Under the pieces are notes generated by a model. The model searched no databases and was not told where the DNA came from. It was given only the letters and a program-made list of their open reading frames with translations. Positions 1 to 53,899 of a stretch of DNA of 53,899 nt are shown here, in pieces (the stretch's first letter is position 1; the number at the start of each line of letters is the position of its first letter). Source of the DNA: a virus (taxonomy: Duplodnaviria; Caudoviricetes). The translations under genes were made by a program, and so were the position numbers. The DNA lies in the IMG/VR virus record IMGVR_UViG_3300012942_000054, positions 1-53,899 of that record. One strand, 5' to 3'.

Positions 1-293
1 GCGATGCCGACCTGAGCGATGCCAACCTGAGCCGTGCCGACCTGAGCGATGCCAACCTGAGCCGTGCCGACCTGAGCCGTGCCAACCTGAGCCGTGCCAA
101 CCTGAGCCGTGCCAACCTGAGCCATGCCAACCTGAGCCGTGCCAACCTGAGCCGTGCCGACCTGAGCCGTGCCAACCTGAGCCGTGCCAACCTGAGCCGT
201 GCCAACCTGAGCCGTGCCGACCTGAGCGATGCCAACCTGAGCCGTGCCAACCTGAGCGATGCCAACCTGAGCCGTGCCAACCTGAGCCGTGCC
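1..293 (+). repeat. 15-bp tandem repeat gcc(a/g)acctgagc(cgt/gat/cat), about 19 units
   Basis: Directly visible; encodes the pentapeptide repeats. Confidence 0.95.
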
Positions 294-593
294 AAAGAAG
301 ACCTTTTTGAAATTCTTAAAAAGGCACCCGATGAAATACAGGGGCTTCGCACAGCAATAGTTGAAGGTAAAATTGATGGTTCTTGTTACGAAGGTAGCTG
401 TGCGTGCCTTGTAGGAACAATTGCAAATCTTCGTCATTGCAATTATTTATCACTGTCAAACATCAATCCTAATCCATCACGGCCGGCCGAACGCTGGTTC
501 TTAGCAATCCGACCGGGACACACGCCCGACAACAGCCAAATATCAAAAATTACGCTTGAATGGATTGATGAATTTTTGAGCAATGCTGGATAA
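1..593 (+). CDS. pentapeptide-repeat protein (5' end outside window)
   Basis: Frame from nt 3 reads A(D/N)LS(R/D/H) repeats, then [10 protein letters not shown]...[20 protein letters not shown]...EFLSNAG, TAA at 591-593. Missing from ORF track because the start is outside the window. Confidence 0.85.
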
Positions 594-750
594 AGCCACC
601 CTTTTAAAAGACATTTTTTCCTACTGCAAAGGATTGAAGCAGTATGGCGCAAAAGGCGAAAAGGTAAAGATTATCAGTATCTGGGGTAATGTGGCAATAG
701 TGGAGGGGAAAACCAGGTTTTCGGTAAAAATTGAGGATTTAAAAAAATAA
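583..750 (+). CDS. small hypothetical protein (55 aa)
   Basis: ATG 583 to TAA 750, [12 protein letters not shown]...; fills the gap and abuts the next gene. Confidence 0.6.
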
Positions 751-751
751 A

Positions 752-1444
752 ATGGGCAAACCAACATTCATATTAAAGACGAGCTACAAAGCAGTAATTA
801 ACAAACTTTCTGATAAGCAGGCAGGCGTTCTATTCAAAATGTTATTTGAATATGTGGAGAACGGGGCAAATGCAGGCACTCCAGACGAGCGTGTTGACAT
901 GGCTTTTGAGTTTATCAAATTGGATTTAGACATCCTTGCTGAAAAGTACGAAAATAAAAGGAAGGTCAATTCTGATAATGGGAAAAAAGGAGGTGCGCCT
1001 ATTGGGAACAACAACCGAAACAAGCGAACGGTTGAAATAACAACCGAAACAACCGAATCAAGCGAAACAAGCGAACGGTTGAAAATCAAGCCTAATGAAA
1101 ATGAAAATGAAAATGAAAATGCATGTACTACCGTACATGGCGAATCGCCCCCCGTTGGAAATGTTCCCTATTCGGAATTTTTGAATCAGAACGCAAAGGA
1201 CTTGTCTATCAAGCCTCCAGCTAAACGTGAAGTTTTAGAAGTGTTTACAAAACTCGGCGGAACTGCGGAAATGGCAAAGGCATTTTGGTTGAAGTATGAC
1301 GGATTGGGCTGGGAGGTCAATGGCTCGAAAATCCGAAAAATTGAATCGTTCGCCAACAAATTTATTTCAAACTGGAATGAAATAGCAGAGCATCGGAAGC
1401 CGAAACAGCAAACCGTGCATGTCCCAACGTACAAAGACGTTTAA
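752..1444 (+). CDS. phage replication initiator (DUF6291-like N-terminus)
   Basis: LSDKQAGVLFKMLFEY...NGKKGGAP.GN.N motif, NENENEN linker, directly upstream of DnaB. Confidence 0.75.
   Translation: MGKPTFILKTSYKAVINKLSDKQAGVLFKMLFEYVENGANAGTPDERVDMAFEFIKLDLDILAEKYENKRKVNSDNGKKGGAPIGNNNRNKRTVEITTETTESSETSERLKIKPNENENENENACTTVHGESPPVGNVPYSEFLNQNAKDLSIKPPAKREVLEVFTKLGGTAEMAKAFWLKYDGLGWEVNGSKIRKIESFANKFISNWNEIAEHRKPKQQTVHVPTYKDV
1008..1121 (+). repeat. iteron-like repeats, putative replication origin
   Basis: Six CAA(C/G)CGAA units at 1012, 1021, 1041, 1050, 1059, 1068 followed by an (AATGAA)n tract, inside the initiator gene. Confidence 0.55.
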
Positions 1445-1446
1445 CA

Positions 1447-2895
1447 ATGGAAAATTTTAAAAAACATATCGACTACGACCCTGATTTGGAAAAATCGGTT
1501 TTAGGGGTTTTCCTGTTAGAGCCAAACAGTTTCGGAAGTGTGTACGGTATTCTTTCGGCAGATTGCTTTTATGACCTGAACCATAAATCGGTTTATGAAA
1601 CCATTGAAAAATACTGGAAAGATGGCGGTCAGGTTGACTTGTTGACAATTGCAAGATGTTTTTACGATGGTGGAATTACCGAAATTAAAAATCAATCAGT
1701 TTCGTATTTCCTGACAACCCTAACGATGGATGTTGTTAGCAGCGCCCACCTGCAAACATGGTGCTTATTCTTGCGGGAAATGTACGCAAAACGAGTTATG
1801 TATTTAGCTACTCACGGTGGATTTTCGGCTGAAAATGTTTTTGAAACTGCCGCTAAGGTTCAGGAAGAAATAACCAAAGCCTTATCCGTAAAAACAACTT
1901 CCGATTGGATTTCAGGCCAACAGCTTGAAACAATGATGGGTGAAAGGATGGCGAATGTCGCCGAAAACGGGAATTACGGCATTTCTACAACATTTGAGAA
2001 TATTGATAAGGCGAACGGGGGATTTAAGGCGGGGCAAATGGTGGTTATTGCTGCGAGGCCGGGAGTTGGAAAGAGTGCCCTAATGGGGAGAATAGCCACA
2101 CATTCAGCGGCCAAAGGTTTGAATATCGGTATTATCTCGCTTGAAATGGTCAGCACCGATGTATTCGCCCGTATGGTGTCTGCCGAATCTGACATTCCAT
2201 TCAAGACGATTGACCAAAACTTACTTTTCGACCAATCACAGAAAAGTTTGGTGTACAGTAAGATTGCCACATTAGCCAGATTGCCCATTTTCTTTAGCGA
2301 AACGGCTCAAGTGAACATTTTTGATATAAGGGCTAAGACCGAACAATTACAGCGCCGTAAAGGGCTTGATTTACTTATGATTGATTATTTACAATTAATC
2401 GAAAGTGCCGGAATGTCGAAAAACAGCAACCGGGAAAATGAAGTTAGTAAGATTTCACGAGGTATCAAGTTGATGGCGATGGACTTGAAAATACCGGTTA
2501 TCGTCTTGGCGCAATTAAACAGAAATGTCGAGAGCCGGACAGGGAATAATCGTTTCCCAATTCTCTCCGACCTCCGGGAATCAGGGAGCATTGAGCAGGA
2601 TGCGGATGTGGTTATGTTTATCCATTCAGACTTTAAAGCAGGAGTAGAACAGGACGAGAACGGAATAAGCACCGACAACCGCCGGCACATAATAGTAGCT
2701 AAATGGCGTAACGGAGACGGAAACATAAAGCGAGAAGTTGGCTTTGATGGTACTAAAATGAAATTCTATGAACTTGACCCAAACATGGCAATTAATGCAC
2801 CGCCCGTCAGCAGCCAATTCCCCACAAGGAATGAGCCAAAGCAAACCGAATTACAAACATTTTTTAAAGATGATGACGAAAATCCACCATTCTAA
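1447..2895 (+). CDS. dnaB: replicative DNA helicase
   Basis: AARPGVGKS Walker A, SLEM, IDYLQL, LAQLNR, LSDLRESGSIEQDAD. Confidence 0.97.
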   Translation: MENFKKHIDYDPDLEKSVLGVFLLEPNSFGSVYGILSADCFYDLNHKSVYETIEKYWKDGGQVDLLTIARCFYDGGITEIKNQSVSYFLTTLTMDVVSSAHLQTWCLFLREMYAKRVMYLATHGGFSAENVFETAAKVQEEITKALSVKTTSDWISGQQLETMMGERMANVAENGNYGISTTFENIDKANGGFKAGQMVVIAARPGVGKSALMGRIATHSAAKGLNIGIISLEMVSTDVFARMVSAESDIPFKTIDQNLLFDQSQKSLVYSKIATLARLPIFFSETAQVNIFDIRAKTEQLQRRKGLDLLMIDYLQLIESAGMSKNSNRENEVSKISRGIKLMAMDLKIPVIVLAQLNRNVESRTGNNRFPILSDLRESGSIEQDADVVMFIHSDFKAGVEQDENGISTDNRRHIIVAKWRNGDGNIKREVGFDGTKMKFYELDPNMAINAPPVSSQFPTRNEPKQTELQTFFKDDDENPPF

Positions 2896-3111
2896 ATGAG
2901 CAAACAGAAAAGAAGCCGAACACCATTAACAGATGAGCAAAAGGCATTTATTAAAGAGAATTACGGGAAAATGTCTGTGGCCGAAATACACAGGCAGATA
3001 GGAGCAACCAAATACCGGATTAGGGAGTTTACTCACGGGAAAAGTCAAAATAATGCCCAAATAAAATCAGGATTTTTTAACGTAAACGAGCGGGAAAACT
3101 GGATAGTATGA
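2896..3111 (+). CDS. small HTH-like protein
   Basis: LTDEQKAFIKENYGKMSVAEIHRQIG pattern. Confidence 0.55.
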   Translation: MSKQKRSRTPLTDEQKAFIKENYGKMSVAEIHRQIGATKYRIREFTHGKSQNNAQIKSGFFNVNERENWIV

Positions 3112-3464
3112 ATAGAATAGCAATCAGGGGTAATGTGCCTTCAAAAAGCAATAGTTACCGAATCGTCACGATAAACAGACACGGCACATTAGCAAAAACA
3201 GACAAGGTAAAAAAGTATGAGGAGGCGTTTATGTGGCAATGTGGAGAATATCGGGACGCCGGTATCGACCAACCTTTTGAAATGATTGTTGACGTGTATT
3301 ATCCCTCGAAACGAAGCGATTTAGACAACGCAATGAAAGTGCTGATGGATATGCTGCAACGGGTAAAAGCCATAAAGAATGACAATTTATGCGCCCGGAT
3401 TGTCGCCCAAAAATTCATCGACAAACAAGACCCACGGATTGAATTTGAACTGAAAATTTTATAA
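3108..3464 (+). CDS. rusA: RusA-family Holliday junction resolvase
   Basis: PSKSN...DLDNAMKVLMDMLQ...IKND...PRIE. Confidence 0.85.
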   Translation: MNRIAIRGNVPSKSNSYRIVTINRHGTLAKTDKVKKYEEAFMWQCGEYRDAGIDQPFEMIVDVYYPSKRSDLDNAMKVLMDMLQRVKAIKNDNLCARIVAQKFIDKQDPRIEFELKIL

Positions 3465-3467
3465 GAC

Positions 3468-3818
3468 ATGACAAAAGAGGAAACACAAGCAATGACATTA
3501 CAGCTATCAAAAGCAATATCAGAATGTAGAAACGCCGCTACACGTTTGGAGGTATTAAGCAACGAAAGCCATGTAACGGGGTTTATTAAACACAATTTCA
3601 GACAATGGGTAAAGCGCCTCAATTCTGTACAGAGAGATTTCAGAGGAATGTTTACGTCCGAAAATTTAAAGATAGTTGAAAAAGAAATGCTTAACGACGA
3701 AGACACTTTGCAACTTGAATTTATAACGGACGTTTTCCTTTCGCTCGACAAATTGAGTAGAGATAAAGTTGAGGCATTCATGCAGGATGTGTCGGAATTG
3801 ACAACTAAACGAGATTGA
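3468..3818 (+). CDS. hypothetical protein
   Basis: Tightly packed ORF in the operon. Confidence 0.7.
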   Translation: MTKEETQAMTLQLSKAISECRNAATRLEVLSNESHVTGFIKHNFRQWVKRLNSVQRDFRGMFTSENLKIVEKEMLNDEDTLQLEFITDVFLSLDKLSRDKVEAFMQDVSELTTKRD

Positions 3819-3841
3819 AAATCCATTAAAAATAACAGAAA

Positions 3842-4132
3842 ATGAAAGCACTAAAAGTTAGTTACAGCCGATTAATTTCAAAAGGAAATTACGAAAACGC
3901 AAAAATTGAAATTGAATTAGAGGTTGAGCAAGGAGAAAGCGCCGCATCAGTATTTAAAGCAGCAAAAGATTTTGTGGAAAATAGGATTGCAGTAGAAAAA
4001 CTGTCCGATTATAAAGTAGAACAGGCACGCAGCGTTATGAATGACAAACGAAATCACACACTGGCACAAATAGAAGAGGCCGAGGAGATTTTAAAAAAGA
4101 TAGAACCCGACGATAGTTTTTTGCCATTTTAA
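3842..4132 (+). CDS. hypothetical protein ending in DDSFLPF
   Basis: ORF with A-rich leader. Confidence 0.7.
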   Translation: MKALKVSYSRLISKGNYENAKIEIELEVEQGESAASVFKAAKDFVENRIAVEKLSDYKVEQARSVMNDKRNHTLAQIEEAEEILKKIEPDDSFLPF

Positions 4133-4139
4133 ACTAATA

Positions 4140-4392
4140 CCGGTGTGGAGTTGTGCGAAGCGTCGGCCTTGAAACAATAGGTAACGTGTACGGAAGCCAC
4201 GATAAGGTAGGATGCAAAATCATCCATTGAGATATAAGAAGCCTTATTGAAAGTCGCACAAAATCCGGGATTTCGGGCAGAACCGATAAGCGACAATAGC
4301 GATAGTGAAACGTCCCCTAAGACATTAATTGGGGTTGGTTGATAAAAGTACTGAACACTATGCAGGTGCAAATCCTGCTCCCGGAGCAACCA
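4140..4392 (+). ncRNA. putative structured RNA with tRNA-like 3' domain
   Basis: TCCGGGA (4264-70) pairs with TCCCGGA (4379-85), flush with T-arm-like GCAGG-TGCAAAT-CCTGC (4362-78); nested stems upstream at 4151-4262. Confidence 0.5.
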
Positions 4393-4446
4393 AAGAGAAG
4401 CGCAACGAGATTGAAAAATTTATTGAAAACCTTTTAAGGAAGTATT

Positions 4447-4683
4447 ATGATAACCGAAAAGAACTTAAAACGAATAGGTTTCGTGGCCAGCGAATGGGTT
4501 GACTTAGAAGATGGCGACAAGTACCGCACATGGGCTAACGGAGATAGTATTGTTGAAGTTGAAGAAAGTTATATCAAAGGCAAACAACGATTAATGGTTC
4601 AATTGAATGTACCCGATATGCTCGACCTGCCGAATGTTGATTCTGGAAGCAAGATTGTTCAACTAATGGAGATGGTGGGGTAA
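4447..4683 (+). CDS. hypothetical protein
   Basis: Stop codon TAA is part of the TAAC of the first attC-like site. Confidence 0.7.
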   Translation: MITEKNLKRIGFVASEWVDLEDGDKYRTWANGDSIVEVEESYIKGKQRLMVQLNVPDMLDLPNVDSGSKIVQLMEMVG

Positions 4684-4810
4684 CGTTTGTGCGGCTTGCG
4701 GTTCGGCGGGATTTAACAGACAAAAGTTAATAGAATGAGAGAACTTAATTACATAGACGAAACAATCGAAAGAAACGAAAACCCCGCATTGCGTATAGGT
4801 AGTGTTAGGT
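4678..4810 (+). mobile_element. attC-like site 1 (133 bp)
   Basis: TAAC at 4681 and GTTAGGT at 4804-10, with partly complementary arms GCGGGATTT / AAAACCCCGC. Confidence 0.55.
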
Positions 4811-4837
4811 GCAGTGCTTCTTACAAACTCAAATAAT

Positions 4838-5050
4838 ATGTCAGATTTCAAAGTAGGTTGCTCACCTTTAACGAGTAAAATTTATGCAGGTAAAGTTCTG
4901 GAAAATGGAACTTGGGGAAATGTTAAACACGATGTTACCGATACTGCTGTTGGTGCAGTTGCTCAACACCTTTTGCAACTGGATGAAAAGTTACAATTTC
5001 AATATCGTGGTAAAACTTACGAGTTAAAGGTTGTTGAGGTGTCTGAATAG
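4838..5050 (+). CDS. cassette-borne hypothetical protein (MSDFKVGCSPLTSKIYAG...)
   Basis: ATG 4838 preferred over GTG 4802; flanked by 15-bp inverted ends. Confidence 0.7.
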   Translation: MSDFKVGCSPLTSKIYAGKVLENGTWGNVKHDVTDTAVGAVAQHLLQLDEKLQFQYRGKTYELKVVEVSE

Positions 5051-5056
5051 CATTGC

Positions 5057-5189
5057 CACTAACGTTGAGGCGGTTGGCGTTCGTTGCCGACTTTTGAACA
5101 CGAAACTTTAACTTAAAAAATAAATTTATATGGAAAACAAAACTTCAACAAACCACGAAAACGGCAATGACGCTAACCGCTTGTTAGGT
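5057..5189 (+). mobile_element. attC-like site 2 (133 bp)
   Basis: CACTAAC...GTTAGGT; arms GCGGTTGGCGTTCGTTGCCG / CGGCAATGACGCTAACCGC pair with one bulged T and two G-T pairs. Confidence 0.7.
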
Positions 5190-5324
5190 GCAGTTAAATA
5201 TAAGTTTTGGCTGCACGACGGAACACTACTTTACAGTTGCAAAACTGACGAAAAGAAGAACAAGTATGAACGTGGGTTGAAAACAAAAAATGTAAAATAT
5301 ACATTGGAAGTTGTTGGGTCTTAA
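5130..5324 (+). CDS. small protein starting inside the attC-like loop
   Basis: MENKTSTNHENGNDANRLLGAV is encoded by the site loop and right arm; followed by TTAATTGCACCTAAC. Confidence 0.65.
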   Translation: MENKTSTNHENGNDANRLLGAVKYKFWLHDGTLLYSCKTDEKKNKYERGLKTKNVKYTLEVVGS

Positions 5325-5395
5325 TTGCACCTAACTCCCAAATATGCGCATTGCGCATTATTAATATCTAAAACACAACAAAAAGCTCTAATAAA

Positions 5396-5887
5396 ATGGC
5401 ATACGACATTTACGGAAATAATCTAAAGCGTGGACATTGTGAAGTTCATCCACAAGTTGCAGAAGAGTACCCTTGCTCACTTTGCTATGCAGAACATGAT
5501 AGACAAGAACAGAATAGACAAGAGCAGAATAGACAAGAGCAGGAATATTATAAACAGCAGGAGAAAGAGCATTATAAACAGATGGAGAAAGAACCCACCG
5601 AAATAGACATGACCGTCAGTCGTGAGTATTTGGAAAATAAGCCCGAATCCATCCTGCAAGAAGCGGAACGGCTCATCAATGGCGACAGACGGGAAGCCTA
5701 TGGCGATGCTAAAACCATGTTCGACAATATCGCCAAAGGCTGGTCGGTAATCTTCGGCAAAGAAGTGACCGGCAAGCAGGTTGCTTTGGCTATGGCGTGG
5801 CTAAAAATATGCCGAGAAAACAATAAAAGTAAGAGGGATAATATTGTGGACGGGGCTGCTTATTTAGCATTAATTGAGAAACTATGA
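5396..5887 (+). CDS. DUF6378-like protein with Cys/His N-terminus and QEQNR repeats
   Basis: SILQEAERLINGDRREAYGDA...MAWLKICR...DNIVDGAAY. Confidence 0.7.
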   Translation: MAYDIYGNNLKRGHCEVHPQVAEEYPCSLCYAEHDRQEQNRQEQNRQEQEYYKQQEKEHYKQMEKEPTEIDMTVSREYLENKPESILQEAERLINGDRREAYGDAKTMFDNIAKGWSVIFGKEVTGKQVALAMAWLKICRENNKSKRDNIVDGAAYLALIEKL

Positions 5888-6153
5888 TAACACATAGAGA
5901 AGAAATAAAAGAATACAGAGATGACGGCACGTTGAGGTATGAATGTACTCACGCTTATTTATCGCCGTTAAGTCAGCATTTATATAGCCGCCGGATAATC
6001 GGCAAAAACGGACCGTTCATCCGTATTAATCATGCCACGAAATATCGAAAAGATCGGAGTATCGAATGGCGGCTGATTTATAATGATTACGGCGAAGTAA
6101 TCGGCAACGAAAGAGGAACAAGCGTAACCAAACACACATTTCATTCAAGATAA
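5884..6153 (+). CDS. hypothetical protein
   Basis: ATGA overlap with the upstream gene. Confidence 0.7.
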   Translation: MITHREEIKEYRDDGTLRYECTHAYLSPLSQHLYSRRIIGKNGPFIRINHATKYRKDRSIEWRLIYNDYGEVIGNERGTSVTKHTFHSR

Positions 6154-6163
6154 AGCTAAAACC

Positions 6164-6256
6164 ATGACATCAGAAACATTCAATATAGACTGCAAGGAAG
6201 GCATGTCGAAATATGCTAATAAACATTTTGATTTAGCCATTGTTTATAATAATTAA
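6164..6256 (+). pseudogene. N-terminal remnant of a beta-class DNA methyltransferase
   Basis: MTSETFNIDCKEGMSKYANKHFDLAIV then YNN-stop where DPPY is expected. Confidence 0.7.
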
Positions 6257-6271
6257 TATATAACATTAACG

Positions 6272-6901
6272 ATGATTAGAGATTCTAAAGAATTACAAAT
6301 AGGGAAAGCAGGAGAATATTTGGTTTGTGCAGATTTAATCCTAAAAGGACTTATAGCATTCCCAAGTGAGCAAGGACTTCCTTATGATGTTTTAATAGAT
6401 ACCGGAGAAAAAATATTACGAGTACAAGTAAAAACAACTGAAAGACCAAGGGATATTCCACAAAGAAGTAAAAGTAGTCTAGCTTATATTTTTAGTATCA
6501 AAAGGGCAGGGAAAGACGGAAAGACGAGATATAGTGAAGACGAAATAGACATATTCGCCTTAGTTTGCTTAGATACAAGAAAAGTTGGATATATATTAAA
6601 CAAAGAGATGCCAACTACCATAAATATTCGTGTAGATATATTAAGAGGAACATATTATGATGAAAAGGGCGTAAAAGATTTCCACGAGGCAAAAGAGTTG
6701 TATAAACGGATAAAGAACCAAAGTGAGATTGCAAGATTGATGGGGATTAATATTGCCACAGTGAATAGATACTTAAAGGACGGATACAAGCCTTTTCTAA
6801 CAAGTGCGAGATATTTTGAAGATTTTGAAAGAAATATAGACTGGTTCAACAACATTTCGAGGCACAAGAAAAACGATTTAAAAATGCCACAGCGCAACTA
6901 A
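6272..6901 (+). CDS. PD-(D/E)XK endonuclease (group I intron-associated family-like) with C-terminal HTH
   Basis: GKAGEYLV...PYDVLID...VQVKT...IDIFALV; NQSEIARLMGINIATVNRYL HTH. Confidence 0.8.
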   Translation: MIRDSKELQIGKAGEYLVCADLILKGLIAFPSEQGLPYDVLIDTGEKILRVQVKTTERPRDIPQRSKSSLAYIFSIKRAGKDGKTRYSEDEIDIFALVCLDTRKVGYILNKEMPTTINIRVDILRGTYYDEKGVKDFHEAKELYKRIKNQSEIARLMGINIATVNRYLKDGYKPFLTSARYFEDFERNIDWFNNISRHKKNDLKMPQRN

Positions 6902-6915
6902 AATTATTTTCATGA
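6853..6915 (+). pseudogene. C-terminal remnant of the same methyltransferase (alternative frame)
   Basis: HFEAQEKRFKNATAQLKLFS-stop; the TGA overlaps the ATG of the next gene (ATGA 6912-6915). Confidence 0.55.
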
Positions 6916-7511
6916 CAGACGAAAATTTTGAAAAATTAAAAGAAAAAGCATTAGAACTCTTAGAACCTTTTGAGAGGCGATATTATCCGACATTAAGCGA
7001 TGTTCACTGGGTGAGACAAGATGACCACGACACTGACGGTGACTACTGCGAAAAGTGCATTGACAAGGCCGTTAAAAATGCGAGGAAGGAACTTAGAGAA
7101 GCGAGGAAAAAGGTGCTTGACAAATTTAAAGAAATAGAAGAAACTGGCAAGTTTAATGGGCAAATAATAAAAGGGAAATATACTGATGCTGAAATTAAGA
7201 AGGCTAAAAGGTATGAATTAGAACAATTGGGAATTTCAAAATTTGGCTCGGCATACAACCATGGCGGAGGGTACGAACACGATAGTTTTTTGACTTGTGA
7301 CATCTGCGGGCAAGAATTGAACATTTCTATTTTGCCAAACGAAGATAACATTCAATATGTCATTGATGATTTAGATACCGGAATAGACAACCAGACGAGC
7401 TATCATGCGTATTGTCTGATATACAACGAATGGGGAGATTCTGAAAATTATAGCGCGGAACGCAACCTAACGTTGGAATTAGCAAAAAGAGTTATTGAAC
7501 TATTATCTTAA
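6912..7511 (+). CDS. hypothetical protein with two CxxC pairs
   Basis: CEKC and CDIC. Confidence 0.75.
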   Translation: MTDENFEKLKEKALELLEPFERRYYPTLSDVHWVRQDDHDTDGDYCEKCIDKAVKNARKELREARKKVLDKFKEIEETGKFNGQIIKGKYTDAEIKKAKRYELEQLGISKFGSAYNHGGGYEHDSFLTCDICGQELNISILPNEDNIQYVIDDLDTGIDNQTSYHAYCLIYNEWGDSENYSAERNLTLELAKRVIELLS

Positions 7512-7522
7512 TAAAACAAATT

Positions 7523-7819
7523 ATGACAACCCTACTCGAAAAACACAAAACGCCTACCTGCTTCATAAAAATATGGCAGCTCGAAAACGGGATAATGTGC
7601 TATCATTTTTCTGCTGACTACTGCGAATTTGAGGAGCATTTCCCGCAGGGAACGGAATTAAAAGCCGTTGTCGCTCGAGCGTTGGCAAAAATAAACGATT
7701 GGATTAATCAGGAGCAAATGCGCAATCATATTGCACATGAAATGTCGCACGGATACAATGATTTTACATCACTGCCGGCTCTATTGTGGATTAAAGAAAA
7801 GTTGGAGGAGATAAAATGA
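7523..7819 (+). CDS. hypothetical protein
   Basis: ORF in operon. Confidence 0.7.
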   Translation: MTTLLEKHKTPTCFIKIWQLENGIMCYHFSADYCEFEEHFPQGTELKAVVARALAKINDWINQEQMRNHIAHEMSHGYNDFTSLPALLWIKEKLEEIK

Positions 7820-8715
7820 AAGTATTAGTAAGTTTTTCAGGTGGCAAAGATAGCCTTGCAAGCCTTATTTGGGCGGTAAATGAGTTCGGCAATAAGAATG
7901 TCGAAGCGGTGTTTTGCGACACTAAATGGGAGCATGAGTTAACCTATGCGCACATTGACGATGTAGTTAAGAGGCTGCAAGTAAAATTAACCGTATTGAC
8001 TTCGGAAAAGTACGATGGGTTTGTGGATTTGGCTAAACAAAAAAAACGATTTCCGTCAACGAAAGCACGGTTCTGTACGGAAGAACTAAAAAGCAAACCA
8101 ATGATTAATTATGTCTTGAAACAGGAAGATGATCTACTAATCATTCAAGGTATCAGAAAGGACGAAAGCCTTAGCCGTTCGTTAATGGAAAAACAATGCA
8201 CTTTTTTCAAGTATTACTTTTCCCCTTATGGGCATGGCAAGGATGGAAAACCAAAGTTTCATAGCTATCGAAAAAAGGAAATTGTGGAATGGAAGAAGCA
8301 ATATGCCGATGACATTTTACGCCCTGTATTTGACTGGACGGCTCAAGAGGTTATCGACTACATTTTGAAAAATGGACTAAAGCCGAACCCGCTTTATTAC
8401 ATGGGATTTGCCCGTGTGGGTTGTATGCCCTGTATCATGTCAAGGCATCAGGAAATAAAGTCAATGATTCAGCACTTACCGGATGCAGTTGAAAGGTTGA
8501 AAGAAGCACAAAATCAGGTTGGAAATTCATCATTCTTTCCACCCGGATATATCCCAGATACATTTTGTACAGGATTTGATAAAAAGAGCGGTAAAAAGTT
8601 CCCTATACTGGAAGATGTATTGAATTATATCAACAGGCACAAAGACCAAATGGATTTATTTGAAGATAAAAATACTGATAACCGTTGCATGAGCTTTTAT
8701 GGCTTATGTGAGTAA
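7816..8715 (+). CDS. PAPS-reductase/DndC-superfamily protein
   Basis: PP-loop SFSGGKDS, RFCTEELK, GIRKDES, RVGCMPC, C-terminal GLCE. Confidence 0.85.
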   Translation: MKVLVSFSGGKDSLASLIWAVNEFGNKNVEAVFCDTKWEHELTYAHIDDVVKRLQVKLTVLTSEKYDGFVDLAKQKKRFPSTKARFCTEELKSKPMINYVLKQEDDLLIIQGIRKDESLSRSLMEKQCTFFKYYFSPYGHGKDGKPKFHSYRKKEIVEWKKQYADDILRPVFDWTAQEVIDYILKNGLKPNPLYYMGFARVGCMPCIMSRHQEIKSMIQHLPDAVERLKEAQNQVGNSSFFPPGYIPDTFCTGFDKKSGKKFPILEDVLNYINRHKDQMDLFEDKNTDNRCMSFYGLCE

Positions 8716-8726
8716 ATAATGCAGCC

Positions 8727-9170
8727 ATGACAAGAGAACATTTAGAAAAGATTTTGTACGAAATATTTCCTCATAAACTTTATAAGGAGGCGATTGATCG
8801 GCTATATGCACCCGAATACTTTATTCAAGAAATGGACGAGGACGAGTTTTTACTCATCAAAAGAGCGCTTACATTCAATCATTCTGAACATGGACTAACC
8901 TTTAAATCGGGAAGAATCTCATGTTCCGTCGTAGAATTCCTATTCTCTCATTCACGTTTTGAGCAGGTACGGGTTAATGTCTTTTACGACTTTATAAAGA
9001 GTGCAATTTATAACACCGTTTTGGCTTTACCCCAATACACTCAAAAAGATTGGGCAGGCGGAAACCGCATTTCACAACAAGCAAACACTGTTCGCAATGG
9101 CAAAGAGTTAGAGCGGTGTTTTAATAGACTTTATAAACGTTTTGAATGTCCTGATCTATGCAAGAACTAA
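8727..9170 (+). CDS. hypothetical protein
   Basis: ORF in operon. Confidence 0.65.
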   Translation: MTREHLEKILYEIFPHKLYKEAIDRLYAPEYFIQEMDEDEFLLIKRALTFNHSEHGLTFKSGRISCSVVEFLFSHSRFEQVRVNVFYDFIKSAIYNTVLALPQYTQKDWAGGNRISQQANTVRNGKELERCFNRLYKRFECPDLCKN

Positions 9171-9431
9171 TACAAATAACCGCCGTTCTGGCCGGGTTCT
9201 ACCTGATAGCGATGCTGGTTTCCACGGCGATACTGAAATGCGAAAAATTAATTATTAAACTGAAAAGGAGGAAACGATGATAATACCACCGGCATTCGCA
9301 ATAACCGACCCTTATAGGGATTTCAGAAATGATTTGAAATTATACCAATGGACGGGATGCAACCCTAAAACATACGGTCAAAACAAACGAAAATCTTACA
9401 AAAACAAACTTAAAAACAAAAGGAGGAAAAA

Positions 9432-9689
9432 ATGAAAGTGTATTCCGAAAGATGCAATCAATGTCTTTTTTCAAAAAATAGAATAGTGAGTAAAGAAAGG
9501 GCGGCAGAAATAATTAAGGGATGCGTTGACGACCAGAGCTATTTTGTTTGCCATAAAGCGACTATCGACGGTAAAGATACTATGTGCAAAGGATATTATG
9601 ACCAATTAGGACAGCATTCCCAAAGTCTTAGAATAGCCGAGCGATTAAATATTGTTCAATTTGTTAACCAAAAACAAGAAAATAAATGA
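9432..9689 (+). CDS. Cys-rich hypothetical protein
   Basis: CNQC...FVCHK...C. Confidence 0.7.
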   Translation: MKVYSERCNQCLFSKNRIVSKERAAEIIKGCVDDQSYFVCHKATIDGKDTMCKGYYDQLGQHSQSLRIAERLNIVQFVNQKQENK

Positions 9690-10333
9690 TACTACCATTC
9701 TCACAATTTTGGAAAAAAGACATGGACGAACTATCAGGCCAGAAAAATTACTTCGTAGAGAAAATCCTAAAAGGTTTGCCAGATAATGACAAAGATTTTT
9801 ATCCAGAGATATGCAGCCATTGTGGTTGGAAGGGAATGTCATCTATACATTTATCAGGAAGATGTTCAAAGTGTGGTTACTTTTCTTTAAGATATTATCA
9901 TGAGTTCCCTCCATTAGGGGATAATGGGTATTATACTCACCTTAATGTATCCCCCAAACTCCACACCATCCGCCATGACCCGCATAACCGCTGGAAGCCG
10001 GGCATGAAAATACACCCACGCATCAACAACCGAACTAAAAACAGCTTTCAGTTTGCGCCTACTTTGGAGTGTGTGAGTGTGCAGAAGGTTGAGATAAAAG
10101 CCTATAAAAGCACGATAAAACCAATGTTGCACCATAGCCTTTTTTTATTCCCCGAAGAACATTTATACCAATGTTTTAAGGTTTGTATTGATGGGAAAAG
10201 TATGTCTTTATATGATGTTAACCAGCTCGCCCTAAATGATGGATTTCCGTCAGTTGAAGCATTCTTTCGGTGGTTTAACGAGGACACGAAGCCGGGAACT
10301 GTAATTGTACATTGGACTGATAAAACGTACTAA
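9686..10333 (+). CDS. ASCH/PUA-like protein with inserted zinc ribbon
   Basis: KLHTIR...RWKPG...LALNDGF...F.WF...IVHW; CSHC/CSKC insert. Confidence 0.55.
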   Translation: MILPFSQFWKKDMDELSGQKNYFVEKILKGLPDNDKDFYPEICSHCGWKGMSSIHLSGRCSKCGYFSLRYYHEFPPLGDNGYYTHLNVSPKLHTIRHDPHNRWKPGMKIHPRINNRTKNSFQFAPTLECVSVQKVEIKAYKSTIKPMLHHSLFLFPEEHLYQCFKVCIDGKSMSLYDVNQLALNDGFPSVEAFFRWFNEDTKPGTVIVHWTDKTY

Positions 10334-10334
10334 C

Positions 10335-10502
10335 ATGAAAACACTCGACCAAATTAAAAACGAAGTAGCCAAAGAGTCTGGTTATAACGACTGGGAACAT
10401 CTGATGATTGAGAGTGACCCGGGTGATTTTGTAGATGAAGTCGCAATAGCTTACGGTAAAGAAATTGCCAACCGATTTGAAACATATTTCATATTTAAAT
10501 AA
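10335..10502 (+). CDS. hypothetical protein
   Basis: ATG 10335 after the upstream stop. Confidence 0.6.
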   Translation: MKTLDQIKNEVAKESGYNDWEHLMIESDPGDFVDEVAIAYGKEIANRFETYFIFK

Positions 10503-10512
10503 ACGAACTAAA

Positions 10513-10920
10513 ATGATTACACAAGAAGAAAAAAAACAAATATTCGCCCTCTATTTTAAACAGAAAGTAGGCGTATCCTCCTGGTCACTTGAAAACAACC
10601 CCATAAGGGTGGATATTGACTTTTTAGATTATGCTTGCTACGAGGGCAATTGTCAATATCTGTTATTGAAACCCCTATCCCAAATTAGCGATGAAGATGC
10701 TGTGGAGGCATTGAGGATTTTTAAGATTGAAGATGCAAGATTATTCCCAGATAACTGCGCAGACCCATCCTTAGATGAATTTAAAGAGCAAATAGAAGAT
10801 ATGCCCGTCATTACTTCAATTGCTGACTACCTCCGCTCACATGGTTATGCTTTACCCTATATGAACTGGAGTGTTTCGGAGCTGGTTGAGGCTGGTGTTT
10901 TTAAATTGGTTGAGCCATGA
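10513..10920 (+). CDS. hypothetical protein
   Basis: ATG 10513; LLLKPLSQISDEDA...ADYLRSHGYALP. Confidence 0.7.
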   Translation: MITQEEKKQIFALYFKQKVGVSSWSLENNPIRVDIDFLDYACYEGNCQYLLLKPLSQISDEDAVEALRIFKIEDARLFPDNCADPSLDEFKEQIEDMPVITSIADYLRSHGYALPYMNWSVSELVEAGVFKLVEP

Positions 10921-11153
10921 TTAAAAACAAAGGAAACTACGCTATTTGGGTGCCGGACAAATCCTTGATAGACCTCGAACAAAGGAATGACTTGTTGGTT
11001 AAGCGCTTGAAATGGACACATGAACAGTTAGATATCACACTGCAACAATTGAGAAGAACAGAATCAGAACGTCAAAGGCTGAAAGAAAAATCAGACAGAC
11101 TTAGAAAAGAATTGTATCAACTAAAAATAAAGAATCATGAACAACGAATTTGA
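10917..11153 (+). CDS. coiled-coil hypothetical protein
   Basis: ATGA overlap. Confidence 0.65.
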   Translation: MIKNKGNYAIWVPDKSLIDLEQRNDLLVKRLKWTHEQLDITLQQLRRTESERQRLKEKSDRLRKELYQLKIKNHEQRI

Positions 11154-11463
11154 ATTTAGAGGAACAAAAGGAACTTTTGAAGATGGCCATACTGGATGGA
11201 AAATGCACAAAATTCCAAACGCATACGGAGGCACAAAACATAGTTATGAAATACATTGGTCAGATGATGGAGAATGTGTTGCAGAATTTGTGCATGAAAA
11301 GGCGGACGCTAAGGCGATAGAAAAAGTCCCCGAACTACCAAGAACACTTAACATGCTATTATCAGCCTTAGATGAAGTAGAGCTAAGCCCCGACACACAG
11401 GAGGTAATAGTGCCAATAATGGCCGATGCTGAAACCCTTTTAAAAGAATGTACAGAGATATGA
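11137..11463 (+). CDS. hypothetical protein
   Basis: ORF in operon. Confidence 0.7.
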   Translation: MNNEFEFRGTKGTFEDGHTGWKMHKIPNAYGGTKHSYEIHWSDDGECVAEFVHEKADAKAIEKVPELPRTLNMLLSALDEVELSPDTQEVIVPIMADAETLLKECTEI

Positions 11464-11648
11464 ACAAATTACCTTCACTAATCGTAATTGAAATTTTAGC
11501 CACGCTTGCAATATATGGCATTTGTGCCTTTATAACGTGGAGTATTAACCCATCCGAATGGGGGGTGATATTAAGAGTGGTTGCGGCCTTATTTTGGGCT
11601 TTGGCGACAACACTGATTGCAGGGGAATGGTTGGACACTAAAAAATAA
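11460..11648 (+). CDS. small two-TM membrane protein
   Basis: Two hydrophobic segments; ATGA overlap. Confidence 0.65.
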   Translation: MNKLPSLIVIEILATLAIYGICAFITWSINPSEWGVILRVVAALFWALATTLIAGEWLDTKK

Positions 11649-11652
11649 ATCT

Positions 11653-12141
11653 ATGAAACATAAAATATTTTCAACCGCAAAAGCAGAAATTTTAGTTGTG
11701 GATTTGCCGGAAGGAGCAAACAGACCAACGTATTTTAACGATAAGGAGCGCCCCTATCTTTCGTATTTTATTGGGGTGGACACTTATCGAGAATATGGTT
11801 TGTCCAAAGGAAACTGGCAACCATTAACTTTTGATGAAGAAACGGCAAAAATGATAGTGGATGATTGTTCTTTTTATGCCAAATGCTGGAAAAAGTACAA
11901 TGTAACCATCCCTAAAAATGTAAAAGGGGATTATGACCCAAAATATTCATGCTACACAGCCCTCGAATCCCTGAAATCATTAATTGAGGCTAATGTGCCA
12001 TTACGGAATAATCTGGGATTAATTGAACCAAAGGCGTATAGACTTACAGGATTGCTATCTGATATTGAAGATAATCGAAAATGGCAACAAGCCGAAGAAT
12101 CTGTATTCCACAACCCTCACTACTTTTTTAAGCTGAAATAA
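11653..12141 (+). CDS. hypothetical protein
   Basis: ATG 11653. Confidence 0.7.
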   Translation: MKHKIFSTAKAEILVVDLPEGANRPTYFNDKERPYLSYFIGVDTYREYGLSKGNWQPLTFDEETAKMIVDDCSFYAKCWKKYNVTIPKNVKGDYDPKYSCYTALESLKSLIEANVPLRNNLGLIEPKAYRLTGLLSDIEDNRKWQQAEESVFHNPHYFFKLK

Positions 12142-12142
12142 A

Positions 12143-12520
12143 ATGAAAATATTTAAGAAAAAAGAAAAGCCTACTCCTGTTTACTTTGATGTAAACGGAC
12201 AGTGGTTTAATACTCCAGAAGAAAGAGATAAAAGCAACCGATTAATATCTTTAAATGAAAGAAAGAAAGATATATATAACGATTTAGAACGTTGGTTGTC
12301 TATTTTTTCAAAAGAACTTAAATCAAAAGATAGGGTCATTACAGAGGCCTCTTTTGTCACGGCATCTGATTTTGTAAGATTCCTTGATGAATGGGAAGAT
12401 TTTAGGAAGCTGAGAATATTAGGGCTAATTGCTGAATATTATCTAATTGAACAAGAATTAGGATTTAACAAATGCCCTGATATTTTCTTGAAATATCTAA
12501 ATACAAATGAAACGATTTAA
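12143..12520 (+). CDS. hypothetical protein
   Basis: ORF in operon. Confidence 0.65.
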   Translation: MKIFKKKEKPTPVYFDVNGQWFNTPEERDKSNRLISLNERKKDIYNDLERWLSIFSKELKSKDRVITEASFVTASDFVRFLDEWEDFRKLRILGLIAEYYLIEQELGFNKCPDIFLKYLNTNETI

Positions 12521-12607
12521 TCCAACAGTTCGCCACAAGTTTAAATTCCGGTGGATAGGAAACAAAAATCTACATCTTATTAATAGGCTAAGAAAATTGA
12601 AATAATT

Positions 12608-12976
12608 ATGAATTTTGAAGCAATAAAGAGAAGCAAAGAGATTTATCCTGAACCAATCAGCGACATTTCCGAAGATGGAAAACATGAAATAGAAATTCTA
12701 AGACGTGGGTTTAGGATTGGCTATAATAATGCTATGGAAAAATACCAAAGTAAATTGGTCTATTTGGCCATGTATTGCCCGGATATAAACGAATCAGCAT
12801 TTACTCCACTAAGCGCCCACAGGACAAGGGAAGGGGCAGAAAAATCCATTGCATTCCATAAAATGGAGAAGATGAAAGAATGGGAAAAGATGTGGACAAC
12901 AGAGGAAAAAAGAAAAGACTTCGCCTTTGGCGAGTATGAAGATTGGGCTATTGAAGAAACCATAATTTTAGACTAA
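12608..12976 (+). CDS. hypothetical protein
   Basis: ORF in operon. Confidence 0.7.
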   Translation: MNFEAIKRSKEIYPEPISDISEDGKHEIEILRRGFRIGYNNAMEKYQSKLVYLAMYCPDINESAFTPLSAHRTREGAEKSIAFHKMEKMKEWEKMWTTEEKRKDFAFGEYEDWAIEETIILD

Positions 12977-12978
12977 CT

Positions 12979-13215
12979 ATGACATATAAAGAAGTATTAC
13001 TGTGCTTGTTACAAAATGATGATTTTGTAACAAATTATGATAGGATAACTGGCAGTCATTTGGGTAGCGTTATTCAGTCCATGAAAGAAAAGGGAATTAA
13101 TCACATTATAGATGTAAGTACCGGAAAATTCAAATCCGAAATTCAAAAGTTTGACGATTTTGTATTTGAAACTATATGGGCGGTAGTATCGCAAGACCCC
13201 AATCCAAAACTATGA
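12979..13215 (+). CDS. hypothetical protein
   Basis: ORF in operon. Confidence 0.65.
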   Translation: MTYKEVLLCLLQNDDFVTNYDRITGSHLGSVIQSMKEKGINHIIDVSTGKFKSEIQKFDDFVFETIWAVVSQDPNPKL

Positions 13216-13580
13216 CACCATTTGAAAATTACTTGATACAAAAAGGTTGGAGACGATATAAAAAGAATTTTTCCGGAAATAACGTCGTAAAAGAGTATAG
13301 CAATTCCGATTTTGTGAGTAGTATGGGGATATTAGGATATTTTTTTGAACACAGTGATTATCCTGAAATTCAGCCCTACTGGGGATTGGATATATTGGGG
13401 ATGCCTCCGGTTATGATATTAGTAGATGATTTGAATTATAGGTATTGCACGGATTTTAATTGCAACGTTAATTCACTTGCAACAAGGATTATTAAGTCAT
13501 TCCACTTTGACTTGATTTACGAAAAAATGATAACAGGCAAACTTATTGACCTGTACGAAGCCCTTAAACAAAATAGTTAA
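13212..13580 (+). CDS. hypothetical protein
   Basis: ATG 13212 with ATGA overlap. Confidence 0.65.
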   Translation: MTPFENYLIQKGWRRYKKNFSGNNVVKEYSNSDFVSSMGILGYFFEHSDYPEIQPYWGLDILGMPPVMILVDDLNYRYCTDFNCNVNSLATRIIKSFHFDLIYEKMITGKLIDLYEALKQNS

Positions 13581-13583
13581 CCC

Positions 13584-13922
13584 ATGACTATTATATCCCC
13601 CTACTCTTTCCCCGGAATTGCCCGTAAAAAAGGAATAACCATTGATGAAATTATTGACGTGGCTTTCTCGAACGAAAAAGACCTTGTAATGAGCAAGTCC
13701 CGGAAATCGGGAATAATCATCAAACGGCAAATTGTGATGTACCTATGTCGCCATGCAGCACATAAAACTTATGCCAATATTGGCAGCCATTTTAATACAG
13801 ACCACACAACGGTTATTAATGCCTGCAAAAGAGTTCAGGGCTACATTGATATTGACCCTGAATTTAAAGCCAATATCGACCAAATAAGCGACCGGGTAAA
13901 GGTAAAATTATTGATAGGTTAG
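13584..13922 (+). CDS. stand-alone DnaA domain IV-like (Bac_DnaA_C) HTH protein
   Basis: KSRK...RQIVMYLCR...IGSHFNTDHTTVINACKRV. Confidence 0.85.
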   Translation: MTIISPYSFPGIARKKGITIDEIIDVAFSNEKDLVMSKSRKSGIIIKRQIVMYLCRHAAHKTYANIGSHFNTDHTTVINACKRVQGYIDIDPEFKANIDQISDRVKVKLLIG

Positions 13923-14380
13923 TATTTCCCATTAAAGTATAATTCCGCCTCTGCCTTCCTCCGGCGTTTCAAGCCGTTCAAAACCTTGCCCCCGGATGTA
14001 ATGGCTAAATTCTGCCAATATTCGGGGGTTATTGTTTGATTGACGACCAGTTTCCAAATATTGTACAAACGCCACTGCCCACCCGATTTGTATGATGTGC
14101 CGGCGTTGTACCGAAACGAAACAAGGGCATCGAACTCATGTTGCGACAAATGACGCTTAACCAATCTTTCAACTTCCAATCCGAACGATTTTAAGTCATG
14201 CTGGAACCAACTAACAGCCTGCCCGGGAGTGCAAGTATCGCCCTCCTTTACACGACTTCCGTCAGGGTATCGGGTCGTCCCAAACCCTAATGTCCATGTA
14301 CCGCCGGAATCCTGATAGGCTTTATCTCTGAAAGATTCCCACCCGGCTATAAATTCCGCACCTTGTTTGCTTATTTCCAT
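13919..14380 (-). CDS. endolysin, GH24 lysozyme
   Basis: E-x8-D-x5-T (WESFRDKAYQDSGGTWTLGFG), FDALVSFRYN, GLKRRRKAE. Confidence 0.95.
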   Translation of the reverse strand: MEISKQGAEFIAGWESFRDKAYQDSGGTWTLGFGTTRYPDGSRVKEGDTCTPGQAVSWFQHDLKSFGLEVERLVKRHLSQHEFDALVSFRYNAGTSYKSGGQWRLYNIWKLVVNQTITPEYWQNLAITSGGKVLNGLKRRRKAEAELYFNGKY

Positions 14381-14454
14381 GTTTCCTGTTATAATTCAAA
14401 TAAGGCACTCCCTAAGCGCGCTGTTCTTATGGGAAGCGGGGAGCGCTACTGTCT

Positions 14455-15096
14455 TTACTTCCATTTAATTAAAAATCCTATCCCGACCGCTAAAGCAATC
14501 GCAATAACGTACCCCAGAATTGCCCAAAATTGCCACGTTGATAATTTCCCTTGCAGTGTGTTATTTGCTTCCGTTATGCGGCTGTTTTCGCTGCGCAATA
14601 ATGCTTTGCCGGATGTATCGACCGTATGAATTATAATTGTTTTGGTTGGCGGCACATAAATCGGTTTATTGTCCTTTTTATTTTTAGATACCGCTTTTTC
14701 TTTTGAGGTAATTAATTTGCCGGATGTATCTTGAGTAAATACGCTATTGTTTGGCCATACATTATAAGAAGGGTCGGCAGGCATAATGCCTATGGGGCAA
14801 TCAATCTTTAATGTATCTCCTTCTTTCAAATAATAACCTCTTCCTTCTGTGTATTTTAGTAGAGTGCTGTCGGGCATTATCCAATATCCCGGAGTATTAA
14901 TTACCTGCGTGTCCCTAACCGCCTTGCTATCGCAATACTGCAACAGCAATTCCGGATGTTTTTGTTCCAACCTCCATATTTGCCGCTGCGGGCTACATGA
15001 GCAGGCGAATGCAATAATAACCGTCAGCAGGACGATATAGACAATCAGCATCAACCAAGTGTCGTTGCTCTTTATTTGTTTCTTATCCTTTGCCAT
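14455..15096 (-). CDS. lipoprotein with C-terminal TM helix, candidate unimolecular spanin
   Basis: Hydrophobic N-terminus ending IAFACSC, C-terminal WAILGYVIAIALAVGIGFLI, adjacent to endolysin. Confidence 0.6.
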   Translation of the reverse strand: MAKDKKQIKSNDTWLMLIVYIVLLTVIIAFACSCSPQRQIWRLEQKHPELLLQYCDSKAVRDTQVINTPGYWIMPDSTLLKYTEGRGYYLKEGDTLKIDCPIGIMPADPSYNVWPNNSVFTQDTSGKLITSKEKAVSKNKKDNKPIYVPPTKTIIIHTVDTSGKALLRSENSRITEANNTLQGKLSTWQFWAILGYVIAIALAVGIGFLIKWK

Positions 15097-15488
15097 AATG
15101 ATTTGTGTTCTTCAATACAGGTATCAATGTAATACGGCTCAACGACCGTTTGCGGCTCTAAATCCAACACAAAAAAGCCGTCATTATTCTTTACTTTATG
15201 TTCTGTTACTTCGCCGTCTATTCGGGTGTAAACCGTGATTTGTTTTGGCGTTGTACGGACATAATGATTAACAACCCTTACCTTCGGCTTAGCCTCCTGC
15301 TTTTTGGCGGCCAGTTCCTTGATGATTGCCGTCTTTTTATCCAGTTGTCTTTGCAACTGTTTTACTTCCGGTGTCAGGGGCGGTACGCTACTTTGTTCGG
15401 TTTGCGCACTGCCGTGTTGTGGCGGTATAGTTACAAGGTAAAGTGTAAGAGCCGCCATTAAAATCAATGTTATTAATACCTTTTTCAT
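15072..15488 (-). CDS. membrane-anchored coiled-coil protein (lysis module)
   Basis: N-terminal TM/signal followed by coiled coil. Confidence 0.65.
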   Translation of the reverse strand: MKKVLITLILMAALTLYLVTIPPQHGSAQTEQSSVPPLTPEVKQLQRQLDKKTAIIKELAAKKQEAKPKVRVVNHYVRTTPKQITVYTRIDGEVTEHKVKNNDGFFVLDLEPQTVVEPYYIDTCIEEHKSLWQRIRNK

Positions 15489-15490
15489 GG

Positions 15491-15739
15491 CTATTTTTTA
15501 TTTTGAAGTGATTTAATAATGCTATCGCTTTCATGTAATTTTTCCTGTAAATCGTGTACCATAATGCCGTTGTAATAATCTCTCATCGAATCTCTTTCGT
15601 CCGACCGCTCAATAATGCATTTTGAATATTGACTTTCTTTTTTGAGATATTGAGCGGTCATAAAAGATATGGCACCAGCCATTAAGTACATGAGGTACAT
15701 GACCACTTTCGGGATGGACGTTTTTGCTTCTGATGCCAT
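15491..15739 (-). CDS. single-TM protein (lysis module)
   Basis: One hydrophobic segment. Confidence 0.6.
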   Translation of the reverse strand: MASEAKTSIPKVVMYLMYLMAGAISFMTAQYLKKESQYSKCIIERSDERDSMRDYYNGIMVHDLQEKLHESDSIIKSLQNKK

Positions 15740-15760
15740 ATCTTTTAGTTGTTTTCATAG

Positions 15761-16015
15761 TTATTTGCCCTCGTTGATGTCTTTTTTCGCCAGTTGTGCG
15801 CCAATTATCGTCCCGATTGCGCCCGCAATACCGATAGCCCATGCCACTGCATTGCTGAACATTTCAGGTACGGCAAATAGATGGCTTGCTGCCGCATAGG
15901 TCAAAAAGGCCGCAAGTGCCGTAAGAATGCCTACAATCCATTGAAAGATTTTAATCCGTTGGGGGCTTTTCCCGATGAATCCGGCGATAAGCTGGGCAAT
16001 GATTGATTGTTTCAT
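15761..16015 (-). CDS. putative holin
   Basis: 84 aa, two TM helices, charged C-terminus, upstream of endolysin. Confidence 0.6.
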   Translation of the reverse strand: MKQSIIAQLIAGFIGKSPQRIKIFQWIVGILTALAAFLTYAAASHLFAVPEMFSNAVAWAIGIAGAIGTIIGAQLAKKDINEGK

Positions 16016-16051
16016 TTTGATTTGTTTTTATAGTGAATGAATATGTTTTTT

Positions 16052-18343
16052 TTAATTTCCTGAAACTTGATTCCACACGTAATTGCCACCTCCCATGTCC
16101 TGACATTGAATCAATATTGTGCGGGTCATGCCTGTAACATTGCTACCTGCATTGTTGTAATAACCCGGAGAAACCGCTACCGTAATTGCCGTACCGGATG
16201 ACCGCGATACTATCTGCAACAGGCGCCCCGACTGGTCAGATGATGCATTAGGAATTGTAATTGTACCATCCTCTGTTTCCATAATGATATAATCGCCATC
16301 CTGAACGGTATAGTTCCCCGCAACGACTGTGTATTCGCGAAACTGGGCGCCTTTAATAAAGTTGGATTCAGCCGCAAGGGTAATCCTTCCTCCACCGCCT
16401 GTTGCCTCTATATCAATACTATTTGTAGATGTTAGTTTGAACGGCTCACCGCCCAAATAGCCTATTTTAGTATTATCGCTACCAATTGTTTTCGTGAAAA
16501 CGATATCTTCTCCACCTGCATCATTCCCGTTGGTCAAGACATCATGCAAATTGGGGTTTGTAAATGCCGGAAATGTCGCTAAACTGCCGTCACCGCGGAT
16601 GTACTGGCTTGTTGTGCCGGTTGGTACATTGTATTTTGCCGCCCATTCCGCCGTTGTGGGCAATTTATACCCGCCGGCAATTCCAACAGTAAAGGTCTTA
16701 TCGGTGCTGCTGTTTGCGGTAAATGTTTGCGACCCGGTTAGCCCTGTTCCGGTGGACATAATCAAGGCATTATTATTAATATCTGTGGTTGCTGCTACTT
16801 TTCTAAACGCGCTTCCGCCGGCGCTAAACCACAAATCAGTACTGCCGTTATAATTGTACAAATCCCATCTTCCGCTATTTGAGTTATTGTTTCTTACATA
16901 AGTTATACCGCCGCCAAAAGAGTTGTCGGGGAATCCTGTGTTTGTTGTGCCTTTACTGTAAATCCACAAACCAACTGTTCGGGGTAAAAAAGCATCATCG
17001 GTACTACCTAAAGGCAAAGAACGGAGCGAGGTTAAAGTGGCTGATGTTCCCGTGGATGATGTAACGGTTCCGGAGGTCGTGGTCGTGCCTAAATCTGTTC
17101 CGGGAGTAGTCGGCAACGTCACGCTATTACCGTCGCTAATGCTAAGCGTCTGACCTGATATTGATAAAGTTTGAGCAGCGGGAATATCCTGTGTAGATAG
17201 CACTCCATCTGCATCCGCCGTAACCATTCTTACACCTGTTCCTGACAAATCCGATATTGCCGCATTTCCTCGAACATCTAAATTATATAGCGGCATATTA
17301 TTTTGCCCTGATGGCAAATTGATACCAACACTGGAATTGGTAAATTTTATTGTCGGATTTAAGTAGGTATTATTTCCAAAACCCAAATATCCAAAACTCA
17401 ATTGTTGTGATTGACCAAAAAAACCAAAACTACCCATGATACTTCCAGAGGTGTTGGTAACATTAAAAAATCTATTCCAGCCTGTTGAAATTGTAGTGGG
17501 CACAATGGAAATTCCATTCCCAGTTAGTGTTAGAACACTATTATTCGTACCACCTTTGGTAATGGTGTTTCCCTGAGTAGTTACAGCTTGTAAGTTAGGG
17601 ATAGATGATAAATAGTTTTGCGATTGAACCCAATCTTCTGTTGCAACCTTTTTGTATGTGAACTGAACAGCACCAGCCGGAGTGTCAACGAAAGGTTGAC
17701 TATTATAAAAAGTGACGGTATTATTACCGGTAGAGATTCTGTTTATTACTACTCCTCGCAACTGCACATAATTTGCCGTCGGTTGCGCCCATACGGTTAG
17801 GGTGTTTCCTGAAGTTGTGTACCAAAATTGGTATGAGGTATTAGAAACATCCCTCAGCTGGTATGCCGTTACATTTAGCGCACCTGATACAAGAATAACT
17901 CCAAATTGCAAATGCGAAACTGTTGGGTCATTGCTTCCATGTCCTCTTACAACATTAATGTCAAACTTTTCAGACCATGAATTGCCATTGATAGTAACGT
18001 CGAGAACCTTGCAAAAGTTTCCTGCATTTGTGTTATTCGATGAGTTAGTTATAAAAACGACTGGTGTTAGTGCTGATACGGCATCATTTACCGCTTTAGT
18101 GGTAGGATAAGTAACATTATCAGGGCTGTTCAGGTTTGTCACCTTATTGCTCGTTCTTTCCAAATCAGTAGGCACGCCGCTTACGTCCGTCCACTTGAGC
18201 GAATCTAACACATTCACACCCGAACGGGTAATGATAGTTTGCCCCCCTACACCGGGCTCAATCTGTTTAGGTGAAATCTTCATGCTTTGCCCGAATGAGA
18301 GCAAAGGCAGGAAGCTAATAGCCGCTAATAGTATCCGTTTCAT
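16052..18343 (-). CDS. tail-fibre-like protein with Sec signal peptide
   Basis: MKRILLAAISFLPLLSFG|Q; G/S/T/N-rich with fibre-type motifs RMVTADADGVL, TTSQYIRGDGS, QTLSISGQTLSIS. Confidence 0.65.
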   Translation of the reverse strand: MKRILLAAISFLPLLSFGQSMKISPKQIEPGVGGQTIITRSGVNVLDSLKWTDVSGVPTDLERTSNKVTNLNSPDNVTYPTTKAVNDAVSALTPVVFITNSSNNTNAGNFCKVLDVTINGNSWSEKFDINVVRGHGSNDPTVSHLQFGVILVSGALNVTAYQLRDVSNTSYQFWYTTSGNTLTVWAQPTANYVQLRGVVINRISTGNNTVTFYNSQPFVDTPAGAVQFTYKKVATEDWVQSQNYLSSIPNLQAVTTQGNTITKGGTNNSVLTLTGNGISIVPTTISTGWNRFFNVTNTSGSIMGSFGFFGQSQQLSFGYLGFGNNTYLNPTIKFTNSSVGINLPSGQNNMPLYNLDVRGNAAISDLSGTGVRMVTADADGVLSTQDIPAAQTLSISGQTLSISDGNSVTLPTTPGTDLGTTTTSGTVTSSTGTSATLTSLRSLPLGSTDDAFLPRTVGLWIYSKGTTNTGFPDNSFGGGITYVRNNNSNSGRWDLYNYNGSTDLWFSAGGSAFRKVAATTDINNNALIMSTGTGLTGSQTFTANSSTDKTFTVGIAGGYKLPTTAEWAAKYNVPTGTTSQYIRGDGSLATFPAFTNPNLHDVLTNGNDAGGEDIVFTKTIGSDNTKIGYLGGEPFKLTSTNSIDIEATGGGGRITLAAESNFIKGAQFREYTVVAGNYTVQDGDYIIMETEDGTITIPNASSDQSGRLLQIVSRSSGTAITVAVSPGYYNNAGSNVTGMTRTILIQCQDMGGGNYVWNQVSGN

Positions 18344-18641
18344 AAGTCGTCCATGTATTTATTGTACTGATTTGTTTGCCGCATTTCACACACTGCCGGC
18401 TCACAATTTGTGTCTGTGTATGCGCCACGGTGTCAGTTTCATCAGCCGTGGTCGTAAACCATTCGTGATGACAGCTATCCACGCCTGCATAACCATTCTC
18501 TGTTCTTGTTGAGAATGTCGTATAAGTGCTGTCCGTATTCGCCGGCGGTGCTGCAAAGGCACTTTTTTCAGGCTGCACCAAAAAGAACATGCAGGTAATA
18601 ATAACTGCCAGTAGCGAGAATATAGTTGCTATTCGTTTCAT
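18315..18641 (-). CDS. exported small Cys/His protein
   Basis: Hydrophobic N-terminus, AFA motif, CHHEW...CVKCG. Confidence 0.6.
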   Translation of the reverse strand: MKRIATIFSLLAVIITCMFFLVQPEKSAFAAPPANTDSTYTTFSTRTENGYAGVDSCHHEWFTTTADETDTVAHTQTQIVSRQCVKCGKQISTINTWTTYETDTISGY

Positions 18642-18653
18642 GAGATTGGGGGG

Positions 18654-19718
18654 TTAATAGACGTATTTAATATCAACTTCATCCCCTGCACTTACATTAT
18701 AAGGCAGGTTTGTGTTTGTTATTTTCAATGTTGTTCCACTCCATGTTACCGCACCCCATTTTGCCAAAACCCCATTGATGAATACTTCAGGAATACGGCC
18801 TGCTTTTACCGCATGTGGCAAGATTATCGAAACCACACCCGATACAATATCTCCTGATACAACCATATGGGTTAATGTGTCCTCCGTACCGTAAATATCC
18901 GTTGGGCTGACATCTGCATTGATAGTCACGTTTCCGCTACCGACCAATCTATTGGTAAGCGTCCCGGTCATGGTTACATTAGTTCCTGCTACCAAATTGC
19001 CTCTGGTAACTCCGATAGCCCCGGTGGTTGAATTATATGTAATTGGTGATGTTCCCGAAATGTCAGATAAACTTGCTTTACCGTTAAACGAAGTCCAATC
19101 GGTTGAACTCAAATAGCCATCCGTGCTTCCGTCTGCCTTATCAATCGTAAGAGCTGGAGTTGTAGTTGGAGTAGCCACATGAAGCGGTGCTGTTGCGGTT
19201 ACATTAGTCACTGTACCACCGCCGATTGTTGGTAATGTTTTCCATGTGCCATCGCCGGCCAAATACTTGCCGACTCCGGCAGTTCCTGACCCCAAACGGT
19301 CGGTTGCAAATGTTCCGGATGTGATTATACTTGCCGGTAAATTAGGTATATCCGCTGCTACCAATGCACGAAAATCAGGCACTCCATTTGAGCCGGTTGG
19401 AGAGGCAAACACCTGATTAGCCGTTTGGCTTTTGAATGTCAGCGACAATGTACCGGAAGTCGTTACCGGACTGCCACCAACATTAAACACACTTGTCGGA
19501 GCTGATAATGCTACTGAGGTCACTGTGCCTTGCGGAATGTTCGGTGGGTTGGAAATATCAGCCCATTTCAGCGAATCCCATTGGGCAACGCCGCTACGAA
19601 CGATAATTAGCTTGCCGTTTGGATTTACGGCATCAGGTTTCAATTGTTTGGGCGCAACCTGCGCAAACGCCCCGATTCCTGCTAAGGAAAGAATTGATAA
19701 AAGGATTAACTTTTTCAT
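18654..19718 (-). CDS. tail-fibre-like protein with Sec signal peptide
   Basis: MKKLILLSILSLAGIGAFA|Q; GTVTSV, VPDFRALVAADIP, YLAGDGTW motifs. Confidence 0.65.
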   Translation of the reverse strand: MKKLILLSILSLAGIGAFAQVAPKQLKPDAVNPNGKLIIVRSGVAQWDSLKWADISNPPNIPQGTVTSVALSAPTSVFNVGGSPVTTSGTLSLTFKSQTANQVFASPTGSNGVPDFRALVAADIPNLPASIITSGTFATDRLGSGTAGVGKYLAGDGTWKTLPTIGGGTVTNVTATAPLHVATPTTTPALTIDKADGSTDGYLSSTDWTSFNGKASLSDISGTSPITYNSTTGAIGVTRGNLVAGTNVTMTGTLTNRLVGSGNVTINADVSPTDIYGTEDTLTHMVVSGDIVSGVVSIILPHAVKAGRIPEVFINGVLAKWGAVTWSGTTLKITNTNLPYNVSAGDEVDIKYVY

Positions 19719-19733
19719 TGTTTTTTGTTTTGT

Positions 19734-20216
19734 TTAGTTGTGATAAGAATATTTGACTTTTATTTTATCCGTGCTGTCTATCCGATAAAATGACTTTATT
19801 ATTGTTAATTTATTATTTATTATTTGTATCCAATCACTCGGCAGCTCCACACCGTTTACACTAACCACCGTTGTATTGGCAGATGGCTCAAATGACAGCG
19901 AGTAACTCCCCGTGCCTACCGGTTCGCCGTCAAACTCCTCTACACGCTGATAATAATTATTCGATTCCTGCCCAACCTCAACCCATTGCCCGCTTTTTTT
20001 ATATTCCAGATTATGGGAATTGTCGTTTATCCGTATGTCCCCATATCCGTAAAAATCAGAGTTCCCCGAAGTGTGAGGCAGCCCGATTGCAGAATCAGCC
20101 ATAAAACCGCCCTTGTTTTGTACAATCATGTGTGGGTTGCCTTGCACCTGTACCTGTTGCGCATATAAACCACTCGTCAGGGCTATCAATATCAATGTCA
20201 AAATTCCTTTTCTCAT
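19734..20216 (-). CDS. exported beta-rich protein
   Basis: MRKGILTLILIALTSGLYA|Q; C-terminal VSVNGV...DKIKVKY resembles the C-terminus of 18654-19718 (VFINGV...DEVDIKY). Confidence 0.65.
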   Translation of the reverse strand: MRKGILTLILIALTSGLYAQQVQVQGNPHMIVQNKGGFMADSAIGLPHTSGNSDFYGYGDIRINDNSHNLEYKKSGQWVEVGQESNNYYQRVEEFDGEPVGTGSYSLSFEPSANTTVVSVNGVELPSDWIQIINNKLTIIKSFYRIDSTDKIKVKYSYHN

Positions 20217-20656
20217 TGCCCCGATTTATTGATTAATACTGCTATTTTATTACCCGGATAAACGCCGCCAAAATCCGTAAAGTCTAATGTTCCGGTCGTT
20301 GAATTGAGCGTTACTTTATCTTCATCAACCATATTATCAATAACCACTAATAACAACTCCCCACCCTTTAAATTCACATCCACAATCGTGTTACTTTGTG
20401 ACTGCGGCTCATACACAAACTTGTACGTCTGTTTTATCGCCTTTATCTGTTCGGTAAGCGTATTTGAAAGAGCTTGCAGTAACTGTGTTACTTGTTGTTT
20501 AGTGTATGTCTTGTTTTGTAAGGCGAACAGATTGGCATCGACACAATAATTATCTACATTTGGCTTAAACGCCGCAAGAAATATTCCGATCAGGTCTGTT
20601 GCCTCCGAAAAATCACTTAGCTTCTCTCCAGTTAGATTATTTGGGTCTAATACCAT
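20213..20656 (-). CDS. putative structural/adaptor protein
   Basis: In the fibre operon, no signal peptide. Confidence 0.6.
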   Translation of the reverse strand: MVLDPNNLTGEKLSDFSEATDLIGIFLAAFKPNVDNYCVDANLFALQNKTYTKQQVTQLLQALSNTLTEQIKAIKQTYKFVYEPQSQSNTIVDVNLKGGELLLVVIDNMVDEDKVTLNSTTGTLDFTDFGGVYPGNKIAVLINKSGQ

Positions 20657-20660
20657 TCCT

Positions 20661-20825
20661 TTAGCTTCTTTCGGGTATAAATACTATTTGTCCATCACTC
20701 TCCGACAACAATAAAATAGGGTTGCTATCTGTGCTTTTCTCGGCAACGAGAACGGGTAAGAGCACACCTTCTCCATCATCAACAATATCTATATCACCGC
20801 AAGCACCAACCGTTAGCCATTTCAT
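20661..20825 (-). CDS. small protein (54 aa) MKWLTVGACGDIDIV...
   Basis: Translated by hand; first ORF after leader element C. Confidence 0.6.
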   Translation of the reverse strand: MKWLTVGACGDIDIVDDGEGVLLPVLVAEKSTDSNPILLLSESDGQIVFIPERS

Positions 20826-20837
20826 AGTTATTAAAAT

Positions 20838-20900
20838 AAAAAATGCGCCAACCCCACCAACGTAGAATTAGCGCACCAACGCTCTAAATAAACAATATGT
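20838..20900 (-). promoter_or_regulatory. conserved leader/attenuator element C
   Basis: ACATAT...AGAGCGTTGG-TGCGCTAATTCTAC-GTTG-GTGGGGTTGGCGCA-TTTTTT. Confidence 0.7.
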
Positions 20901-20947
20901 ACTCCTAAACTTTACTTATACCCAATAAATATTCGCTTTTATCCTCA

Positions 20948-20990
20948 CAAAGGTAATGATTTTATTTACAAATGCGACTGTGTCTTATTA
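20948..20990 (-). promoter_or_regulatory. TAnnTTTG promoter plus degenerate palindromic operator
   Basis: TACCTTTG (20948-55) lies 14 nt from AAATGCGAC-TGT-GTCTTATTA (20970-90). Confidence 0.65.
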
Positions 20991-20993
20991 AAA

Positions 20994-22814
20994 TTAATGA
21001 ATCGTCCATCCAAGACTTTGCAGGAAATTCCTTGCTGTCAATGATGTTGCCGTATATCCCGGTGTCGGATTACTGTAAATTTGTATCCTACCGTTTTCGG
21101 GCGGAGCAGAACCACCATAATATGCACTTGCATAAAGAGCCACATTAATGGCAAACTGGTCTGCTTCCGCATCTGACATTGCACTACCCATCAAATAGAA
21201 CTCTTTAAGGTTCTTCCAAATTGGCGTTGGCGGTACTTGAGCAGGGTCAGGCGTTACCATTGGGTGAGTGGATAAACTGGTATTATTTATCTGTACCCTA
21301 AATAAAGTATCCTTACTGGACGCCAATGTAGGATAAATATTGAATGAACTTAATTGCTGTGCATTATTAATAATAACTTCCTGCAAATTGGGTAAAGTTA
21401 TATTCACAAATGGAATTTTTACGGAAGCCTCATCATAAATCCGTAAATAAGTTATCGGACTTGGCTCATCATAAAATATATCCATCGTACGGGTTTCGTT
21501 CTGCAAAAGGAACCCTTTACATTCCACTGTGGTAAGCCCTCTTAATATTCCAAATCCATAATTGACATTTTGCGAAGTGTCGATTAAGGCAATGTGATTC
21601 CCATTGCCCTGAATATCATATTTGGGTTTTGCGGCATAAAAGGATTGTGTTGTGGACATTGTAGTCTGGAATCTGCTGGTAAGCGTAATCCAACTGGCCT
21701 CTGTAAAATCCTCATCACTCCCCAAATTGTAAACAAGATAGTGGACGCTTGTTATCGGGTCTGTATAAACAGAAAAAGTACCTGCATATCCTTTATTTTG
21801 GAGGTCGTTATTCAGAATAAAAATAACGCTGTCAACGCCCGATAAATTGGGAGCGTAATATGGGTTTTCAATAAAATAATCCACAAACCCGTTTCTGCCC
21901 ATCTTTATACTCCACAACACAAACGGGACGGAGGGTATTTGTCCGACTATTACCGCTCCTGAATTGTGGATAAACCCATTCATATTATCAGCCTCTCCCA
22001 AACTGATTTTAACAGCATCCAACGGATATAAATCGGCATCCTCTACCTCTAAACTCGAATCATCCAATACCGTAAATTGTTTGCCGTCAATCTTGATTTT
22101 GTCAACTGCAAATATATGGTTGAGCATGTCAATCATGTATTCCGGGAGCAACCGTCCGCCGCCGCCAAAAACAAAGTCCCATTTGCGATAAGCCGTGCCG
22201 GAAAGCAAAACAGATGAATAGCCTTGGTCTTGAAATACAGTCCTTGTCGCCACCGGAGTTAATTTCATCATGCCGTTTACCCGCAAACAGAACTTTTGAT
22301 AGGTCTGTTCAAAAAGTACGTTATCTTTATTATAGGTGTTTTGGTATTCAAAAAGTACGGTGTTTTCGTGCTTATCCTCGACCGATAGCGGCTCTGAAAG
22401 AAATACTTTTGTGCTGTTGTCGGGGAATGTAATTTCAATAGACAGATAATAAATTCCTGATGCGATGCTATTCCAAAACTGAAAATCCTGAAACTGATAA
22501 TAAGATGAGGTTATGTCGTTAACGCTAATACCGGACGGATAAGGCACTTTTGTAAATGTTGCCGTCTTTTGGGTTATACCGTTACAATTAAGCAACTTAA
22601 TGGACACCGAAGCCCCGTCATTGACCATTACCTGTAAACTCAGATAATCTTTATTCTGAACAGGCTGTGCGTAAAAAACCTTTGTCTGAAAGTTATAAAT
22701 CAAGTCGTAATACCATTCATTGTCGAACTGCTGACGATTATATCGGGCATTGGGCGATACGCCTGCCGGAACAAACCTAATACCGTTCAAAGGAGAAATA
22801 ACGACCTGATTCAT
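20994..22814 (-). CDS. tail/baseplate protein
   Basis: 606 aa, downstream of tape measure and tail tip; leucine-rich-repeat-like C-terminus. Confidence 0.65.
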   Translation of the reverse strand: MNQVVISPLNGIRFVPAGVSPNARYNRQQFDNEWYYDLIYNFQTKVFYAQPVQNKDYLSLQVMVNDGASVSIKLLNCNGITQKTATFTKVPYPSGISVNDITSSYYQFQDFQFWNSIASGIYYLSIEITFPDNSTKVFLSEPLSVEDKHENTVLFEYQNTYNKDNVLFEQTYQKFCLRVNGMMKLTPVATRTVFQDQGYSSVLLSGTAYRKWDFVFGGGGRLLPEYMIDMLNHIFAVDKIKIDGKQFTVLDDSSLEVEDADLYPLDAVKISLGEADNMNGFIHNSGAVIVGQIPSVPFVLWSIKMGRNGFVDYFIENPYYAPNLSGVDSVIFILNNDLQNKGYAGTFSVYTDPITSVHYLVYNLGSDEDFTEASWITLTSRFQTTMSTTQSFYAAKPKYDIQGNGNHIALIDTSQNVNYGFGILRGLTTVECKGFLLQNETRTMDIFYDEPSPITYLRIYDEASVKIPFVNITLPNLQEVIINNAQQLSSFNIYPTLASSKDTLFRVQINNTSLSTHPMVTPDPAQVPPTPIWKNLKEFYLMGSAMSDAEADQFAINVALYASAYYGGSAPPENGRIQIYSNPTPGYTATSLTARNFLQSLGWTIH

Positions 22815-22818
22815 GCCA

Positions 22819-22853
22819 CAAAGATAATCATTAAATGCGACTTAGTTGCGTTT
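22819..22853 (-). promoter_or_regulatory. TAnnTTTG promoter plus palindromic operator
   Basis: TATCTTTG 4 nt before ATG; AAATGCGAC-TTA-GTTGCGTTT at 22833-53. Confidence 0.75.
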
Positions 22854-22867
22854 GAATATCGGAACAC

Positions 22868-22897
22868 AAAAAATAGCCGCCACGAATGACGGCTATT
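22868..22897 (-). terminator. intrinsic terminator
   Basis: AATAGCCGTCA-TTCG-TGGCGGCTATT-TTTT on the minus strand. Confidence 0.75.
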
Positions 22898-22911
22898 AAG
22901 TTGAAAGCAAT

Positions 22912-23100
22912 TCACAATTTGCTCGTGAAATGAGAAAGCAAAGATATAATTATGGCCACAAAAAACAAAATTCCTAACAGCCTAAAAAATACCGGCGGTA
23001 AAATCTTTATCCGAGAGTTGGTTATTTCAGGATAATCCGACCATTTGTCGAAGATGAATTTTCGTAAAAACTGTTTCATTATAAATACGAATGTAGCCAT
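22912..23100 (-). CDS. small membrane protein
   Basis: C-terminal TM helix. Confidence 0.5.
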   Translation of the reverse strand: MATFVFIMKQFLRKFIFDKWSDYPEITNSRIKILPPVFFRLLGILFFVAIIISLLSHFTSKL

Positions 23101-23101
23101 T

Positions 23102-25300
23102 TTACCGCAACTTGCTCAAATCATTGTCCGGGTGGCTCAACAACCGGAATGTATATTTATCCCTTGTTGCTGGTTTGCAGCCAACGTCTAAGATGAAGCC
23201 TTTGAATACCGTGTCATTGTAGGTAAAGGAAATGTAGCCATTCAAATTACCCTCTAAAATCTCTATCAGATTGTATGGCGGCGCGGCCTCGACCTCTAAA
23301 ACCACCCATTGAAATAACGGCTGCGCCGTGGTTGCCTCTAAATCAATATCGGCATTCTCAATAATATTGCCGGCAAAGAAATTGCTTTGTACATCAGGGT
23401 TTTTATCCGTGGTTTGAAACTTCAATTTCCCTTTGCTTATCATGCTCTTGATATACGGCAGTAAGCGGTATAATGAACGCTTTGGAGAAAGTGTAAGGTT
23501 GTAGGCCTCTTCTATTCCATGAAAACCTGAAACTGCGCCATTCGGTCTATATGGCTTTGCGGTATTCGGGTCGTATTCTATCAGGAATATACCTTTAAGG
23601 CGGCTATCGTCAGTAGTATCAATTAAAGAATCCTGATTGGAATTTTCCATGTTGTTCAGAGCGTATTTATTCATCCTCAAATATTCAATTCCAAAAACAT
23701 CAGCTCTTAAATCAGAACGCATGTCATTGGTCGTTTCTTTAGCTGTCAGATTATTTAGTATTTCAGGAATTGAATATTGCTGTCCGGTATTAAACTCATT
23801 CGTTAGCCCCAACTGGTCGTCATCATAGCTTTTATACCCCACATACATCAGGTTAAATATCTTCTCGTCATAAATAGCGGCTGAAACGGAACTTACATGA
23901 TTTGCATCAAGTGATAATATTTCATTGTTTCGGTCTAAAAAATAAGACAATGGCTCAATGACAAATTGTTTGTCTTCAACGCCTATTCCCAACATCCAAC
24001 GTCCGAAAGTATCCTTTTGAATCTCCTCAAAATTGGTTTTAAATCGTGGTATATCCTGTAATAAACAAAATGCGCTAAACGCAAGCGTATTATAGGGGCT
24101 GTTATCATAATTGGCCGCCCGAAAAGCGCTTGACGTGTCAGGATTTGAAAGAAAATCACTTTTTAAAGAGTATTCCCCATTGGTAAACGTGTTGATAAAT
24201 TCACTGACAAAATCAACATATCGTGTACCAATCCCTAATGTGGCCGGAACTCTCAAAGTATAATCCATTTCAATAGTGGCGGTATTTCCATTTAAGTCGC
24301 CGGTTTGAATATATGTGCCTGCTCCTTGTGAAGTTGAGAGTGTGCCATCCTCTCTCCCAACAACTAAAGAAACTGTATCTCCGGGATTTACAGTAATGTC
24401 ATGCTCCCACAATGTTATTTCTGCGGCATCCGTATATTGCCCACTACCCTGTGGAGGTGTATTACCAGATGTATATATGCTCCATATGTGTATTATCTCG
24501 CCATCTCCATTATTTCTTATTATCCATAAAAAAACAGAGTTTACCTGATTCCAATTTGGATAATAGCAGCTTTCCTCAACTCTTAAATTGCTTATTTTTA
24601 TGTGAATATCGGCGGATATGGTTGATTTTATAAGACAATTTTGTTTTAAAATATTTAATGCATCATTATTACTATTCGTAAAACCACCTGCAACGGTATT
24701 AGGAACAATATTGCTACCAATATTTGATGTTCTACTTTGGAAAATTAAAGGAATAGCACCGAAACAATAGCCCGTATTATAACTGGCAGACGACCAATTT
24801 ATTTTTGCTCCAATCTTAAAGCCATCAATTGAAATACCTTGTGTTTGTCCTGTTGGTGTCTGAAATTCAAAATAAGCGCTTTTATTTGCAGTAATAAATG
24901 CCGTAATGTCATCGTCCAATAATACCACATCAAAGTAATCTTTTTCAATTTTACTTTGCGTGAGGTCAACCTGACATTGATAGTATCGTTTGTATTCCCT
25001 CGAAAAGGTATCAAGTTTTTCAACCATTAAATAAACCTTTCCGTAAAACCCATTATCGGATAATGCCTGAATAAGAATATCCCGGCCATCCTTTACAAAA
25101 CGCAAGTCAAACGCATATTTCCTGAATACGCCCCAATATTCAGTATTCCTAATCCAAGACAATGATATATCTTGCCATCCATCAGGCGAATACTTTAGCG
25201 GTGTCTTTTGGGTTGTTTCCACCACTACTCCATTTTGCACCGCAAAATAAGTATTATCGTCTTTCTTTAGGTAAAATTCAAACGTTTTGTCCGTGTTCAT
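23102..25300 (-). CDS. tail tip/structural protein
   Basis: 732 aa, first structural gene after the tape measure; PDGWQDISLSWIRN...GVFR. Confidence 0.7.
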   Translation of the reverse strand: MNTDKTFEFYLKKDDNTYFAVQNGVVVETTQKTPLKYSPDGWQDISLSWIRNTEYWGVFRKYAFDLRFVKDGRDILIQALSDNGFYGKVYLMVEKLDTFSREYKRYYQCQVDLTQSKIEKDYFDVVLLDDDITAFITANKSAYFEFQTPTGQTQGISIDGFKIGAKINWSSASYNTGYCFGAIPLIFQSRTSNIGSNIVPNTVAGGFTNSNNDALNILKQNCLIKSTISADIHIKISNLRVEESCYYPNWNQVNSVFLWIIRNNGDGEIIHIWSIYTSGNTPPQGSGQYTDAAEITLWEHDITVNPGDTVSLVVGREDGTLSTSQGAGTYIQTGDLNGNTATIEMDYTLRVPATLGIGTRYVDFVSEFINTFTNGEYSLKSDFLSNPDTSSAFRAANYDNSPYNTLAFSAFCLLQDIPRFKTNFEEIQKDTFGRWMLGIGVEDKQFVIEPLSYFLDRNNEILSLDANHVSSVSAAIYDEKIFNLMYVGYKSYDDDQLGLTNEFNTGQQYSIPEILNNLTAKETTNDMRSDLRADVFGIEYLRMNKYALNNMENSNQDSLIDTTDDSRLKGIFLIEYDPNTAKPYRPNGAVSGFHGIEEAYNLTLSPKRSLYRLLPYIKSMISKGKLKFQTTDKNPDVQSNFFAGNIIENADIDLEATTAQPLFQWVVLEVEAAPPYNLIEILEGNLNGYISFTYNDTVFKGFILDVGCKPATRDKYTFRLLSHPDNDLSKLR

Positions 25301-25304
25301 GCAA

Positions 25305-25339
25305 CAAAGTTACGGATTTAATGCAACTAAGTCGCATCT
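25305..25339 (-). promoter_or_regulatory. TAnnTTTG promoter plus palindromic operator
   Basis: TAACTTTG 4 nt before ATG; TAATGCAAC-TAA-GTCGCATCT at 25319-39. Confidence 0.75.
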
Positions 25340-25424
25340 AAAAATTAACGGAGAAAGTTTAGATTTGATTGATGAATAGTTTACTTTTGCAAAAGAAATC
25401 ACAACCAACCGAAACGGAAATATC

Positions 25425-26027
25425 ATGGCCTTAGATACAACAGAAAGGTCGTTTACACAAGACCAAATTGATAAAATCGGCAATTCGATAATCTATTTTT
25501 CAAAAGAGCTTAATCCCGGCTTGAATAAAACTAAGATATTAAAATTGCTTTTTTTGCTGGAAGAATCTTGTATAAAAAATTACTGTTATCCATTTTTTGG
25601 GATTGACTTTCAATTATGGAAGTATGGCCCCGTGGCTAAAGATATATATATTGACCTGTCAGAATCAGCTCCCACTCTGTTAAAAGATTATGTCAAGCCA
25701 AATGGTAAAGGGGACTTTAAAGCAATAAAACCATTTAATGACGACGAGTTTTCCGACAATGATATTGAGTTATTAAAAGATATAACAGTTTATGCAAAAA
25801 ATAAGAATGCGAAATATCTTGTGAATGCCACTCATCAGAAAGGAAAACTATGGAGAAAATCAGCAATCAAGCATGGAGTGCTTGATTTACTGGAAAATGA
25901 ACAGATAAACAGCACAGAAAAAATTATTGATTTTACCCTTCTATTTGAAAGGGATAGCGATGCTAAAGAAAATTATTTAGAATTTTCGGAAAGTATGGCA
26001 TTCATAAGACATTTAAAATCTGAATAA
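25425..26027 (+). CDS. Panacea (DUF4065/SocA-like) domain antitoxin
   Basis: KTKILKLLFL...FQLWKYGPV...LVNATH...W; TACTTTTG promoter element at 25382. Confidence 0.8.
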   Translation: MALDTTERSFTQDQIDKIGNSIIYFSKELNPGLNKTKILKLLFLLEESCIKNYCYPFFGIDFQLWKYGPVAKDIYIDLSESAPTLLKDYVKPNGKGDFKAIKPFNDDEFSDNDIELLKDITVYAKNKNAKYLVNATHQKGKLWRKSAIKHGVLDLLENEQINSTEKIIDFTLLFERDSDAKENYLEFSESMAFIRHLKSE

Positions 26028-26480
26028 ATGTTTCAGGAAAAGCAGGTTTTATACTTTAAGCCATTTTATTTTAATAATGGAAATACTTGCAAGAATAAGT
26101 ATTTTATTGTCCTTAGGAACATAAATAATAAGTCTGTTGTTGCCACATTGCCTACAAGCAAAGATAATGCCCCTGGACTAACCAAGCCTTCTCATGGGTG
26201 TGGCAATCTTGATGACCGAATGTATAGTTGTTATATTATTGAGAAAGGAAGATGTGTATGCTGTAATGGCTTTTCATTTCCCCGGCAAACTTACATTTAC
26301 GGAAATCAGGTTGATACTTTGGATGTTGATATAGTTGAAGAAACTTATAAAATTAAGAACGTCGATTATGAAGAAATAGATGTTTTGACCGACGAAGAAT
26401 ATAACGCCATAGTAAAATGTATTATGTCAAGCCCGAGTGCAAAAGGTAAAATTAAACGGCTATTGTCTGCATCAAAATAA
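26028..26480 (+). CDS. putative toxin, PemK/MazF-like fold
   Basis: Starts immediately after the antitoxin stop; KNKYFIVL...VATLPTS pattern. Confidence 0.5.
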   Translation: MFQEKQVLYFKPFYFNNGNTCKNKYFIVLRNINNKSVVATLPTSKDNAPGLTKPSHGCGNLDDRMYSCYIIEKGRCVCCNGFSFPRQTYIYGNQVDTLDVDIVEETYKIKNVDYEEIDVLTDEEYNAIVKCIMSSPSAKGKIKRLLSASK

Positions 26481-26494
26481 TTTCAATAAACAAC

Positions 26495-27121
26495 ATGAAA
26501 AAGCTAATCTTACTACTTGCAATTTTAGTCCCCGCTTTAAGCTGGGGGCAATTTAATGTATCTGTCAATGGGGGGTATTTGGCATCTGTGCCAATGCTCG
26601 ACAATGATTTGACGGGGCTTGGAATAAAATCAGATTATAACCCTATTTTCGGCGTCAAGGCTGGATATGGTTTGTCTAATTTTAATGTCGGCATAAGGAT
26701 AGATATGTATTCAGCAGGATTTAAAAGCGAAATTAGCATTACGGGTAAAAATGGAGAGCCTGTATTTAATGGATATTCCCACCAAAAACAGCCTTATTAT
26801 GGGGTTTCCCCCAGCCTTTTTGCAGAATATAAAGTACATAATCTACATTTCGGAATAAATGCAGGATTAATACTATCAAGCAAGATAAATACACATATCA
26901 ATAACCCTCCATTAGAATGGTCAAAGAACACGACAAGGAATTATAAAAGCACATACTATTCATTTGGCATTCAGGCATCTTACCAAATACATCTGATTGA
27001 TAAACTTTCGATAGTACCTGAAATTTCCCCACGAATAATTATTAATTCAGAGAATCAAAAAGGGGGTATAAATTCTTACTTTATTGCTCCCCTTACAATC
27101 GGATTAAATTATCAGTTTTAG
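26495..27121 (+). CDS. outer-membrane beta-barrel protein
   Basis: Signal peptide SWG|Q, alternating beta strands, terminal GLNYQF. Confidence 0.8.
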   Translation: MKKLILLLAILVPALSWGQFNVSVNGGYLASVPMLDNDLTGLGIKSDYNPIFGVKAGYGLSNFNVGIRIDMYSAGFKSEISITGKNGEPVFNGYSHQKQPYYGVSPSLFAEYKVHNLHFGINAGLILSSKINTHINNPPLEWSKNTTRNYKSTYYSFGIQASYQIHLIDKLSIVPEISPRIIINSENQKGGINSYFIAPLTIGLNYQF

Positions 27122-30100
27122 CGCATTCGATTTACCAAAATCGTTTTACCGCTCCCATTTTTTATGGACTTCATAAGTTCCCCGTTTTTCCAAAAGAAAT
27201 GGATTTCCTGCTTATTTTTGATAGTGTTTTCGAGCTTATCAAGTTTGCGTAAATTCTGTTCAAATGCGCCGATTAAAGCCTGTGAATAATCGTTAGGCGT
27301 TACCGGTTGATTTATCATATTGACCTTGTTTAAGGCCATGAGGTGCGCCCGGTCAAGCAATTCTTTATGAGGTATAACCTCCGTATGTTTTGGTAAATCC
27401 ATAACTGTAGCTATATTGGGGGTTACAAAGGATTGCCCGGACGGTAAATTAATCAATTCCCGGCCTTTTTCCCCGACAACGGCCAGACCGCCGGGGTGGT
27501 CATCTGTACCTGTGGCATATTGTGGCAATGGAGCGGCGGCGGCAATCGCCAATTCAGCAGCACCGGCAGCAGCAGCCGCAATTGCTCTTGGTATTCTTGT
27601 ATAAGGGTCGCCATCAGTGTACGCTTTAATTACCGCTTCGGCGGTATTAAGGATGATATTCATCATTGCCTGCTCCTTTTGCGCCTGTGCTAATTGCTTT
27701 TGTCTTTGCTTCTTTTCATTATCCAAAGCCTTTTCTTGTGCGGCTAAACGTGCATTAGCGGCCTCTGTTGCAGCATCTTTTTCCTCTTGGCTCATCATGC
27801 TGCTATTAATGCCGTCAATCTCTGTTTTGTTCTTTTCTTCTAATGCTGTTTTCTGCTGGTCAAGTGCATCAATTTCGGCTTGTGCATTATTATTGGATAT
27901 GGTGCTGACGATATTTATTAAGTCCTGCTCAATACCGAATGCGGTATCTCTCCATGCCTTTTCTAATGATTCTTTCTTCGCAACAGAATCTTTATAGTTC
28001 GCTACATCTGTTTCGTATAGTTTTTTCTTTTTGTCGGTTAAGTCCTTTTCAATAGCAGCCCTTGTATCCGCATCTAATTGGGATGTTTTTAAGTAATTCT
28101 GTATGGCGGTAATTTGATTATCAAGTGTTTCTTTTTGGGCGTTTCTCTGTATCTCCTTAACCTTATCGTTATATTCCTTGACATTGATTTCGCCTTTCAA
28201 AAGTGCGTCACTCAAAGCCTTGATTTGGGCTTCAGCAATATTTTGATAATATTGCTGAATGCCGTCCATTGATTGACCTAATTCCTTAATAATCCGTTGG
28301 TCGCTGCTCTTGATGATACTCAATCTTGCCTTGGTAGCATCTTGTTGAAGCTCTTGAACGTGCAAATTGTGGGCATCAATCAAAGTTTGTTCCTTTAATT
28401 GAAGCACCTGTTTTTGTTCTAAAAGTCGCTGTTCCTGTTTCGTTCTTTTGTCCGCACTTTTCGCTTCAATTTGTTCAATCTTAGCTAATTTGCCCTCAAT
28501 CTGACTAAGTTCAACCCCGCTTTCTAATTCATACAAAGCGATTTTATCCTGAACATATTTACTGTACGCGTCAAGACGTATTTGCATATTCTCCTTTTCG
28601 TCATCAAATATGGCTTTTTGGGTTGCTGCATCCGTTTCAATTTGTTGTTTATTGAAAGCTGCTCTTGCCGCTGCCAGTTCGTCCATTGCTTTTAATTCAG
28701 CATTGGTGGTGTCTGTAATATGCTTTGCTTTTTCTTTATTTTTGGCTGCTCTGTCATTACCGGAAGTATCCAACTCTCCAGTTAATTTTAATTGTTCTTG
28801 CAATTGTTGTGACACTTGCTCTTGAGCAACTTTTGTTTCTATAATGGCATCACGATACTTTTTTGTTTCTAACTGGGCATCAGAAACAGTAGCAGCGCTC
28901 GATACTGTTCCTGCCGTTGCAATACCTTTGGTAACATCCCAAACCTTTTGCAATGTTTTTCCGTGTTCGCTCCATAAAATATCATTTTTCGCAATTGCCT
29001 TCGATTCTGCAACTGTTGAGGCAGAAAGCTTGTCTCGGAGGTCTAATTCCTGCTCATACAATTTGGTTAACTTATTTTCCAGACCCCTGGCTTTCGCTGC
29101 ATTCATAATAGCAGGTATAAGCTTGTTATTAATTGTATCAGCAAGTCCTCCGTTCAGCGCATCTTCTTTTGATATTTGCTTCAAATATGAAGGATATAAA
29201 TCTACGGCTTTATTGTATGCTTCCAGACGCTTTGACATAGACAAATTAGTGTTTGTCATGGTGCCATTTAATTCTTTAAGAGTCGCCACTTGCGCTCCTG
29301 CTTGATTTCTTCCTGATTCATAGGCATCATTTAATGCTTTTTGTCGCTCCTCCTGCTCTTTCATAGCTTCTGTTACTCCACCAATCCTATCGCCATATTG
29401 AATCAATAAAGTAATACCCACAATCAATAATGTTTGCCAGCTAAATATTGATTTACCAACTTCCCTTAAAGCACCCCTCCACCCTCTTACTTCACCTGTA
29501 GCGTCATCAACGCTTCTCGCCACATTACTAAACTGCTCTGCAAACATTGGCAGGTTATTGGACAATGCCATAAACCCGGTGCGTGCTGATAAAGCGAAGT
29601 TGGGAGCTTCCCTTAATAACTGGTTGGTTTCAAACATCAGGGCATTGTAATTTCCGACATTCCGTTGGCTCTGACCTACTGATTGCTCAATGTCAAAAAG
29701 TCCCTTATGCAGACCCAAAGCATTCGCACTCGCATCTTTGAAAGCCGCCGCCATTTGCTTTAATTGTTCCGTGGTGCCCGTCCCTGAACGCTGCATATTG
29801 AAATATTCAGCGCCCAGTTTCTTAGCGGCGTTGGCCGCCTCGGTATATTCGAGTTTTAATTGCTCATAAGCGTTGTTTTGCTTGGCAATTTCGGCTTCTT
29901 CCCTCGCCCTCGAACGGGCTAATTGGTCGATTACTCGTTGATTATTGGAGTTCAATTTGGCTTCTTCCGCTAATTCTCTATTCCTTTCTCGTAGTTTGAG
30001 TGTTTCAGCGGCCAACTTTTTAGCATCTTCATCTTCAAGAGCAAGCAATCTATTTTGTGTTTGCTCTAATTTGTTTTGGATTTTCTCTAATTCGGTAAGG

Positions 30101-30279
30101 GCGGCAGCTTTTGCCTTCACACCGCTACCTGACCCAGAAGCGGAATTTTGCGTTACACTATTCAGGGCGTTATTAGTTTCCACAATCTTCTTAGCCAGCT
30201 CATCCAGCTTTGATATTGCAGAATCAATCTCTTTTTCCGCTCCACTCCCAATTATACTCGATATATATTCCTCGGCCAT
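27118..30279 (-). CDS. tail tape measure protein
   Basis: 1053 aa, A/E/K/Q-rich helical; QRNVGNY and YATGT...VVGEKGRELI motifs; gene position. Confidence 0.88.
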   Translation of the reverse strand: MAEEYISSIIGSGAEKEIDSAISKLDELAKKIVETNNALNSVTQNSASGSGSGVKAKAAALTELEKIQNKLEQTQNRLLALEDEDAKKLAAETLKLRERNRELAEEAKLNSNNQRVIDQLARSRAREEAEIAKQNNAYEQLKLEYTEAANAAKKLGAEYFNMQRSGTGTTEQLKQMAAAFKDASANALGLHKGLFDIEQSVGQSQRNVGNYNALMFETNQLLREAPNFALSARTGFMALSNNLPMFAEQFSNVARSVDDATGEVRGWRGALREVGKSIFSWQTLLIVGITLLIQYGDRIGGVTEAMKEQEERQKALNDAYESGRNQAGAQVATLKELNGTMTNTNLSMSKRLEAYNKAVDLYPSYLKQISKEDALNGGLADTINNKLIPAIMNAAKARGLENKLTKLYEQELDLRDKLSASTVAESKAIAKNDILWSEHGKTLQKVWDVTKGIATAGTVSSAATVSDAQLETKKYRDAIIETKVAQEQVSQQLQEQLKLTGELDTSGNDRAAKNKEKAKHITDTTNAELKAMDELAAARAAFNKQQIETDAATQKAIFDDEKENMQIRLDAYSKYVQDKIALYELESGVELSQIEGKLAKIEQIEAKSADKRTKQEQRLLEQKQVLQLKEQTLIDAHNLHVQELQQDATKARLSIIKSSDQRIIKELGQSMDGIQQYYQNIAEAQIKALSDALLKGEINVKEYNDKVKEIQRNAQKETLDNQITAIQNYLKTSQLDADTRAAIEKDLTDKKKKLYETDVANYKDSVAKKESLEKAWRDTAFGIEQDLINIVSTISNNNAQAEIDALDQQKTALEEKNKTEIDGINSSMMSQEEKDAATEAANARLAAQEKALDNEKKQRQKQLAQAQKEQAMMNIILNTAEAVIKAYTDGDPYTRIPRAIAAAAAGAAELAIAAAAPLPQYATGTDDHPGGLAVVGEKGRELINLPSGQSFVTPNIATVMDLPKHTEVIPHKELLDRAHLMALNKVNMINQPVTPNDYSQALIGAFEQNLRKLDKLENTIKNKQEIHFFWKNGELMKSIKNGSGKTILVNRMR

Positions 30280-30977
30280 TACCTATTGTTTTTAGATTTT
30301 TGTAGTTCAAAATACCTTACCATGCTTCTATACCTGACAGCAAAGTCAAATGCGCTTATCTCACTTGCTTTTATTTCATAGCCGGCGTGTTTGCTTAATG
30401 CGAATAATCCGGCGGCAAAATCATCATAGGTTATCGGCTTATGACCTTTACTTGTCTTTTTTTCATTGTCCTTTTCCCGCAACCTAAGCACCCAATGTTT
30501 ACTACGGGTTATCACTCTTGATAAGTCCTTTTGAAAAGCCTCCTTGTCATTAGCATCGAAAGCAAAATTGTACCCCAATTGTTTCAGGATTCCGATAACA
30601 CCATTATCGTACCTTTTGGCAAGCACTTGTACCGCCAATTGCACCATCATTGTTTTAGAGCGAAGCACCTCCAAATCAACCTGCTCCTCCATCATAAATC
30701 CGTAATTGTGGTCTATTGTATCGGCATACTCCATGTAAATGTCCACCCATGCTTTGTTGAGTTCCTCCAATCCCGGATTACCCTCAATAGCCAACAGGCT
30801 CAAATCGGCCTCAACGCACACCTTTTGAAACAATTCAAAACTTATCTGCCGTGCCGAAGTATAGAATTTCGACAAGTTTTTCACTTCTGATTGTTTCTTC
30901 GGTAACTTCCGAAAAGTCAAAACACGTGTCGCAATTCTTAATAATAGCGATTTCTGTAAGCCCGTTTTTTCTTGCAT
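30279..30977 (-). CDS. tail assembly protein (true start probably near 30876-30885)
   Basis: Directly upstream of the tape measure; 5' part overlaps the upstream ORF. Confidence 0.6.
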   Translation of the reverse strand: MQEKTGLQKSLLLRIATRVLTFRKLPKKQSEVKNLSKFYTSARQISFELFQKVCVEADLSLLAIEGNPGLEELNKAWVDIYMEYADTIDHNYGFMMEEQVDLEVLRSKTMMVQLAVQVLAKRYDNGVIGILKQLGYNFAFDANDKEAFQKDLSRVITRSKHWVLRLREKDNEKKTSKGHKPITYDDFAAGLFALSKHAGYEIKASEISAFDFAVRYRSMVRYFELQKSKNNR

Positions 30978-31047
30978 AACTTTTAGCCAATTGGTAGGTT
31001 TCCGCCCTTTGTTTTTTCTTGCTTTCGCAATCTATACACTCGCTCAT
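30835..31047 (-). CDS. small Cys-containing protein
   Basis: ATGA overlap with 31044-31535; MSECIDC. Confidence 0.6.
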   Translation of the reverse strand: MSECIDCESKKKQRAETYQLAKSYARKNGLTEIAIIKNCDTCFDFSEVTEETIRSEKLVEILYFGTADKF

Positions 31048-31535
31048 TGCATGTTTGTTTTTGCCCCCGTTATCTCGGCAATCCTACGCACCAAGAGGGG
31101 CGTTAATACATTGTTTCGATACTGTTCCTTATTGTCCGTATTCAGGCCGAAAATGCGCCCCTTTACGCTTATTTTATTTGCGCTGTCATGCTCCCCGTTT
31201 TCATACGCTTGCGCCTCCCCTCTTGACATTATCGTCATTTTCTCCCCTTCTAACTTTACAGACATTGAGCTAAAAGATTCGCCGGTATAGCGCATATCGT
31301 ATCGTCCGCCATTATTCGGGTTCATCGACTGCTTAATATCGCCGTATTCCCGACCTTCAATTTTGTAACGCTTGTAATACGGCAAATCCGCCCCATCGCT
31401 TCCCTCGCCGTTCAGTAGCTGCTCCTGGTTCAAATGGATAATATCGTCCGAAGTTTCGCCGATAATATCCTTTGTTTCCTCCATGACATCCACTGAACGC
31501 CAACGCCTCAATAATTCAGCAATAGATACCGCCAT
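31044..31535 (-). CDS. neck/tail-completion protein
   Basis: NQEQLLNG...DMRYTGESF...IFGLN; position. Confidence 0.55.
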   Translation of the reverse strand: MAVSIAELLRRWRSVDVMEETKDIIGETSDDIIHLNQEQLLNGEGSDGADLPYYKRYKIEGREYGDIKQSMNPNNGGRYDMRYTGESFSSMSVKLEGEKMTIMSRGEAQAYENGEHDSANKISVKGRIFGLNTDNKEQYRNNVLTPLLVRRIAEITGAKTNMQ

Positions 31536-31555
31536 AATTCAGGGTTTGATAGTTC

Positions 31556-31588
31556 AAAAAAAAGAGGGGCTATTTAGCGCCCCTCTTA
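31556..31588 (-). terminator. intrinsic terminator
   Basis: AAGAGGGGC-GCTAAATA-GCCCCTCTT followed by a T tract on the minus strand. Confidence 0.8.
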
Positions 31589-31845
31589 GTTGTTGTCGTT
31601 TTCTTCCGGGCTGTCCCTTTCGCCAACGGTTCGGCGGCTTCCTTTACAACCGGCTTCGGGTTTGGATTAATGCCGCACATAATGCAGCACTTTTTCCAAA
31701 CGCCGGCTAATATTGTTCGCCGTTCCTCCATAGGTAGTTTTTTATGCTCCCCCGCATCAATACGGGATTGCACCCACCCGTCCATGTCCTGACGGGCTAC
31801 CCACTTGGCATTATAGCCAACACCATTATATTTCAGCACTTTCAT
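31570..31845 (-). CDS. hypothetical protein (possible tail chaperone)
   Basis: Coupled to the major tail gene. Confidence 0.6.
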   Translation of the reverse strand: MKVLKYNGVGYNAKWVARQDMDGWVQSRIDAGEHKKLPMEERRTILAGVWKKCCIMCGINPNPKPVVKEAAEPLAKGTARKKTTTTKRGAK

Positions 31846-32834
31846 TATGCCGCAATTTTGATGGTTTGGGATTCAAAGGTGTTGCCTTCGGGACTTACCA
31901 CGTCAGCAGCAGACAGTACACTCGGAGCGGCTAATGCAATTGACAGTTTTTGGCTGCCGGTCGGATAATCCGTATCGGAAGTGTCCAAAGTCAACTTAAA
32001 GCCGGCCGCAACAGCAGTAACCGCCGTAACGGTAATATCCCCACCGGTAGCTGCGTTTTTCACGACCCATAAAGACGGGCTGGCCAGTTCGGTAGCAAAC
32101 AAGTCCACTAGTGATTGACCACCACAACCGGACATGGCCGCAATGGTTTTTTCTCCGGCAGTTGCACCGGAAGGTGTCAGGTTTTGCAGATTGACATCCA
32201 AAATACCTAATACCTCTTTCAGCACGTCAAACGGTTCGTCAGATTCCAATACGAAACCAAAGCGGTCATTCAACTGCGCTTCGTCAGTCAAAGAGAATTT
32301 GATTTCATACATGGCCATATTAGAACCGTCCGCAAACTTCATTTTCGGCACATAAATCTGTGAAAGGTTATAGCCGCCTAATGTTGGTTCGCCGGAAGTG
32401 CTGTCAATGACAATCGTACCCATGATGGCCTGCTGTTTGTCAATAAACAGTACATCAAACCGATTTTCCTGGTCTTTAAATGAGCGCAATTGAGTGTGAA
32501 AACACTTAGAACCATTGACGACCTGGAATTGTACCCGGTACTGACCGTCACGGAGAGAATATTCACTGCCGTATCCCAAAGTTTGAGAAACCGCATCTTC
32601 GGAATTATCCGTAATGGCTTCAAAGCGCCCGATAGGATAAATGCGGGTCTTTTTGTCATCAGTATTTGCCAGCGAAATCAAGGTGGATTTGAAATTGTCC
32701 ACATCAGAGGCCGTAAAGCGTTTCCCTTTCGGGATTAAGATTGCCCCGATAATCTCTTTCGGGTCAAAGGTACACGCCGGGATACCTGTGTTTAGAATGG
32801 CTGAGCCGCAACTCAACCCGTTTATCGTTGCCAT
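31845..32834 (-). CDS. major tail (tube) protein
   Basis: 329 aa, NTGIPAC N-terminus, Ig-like C-terminus, position after neck genes. Confidence 0.65.
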   Translation of the reverse strand: MATINGLSCGSAILNTGIPACTFDPKEIIGAILIPKGKRFTASDVDNFKSTLISLANTDDKKTRIYPIGRFEAITDNSEDAVSQTLGYGSEYSLRDGQYRVQFQVVNGSKCFHTQLRSFKDQENRFDVLFIDKQQAIMGTIVIDSTSGEPTLGGYNLSQIYVPKMKFADGSNMAMYEIKFSLTDEAQLNDRFGFVLESDEPFDVLKEVLGILDVNLQNLTPSGATAGEKTIAAMSGCGGQSLVDLFATELASPSLWVVKNAATGGDITVTAVTAVAAGFKLTLDTSDTDYPTGSQKLSIALAAPSVLSAADVVSPEGNTFESQTIKIAA

Positions 32835-33382
32835 ATTTTTGAATTTTCAGGTTTACAATAATTTTGTTCGTACTTAATCTTTAATCCATTGAGTTCAATA
32901 GCATCTAAGAAATCAGAAAATATATTTGCCCGATTTCCGTATTTCCCCTCAACGCCCCAATAAGGCCGTATGATTTTGTTATGTGGGAATTGATACCCCC
33001 GGAAATACGGAAAGGATTTAATCTGCGACACCAGCTCTTTATAAATTGGCTCTAAGATTGGATTGATAACCGATTGATACCGGTCTTCCGACTTGTATTC
33101 GGTCTTGGATGAATAACAGATAATCAGGGTTAAGTTGGCTATTGAGGTATCATCGGATACCGATTCTTTAATATCCTCAAATAAGGCAATAAGCGGGTAC
33201 TTCTTATTATAGAAGCTCTCCGATTCGTCAAACTGCCTTAGCGTTGTATCAATTTCAGAATAATGGCCGTGTTCATAATGGATTGTTTTAATGTTCGCAT
33301 CAACAGCCTGCAACGCCGGTAAAACTTTTGATTCTACCCGTGAAACTATATCAGCGAACATCTCTACAATCTGATTACTCAT
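32822..33382 (-). CDS. tail terminator-like protein
   Basis: KKYPLIAL...ILEPIY...DAIEL; position. Confidence 0.55.
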   Translation of the reverse strand: MSNQIVEMFADIVSRVESKVLPALQAVDANIKTIHYEHGHYSEIDTTLRQFDESESFYNKKYPLIALFEDIKESVSDDTSIANLTLIICYSSKTEYKSEDRYQSVINPILEPIYKELVSQIKSFPYFRGYQFPHNKIIRPYWGVEGKYGNRANIFSDFLDAIELNGLKIKYEQNYCKPENSKIWQR

Positions 33383-33855
33383 AACCCAAATTCATTTATC
33401 CGGTCTGTCAAAAAACAATCTGTTTCATCAATCTTAAATTCAGGGAAAATGACCTTGTTGTCGCATAGATACTTTCTGACCTTCCTTGTCAATTTGGACA
33501 TTAAGTTCCATGCCCTGACCATCCGGTAAACTTCGGGCGCACGGTCAGAATTTTCATTCTTACTCCGTGCATCCCCGGCACCGGTGGCCATAATCCCTAA
33601 GTCACGCTGATAATTAAAGAAAACATACCCGGCAATCGGCGAGGGCTTTTTGGTCAATATATCCTGCAAATCGTCAAACCGTGGGTCTAACGGCGTTGCA
33701 TTGAATAAAGCGGCAAAGTCCTCTCCTAATGCTTTTTCAATGTATTCCGGCTCGTAAGTGTCAATGTAATACTGTAACTTTTCAGCAACAGGCGCATGGC
33801 TCTTTTGAGCAATGGAAAATTCATTGAAGAAATATGTTTGGTCTATCAGGCTCAT
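33379..33855 (-). CDS. head-tail connector
   Basis: LIDQTYF...SPIAGYVFF...AWN; position. Confidence 0.55.
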   Translation of the reverse strand: MSLIDQTYFFNEFSIAQKSHAPVAEKLQYYIDTYEPEYIEKALGEDFAALFNATPLDPRFDDLQDILTKKPSPIAGYVFFNYQRDLGIMATGAGDARSKNENSDRAPEVYRMVRAWNLMSKLTRKVRKYLCDNKVIFPEFKIDETDCFLTDRINEFGL

Positions 33856-34128
33856 TTATTTTCCGTTTTTCGCTTTGGACTTTGTCTTTGCGGTTACTTT
33901 CTTAGCTGCCGGAGTTTGCCCGGCAACTGTTTCTACAACTTCATCAACATGTTCCGGGGCTTCATTTACCAGTTCTTGAGCCGGCTCAGATACTGACACC
34001 TTGCCGGGGAGGGCGGCTATCCCACTATTAATGAGATAGTCCGCCTGCGGCTTGTCGGCCTCAAAATGACGCCCTTTCTTACCCAAATGCTTATTGTCTT
34101 TCAACAGGATTAATTCGATTAATTCCAT
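33856..34128 (-). CDS. small head-associated protein
   Basis: ADYLINSGIA motif, Lys-rich tail, follows the capsid gene. Confidence 0.55.
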   Translation of the reverse strand: MELIELILLKDNKHLGKKGRHFEADKPQADYLINSGIAALPGKVSVSEPAQELVNEAPEHVDEVVETVAGQTPAAKKVTAKTKSKAKNGK

Positions 34129-34147
34129 GATTAAAAATTTGTGCTAC

Positions 34148-35386
34148 TTAAGTAGTAGCTGTTTTGTCAATTTCTGCCACAACTGTATCCAAATCGTAAT
34201 ATGCAAGCGCTTTCTTACGGTTGTCAGAGATATAGTCATGGTAGCGAACTTCGCCCACAACAGAATACTGGTTGCGTTGGAAATCGTCATTGTTCCAACC
34301 CAATTTCAGCACGAAATCTTTGTAGATGTCCACCTTGTATTGAGAAATGTCGCCGACCAAAACTTTGCCGGTTGCTACCTTATTCGCTTCACGCATCATA
34401 GCGTTCAGCTCATCCGTAAACGGAGGTTTCAGGTAAGAACCGTTGTTGTTCTTGGTCATATCCATCAAGGCCGCCGTAAGCGGATTCAGGGCAATGAAGT
34501 TGGCGGTGTAATTATTAGAAGCAACCTGCGCAACACCGGCACGGATAGCATCCCAATAGTTCGCATCTTGGACTTTACCGTCAAAGTATGTGGTCGTAAA
34601 TCCGGGAGCGGCTGCAATCACATTGGTATAGATGGCATCGTCAAATTTGCGGATTACATCTTCCATCAACATCCGGCGCACCTGAGTGGCCAATCCCGGA
34701 AGGTCGTCTTCAAATTCCTCGGTAATTTTTACCATACCGGCAATTTTCTTGGCGATTGACAATTCTACCTTGAAATCATAATCAACAAGCGGCTTGGCTG
34801 CACCTTCCGCAACGGTATCAGGCGCACCTTCTCCAGCAATCTCATTTAACCATGCTAAACGGCTTTGGTTTGTGCGACCCAAATCCACATAGTTCATGAT
34901 GAAGTTGGGATTCTTCTTGGTGTCGAACAGTTCCAAAATGTTACCGCCGATTCCGGGAGCATAGGGGCTGTCTGGAGGATTGTCCATTGCGGCAATGGAG
35001 TTGGTAATAGACACAACACCGGCGGCTTTCAAGCTAATTTCGATACTACCGAAACCTTGTGCTTTTATTTTTGCCAGTTCATCCTTTTTCTCCTGTAACA
35101 GAGTTTCGATTGACTTTACCTGATGACCATTTTTCAATGTCAGGGATTCGGCAATCTTATTGCCTTGCTCTTTGGCAATATCCTCCAGCTTTTGCAGCTT
35201 TTGGTTTACTTCGCTCAGGCATTCGCCTTTGAATTTTTCAAATTCATCGCCGGTAATTAACCCTTTGCGTTTTTCCTCAACAAGTCCGATTAATTTTTCT
35301 TCAATCGCCTGTGATTCTTTCTTTACTTGTTCGGCGGCCTCTTTACCTAACTTGGCAACCAGCTCGTCAAATTGCTTTTGTTCCAT
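34148..35386 (-). CDS. major capsid protein (HK97 fold)
   Basis: Coiled-coil delta domain, VAEGAAKP, KKIAGMVKITEE.EDD, LVGD, F.RN. Confidence 0.92.
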   Translation of the reverse strand: MEQKQFDELVAKLGKEAAEQVKKESQAIEEKLIGLVEEKRKGLITGDEFEKFKGECLSEVNQKLQKLEDIAKEQGNKIAESLTLKNGHQVKSIETLLQEKKDELAKIKAQGFGSIEISLKAAGVVSITNSIAAMDNPPDSPYAPGIGGNILELFDTKKNPNFIMNYVDLGRTNQSRLAWLNEIAGEGAPDTVAEGAAKPLVDYDFKVELSIAKKIAGMVKITEEFEDDLPGLATQVRRMLMEDVIRKFDDAIYTNVIAAAPGFTTTYFDGKVQDANYWDAIRAGVAQVASNNYTANFIALNPLTAALMDMTKNNNGSYLKPPFTDELNAMMREANKVATGKVLVGDISQYKVDIYKDFVLKLGWNNDDFQRNQYSVVGEVRYHDYISDNRKKALAYYDLDTVVAEIDKTATT

Positions 35387-35396
35387 CTTTAAAGTT

Positions 35397-36203
35397 TTAA
35401 TGGTTGAAAAATGTGGTTTCCCGAATGGCTTTGTCTATGTCAAAAGCCGTTTTTGTCTGCGGGTCGCTTTTTTCAACCAGTGAACTTTTGTCCGGGTGGT
35501 TTTCTGCGAGTGCTTCTGTGTTCTGCGAGTTGCGCTTTAGTTCGTCCTTTTTATCAGACACTTGCGCAAGTGCAATATTTTTACTGATAATCTGCCGTGC
35601 CTTATATTGAACATCATGCGGCAAATCTTTAATAAGTTGTTCTGTTTCTTTCTGTACCTTTTCCCATTCTTGCTCAAATGCTTCTCCTTTCAATCCGGCG
35701 AAATAGGTAAGTTCATTTGCCCCCATCGTTACCACACTACCTTCAAAAAGGTTAACCTCTTTAACGATAAAGGCATCCAATTCCTCGTTGTACTCTATCT
35801 TATCCCACACATAGGCAAATCCGATAGAGAACTGATTTAAGGTGCCAGACTTCAATTGAGCCAAAGCCCGTTTTGCATCCGGTACAGATTCGGGGTCGTC
35901 GAGGATTGCCTCGAAGTAAAGCCCGTAATCATCTTCTTTCAATACCGTAAACCGGCCAATAGGATTCTTTATGTCATGCTGCCAGCAGAAAGCTATTTTC
36001 CGGTTAGTTTCGCTATCAACGCCTCTATTTTTCAGGGAACGGGCAAAACATCCTTTAACCAAAATATCCCGGTCGCTGTCAATATTTCCAAAAACAGCAA
36101 GGTAGCCGGACACCGTTCTACTGTTCTCATCGTAAGATGAATTTTCAATAGAAATAGCTTTAAATTGTACCGGAGCATACGGTTTGCGTTTTGTCGTATT
36201 CAT
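35397..36203 (-). CDS. HK97-family prohead protease
   Basis: GYLAVFGNIDSDRD, WQHD, FSIGF, LFEGSVV. Confidence 0.93.
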   Translation of the reverse strand: MNTTKRKPYAPVQFKAISIENSSYDENSRTVSGYLAVFGNIDSDRDILVKGCFARSLKNRGVDSETNRKIAFCWQHDIKNPIGRFTVLKEDDYGLYFEAILDDPESVPDAKRALAQLKSGTLNQFSIGFAYVWDKIEYNEELDAFIVKEVNLFEGSVVTMGANELTYFAGLKGEAFEQEWEKVQKETEQLIKDLPHDVQYKARQIISKNIALAQVSDKKDELKRNSQNTEALAENHPDKSSLVEKSDPQTKTAFDIDKAIRETTFFNH

Positions 36204-36206
36204 TTC

Positions 36207-37661
36207 CTATGTGTTTGCGGGCAACGCTGTTTCATTATTGCCCTGATTAGTACCATCGTTTACATACATGCTGTCTAATTGTGCTTGTGCCTGGCCGTTG
36301 CTATAATTCACGGTCAGCGTTTCTTTTATTTCGGAGTACCATACATCGCCGCCCTTCTTAGCATCAAAACCTAACTTCACACGCCATTCATTTTGCGTAA
36401 CTACGTCTTTCAAGAAGGCTATCTGCATTGCCTGATTTACCCGAAGCATAGCTTCCGCTTCTTCTTTGTTAGCGCCTTGTAACGCCGGTAACCTCCAATA
36501 CTCCCGACCCATTTCGAGGTTGTATTTTGCCGTGTCGAATATCTTATTCCATTGGGCGTAAATATTCTTAGCTTCCGGCATAATGGCATCCTGATAAAGA
36601 TTTCGGCTGGCCGTGGCCATGTTGGAAAAGGTTGTACCGCCATTCATTTTGGCGAATAGTTCAGGCGGAAACATATAGGTATCACAAAGCCGGTTTCCGT
36701 CATCTTCTATTTCCTCAAACAGCATCAAATCCTTTGTGGGCAATACCATTGGTTGCCATTTCAGGTTTGCCGAAGTGATAATAACATGGCTCTGTCCCTG
36801 CCGCAATCCGTACAGTTTCTTAAAATCCCGGTGCAATTCGCTCTTTTGGTCGGAAGTCAAAGGGATGGCACTAAAACTGTCCTGTGTTTGGTTGGTCAAC
36901 ATACCTAAAGCGCCACGGGAATTAATCAGCATATTGCGACTCTCATAAGCCCCGATAATGTTATTTATCGGCATCTTTAGGGTCTTAACCCGGCTATCCG
37001 GCAAGAGTACCGTGCTGAACGAAGGCATTATGTCCCGGATAATCGCAACGCTATCTAATGGCAGTGATACTCTTTCATTGCCATAAGTCAGGGTAATTCT
37101 TTCAAACTCCGTATTCCGCCCTTTATAGAAAATGCCATCCTTTTCCTTAATATCCAGCAAATGAGGTGGGATAACCCACATCTTTTCAGCATCATAATTC
37201 GGAAAACCAACCGGCTTAATAAACAACACGACGGCAAACCCGAATAGCTGCGAGTAGATATAAATTTGGTTTTCAAATTCCTCTCTCGTCTGCAAAGGGT
37301 TGGGGTTGTTCATCAACGCCCGTATTTTCTTTGCCACTTCGCTTTGTGATTCCCGGTCTTTGTTTACGCCTTCCGTATTGATGATATATGTTTCGCCATT
37401 AGTAAATGCCTGCGCCTTCCGGTTAATCAAAGCCGAAAGTGGCGGACAAGCGAAATAGGCACGGGCGTATGAGGCCAAGCTATCTTCGCAAAAGTGGTAA
37501 GTACCGGCATTGCCGCCGAAAGGATAAAACCAATCTTCGCCGCCACGATATTTATCATGTTCCAAAGTCAAAGAACTTCCGAAAAGGCTCTTTACAGCTA
37601 AGCCAACATTGGCTTGCTTCATGTGAATTGCTGAAAGCTGTAACCGTTCCTTTATGTCCAT
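36207..37661 (-). CDS. portal protein (HK97 family)
   Basis: NPNPLQT, LFG.A, TFSN motifs; start moved to ATG 37661 because the ORF-track extension lies in the leader hairpin. Confidence 0.9.
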   Translation of the reverse strand: MDIKERLQLSAIHMKQANVGLAVKSLFGSSLTLEHDKYRGGEDWFYPFGGNAGTYHFCEDSLASYARAYFACPPLSALINRKAQAFTNGETYIINTEGVNKDRESQSEVAKKIRALMNNPNPLQTREEFENQIYIYSQLFGFAVVLFIKPVGFPNYDAEKMWVIPPHLLDIKEKDGIFYKGRNTEFERITLTYGNERVSLPLDSVAIIRDIMPSFSTVLLPDSRVKTLKMPINNIIGAYESRNMLINSRGALGMLTNQTQDSFSAIPLTSDQKSELHRDFKKLYGLRQGQSHVIITSANLKWQPMVLPTKDLMLFEEIEDDGNRLCDTYMFPPELFAKMNGGTTFSNMATASRNLYQDAIMPEAKNIYAQWNKIFDTAKYNLEMGREYWRLPALQGANKEEAEAMLRVNQAMQIAFLKDVVTQNEWRVKLGFDAKKGGDVWYSEIKETLTVNYSNGQAQAQLDSMYVNDGTNQGNNETALPANT

Positions 37662-37673
37662 TTCCGAAAAACG

Positions 37674-37732
37674 AAAAAGCGCCAATCCCCTTTCGGGAAT
37701 TGGCGCATCCAACGCTCTATAAATTATATGTT
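37674..37732 (-). promoter_or_regulatory. conserved leader/attenuator element A
   Basis: ACATATAATTTATAGAGCGTTGGAT-GCGCCAATTCCC-GAAA-GGGGATTGGCGC-TTTTT. Confidence 0.75.
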
Positions 37733-37742
37733 TACAATGTTC

Positions 37743-38012
37743 TTATCTATACTTTGCCATCATTCGCTTTTCAGCTATAAAACGGCGTTTGACAAATTCT
37801 TTTTCTTTAAACTTCTTATCTTCAAAGTCTTGCTTTACATTCAGGTTTTTCAATTGCTCATCAAAAGAAACGGACGGCTCACATACTATCTGCTTTGTCT
37901 TGCAGGTGCTTTTTGGGCAGACTATTTCAATATTGGCCTCCATTATTGGTTTGGCACTCTGAAATAAGAAATGCCCGCAATTGTTGCACCAATATTTATG
38001 TTTAAACTCCAT
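37743..38012 (-). CDS. Mu Com-like zinc-finger regulator
   Basis: YWCNNCGHFLF...IEIVCPKSTC, compare Com pattern RCxxCxKLL...EIKCPRC; basic C-terminus. Confidence 0.65.
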   Translation of the reverse strand: MEFKHKYWCNNCGHFLFQSAKPIMEANIEIVCPKSTCKTKQIVCEPSVSFDEQLKNLNVKQDFEDKKFKEKEFVKRRFIAEKRMMAKYR

Positions 38013-38021
38013 TTCTTTGCA

Positions 38022-38063
38022 CAAAGATAGTGTTTTATTTCCAAATGCAACTCTGTCGCATTT
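38022..38063 (-). promoter_or_regulatory. TAnnTTTG promoter plus palindromic operator
   Basis: TATCTTTG (38022-29) lies 13 nt from AAATGCAAC-TCT-GTCGCATTT (38043-63). Confidence 0.75.
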
Positions 38064-38075
38064 ATTTTTTGTGAA

Positions 38076-39800
38076 TTACCGAACATTAAACTGCCGGCCA
38101 TTGCCCAAAGCCATATATCTGATGCAATCCATGATATGGTCATGCTCTTTGATTGGCTCTAAAGTGTATTTTCCCGTCCACTTATCAATCTTATATTTGT
38201 ATTTGACTGTTTCCTTCCACCCGTTCGTGCTTCCTTCTGTCATTAAAACCTCCATTGACCTAACCGCTTTGATGCCAGACCGGACAGACCCTTGACCTTT
38301 AATCGCACCGACAACCACAATGCCATTATCAAGCATTTTCTTCAACTTCTCCATTTGGGCTGATGACTTATAGCGATAACCCATGGCTGCCACCTTTTCA
38401 TTGATATACTCTTGTTCCAATGGATGCCCATAACGCAAGTCTGATATATCTTTCGGATTGGCGCTATCTGCAATAAGGATATGCCCTTTTTCCTCGTCAT
38501 AACCGTTAAAGAACAAGTGGATTATAATTTCTTCGTTACTTAGTCCTGATTCGTAAACAAGTTCTTTGACATATATTGTCCGTCCTTCAATTGCACCTCT
38601 GATTATTGCCGTTGGATGGTCGCTAAAGCCAAAATCCAAAGAAAAAATCTCGGCATGTTTCGGGAATTGTTTGTCGTGGATTCGTTTAAAGTGGTTGTAA
38701 ACCTGTCCCTGTATTTCTCCTCGCTCTCCTAAACCATAAACCAAATATCCCTGAGGGTCATTAATGCGCATCCATTCCAATTCGTCTAATTGGCGTTCAG
38801 AAAGGTGCGGGTTATTCTTGTAGGTAGTTCGTAGAAATGCCACGTTATCACGGGTTAGGATATTGTCGTAAACCCAACTATCAGGATATGAGGGGTTGTA
38901 GTCAATGATAACCTTTCCTGATGTACGGAATAAAAGCTGCTTAACCGCTTCCCATTCCAATTCCGGGGCTTCATTCAAATATAATAGATGTTGCTTTCGA
39001 CCTCTTAGTTTCTCCTCATCATCGCCAGAGAAAAACCAAAGGTCATTCCCCTCGTGTTTATATTTCTGCTCCGTTTGATTATGGCTGGAAACTTTGTAAA
39101 GTCCGCCCTCTTGTCCAATTTCAATGAAGTCAGGAATAACAGTTCCTTTCAGCGTTGGCATTGATTGACGAACAATAGAGTATTTAACGCCCGAAGCCTG
39201 CACCATATTCATCCAAATAAATTGAAGTGTGGCGTAAGTTTTACCGGAATTATGGACTAAAATCGGCTTGCCGCAATCGAGAAAATAATTATGATTGCTC
39301 GCTATTGAAAGGTCATAGACAACGGGGTGGAATGATTTTGGTGTATATGCGGCAAAATCAATATCTGAAATTTCCAGACCTAACGGGTTTTTGATTTGAC
39401 AATCACTATAAATATAATGTGATATTGGCATCCAAACACCATCCACATAAAACTTGTGGTCGGCGCTGCATACTATTTCCTTTCCGTTCTTTAGTTTTAT
39501 TTTTACTGTCGGCTTGTGATTATTGAATGACAAAACCTCTTTTACTGGCTTCCATTCAAGTTCTTTAGTCTGCTCGTTGAGTGTTCGGACTAAATCTCCC
39601 TGCTGTATTTCTGAAATTGGCTTACTACCGTATTTTGTAACTACAAGTTGATTAGGCGCAAAACACCTTGTTCCTCCTTGTAAAACGAAAATATCATAGT
39701 TCTCAATCTCGTTTAACAGCATCGCAAAGTTGGGGTTCAGAACTTCTCCATTCCGTTTCCAAACCTTTTTCGTGTACTTCTCTGTTAAATCTACTGCCAT
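38076..39800 (-). CDS. terL: terminase large subunit (PBSX-like) with intein
   Basis: LQGGTR|SGKT Walker A split by an intein, LYLNEA Walker B, DYNP, LDFGFSDHP, DHIMDCIRY; start at ATG 39800. Confidence 0.93.
   Translation of the reverse strand: MAVDLTEKYTKKVWKRNGEVLNPNFAMLLNEIENYDIFVLQGGTRCFAPNQLVVTKYGSKPISEIQQGDLVRTLNEQTKELEWKPVKEVLSFNNHKPTVKIKLKNGKEIVCSADHKFYVDGVWMPISHYIYSDCQIKNPLGLEISDIDFAAYTPKSFHPVVYDLSIASNHNYFLDCGKPILVHNSGKTYATLQFIWMNMVQASGVKYSIVRQSMPTLKGTVIPDFIEIGQEGGLYKVSSHNQTEQKYKHEGNDLWFFSGDDEEKLRGRKQHLLYLNEAPELEWEAVKQLLFRTSGKVIIDYNPSYPDSWVYDNILTRDNVAFLRTTYKNNPHLSERQLDELEWMRINDPQGYLVYGLGERGEIQGQVYNHFKRIHDKQFPKHAEIFSLDFGFSDHPTAIIRGAIEGRTIYVKELVYESGLSNEEIIIHLFFNGYDEEKGHILIADSANPKDISDLRYGHPLEQEYINEKVAAMGYRYKSSAQMEKLKKMLDNGIVVVGAIKGQGSVRSGIKAVRSMEVLMTEGSTNGWKETVKYKYKIDKWTGKYTLEPIKEHDHIMDCIRYMALGNGRQFNVR
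39249..39665 (-). mobile_element. mini-intein (139 aa)
   Basis: CFAPNQLV...CSADHKF...VYDLSI...HNYF...ILVHN|S. Confidence 0.92.
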
Positions 39801-39811
39801 ACTCCAAATGC

Positions 39812-39872
39812 AAAAAGCGCCAACCCTACCGAAGTAGAATTGGCGCATTCAACGCTCTTAAAATTATATGTT
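39812..39872 (-). promoter_or_regulatory. conserved leader/attenuator element B
   Basis: ACATATAATTTTAAGAGCGTTGAAT-GCGCCAATTCTAC-TTCG-GTAGGGTTGGCGC-TTTTT. Confidence 0.75.
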
Positions 39873-39945
39873 AGTTACTCGTTATTTTGTTTCCATATCA
39901 ATTAGCTATGAGATTTAATGGATAATCCCTAAAATTTTGGACTTG

Positions 39946-40248
39946 TTATTCTTCTTTAATTGGAATAAATAGTCTTTCTATCTCTTTTGATATTGTTTCC
40001 ATTGACATTTTTACATTTTTAATAATCCAATCTTCACATTCTGATTCCTGTTTGGTAGCATATATGTTTACAGCAAATTTATTAATACCAGCATCACTAT
40101 TTTTATAAAACTTTGACACATGCACAAACCCATAAAATCCAGACAGAGATTTGTCTGATTCTATGTGCCACATCGCATCAATTCCGGTTATTAGCTTCGC
40201 ATGGAATCCTCCATCGCTAAGCTCCTTAAATTCTATATCCCTAACCAT
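39946..40248 (-). CDS. hypothetical protein
   Basis: ORF. Confidence 0.65.
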   Translation of the reverse strand: MVRDIEFKELSDGGFHAKLITGIDAMWHIESDKSLSGFYGFVHVSKFYKNSDAGINKFAVNIYATKQESECEDWIIKNVKMSMETISKEIERLFIPIKEE

Positions 40249-40268
40249 GAATGCAATTTAATAATTAA

Positions 40269-40847
40269 TTATCGGATACCCAATTCAAATACCTTGTACA
40301 AATGCTGATTATCTTCTTTTGCTATTGAATTGCTTGTGTTTTCAATCCGGTAACAATGGTATAAATAAATGCCTTTCGCAAGTCCTATTTTACCATGCCC
40401 CTGAATCCGTATTGCTTTATTGAAAAATGTATCTGCCTTTATCGTTCCTTCCTTAAAACCGCCTACTTTCTGCCATGTGCTTTTACGAAACATCATAAAG
40501 CATCCGGCAACGCCTGTTGTTTCTTCCACAACGCCATAAAATTCATCTTGCAGCTTCCGGGCAATGTCGGTATGATGACGCATATCGTGATTGTTGCTAA
40601 ACTCTCCATTGTAGCATTGATGCAACCCGCCAACCCGATTAACAACCGCCCCAATCAGCCCAAATTCATCCAGCTTTGTTTCGGCAATGTCATGTATCTG
40701 TTTGCCAAAATCCGGCAACAGGAAATTTGTGTCCGCATCGGTAATCACAATAACGGAATCATCGGGCAAGTGTTTAATATGCTCGTTATACCCTTTCCCT
40801 ATATTGACATCAAGCCGGAATGTGTGTATGAAAAACAGGTTTTCCAT
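40269..40847 (-). CDS. GT-A fold (GT2-like) glycosyltransferase
   Basis: NIGKGYN, ITDADT (DxD), AGCFMMFRKSTWQKVGGF, YLYH. Confidence 0.75.
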   Translation of the reverse strand: MENLFFIHTFRLDVNIGKGYNEHIKHLPDDSVIVITDADTNFLLPDFGKQIHDIAETKLDEFGLIGAVVNRVGGLHQCYNGEFSNNHDMRHHTDIARKLQDEFYGVVEETTGVAGCFMMFRKSTWQKVGGFKEGTIKADTFFNKAIRIQGHGKIGLAKGIYLYHCYRIENTSNSIAKEDNQHLYKVFELGIR

Positions 40848-41487
40848 CAATTACTTTGTGTTTATGAATGGTTACGAATTGATAAACCAATTTGCTCGGA
40901 ATCGGGAATATCCCCATATCCATTTCCCATTGAACTTTTGTAACGCTCAATTGGTCTCGGTGCGTAAATTCCAGCAATTCTGACCACCATTTACGGCCAA
41001 ATTCGACTACTTCTGGTGTGTATTTACGAATCATTAGGCTTGTGTCAAACATCCCGAAATACTTAGGAATACCCAGCTTCCGGTAAGCCGACATTTGCTG
41101 CTCAATCATCCCGCTTTCAGCCTTTTTAAGCCGGTTGCAGGCGTGGGCTTCATCATATACACATGACCGGATTGGATGTTTCATTATTGAAAACTCGTCC
41201 TTGCTTGCAAGGAAAGTAACATCCATTTCAATGCTCAATTTTCCATCGACATAGATAGTATGACACTTAAAATACTCAATAGCACCGATTATCTTTGCCC
41301 AACGTTGCAAATACAAGTTATTCAGCCCCTCCGGTGGGTTTAATGCAGAAATATGTAGTAATTCCCAACCATTAGGGTCAATATCTAAGTTATCGACAAT
41401 AGCAATGTACCGCCAATCAGGATTTTTAACCTGAATAGGCTTTAAATTGTCATAATTGCCCGTTATTATCGTAAATACTACTGCCAT
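40810..41487 (-). CDS. DUF616/MUCI70-like glycosyltransferase
   Basis: VFTIITGNYD, IYVDG, KHPIRSCVYDEA, RDQLS. Confidence 0.75.
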   Translation of the reverse strand: MAVVFTIITGNYDNLKPIQVKNPDWRYIAIVDNLDIDPNGWELLHISALNPPEGLNNLYLQRWAKIIGAIEYFKCHTIYVDGKLSIEMDVTFLASKDEFSIMKHPIRSCVYDEAHACNRLKKAESGMIEQQMSAYRKLGIPKYFGMFDTSLMIRKYTPEVVEFGRKWWSELLEFTHRDQLSVTKVQWEMDMGIFPIPSKLVYQFVTIHKHKVIDGKPVFHTHIPA

Positions 41488-41505
41488 GCTATCCCACTTC
41501 TATTT

Positions 41506-41832
41506 TTAATCAGAATCTTTATTGACAATATCCACTTTGCCATCCTGAATGTAGGCATCCAAATCGGCCTGTTTAAACATCAGGCGTCCATTTACTTTAT
41601 AGTGAGGCACTATGCTTTTTGAAGCCATATTATATACAGTTTGTACCGCTCTGTTTAGATACTTTGCCGCCTGTTTGATGGTCATATAAGCCGGCTTATC
41701 TTCGGGTTGTGGTTGTGACAATTTTGATAATACACTTTTTAATGTAGCCTCTAAGTAATCAATTTTACCTTTCATTTCAAGGAACATTACAGGCAAATTA
41801 TCATAGCTCGGCAATTCAGATAAACTATTCAT
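41506..41832 (-). CDS. excisionase-like HTH_17 protein
   Basis: MTIKQAAKYLNRAVQTVY...VPHYKVNGRLMF. Confidence 0.8.
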   Translation of the reverse strand: MNSLSELPSYDNLPVMFLEMKGKIDYLEATLKSVLSKLSQPQPEDKPAYMTIKQAAKYLNRAVQTVYNMASKSIVPHYKVNGRLMFKQADLDAYIQDGKVDIVNKDSD

Positions 41833-42119
41833 AAACTCTCAATTTCAGGTTTTACATACTTTGTTTTATATTTTTCGGGGTTGTAACTCCCGTTTTTAAT
41901 TGCTCTTTTCTTTGCCTCCCGAATCACTCTATAAGGATAAAGCCATTCCTCTGATTTTATTACCAATGTGCCAATAGCCACAATTAGCAGAAAAAGCACC
42001 ACAGTTATCCAAAACGGGCTTATAACCCAACCCCATGACATTTGTATTACCCCGAACAATTTAAGGGCAACAAGGACTATCGTAACGATAAATGGCGATA
42101 AGAAAAGCAACTTTTTCAT
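41829..42119 (-). CDS. two-TM membrane protein
   Basis: LKLFGVIQMSWGWVISPFWI. Confidence 0.7.
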   Translation of the reverse strand: MKKLLFLSPFIVTIVLVALKLFGVIQMSWGWVISPFWITVVLFLLIVAIGTLVIKSEEWLYPYRVIREAKKRAIKNGSYNPEKYKTKYVKPEIESL

Positions 42120-42131
42120 GGCTATTTATGT

Positions 42132-42653
42132 TTAAAATAATTCGGCTATCTTGCTAATGAATAATTCGTGTTTCTGCCTCGTATCCAATAATGTGCCTTC
42201 ACTTGTTTTGTACATTTTTGATCGACTGTCATAAGACATATACCTATGTATTTTATTATGAAGCGTTATCGGTAAAATAATAACGTCTTTATAGTGTTCT
42301 TCATTGTAACTCCAGTGATGGCGTTCGCAATTTTCGGGGCAAGGAATATGTTGAGAATGTAATTTCGCATTCCTCTTTTCCGGGTATCTTTCAATATAAT
42401 TACCAATAGACTTTTTCTTTACATTTTTTGGGGTTGGAATCCCTTTATATAACCTATGATACTTTTCTCTACCTCTTATTTTTTCGTTCTTTACAAATTC
42501 AGGGTCATTTTCTCTCAAATACTCAACCCTTGCATTGCTATCTGACTTCGTGCATTCTTTACATTTATTCAAATGCCCGTCCATCATCCGCTTATGTTTA
42601 TAAAAGTCGTCAAGCGGTTTAGATACCCCACACTTAAAGCAAATCTTATCCAT
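42132..42653 (-). CDS. zinc-finger/HNH-like protein
   Basis: CFKC...FYKH...CKEC and HHWSY...H..IH. Confidence 0.6.
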   Translation of the reverse strand: MDKICFKCGVSKPLDDFYKHKRMMDGHLNKCKECTKSDSNARVEYLRENDPEFVKNEKIRGREKYHRLYKGIPTPKNVKKKSIGNYIERYPEKRNAKLHSQHIPCPENCERHHWSYNEEHYKDVIILPITLHNKIHRYMSYDSRSKMYKTSEGTLLDTRQKHELFISKIAELF

Positions 42654-42663
42654 TTAATAATTT

Positions 42664-43083
42664 TTAAAAAGGGAGCGAATCATCATCAGAATCAACCACA
42701 TAAGCGGCGGTTGCTTGCGCCGGGGTTTGGACTGCTGGTTTTGGCGGTGCGGCCTGTTGTCGCTGGGGCTGTTGTGTCTGCTGCTGACCAACCAGTCCAA
42801 TACGCCATGCCTGTAAATTGGTAAAGAACCGAACAACGCCGTCCTTATCGTTTCTGTTCGTCCGTACATTGAATGAAACCTCAACCTCCTGCCCAATCTG
42901 AAAATTATTGAGCGCCGTGCATTGATTATTCACAAATTGAAAAGCGGCAGCATTGCTGAATGTTTGCCCCGAATTGGATACCGTTTCAACCTCAATAGCA
43001 AATTCACGCTTGCTGAACTTTTCGCTGATAAAGACTTGTTCCCCGATATAGGTAATCCGGCCTGTTAATTTTAAATCTGACAT
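42664..43083 (-). CDS. ssDNA-binding protein (DUF3127 family)
   Basis: KFSKREF...GQEVEVSFN...FTNLQAWRI, Gln-rich linker, DDDSLPF tail. Confidence 0.85.
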   Translation of the reverse strand: MSDLKLTGRITYIGEQVFISEKFSKREFAIEVETVSNSGQTFSNAAAFQFVNNQCTALNNFQIGQEVEVSFNVRTNRNDKDGVVRFFTNLQAWRIGLVGQQQTQQPQRQQAAPPKPAVQTPAQATAAYVVDSDDDSLPF

Positions 43084-43092
43084 CGTATAAGA

Positions 43093-43386
43093 TTATTTTT
43101 TAACAATTTGATATTTAGACAATTCGGATTCACATTCCTGAATCTTCCTGTCATAAAAATCCAAAAAGAATCTACGCAAATCCTCTAATTCATCTATGGA
43201 GGCTTCATTTATATAATTAGAGGCACTTACCTCAAACTGCCCTGTGTTTTCCAGGGTTCTTTCTTGTGGCTGTACAAATACAGAATCTTTAATATTATTT
43301 CTATGTCTCTCAAATATTCTTAAAGATGAAATAATACGATTAATCTTACACGATTCTTCGCTTAGTTGTTCAATACATTGTTCCAT
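43093..43386 (-). CDS. hypothetical protein
   Basis: ORF. Confidence 0.6.
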   Translation of the reverse strand: MEQCIEQLSEESCKINRIISSLRIFERHRNNIKDSVFVQPQERTLENTGQFEVSASNYINEASIDELEDLRRFFLDFYDRKIQECESELSKYQIVKK

Positions 43387-43470
43387 GATATAAAAATAAA
43401 TAATTACAATTTTGCCGTTTAGCGGTTTTTGCTGAAAAAATTTAGTCCCCTCTTTTCTGAAAACACATTT

Positions 43471-43845
43471 TTACCCATTTGCAATCGCCTCTTTAAGCAC
43501 AAACTCAATCCTCGGATTAGCCTTGTCGATAAACTTTTGCGCCACAATCTTCACACATTTGTTATCATTCTTAATCGCTTTCACAGATTGCAGCATATCC
43601 AAAAGGCATTTAAGCGAATTATCTAAATCACTCCTGTTTGACGGATAATAAGCATCCACATACAACTCAAACAATCCATCAATATTTCTGTTCCGATACT
43701 CATTGCATTGCAGATAAAAACTCTTTTCATATTCTTTCAGCGCCTTGCCCTTTGCCAATGAGGCATGACCATTGAAAGAAATAATTTTGTAACAATTACT
43801 CTTTGACGGTGGTGTACCTAATATGACCTGTTTTTGGGTTTCCAA
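43471..43845 (-). CDS. rusA: second RusA-family resolvase
   Basis: PSKSN...DLDNSLKCLLDMLQ...IKNDN...PRIEF. Confidence 0.85.
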   Translation of the reverse strand: METQKQVILGTPPSKSNCYKIISFNGHASLAKGKALKEYEKSFYLQCNEYRNRNIDGLFELYVDAYYPSNRSDLDNSLKCLLDMLQSVKAIKNDNKCVKIVAQKFIDKANPRIEFVLKEAIANG

Positions 43846-43846
43846 T

Positions 43847-44680
43847 TCAATGTTTTTTTATTACCGTTAATGACAATATTTTTATTCCAAAAACAGGATG
43901 GACATCTTTATCTTGATTATGCGCTTTAGACCATTGGTGTAATATTTTAAAATTTATATTATTAAGTCTGCAATAGTCTCTAAAATAATTCATGGTCTTT
44001 ATTGTTCCATCTTTAAAAAGAATATTGTAAAAATTCTTTTCTCCGCTTGCCTTTGAAATTGATTTCTTCGCCTGCTCAGACATTGAAAATGTCCTACCCC
44101 TGAGCTTATCTTTTACATATTCTGGAATCCTTTTACCTAAATTCGCCTGTCTTAGTTTTTCTCTTGTCTCAGCAGATGGACTATATCCGAATCGAAAATT
44201 CTTTCCCTTTTTAACTTCACTAAGATGCTTCCTTGCTGCCGCACTCCATTTTACACCAGTACAATCCCCCGCTATCGGAGCTGAATTATATCCATTGTGA
44301 TAGGAATCTAAAAAGTCAATATAATGCTGCTCTGCGGCAATTTTTGATGACTTATACTCAAATTTAATAGATTCTATTATTTCAAAATCAAACGAATCTT
44401 CTCCGTATTTATTCCATGCCCTTTGTAATTTTATGGAATGATGCTTATTCGCCCTTAAGCCTTGTAAGTGGTTACTCCATCTGTCTAATATGTTTGTTGC
44501 ACTTCCAACATAACATTTTTCATTAGCAATATTTCTTATCATGTAGATATGACAAAATTTTCCGCCGCCAATGGTCTTTATCGGCTGTTTAAACCGATTG
44601 CCAATCTTTTGAATACCGTGCAAGTTCTCACTAACACACCACCCGGACGTTGAGGCTTGGTCTATCGCTAAAATTTTCAT
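43847..44680 (-). CDS. GIY-YIG homing endonuclease with NUMOD3-like repeats and a RuvC-like N-terminal stub
   Basis: HIY...CYVGSA...RW..H...EQHYID...GYN; N-terminus MKILAIDQASTSGW. Confidence 0.85.
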   Translation of the reverse strand: MKILAIDQASTSGWCVSENLHGIQKIGNRFKQPIKTIGGGKFCHIYMIRNIANEKCYVGSATNILDRWSNHLQGLRANKHHSIKLQRAWNKYGEDSFDFEIIESIKFEYKSSKIAAEQHYIDFLDSYHNGYNSAPIAGDCTGVKWSAAARKHLSEVKKGKNFRFGYSPSAETREKLRQANLGKRIPEYVKDKLRGRTFSMSEQAKKSISKASGEKNFYNILFKDGTIKTMNYFRDYCRLNNINFKILHQWSKAHNQDKDVHPVFGIKILSLTVIKKH

Positions 44681-44689
44681 TGTCGTAAT

Positions 44690-44833
44690 TTATTTCATTC
44701 CACGGGACACAAATTCAAATATTCTATCAGCCAATAACAACGCATCAGCGTAATTCTCCTTCTCAACCTCGAATGCCAATTGCAAGCACCGAAACTTTAA
44801 ATCAACAACCTCCATGCTGAACATAACCGACAT
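44690..44833 (-). CDS. small hypothetical protein (up to 47 aa)
   Basis: Translated by hand; first ORF after the 44857 promoter. Confidence 0.5.
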   Translation of the reverse strand: MSVMFSMEVVDLKFRCLQLAFEVEKENYADALLLADRIFEFVSRGMK

Positions 44834-44856
44834 AACCGATGAACTTTATTTCGCAT

Positions 44857-44898
44857 CAAAGGTAAGTCATTTTTTCCAAATGCAACACAGTCGCATTT
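44857..44898 (-). promoter_or_regulatory. TAnnTTTG promoter plus palindromic operator
   Basis: TACCTTTG (44857-64) lies 13 nt from AAATGCAAC-ACA-GTCGCATTT (44878-98). Confidence 0.75.
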
Positions 44899-45400
44899 AT
44901 TTTTCCTGGCCTAACTCTCCAAACTTGTCCGCAACCCAATCAACAATCGTTTTCCGCTTCCTTGCCAAAAACGGATTTAGCATATAAACCTTCCTTACTT
45001 CCCCTAAAATCAACCCGTCAAGCACATAGATAACACCAGCCCTTTTTAACCGCTCAATCAATGCAAAAAACATCCTCTCGCTCCTTATCGACAAAGCCAC
45101 CTGTAACGTCCTCGCCGAATGAGGCTGATTGTTCCTCGAATACAACAAATTCAAAGCCGTCTTCGTCATCTGTGCCATCTTACAAACCTTAGCCACGTCC
45201 GCATCATTCAATATCCCACAGATATAGTCAAATGCAACAGAATCAATATTCGCATACTCACTTGATGAAATCGTTACCAATCCCGTTTCCTCATTACGCA
45301 TCACAATAACACCCTCCGATGCCAACGTTTCCCCAGTTTCCAAATTCACATACTGACCTAAATCAATCGGAATAGCACGCCTTATCTTCCTATTCGCCAT
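44897..45400 (-). CDS. RepL-like winged-helix protein
   Basis: YVNLETGE N-terminus, L...GVI, YMLNP motif. Confidence 0.5.
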   Translation of the reverse strand: MANRKIRRAIPIDLGQYVNLETGETLASEGVIVMRNEETGLVTISSSEYANIDSVAFDYICGILNDADVAKVCKMAQMTKTALNLLYSRNNQPHSARTLQVALSIRSERMFFALIERLKRAGVIYVLDGLILGEVRKVYMLNPFLARKRKTIVDWVADKFGELGQEK

Positions 45401-45798
45401 ATTTAATAATATTACTATTTAACAAAACTTTTGACACAAAAATAGCAGTAGCCCCCGTTATAGGTACTGCTAAAAATAGCAGTTCGGGCAACATGCCTCT
45501 ATTGCCCACCCAGCAACGCATACAGCCCCTTTTAAACGGTTTTCGTACTTATTCTTATTTAGGAACAGTCAATACCGTGAAAATCATTACCCCTTTTCTT
45601 AATCATATATATATGTTTAATCCGCAGTTTGGCAAGTTGAAAAAATAATTGTGGGGACTATTGAGCCGGATTGCCCAATAGTGCAGCCCGGATAAAGTTG
45701 AAATTCTTGCTGTCATTTTGAATTAATGACTATTAAGTCAAAGACATTCAGTCACTTAGCCTTATTAAAATGAGTAACAAATGTGCAACAAAAGATGT

Positions 45799-46398
45799 TT
45801 AAATATCTTCGTGTGTAATATCTTCTGTGTCCTGTTCTATTGCCTTGCCAGATTGCAGCCACTTGGGAGGCTCTTTTAGTTGTAAAGTATGCTCTATTTG
45901 CTTTACGTCCTGATAGCGGCTATTATTAACTAAATAGAACTTGGCAGCGTTATCGGTCAAGATGCCGTTATGCTGTCGTTTTAACGTGTGATAGGTTACG
46001 AAGTCCTTGACAAGGCGCGCGACTAAAGAATAGTCTTGGAAACCATCTTTACCTAAAAGGTATTCGTCGAATGTTACAAAGGTTATCCCGGCGAAAAGAC
46101 AAAATGATTCTATTGTTATAGGCTCTGGCTTATTAACGATTAGTGGCGTTCCTTCTCTCGTGGGTATGTTACATTGAATGTCTTCGGTTCGCGGTGTTAT
46201 CCATTCGCTCCACTCATTAAATGCATCCAACATTTGTTGCGCCGATTTGATCGCTCTTGGTTTTCCGATTTTGTTAGTTGCGATCCGTTGCATTGCTTCG
46301 CTGATTTTTTTTTTGAGTTCTTCGGGCGAAATGTCGGGCGGTTGATGCTGCTGTTTTTGTAGTTGTTTTTTTTTATCGTTGTTCATATTGTAATACAT
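45799..46398 (-). CDS. terS: terminase small subunit (gp3-packaging-like)
   Basis: GKPRAIKS..QM...F.EW, PITIESFCLFAGI, AKFYLVN; first gene of the late strand. Confidence 0.65.
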   Translation of the reverse strand: MYYNMNNDKKKQLQKQQHQPPDISPEELKKKISEAMQRIATNKIGKPRAIKSAQQMLDAFNEWSEWITPRTEDIQCNIPTREGTPLIVNKPEPITIESFCLFAGITFVTFDEYLLGKDGFQDYSLVARLVKDFVTYHTLKRQHNGILTDNAAKFYLVNNSRYQDVKQIEHTLQLKEPPKWLQSGKAIEQDTEDITHEDI

Positions 46399-46413
46399 TT
46401 TGTTTTAATATGA

Positions 46414-46455
46414 CAAAGATACGATTTTTATTGTAAATGCGACTTGGTTGCGTTT
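46414..46455 (-). promoter_or_regulatory. TAnnTTTG promoter plus palindromic operator
   Basis: TATCTTTG (46414-21) lies 13 nt from AAATGCGAC-TTG-GTTGCGTTT (46435-55). Confidence 0.75.
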
Positions 46456-46814
46456 GCGGTTCGGCGTTCGGGTGGTTGTTTGCGGTAAAATAAATGTGTT
46501 GAGATGTTTGGTTTTGTGGTGGATATTTTGTATTGATTGTTACCGGTTATGTTGCTGATTAGAACCGGATGTGCGCGAGGAATGTTTTAAAATAAATTTG
46601 GTAGTTTGGTTATTTTTTCGTATAACAATTTAGACCTGCTTTGGTCTTTTTTTTTATTTGGTTTTTCAGTTGTTTTCTTTGGTTATTTTGGTTGTAAGTT
46701 ACTGTTTATTATTGTCTTACTATTATTAGTAAAGAATGTTTATAATGTATTGATTGCCAATAAAAACTTTTTAAAATAATAGTCAAAATGTTTTACGGTT
46801 TCGGTATTTTGTTG

Positions 46815-46822
46815 TATCTTTG
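46815..46822 (+). promoter_or_regulatory. early promoter -7 element TATCTTTG
   Basis: Precedes the + strand early cluster; no palindrome nearby. Confidence 0.6.
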
Positions 46823-46880
46823 TGTCAACAAAGCGAGGGAATAAATGCCTTGTAATTTTCAAACAAAAAAACAAAGAACT

Positions 46881-47228
46881 ATGAGTAATTATAATAGAGT
46901 AATACCGAGGGATTTTTTTAATGAAGCCAAATTATTAAAATGTATGGGCTTTTTGGCATTAAACATTCTAAACGGAACATTGCCGGATGGCATAAATGTA
47001 GAAATTGAAGAACCTGGCGAACCATTTGACATTCATCTGATGGACGATGGCAGCCTTTACATTGCAAATTATATGACTACCTTTAATAATGTGCCGGTTA
47101 TTTTTAAAACTACTTACAATTCAAAAGACCCTTATCCCTTTTTTTTAGAACATGATTATTGCGATTATAAAGTTTTTAATGATGATGGCACTTTTTCAAA
47201 CGAATTTAAAAGCCTAAAACTATACTAA
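46881..47228 (+). CDS. hypothetical early protein
   Basis: ATG 46881, YNRVIPRDFFNEAKLLKC. Confidence 0.75.
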   Translation: MSNYNRVIPRDFFNEAKLLKCMGFLALNILNGTLPDGINVEIEEPGEPFDIHLMDDGSLYIANYMTTFNNVPVIFKTTYNSKDPYPFFLEHDYCDYKVFNDDGTFSNEFKSLKLY

Positions 47229-47275
47229 ATAAAACTAACCCACTAAACGAGCCGGGCAACGCTCCCGGAATTAAA

Positions 47276-48223
47276 ATGAAAAATTTACAATCAATCATCA
47301 ACAAGTACAGCACACTTCAACATAATGAAGATAATTACAGTGTAGGCGGCGGCCTAACAGATGGCAAATTCGCTTCAAACCGGCACGAAGATGCGAAGAC
47401 AGATGCCGGTAAGTTGACATTTGGCCAAGCTGCACAAATGTTTAAAAAAGCAACCGGCAAAGATACGGATTACGTTAATAGTATCTTTGACATTGCAGTA
47501 CCATTCCCCGAATGGCATCACGCCGGTAAATTGCCTAACCAGTACGGCGGTGGCATGAAAAAAACCTACTTTTTAAATTCGGCTCAAATTGTGGATATTG
47601 CCGAAAATTGGGGAAAGTACGAGCAAAAACTAAAAGAAAGGCAGTCCGAAAATGAAGCGATAAAAAACGCATCAAAAAACGCTGAATTGTTCGCTAAAGC
47701 ATACGGTCAAACCTTTTCCCGGTCAAAGCATGCGCCAGAATTTTCCGTAATAAAAGATGAGGAAATGCAGGGTAAGTACGGCTGGTTTGCCGCTTCATAT
47801 ACATATAACTTAACCCGTTATTATTCTGGGATTGAGTTTAAAAGCAAAGCATTATTGCAGAAATATCACAACATATTATCCGGGAATATATTACCGACAA
47901 AGCAAACGGTAAGGGGGTGGGAGAAAAAAGCCGAAATTATTACAGCAGAAAGAGCGCAAATAGCGGCTAAACTTAAAGAACAACGGGAGGCGGCGGAAAA
48001 AGAAAGAGCAGCGAAAGAACAGGCAGAAAAAGAGGCAGAGGAAAAAAGGATCGCATCCGAAAAGGCAGAAAAAATAGCTAACTTGAAAAAAGCAATAAGT
48101 GCCGGCGGCGATGCTTTATTGGAGTGGAAAAAAGCCGGATGCCCGCACCCTGCACCGGTTGAAGTCTATAACTTGAAGCAAAAAAGCGGCTTAGGCTGGA
48201 ATACATTTGCAAGGACAATTTAA
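47276..48223 (+). CDS. hypothetical early protein
   Basis: 315 aa, PEWHH motif, E/K/A coiled coil. Confidence 0.8.
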   Translation: MKNLQSIINKYSTLQHNEDNYSVGGGLTDGKFASNRHEDAKTDAGKLTFGQAAQMFKKATGKDTDYVNSIFDIAVPFPEWHHAGKLPNQYGGGMKKTYFLNSAQIVDIAENWGKYEQKLKERQSENEAIKNASKNAELFAKAYGQTFSRSKHAPEFSVIKDEEMQGKYGWFAASYTYNLTRYYSGIEFKSKALLQKYHNILSGNILPTKQTVRGWEKKAEIITAERAQIAAKLKEQREAAEKERAAKEQAEKEAEEKRIASEKAEKIANLKKAISAGGDALLEWKKAGCPHPAPVEVYNLKQKSGLGWNTFARTI

Positions 48224-48373
48224 TACCACCGGGGGACAAAAAAGCCCCCGTTAAGGACGAGGGCAACCTAAAGTTAATGAGCACTACGGAATAATCCTTG
48301 TTGTCAATTCTATTAAAGAATTGACAACAGACACTCGATAGTGCGCAAGTTACGCATTTAAACAGAAAAAAAA

Positions 48374-48667
48374 ATGGCAGGCAATAAGCATTGGACGTCC
48401 GAACAGGTAGAATATCTTGATCGCAATTATCGAAATAACGATATTGAAGACTTAAAGAAGAATATCGGCCGGAGCGCAGATGCTATTCGTTGGAAGGCTG
48501 CTAAAATGGGGCTATTACTCCGGGATGGTCGTAAGTTTAACGGGCTAAAAAAGATAACAGTTAGCGTTACGCCTGAACATTACGAGTACTTAAAGGCTCA
48601 TTCATTCAACCAGTCGGATGTAATTCGCAAAGCACTAGAAGTGTACATAAAAACGAACAAGAAATAA
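48374..48667 (+). CDS. two-domain regulator (Myb/SANT-like HTH plus ribbon-helix-helix)
   Basis: WTSEQVEYL...GRS..AI..KA.KMGL and KITVSVTPEHYEYL...SDVIRKALE. Confidence 0.65.
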   Translation: MAGNKHWTSEQVEYLDRNYRNNDIEDLKKNIGRSADAIRWKAAKMGLLLRDGRKFNGLKKITVSVTPEHYEYLKAHSFNQSDVIRKALEVYIKTNKK

Positions 48668-48734
48668 AATATTTTAAACCATTCCGGGACACCCCCGGAT
48701 AAAAAGCGTACCGGCCACCGTTAGCCGGATTGAA

Positions 48735-48947
48735 ATGAAAAAGACAATCGAAGCAGAAAATGTGAATTTCGCTATTAAAAACACAGAAAAATATCTTGAG
48801 GCGGCAGGGTTTAACACATCGGGTAGCGATATAAGAAGATGCACAACAGAGCAGGGATATTGCGAAAGGTTTAATAAACCGGATGCGGAAGCATGGGTTT
48901 CCTACATTCATAAAAACAAATTTGAGATTGAGATACTTAAATACTAA
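48735..48947 (+). CDS. hypothetical protein
   Basis: ORF. Confidence 0.6.
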   Translation: MKKTIEAENVNFAIKNTEKYLEAAGFNTSGSDIRRCTTEQGYCERFNKPDAEAWVSYIHKNKFEIEILKY

Positions 48948-49019
48948 TCTTAACCTTTAATCGCACCAAAGGGGCGCAAGCCCCAGCGGAATTTTTAACT
49001 AACAAAAAAAAATTTAATT

Positions 49020-49262
49020 ATGAAATTTTCAGACAACATTATTAGGGAAAATTTAGATATGGTTTTTGTGAAACGCTCGAGCGCAGAAATGGAAGCCAGA
49101 GATGAATATAATTCCAACCTATGGGATGTCGAAAAAGAAGGTATTTCTTTCGACAAAGCGACACAAACAAAAGTAAATCTATTTTCAACGCCCGCAAGGG
49201 ATGTTAAAATAGGAGAAAACATTTACAATAAAAAAAGGCGATTTTATAGCTTATCGCAGTAA
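49020..49262 (+). CDS. hypothetical protein
   Basis: ORF. Confidence 0.6.
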   Translation: MKFSDNIIRENLDMVFVKRSSAEMEARDEYNSNLWDVEKEGISFDKATQTKVNLFSTPARDVKIGENIYNKKRRFYSLSQ

Positions 49263-49285
49263 TTTAAAAATTAAACCCCCGCCAC

Positions 49286-49317
49286 AAAAAAGGGCTGCCG
49301 GAGGCAACCGGCAGCCC
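49286..49317 (-). terminator. minus-strand intrinsic terminator
   Basis: GGGCTGCCGG-6 nt-CCGGCAGCCC followed by T6 on the minus strand. Confidence 0.7.
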
Positions 49318-49354
49318 AACGATTAAAAATTTCTAACAACTAAAACAAATAATC

Positions 49355-49705
49355 ATGACAAAAGTACAATTAAAAAATGAATTACCATTCTATACGGTTA
49401 CAACCGCTTGCGGCTTATCATTAGAAGCGCCGACCGGTACTGGAATGCGATTAAATGCAATCGGAAATCTTTCATCAACCCTAACTAAAAAAGCAAACAA
49501 AATAATATATGATGTGTTTTTTAGTAAGGAGGTTCAGGAATTTGAATTTAAAAATCATGAAAGGCTAACTACTGGATATATAAACCAAAGCAAAATTTAT
49601 TCTTACCGGGAATTTGTCATATCAGAATATAATAAGGGGTTGCCTATTAATACCCCCGTACCCCCCGCAGAAAAAAAAAGAGCCCCGAAGCACTTTTACA
49701 AATAG
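49355..49705 (+). CDS. hypothetical protein (possible N-terminal part of a frameshifted gene)
   Basis: Ends shortly after an A9 run at 49671-79. Confidence 0.6.
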   Translation: MTKVQLKNELPFYTVTTACGLSLEAPTGTGMRLNAIGNLSSTLTKKANKIIYDVFFSKEVQEFEFKNHERLTTGYINQSKIYSYREFVISEYNKGLPINTPVPPAEKKRAPKHFYK

Positions 49706-50897
49706 GGAAAATACCCGAATTTACAAAAACATTCGTGGTGGGTGGACAGGCGAAACACATTTAAATGTAAACGGGAAAAGTTGGGTAATTACCACCATGA
49801 AGCGATATAGCGGTAAAATAGGCACACATTGCCATATCGTAAAAGATAGCGGTAACGGTTGTTATACATATTCACCGCTTGGTCAAGATAAAAATGAAAG
49901 TTTTTATCTAAATGAAACCGTCGGAAAATCCACCGAAAAAAAGATTAAAGAAATACATTTTAAAAGCCTTGCAGATTTTGACGCTAAAGCAGAAGCCGGC
50001 GAACTCCCGGAAGCTAAAAAAGAATATGAAATAAAAGTAGGGCAGATAATTTTTACCGACAGAATTCAACACGATAACCGGCAGGAAAGAGTAATTTACG
50101 AAATCGAAAATGGGCGGTTTGGGTTTACTTATAAATCTGTTTTGCTGGACGGTAGTAAGACTATGCTTGACGACCGCCTAACCCCCTGGAGTAAAAAATT
50201 TGGGATAGGCGTATATTTTAAAGAGGGCGAAATTTTGGAGCAGGACGAAATAAACAATTTACTTATATCTGCTCATAAGAATATGAAACAGGCGGAAGCA
50301 TTGCGAAAAGTTCAGGAGCAAATAAACTGGGAGCAACGGGAAGAAAAAGAAAAATATCTAAGCCAGTTCAGACAGGCAGACCGGCGAAAGACTACCAGTA
50401 TTATTAAGCGCCACATTTTAAAGACATGGCCAGAGGTGCGCAAGGTTGAGGTTAAGACAGACGTTTACTCAGGTGGCAGCAGTATGGATGTTCGGTATTA
50501 TTCCCCTGAGCGCATCAATGCTTTAGACTCTTTTATTGACACGTTCCAATATGGTAGATTTAACAGCATGGAAGACATATACGAATATAGCGGCCATGAT
50601 GCGCCAATTATTGACGGGTATATTTTACAGACTTACAAATACTGTTCTACTGATTGGGAGGAGGATAATACACCCCTCCCGGAGAAAAAAGAGAATGCAG
50701 CACCGGAAGTCATTACAGGGGCTATCGTGTCGCATAATGACGAAAAAAACGGCATAGAAATAACCTTTGCGAGCAATCCAGGCAGAGATGTAATTAATAA
50801 TCTGAAAGCTGCCGGATTCCGGTGGTCATGCCGGTTAAAATTGTGGTACGCTAAGCAATCGGAAGAAACTAAAGCCTTTGCGGAGCGATTCAAATAA
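49614..50897 (+). CDS. polyvalent-protein-like multidomain protein (LPD29-like)
   Basis: V..DVYSGGSSMDV...FQYGRFNSMEDIYEY; C-terminal LKAAGFRW...WY; no ATG until 49797. Confidence 0.65.
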   Translation: MSYQNIIRGCLLIPPYPPQKKKEPRSTFTNRENTRIYKNIRGGWTGETHLNVNGKSWVITTMKRYSGKIGTHCHIVKDSGNGCYTYSPLGQDKNESFYLNETVGKSTEKKIKEIHFKSLADFDAKAEAGELPEAKKEYEIKVGQIIFTDRIQHDNRQERVIYEIENGRFGFTYKSVLLDGSKTMLDDRLTPWSKKFGIGVYFKEGEILEQDEINNLLISAHKNMKQAEALRKVQEQINWEQREEKEKYLSQFRQADRRKTTSIIKRHILKTWPEVRKVEVKTDVYSGGSSMDVRYYSPERINALDSFIDTFQYGRFNSMEDIYEYSGHDAPIIDGYILQTYKYCSTDWEEDNTPLPEKKENAAPEVITGAIVSHNDEKNGIEITFASNPGRDVINNLKAAGFRWSCRLKLWYAKQSEETKAFAERFK

Positions 50898-50957
50898 TCA
50901 TTACCACCCCGGCACGTGGCTAAACTGCCTTTATTTATTAATTCAAAAACATTAAAC

Positions 50958-51212
50958 ATGACAACTTTAAATAGCTCTATAAAAAACTGGTATCAGTCGG
51001 CTTATGGCTTCGGGGCAGGCGCTGGATATATACGAAAAAACCTACAATTTAAAACCGTATTGGAAAAGATGATAAAAGGGGAAGATTTTTATCAAATTGT
51101 TTTTACGAATGGGTTTGCTGACAGCATAATCAGGGAGCGAATATTTGAAAAGCTCGCCGAATTATCCGGGAAATCTTACAATAAAATATATGACATTTGG
51201 CTAAACGCTTAA
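50958..51212 (+). CDS. hypothetical protein
   Basis: ATG 50958; DSIIRERIFEKLAE. Confidence 0.7.
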   Translation: MTTLNSSIKNWYQSAYGFGAGAGYIRKNLQFKTVLEKMIKGEDFYQIVFTNGFADSIIRERIFEKLAELSGKSYNKIYDIWLNA

Positions 51213-51231
51213 CTCAAAAACATTTAATATC

Positions 51232-51501
51232 ATGCAAGATAACTTCAAAACGGTAACGGTTAAATTTAAAAACCCGATATACAATTATCAAACGAGCGTT
51301 GGTGCTGAATGTTCAGACAGTGAAATAAGCCGGTATTTTGTTGGACAATGGTTTAATGTCGGCGTTTACCCGGTTGAAAATATGCAACAATGTTGCGGTA
51401 TTGAAATTTTAACACCGTCCAACCAGTTCCCGGCAGTTCCAAGGCCAATAACAGAACATCAACAAAATTGTATTTTAAACAACGGACAAAAGGAGGATTA
51501 A
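51232..51501 (+). CDS. hypothetical protein
   Basis: ORF. Confidence 0.7.
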   Translation: MQDNFKTVTVKFKNPIYNYQTSVGAECSDSEISRYFVGQWFNVGVYPVENMQQCCGIEILTPSNQFPAVPRPITEHQQNCILNNGQKED

Positions 51502-51504
51502 ATT

Positions 51505-52602
51505 ATGGCAATTCATATCAGAGCCCGACAAATTTCCGGGGGGCGGCAATCTCTTTACATTGACAAAGGAACGGCAGCCGAACGATTTAGAAGCCTGAAT
51601 TTATACTTAAATCCGGGCAACGACAAAGCCACAAAACAGGCGAACAAAGAAGCCTTAGCCCTCGCCAAACAAAAAGCGGCCAAAATAGAGCGGGAAATGT
51701 CCTTGCCGGAACTTTACACCCCTGATGAATTAAACCGGCTGAAATGGCAGGAAAACGGGCAAATCGGGGTATTGTCTTTCATTCAGGCAAACGCCCGGAA
51801 AAAGAAAGAAAGCAATTATCAAGTTTGGATGGCAACCGCAAAGCAATTAAAGCGGTGCTGGGGGGGTACGGAGAAAAAATTCCGGGACTTAACCCTATTG
51901 GACGTGGACGAGTTTCAGGATTATTTACTAAATACTGCCATTTGCGCACGGACAAAGAAACCGATTAGCCACAATTCGGCAGCCTGTTACTTCGCTACTT
52001 TCAAAAGCATTTTAACTGATGCTTTCAGGGGTAATTACCTTTATGAAGATTTAGCCAGTCAGGCGGGCAAGATTGCCCCGAAAGAAGTTAACCGGGAGTA
52101 TCTTACCATTGATGAATTAAGACGGCTTAAAGTAACCTTTTGCAGCTATTCGGGGTTGAAACGCATGGCTTTGTTTTCAGCCTATACCGGTTTACGCTGG
52201 TCTGATGTGTCGAAACTGAAAGTTAGCGAACTGAAACAAACGCCGGACGGCTGGGTCATTGATTTTGAACAAAAGAAAACCGGACGAGAAGAGATATTAC
52301 CCATATCTGATGATGCTTATAACTTGTTGCCCATACCCCCCCGGGGAGAAAAAATCTTTACCCATGTGGATTACAAAGACATGCAGAAACCGTTAAAATC
52401 ATGGATGGAGGGGGCGGGAATAAAAAAGCATATCACATTCCATTCGTTCCGGCACTCGTTCGCCATGAATATGTTAGCCAATAAGGTTGACATTGTTACT
52501 ATCAGTTCAATGTTAGGCCATGCTTCAATTAGCACTACACAAGTTTATGCACGAGCATTAGCGGCAGAGAAAAGGGCAGCCACTCTGCAAATAAAAATTT
52601 AG
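51505..52602 (+). CDS. int: tyrosine recombinase/integrase
   Basis: TGLRWSD, KKT, HSFRHSF, LGH, TQVY catalytic residues; arm-binding-like N-terminus. Confidence 0.93.
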   Translation: MAIHIRARQISGGRQSLYIDKGTAAERFRSLNLYLNPGNDKATKQANKEALALAKQKAAKIEREMSLPELYTPDELNRLKWQENGQIGVLSFIQANARKKKESNYQVWMATAKQLKRCWGGTEKKFRDLTLLDVDEFQDYLLNTAICARTKKPISHNSAACYFATFKSILTDAFRGNYLYEDLASQAGKIAPKEVNREYLTIDELRRLKVTFCSYSGLKRMALFSAYTGLRWSDVSKLKVSELKQTPDGWVIDFEQKKTGREEILPISDDAYNLLPIPPRGEKIFTHVDYKDMQKPLKSWMEGAGIKKHITFHSFRHSFAMNMLANKVDIVTISSMLGHASISTTQVYARALAAEKRAATLQIKI

Positions 52603-52617
52603 TTCTAAAACAATCCG

Positions 52618-52647
52618 TACATTTGCAAATGCGACTATGTCGCATTA
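52618..52647 (+). promoter_or_regulatory. TAnnTTTG promoter with the palindromic operator over the start site
   Basis: TACATTTG (52618-25) then AAATGCGAC-TAT-GTCGCATTA (52627-47). Confidence 0.7.
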
Positions 52648-52660
52648 AATCAATAGAGCA

Positions 52661-53161
52661 ATGTACGATTTTAGAAAGCCCAAAAAGCCGGGAATACCAA
52701 TTAAAAGCAAAGCTGGATATTCCCAGTTTAATATTGAGTACCCCTCCGGGAAAAAAGAAAGAGCGTTTGGCGTTGTTTGGAAAATAAACGGGAAATACTT
52801 TTTTGATAAAATCCCCGACAACGGCAAGCGTATTGATTGGGTAGAGCGATGGAATAATTGGGAATACGCACCCCGAAAGGTCAGCAGCAAAGAGGAAATA
52901 ATGGAGATTGCTCAAAACAGCAAAGATAATTTCAGGGAGTTTCAGCATTATTGGGTGCTTCGGAATTGCCCTGAAATTACCAAAAATTACCATCAATGTT
53001 GGGACACGTCAAAAGTAAAAAAAGAAGAAATCGAACAGTACGAAAAAGAGTTATATCGTTATGAACACAAAACAGAAATCCAACGAGAAATCAGAATCAA
53101 GAATAGAGAAAGGATGGAAAAGAAACGGTTCGAAAGGGAGAACAAATATCCCAAATCATAG
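52661..53161 (+). CDS. hypothetical basic protein
   Basis: ORF after the promoter. Confidence 0.7.
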   Translation: MYDFRKPKKPGIPIKSKAGYSQFNIEYPSGKKERAFGVVWKINGKYFFDKIPDNGKRIDWVERWNNWEYAPRKVSSKEEIMEIAQNSKDNFREFQHYWVLRNCPEITKNYHQCWDTSKVKKEEIEQYEKELYRYEHKTEIQREIRIKNRERMEKKRFERENKYPKS

Positions 53162-53468
53162 TCCTGCCAAAATAATTACCGGCATTCGCATTCCTGCGCC
53201 ATTAAGGAACGCAATGGATATAGAATATGAAAGCCTGACAGATAATATCGTCCGGCTGGTTGAGCAAGATTTACAAGCTCAAACATTACCAAAGATTGAA
53301 GGTTGCAATATCATGTCCTGCTTCATTCGCCGGTCAAACAGTTATAGCGCTTATGTGTTCGGAATGCACAAAAGAACTAAAGAGCGCCTTTACAAAGGGT
53401 TTCAGGGATTCAATACCCGCACCGAGGCAATAGAGGCAGCTATGAATTATATTAAAAATCCAGAATAA
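53061..53468 (+). CDS. ribbon-helix-helix-containing protein (start uncertain)
   Basis: IITGIRIPAPLRNAM...LTDNIVRLVEQDL. Confidence 0.5.
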   Translation: MNTKQKSNEKSESRIEKGWKRNGSKGRTNIPNHSPAKIITGIRIPAPLRNAMDIEYESLTDNIVRLVEQDLQAQTLPKIEGCNIMSCFIRRSNSYSAYVFGMHKRTKERLYKGFQGFNTRTEAIEAAMNYIKNPE

Positions 53469-53470
53469 TT

Positions 53471-53761
53471 ATGAATACCGCCGACTTGCAAATACAGATT
53501 CACAATTACGAATTGGAGGTATATATGCTCCGAAGCGAACTAAGAGATGTAAAGGCACAAACGCAATATGCCAATCAAAAATGCAACTCGCTAGAAAAAG
53601 AAACCAGAACGCTGAAAAAGGAGTTATGGCAGACGAATAATGTTATATCTTTGCAAAGCGAAAAACTTAAAAAAGTTTCAGGGAAAGCCCGGTTTTCAAC
53701 GGTCGCAATCTTCGTTATTTTGGTACTTTTGTTTTACCTGTTTGCCCAAATAATCCGCTAA
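53471..53761 (+). CDS. coiled-coil protein with C-terminal TM
   Basis: Heptad pattern followed by VAIFVILVLLFYLF. Confidence 0.65.
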   Translation: MNTADLQIQIHNYELEVYMLRSELRDVKAQTQYANQKCNSLEKETRTLKKELWQTNNVISLQSEKLKKVSGKARFSTVAIFVILVLLFYLFAQIIR

Positions 53762-53899
53762 TAATTGTCCTTGTAATCCCAGCGGGATCACTTTAAGCAC
53801 AACACCGAAAGCCGCTATTTTAGCGGTTTTTTCGTTTATATGCCTATTCCATAGGCATTTTAGCCACCTCGCCCAATACTCCAACCTGCGACATTTTCC

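Follow-up and report, generated by a model that had tools for sequence, protein, structure and literature searches.

How Bacteroidota phages control their late genes is poorly understood, and their hosts have unusual promoters and no Shine-Dalgarno-led initiation. In this work we asked what a hairpin leader that stands in front of three gene units of a soil Bacteroidota phage does there, and how it is connected to a small zinc-ribbon gene encoded next to one of its copies. The DNA analysed, called the window below, is the whole IMG/VR record IMGVR_UViG_3300012942_000054 with a length of 53,899 nt. The hairpin set and the neighbouring zinc-ribbon gene hint at a timing mechanism for virion assembly that has not been described before. 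Our preferred reading of the sequence, to which we give a probability of roughly 45%, is that a Com-like protein would bind the nascent leader and open its hairpin, forming an antitermination gate for the virion genes.

Three leader elements and the genes behind them

The minus strand of the window contains three paralogous leaders of about 60 nt, each composed of a 5' box, a G-U-containing hairpin of 12-13 bp and a T tract (Table 1). A first-pass annotation had placed three copies at these positions, and a direct reading of the sequence agrees with it: the pattern AGAGCGTTGN{1,4}GCGCYAATTC has 3 matches in the window, compared to 0 in each of 100 shuffles. The distance from stem base to start codon is 16-19 nt in all three leaders (TerL, portal and late operon). 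Read directly in the minus-strand sense, the irregularities of the stems are G-U pairs, which fixes the strand. With a G+C-rich stem-loop and a U tract directly after it on the sense strand, they have the anatomy of an intrinsic terminator or attenuator. The folding energies of the 86-nt leaders lie between -26.7 and -30.2 kcal/mol, with z-scores between -4.6 and -5.0; none of 200 shuffles folded equally well. A covariance model run with filters off recovered the three leaders, which had been its training rows, at E <= 0.0064 and nothing else in the window, the next best match having E 1.4. An Rfam scan of the whole window gave no match at gathering score, a tRNA scan found nothing, and a 5-kb blastn query had no match among 50,697 phage records. 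The exact-pattern scan of viral contigs gave 2 matches, which we rejected as chance occurrences inside coding sequence that carry no hairpin.

Table 1. Positions of the leaders, promoter-like modules and genes of the window that are discussed in the text.
Feature	Position	Strand	Description
Leader copy A	37674..37732	-	box ACATATAATTTATAGAGCGTTGGAT starting 37732; hairpin 37706-37679, 12 bp, GAAA loop; T5 37678-37674; portal ATG 37661, 17 nt past stem
Leader copy B	39812..39872	-	box starting 39872; hairpin 39846-39817, 13 bp, TTCG loop; T5 39816-39812; TerL ATG 39800, 16 nt past stem
Leader copy C	20838..20900	-	box ACATATTGTTTATTTAGAGCGTTGGT starting 20900; hairpin 20874-20845, 13 bp, GTTG loop, stem extendable to 20877-20842; A + T6 20843-20838; ATG 20825
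Com-like zinc-ribbon ORF (P0001)	37743..38012	-	89 aa; CxxC-x19-CxxxxC and basic C-terminal tail, from translation
Promoter-like module before Com-like ORF	38022..38063	-	palindrome AAATGCGACnnnGTTGCATTT 38063-38043 and TATCTTTG 38029-38022, 9 nt before ATG
Promoter-like module before copy C	20948..20990	-	degenerate palindrome 20990-20970 and TACCTTTG 20955-20948
Portal gene	36207..37661	-	484 aa from ATG 37661; phrog_2662, phrog_12; PF04860 in homologues
Large terminase (TerL) gene	38076..39800	-	phrog_2; start re-set to ATG 39800
Late operon behind copy C	16052..20825	-	ORFs of 54, 147, 160, 354 and 763 aa

The common origin of the copies can still be seen. Over a stretch of 36 nt copies A and B share 92% identity, and copy C retains a remnant of the 3' end of the Com-like ORF in the roughly 40 nt between its promoter-like module and the element. 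The 10-mer AAAAGCGAAT lies 40 nt 5' of ACATAT in copy A and copy C alike. When the leaders are compared, the unpaired box is preserved while loops and upper stems vary. The AGAGCG within the box could also pair with the 3' arm and U tract, and this pairing is predicted in the minimum-energy structure of copy A.

Two of the downstream units, portal and TerL, have matching PHROG families. The third had been called a fibre operon, a name which is tentative at most: its five ORFs have no PHROG or Pfam family, and the 763-aa ORF has tail-fibre leads only, all of them sub-threshold. The operon possibly has a role in tail fibre formation or receptor binding. The TerL start in our ORF list (ATG 39848) falls within the hairpin of copy B, and the in-frame ATG that we use instead agrees with the TerL start of a relative, L007, which is itself 3' of an equivalent hairpin. 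The public gene call begins the portal at a TTG within the leader (501 aa) and shortens the Com-like ORF to 66 aa, so that the first zinc knuckle is lost. Because both the portal start and the Com-like ORF are miscalled, the module is hidden in the public annotation.

The Com-like zinc ribbon and its linkage to the element

The Com-like ORF lies directly 5' of the portal leader and its stop codon is 10 nt before copy A. The zinc ligands of its product are spaced C9-x2-C12-x19-C32-x4-C37, and not one of the 10 aligned homologues departs from these four cysteines. In hhalign the alignment of this protein (A4) matches Mu Com with a probability of 94.4% (E 8.9e-8) over 31 columns which cover both zinc knuckles, versus 0.2% (E 0.32) for the control comparison with P2 Ogr. 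The window protein has no match to PF10122 (Zn_ribbon_Com) at E <= 1 and no Pfam or PHROG family of its own, and its close homologues match PF10122 weakly in 2 of 10 cases (best E 0.033). Among ten positional homologues in distant relatives, five pass the gathering threshold of 22.9 bits (26.0-38.3 bits), three stay below it and two have no match. The second knuckle is CxxxxC in the window protein as opposed to CxxC in Mu Com, and PDB searches with the zinc-ribbon profile and with Mu Com found no solved Com structure. One Atlas cluster name for the family reads 'Com family DNA-binding transcriptional regulator', which is an automatic label. These comparisons support the earlier proposal that the product of the 89-aa ORF is a Com-like zinc ribbon, related to Mu Com.

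To find out how general the arrangement is we collected relatives. A TerL query yielded one locus only, and relatives were therefore gathered by portal alignment. Several prophage relatives lie in Bacteroidota genomes. Further close relatives, P0005-P0027, exist in Logan, ENA and JGI, and one of them is a 66% portal on a 4.7-Mb contig. For the linkage count we considered loci with at least 450 nt upstream and elements starting -10 to +120 nt from the end of the Com-like ORF. The co-occurrence that the first-pass annotation had proposed to test is found: the ORF and the element are both present in 45 of 86 portal-relative loci and both absent in 36, with the element alone in 2 and the ORF alone in 3 (5 loci with one of the two). 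The training set of the model did not include 16 of these 45 elements, and these counts, like the motif counts below, are drawn from related phages and inflated by shared descent. In 10 loci a small ORF lies between element and portal, which indicates that the element tracks the Com-like gene and not the portal. An independent criterion, a strong hairpin with a T tract at most 30 nt from the portal ATG, identifies 32 of 37 loci with the Com-like gene (Com+) and 3 of 48 without it (Com-). The loci with gene and hairpin belong to phages of soil and rhizosphere and to other Bacteroidota phages and prophages.

The first-pass annotation took the G-U mismatches as a sign of RNA structure, and the relatives bear this out. 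In their alignment 90.9% of cells are paired and double changes occur in 8 of 10 pairs. The covariation score is 0.508 compared to 0.240 for shuffles, none of 500 of which reached it, and slid controls score at most 0.168. Judged from the aligned sequences, selection has acted on the hairpin as an RNA structure that is specific to one strand. The idea of a three-site RNA switch as a general device did not survive: five complete distant relatives carry one copy each, and multiple copies are found only in the window (3) and in L007 (at least 2). The three-site layout is therefore specific to the lineage of the window.

The RNA motif reported for Com in PMC6483171 is CC(N)2-3GAG / GAG(N)2CC. We find CC(N)2-3GAG at the 5' stem base in 20 of 33 non-identical Com+ leaders, the other 13 of the 33 being without the exact motif. 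Of 42 Com- leaders, 2 have it, and random windows of 80 nt contain it in 5.6% of cases. Across the five complete relatives it occurs at 6 of 130 terminator-like hairpins; four of these six are portal leaders, and the remaining terminator-like hairpins have it in only 2 of 125 cases. CC(N)2-3GAG is absent from the three copies in the window, where the box GAGCGTT-GG-ATGCGCC (GAGCGTT-NN-ATGCGCC in the copies) resembles the published motif in its bipartite layout only. The type of second knuckle shows no clean covariation with the RNA motif, which accompanies 18 of 28 CxxC and 4 of 11 CxC proteins in a count whose regular expression mis-parsed L007, L008 and L034.

Proposed antitermination and its alternatives

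In the mechanism we propose, the 89-aa Com-family protein would target a bipartite site made up of the unpaired box together with the start of the hairpin 5' arm. Transcripts would start at the promoters with the palindrome, one ahead of the Com-like gene and one ahead of copy C, while copy B would be entered from the upstream operon. Without the protein most of them would stop at the hairpin and U tract, and the portal unit would produce the Com-like mRNA alone. The accumulating protein would then bind the nascent leader ahead of the transcription of the 3' arm and prevent the lower part of the stem, at the U tract, from forming, allowing RNA polymerase to transcribe TerL, the block of portal, protease and capsid, and the late operon that follows copy C. 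The virion genes would thereby be gated in a feed-forward manner that times itself. The sequences show the leader anatomy, the homology to Com, the linkage of gene and element, the covariation and the motif match in relatives, and from them we infer leader binding by the Com-like protein, termination and read-through. Several observations speak against antitermination, namely in the window itself the box without the Com motif and a protein that falls below the Pfam threshold and has a CxxxxC knuckle, and in the relatives the 13 of 33 leaders that lack the exact motif.

One competitor is a translational activation as in Mu, in which the leaders would be read through, the hairpin and its A/U-rich flanks would block the 30S subunit at the nearby start codon and the Com-like protein would bind and open the structure. 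The sole function shown for the Com family, according to PMC6483171 and PMC3299994, is translational activation. The stem also ends 5-17 nt before the ATG in nearly all Com+ loci, and the proximity seen there and in the window suits translational control no less than antitermination. For copies B and C, pairing of the AUG with the conserved 5' CAU of ACAUAU is moreover predicted (P ~0.85), which would explain the conservation of the 5' box. However, this predicted pairing is weak in copy A (P 0.32-0.50), and family-wide the pairing of the start codon is no higher in Com+ leaders (median 0.56, n=28) than in Com- leaders (median 0.68, n=30; p 0.40); these values do not support start-codon sequestration as a feature of the family. 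The start codon is never within the stem, and the T tract follows the stem immediately across the element family. An intrinsic terminator needs such a tract, whereas a purely translational hairpin does not. On this comparison of sequences we favour antitermination, and we regard translational activation as possible but rather unlikely.

Another explanation is that the elements are passive, being leaky intrinsic terminators or mRNA-stabilising stem-loops spread by recombination, with an unrelated zinc ribbon and a linkage that reflects ancestry. Leaky terminators would account for the expression of the downstream genes too. The clear paralogy of the copies, with the Com-like ORF remnant at copy C, suits such a spread, as does the observation that relatives seem to exchange upper stems between copies, judged from contigs at 80% likeness. 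The single copy in each of the five complete relatives and the missing Com motif in the window box point the same way. Less easily explained is why the unpaired box is retained despite changing loops and upper stems, why the element follows the Com-like gene even where an ORF separates it from the portal, and why the motif is so rare at other terminator-like hairpins of the five relatives. In addition, a promoterless terminator before portal, protease and major capsid would cut the most abundant virion proteins. We find passive elements improbable.

The 16-19 nt between hairpin and ATG offer neither room nor motif for a promoter. TAnnTTTG, which we take to be the Bacteroidota -7 box, is part of the promoter-like modules and is absent from the box and from the stem-to-ATG gap in all three copies. 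Copy B has TGCATTTG, with one mismatch to TAnnTTTG, 4 nt 5' of the ATG; copies A and C have none. A sigma-70-type promoter scan stayed at background level. The modules lie about 40 nt (copy C) and 330 nt (copy A) from the element, and their palindrome AAATGCGACnnnGTCGCATTT had 8 matches in a search where 0.05 were expected (repeat family D2). A zinc ribbon that acts on this palindrome as P2 Ogr or P4 Delta would, with hairpins of unrelated function, is very unlikely. In its favour, the palindrome stands before the Com-like gene, before copy C and before four or more further units on the minus strand, a test of 10 ORFs gave no helix-turn-helix candidate, the CxxC...CxxxxC spacing is like that of Ogr and the automatic cluster name speaks of DNA binding. 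Against it, hhalign gives Ogr the 0.2% quoted above, none of 10 members has a Pfam match to Ogr_Delta (PF04606), the palindrome of other lineages is a different one (TTTCAGAAnnTTCTGAAA) although their hairpins have the same Com-type motif, and the palindrome is also found at promoters without the element.

Known regulators and the meaning of the module

The proposed gate shares features with several known systems. BglG, SacY and LicT are RNA-binding antiterminators whose RAT site overlaps the 5' arm of a terminator, and the logic of a protein on the nascent leader that prevents termination would be the same. The fold here is unrelated, without CAT or PRD domains according to Pfam, there is no sugar or PTS input, and the protein is encoded by the phage within the leader to be regulated. 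In lambda, N at nut and Q at qut are phage factors for processive antitermination past terminators before later genes. A phage-encoded factor that takes RNA polymerase through terminators is what we propose as well, but with an adjacent site for each terminator its action would be local and not processive. No boxA or boxB was identified here, and the Q site is at the promoter whereas our element is some 40 to 330 nt away from it. P2 Ogr and P4 Delta are likewise small phage zinc-finger proteins tied to late genes, with a dyad at late promoters, but homology is not detectable (hhalign 0.2%) and Ogr binds DNA.

The closest likeness is to Com and mom of phage Mu. At mom, Com binds and opens a translation-inhibition structure (TIS), in which the start codon of the target is sequestered. 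In both systems a small Cys4 zinc ribbon is encoded directly 5' of the regulated gene, and the RNA site is located 5' of an inhibitory hairpin and partly overlaps it, as predicted here; a site of the CC(N)2-3GAG / GAG(N)2CC type is present in the 20 of 33 relatives. In contrast to Mu, where the target is a DNA-modification gene, the presumed target here is a virion morphogenesis operon. The hairpin is terminator-like, with a T tract, the start codon is outside it, and the site lies past the stop codon of the regulator, whereas that of Mu is inside the com ORF. The lineage of the window further differs by its three sites, the CxxxxC second knuckle, the changed box and a host phylum of Bacteroidota. 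According to PMC6483171 and PMC3299994, the role reported so far for Com is confined to Mu-like elements, where it activates the translation of mom or of DNA methyltransferase genes. Our own literature search, which covered sources outside subscription journals, found no link of Com-family proteins to portal or head operons or to antitermination.

A broader reading, which we put forward tentatively and hold to be somewhat short of probable, is that Com-family zinc ribbons may be an unrecognised class of phage-encoded antiterminators, acting by site-specific RNA binding, which time virion morphogenesis in many Bacteroidota phages, each sitting in the portal/head leader and opening a terminator 3' of its own gene. 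In the phage studied here the RNA specificity would have been re-tuned, and the system would have spread to three sites, bringing TerL, the head genes and an operon of tail-fibre type together in a small late regulon. If this is true, a simple timing switch would stand at the entry to the portal/head operon in the 45 of 86 related loci. The relatives would then provide a natural series of protein-RNA specificity variants, and synthetic biology in Bacteroidota would gain an RNA gate that is compact and portable.

Leader elements and gene order in the window

The window is a complete IMG/VR virus record (53,899 bp, CheckV 100%), and because it encodes an integrase the phage is temperate. The minus-strand order is TerS, a block of about 6 kb, TerL, portal, head protease and major capsid protein, followed by tail genes, a tape-measure-like protein, more virion proteins, five unannotated ORFs and an endolysin. 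Copy B of the leader element is placed exactly where the intervening block meets TerL. At the left end (5-355) a 15-bp unit is repeated in tandem about 23 times within ORFs running off the record end; the array may represent iterons or code for pentapeptide repeats.

Coordinates of the leader copies and associated features in the window
Feature	Position	Strand	Description
Copy A	37732-37674	-	before portal ATG 37661, stem end 17 nt from ATG
Copy B	39872-39812	-	before TerL ATG 39800, stem end 16 nt from ATG
Copy C	20900-20838	-	before 54-aa ORF ATG 20825, stem end 19 nt from ATG
Com-like ORF	38012-37743	-	89 aa, CxxC-x19-CxxxxC then basic tail
Block between TerS and TerL	39946-45400	-	GIY-YIG homing endonuclease, RusA, SSB, endonuclease VII/HNH gene, two glycosyltransferase-like genes
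TerS	45799-46398	-	
Integrase	51505-52602	+	
Palindrome sites	38063-38043, 44898-44878, 46455-46435, 22853-22833, 25339-25319, 20990-20970, 52627-52647		

The first-pass annotation had described one element present three times on the minus strand, and this is confirmed: the core pattern occurs three times in the window and never in 100 shuffles, and the leaders are more stably folded than shuffled sequence by 4.6-5.0 SD. All copies share a 5' box, ACATAT...AGAGCGTTG(G/A), a stem of 12-13 bp, GCGC(C/T)AATTC...(A/G)TTGGCGC, and a T5-T6 tract. Their loops are GAAA, TTCG and GTTG, and G-U pairs in the stems arise only in the minus-strand sense. If the pairing of copy C is extended, its stem end is 16 nt from the ATG. 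A covariance model search of the window with filters off found no fourth copy (next best match E 1.4).

The homology between copies A and C extends about 40 nt upstream of the box, with an identical 10-mer at equal offset that in copy A encodes the C-terminus of the zinc-finger ORF, and the same kind of palindrome-plus-promoter module precedes both. For these reasons copy C looks like a duplicated unit of promoter, Com-like ORF and leader from which the ORF has since been lost. Among contigs of close relatives from other runs (contigs only, 80% likeness) we observed breaks or joins exactly at element boundaries (37732/40284, 20662/37674 and 39837), and the TerL leader of one relative bears an A-type upper stem and loop. 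This suggests sequence exchange between element copies, although such joints may also come from repeats or other organisms. In the public gene calls the portal starts at TTG 37712, inside leader A (501 aa, P0004), and the Com-like ORF is shortened to 66 aa, without the first CxxC (P0002, 37943), so that the module is hidden.

Linkage of the element to a Com-like gene in relatives

A 23-sequence portal alignment used as query gave 80 viral and 15 genomic loci, and portal relatives occur in metagenome-assembled genomes of Bacteroidota, Chitinophagaceae and Sphingobacterium among them. The two closest loci, L007 and L008 (77% and 71% portal identity), have the same order as the window: TerL, palindrome/promoter, Com-like ORF, hairpin with T tract and portal ATG. 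The stem sequence of L008 is wholly different. L007 carries a second copy before TerL, and the box common to its two copies is unlike that of the window. In L007 (363-2600) TerL begins right behind its own leader hairpin (ATG 384). Further on, inserted ORFs and changes of frame break it up, and these may reflect an intein, insertion of a homing endonuclease or faulty assembly.

Co-occurrence of the element with Com-like genes had been proposed as a check, and it is borne out. With an HMM for the Com-like protein and a covariance model of 35 aligned leaders, we found among 86 loci with enough upstream sequence 45 with both the ORF and an element within -10 to +120 nt of the ORF end, two with the element only, three with the ORF only and 36 with neither, counts which overstate independence as the loci are akin to one another. 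Of the 45 elements, 16 had not been used to train the model, and 11 of these are not near-identical to any training row. By an independent criterion (dG <= -12 kcal/mol, T-rich tail, <=30 nt from the portal ATG), a strong hairpin is present in 32/37 loci with a Com-like ORF vs 3/48 without. A small ORF lies between element and portal in 10 loci, therefore the element tracks the Com-like gene and not the portal itself. In a subgroup of eight loci (L026, L028, L034, L037, L068, L077, L082, L094) the interval from Com-linked hairpin to portal holds a small ORF of about 60-70 aa, about 190-220 nt before portal, whose ATG comes immediately after the T tract.

A three-site regulon is not the general layout, since five complete relatives (58-62 kb) carry exactly one significant element each, at the portal. 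Several copies are found only in the window (three) and L007 (at least two in 5.4 kb), and thus the multi-site arrangement is particular to this lineage, in which a widespread single-site module has expanded.

The Com-like protein and the RNA motif

The Com-like protein is rare in the databases: among 5.8 billion proteins one was 74% identical, and a full HMMER scan of 1.84 billion representatives yielded nine matches at E <= 1e-3. By itself the protein matches no Pfam or PHROG family. The earlier label is supported as remote homology by a 10-sequence profile, which aligns to Mu Com across the whole ribbon (hhalign, 94.4% probability, E 8.9e-8), but the protein stays below the Pfam threshold for membership. 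Distant loci (about 40-46% portal identity) also have a small zinc-ribbon ORF directly 5' of the portal; five of ten tested pass the PF10122 Zn_ribbon_Com gathering score and three more score below it.

Rfam holds no family matching the element. In the 35 aligned sequences, pairing holds for 90.9% of cells at the 10 lower stem pairs, eight of which show compensatory double changes. The covariation score of 0.508 was reached in 0/500 shuffles (0.240 +/- 0.020), and a slid-partner control gave at most 0.168. The two outermost pairs, mostly G-U and A-U, involve the first bases of the U tract, and this settles the strand.

In relatives the 5' flank is A-rich and then reads ...CC(N)2-3GAG (for example AGCGCCCCAAGAGGGCC, AAGAACTCCAAAGAGGGTC and CAGAGTCCCAAGAGGGCC), GAG being the first paired stem triplet. 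Nowacka et al. 2019 (PMC6483171) report that GAG(N)2CC is selected by a Com zinc finger, chiefly in the bipartite form NGAGNNCC(N)2-3GAGNNCCNN, that the recognised sequence is 5'-CC(N)2-3GAG-3', and that the natural Mu site adjoins and partly overlaps the translation-inhibition hairpin. The exact motif is found at the stem base in 20/33 non-identical leaders with a Com-like ORF, 2/42 leaders without, and 5.6% of random 80-nt windows. One leader, that of L052, matches the full bipartite consensus. Among terminator-like hairpins in the five complete relatives 6/130 carry CC(N)2-3GAG at the stem base, four of the six being portal leaders.

CC(N)2-3GAG is absent from the three copies in the window. 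There GAGCGTT-GG-ATGCGCC shares alignment columns with the relatives' GCGCCCC-AA-GAGGGCC, so the two-half-site layout is kept with changed letters. We infer that the box letters differ in step with the altered second zinc knuckle of this lineage, though tabulating knuckle type against motif gave no clean rule. The head and tail gene blocks are separated by a two-way terminator-like hairpin (AAGAGGGGCGC...GCCCCTCTTTT, 31587-31560). Its 5' arm opens with AAGAGGGG, as do Com-type stems in relatives, but it lacks a preceding CC and was not picked up by the covariance model.

Possible roles of the Com-like protein

In unit A the palindrome/promoter lies 9 nt before the Com-like ATG, with the hairpin after the ORF. 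Unit C has the same promoter type about 40 nt before the element, and unit B, downstream of a long operon, has no promoter motif in its 97-nt spacer. There is no space for a promoter between stem and ATG. The palindromes form a second repeat family (9-3-9, AAATGCGACnnnGTCGCATTT, replaced by TTTCAGAAnnTTCTGAAA in a related lineage). On the minus strand TTTG and a TAnCTTTG box come after them, with two classes of spacing, and the units downstream are TerS, the endonuclease/RusA block, the Com-like gene, copy C and structural genes of 606 aa and 732 aa. The repeated promoter-like TAnCTTTG motif presumably fits the Bacteroidota -7 consensus, and the palindrome is probably the operator of a phage regulator.

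Portal, protease and major capsid need high expression, hence a terminator before them requires regulated or substantial read-through. We favour, at a probability of 0.45, the reading that the Com-like protein is a local antiterminator at the leaders. Bound to the nascent box and 5'-arm site, it would prevent the lower stem from forming beside the U tract. This would mirror Mu, in which Com is proposed to destabilise the mom hairpin that its site overlaps, and would share the logic of BglG/SacY-type RAT-terminator switches.

The main rival, Mu-like translational activation, seems unlikely. Family-wide, 5-17 nt separate the stem from an ATG, and the AUG of copies B and C is predicted to pair with a conserved 5' CAU (P about 0.85), but copy A lacks this pairing, the family shows no excess of start-codon pairing, and the conserved T tract would be left without a role. 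It is similarly doubtful that the copies are passive, duplicated, leaky terminators and the zinc ribbon is unrelated. An Ogr-like DNA-binding role at the palindromes is improbable; the 10-sequence profile matched P2 Ogr at only 0.2% probability.

Our literature search found Com solely as a translational activator of mom, and nothing in it tied the family to portal/head operons, to terminators or to phages of Bacteroidota; Com homologues are described as preceding non-specific DNA methyltransferases in Mu-like prophages (PMC3299994). The module is best regarded as a candidate Com-type protein-RNA switch, which would differ from known Com in its target class, its terminator-like operator and its host phylum, and which would act at three sites in this phage.
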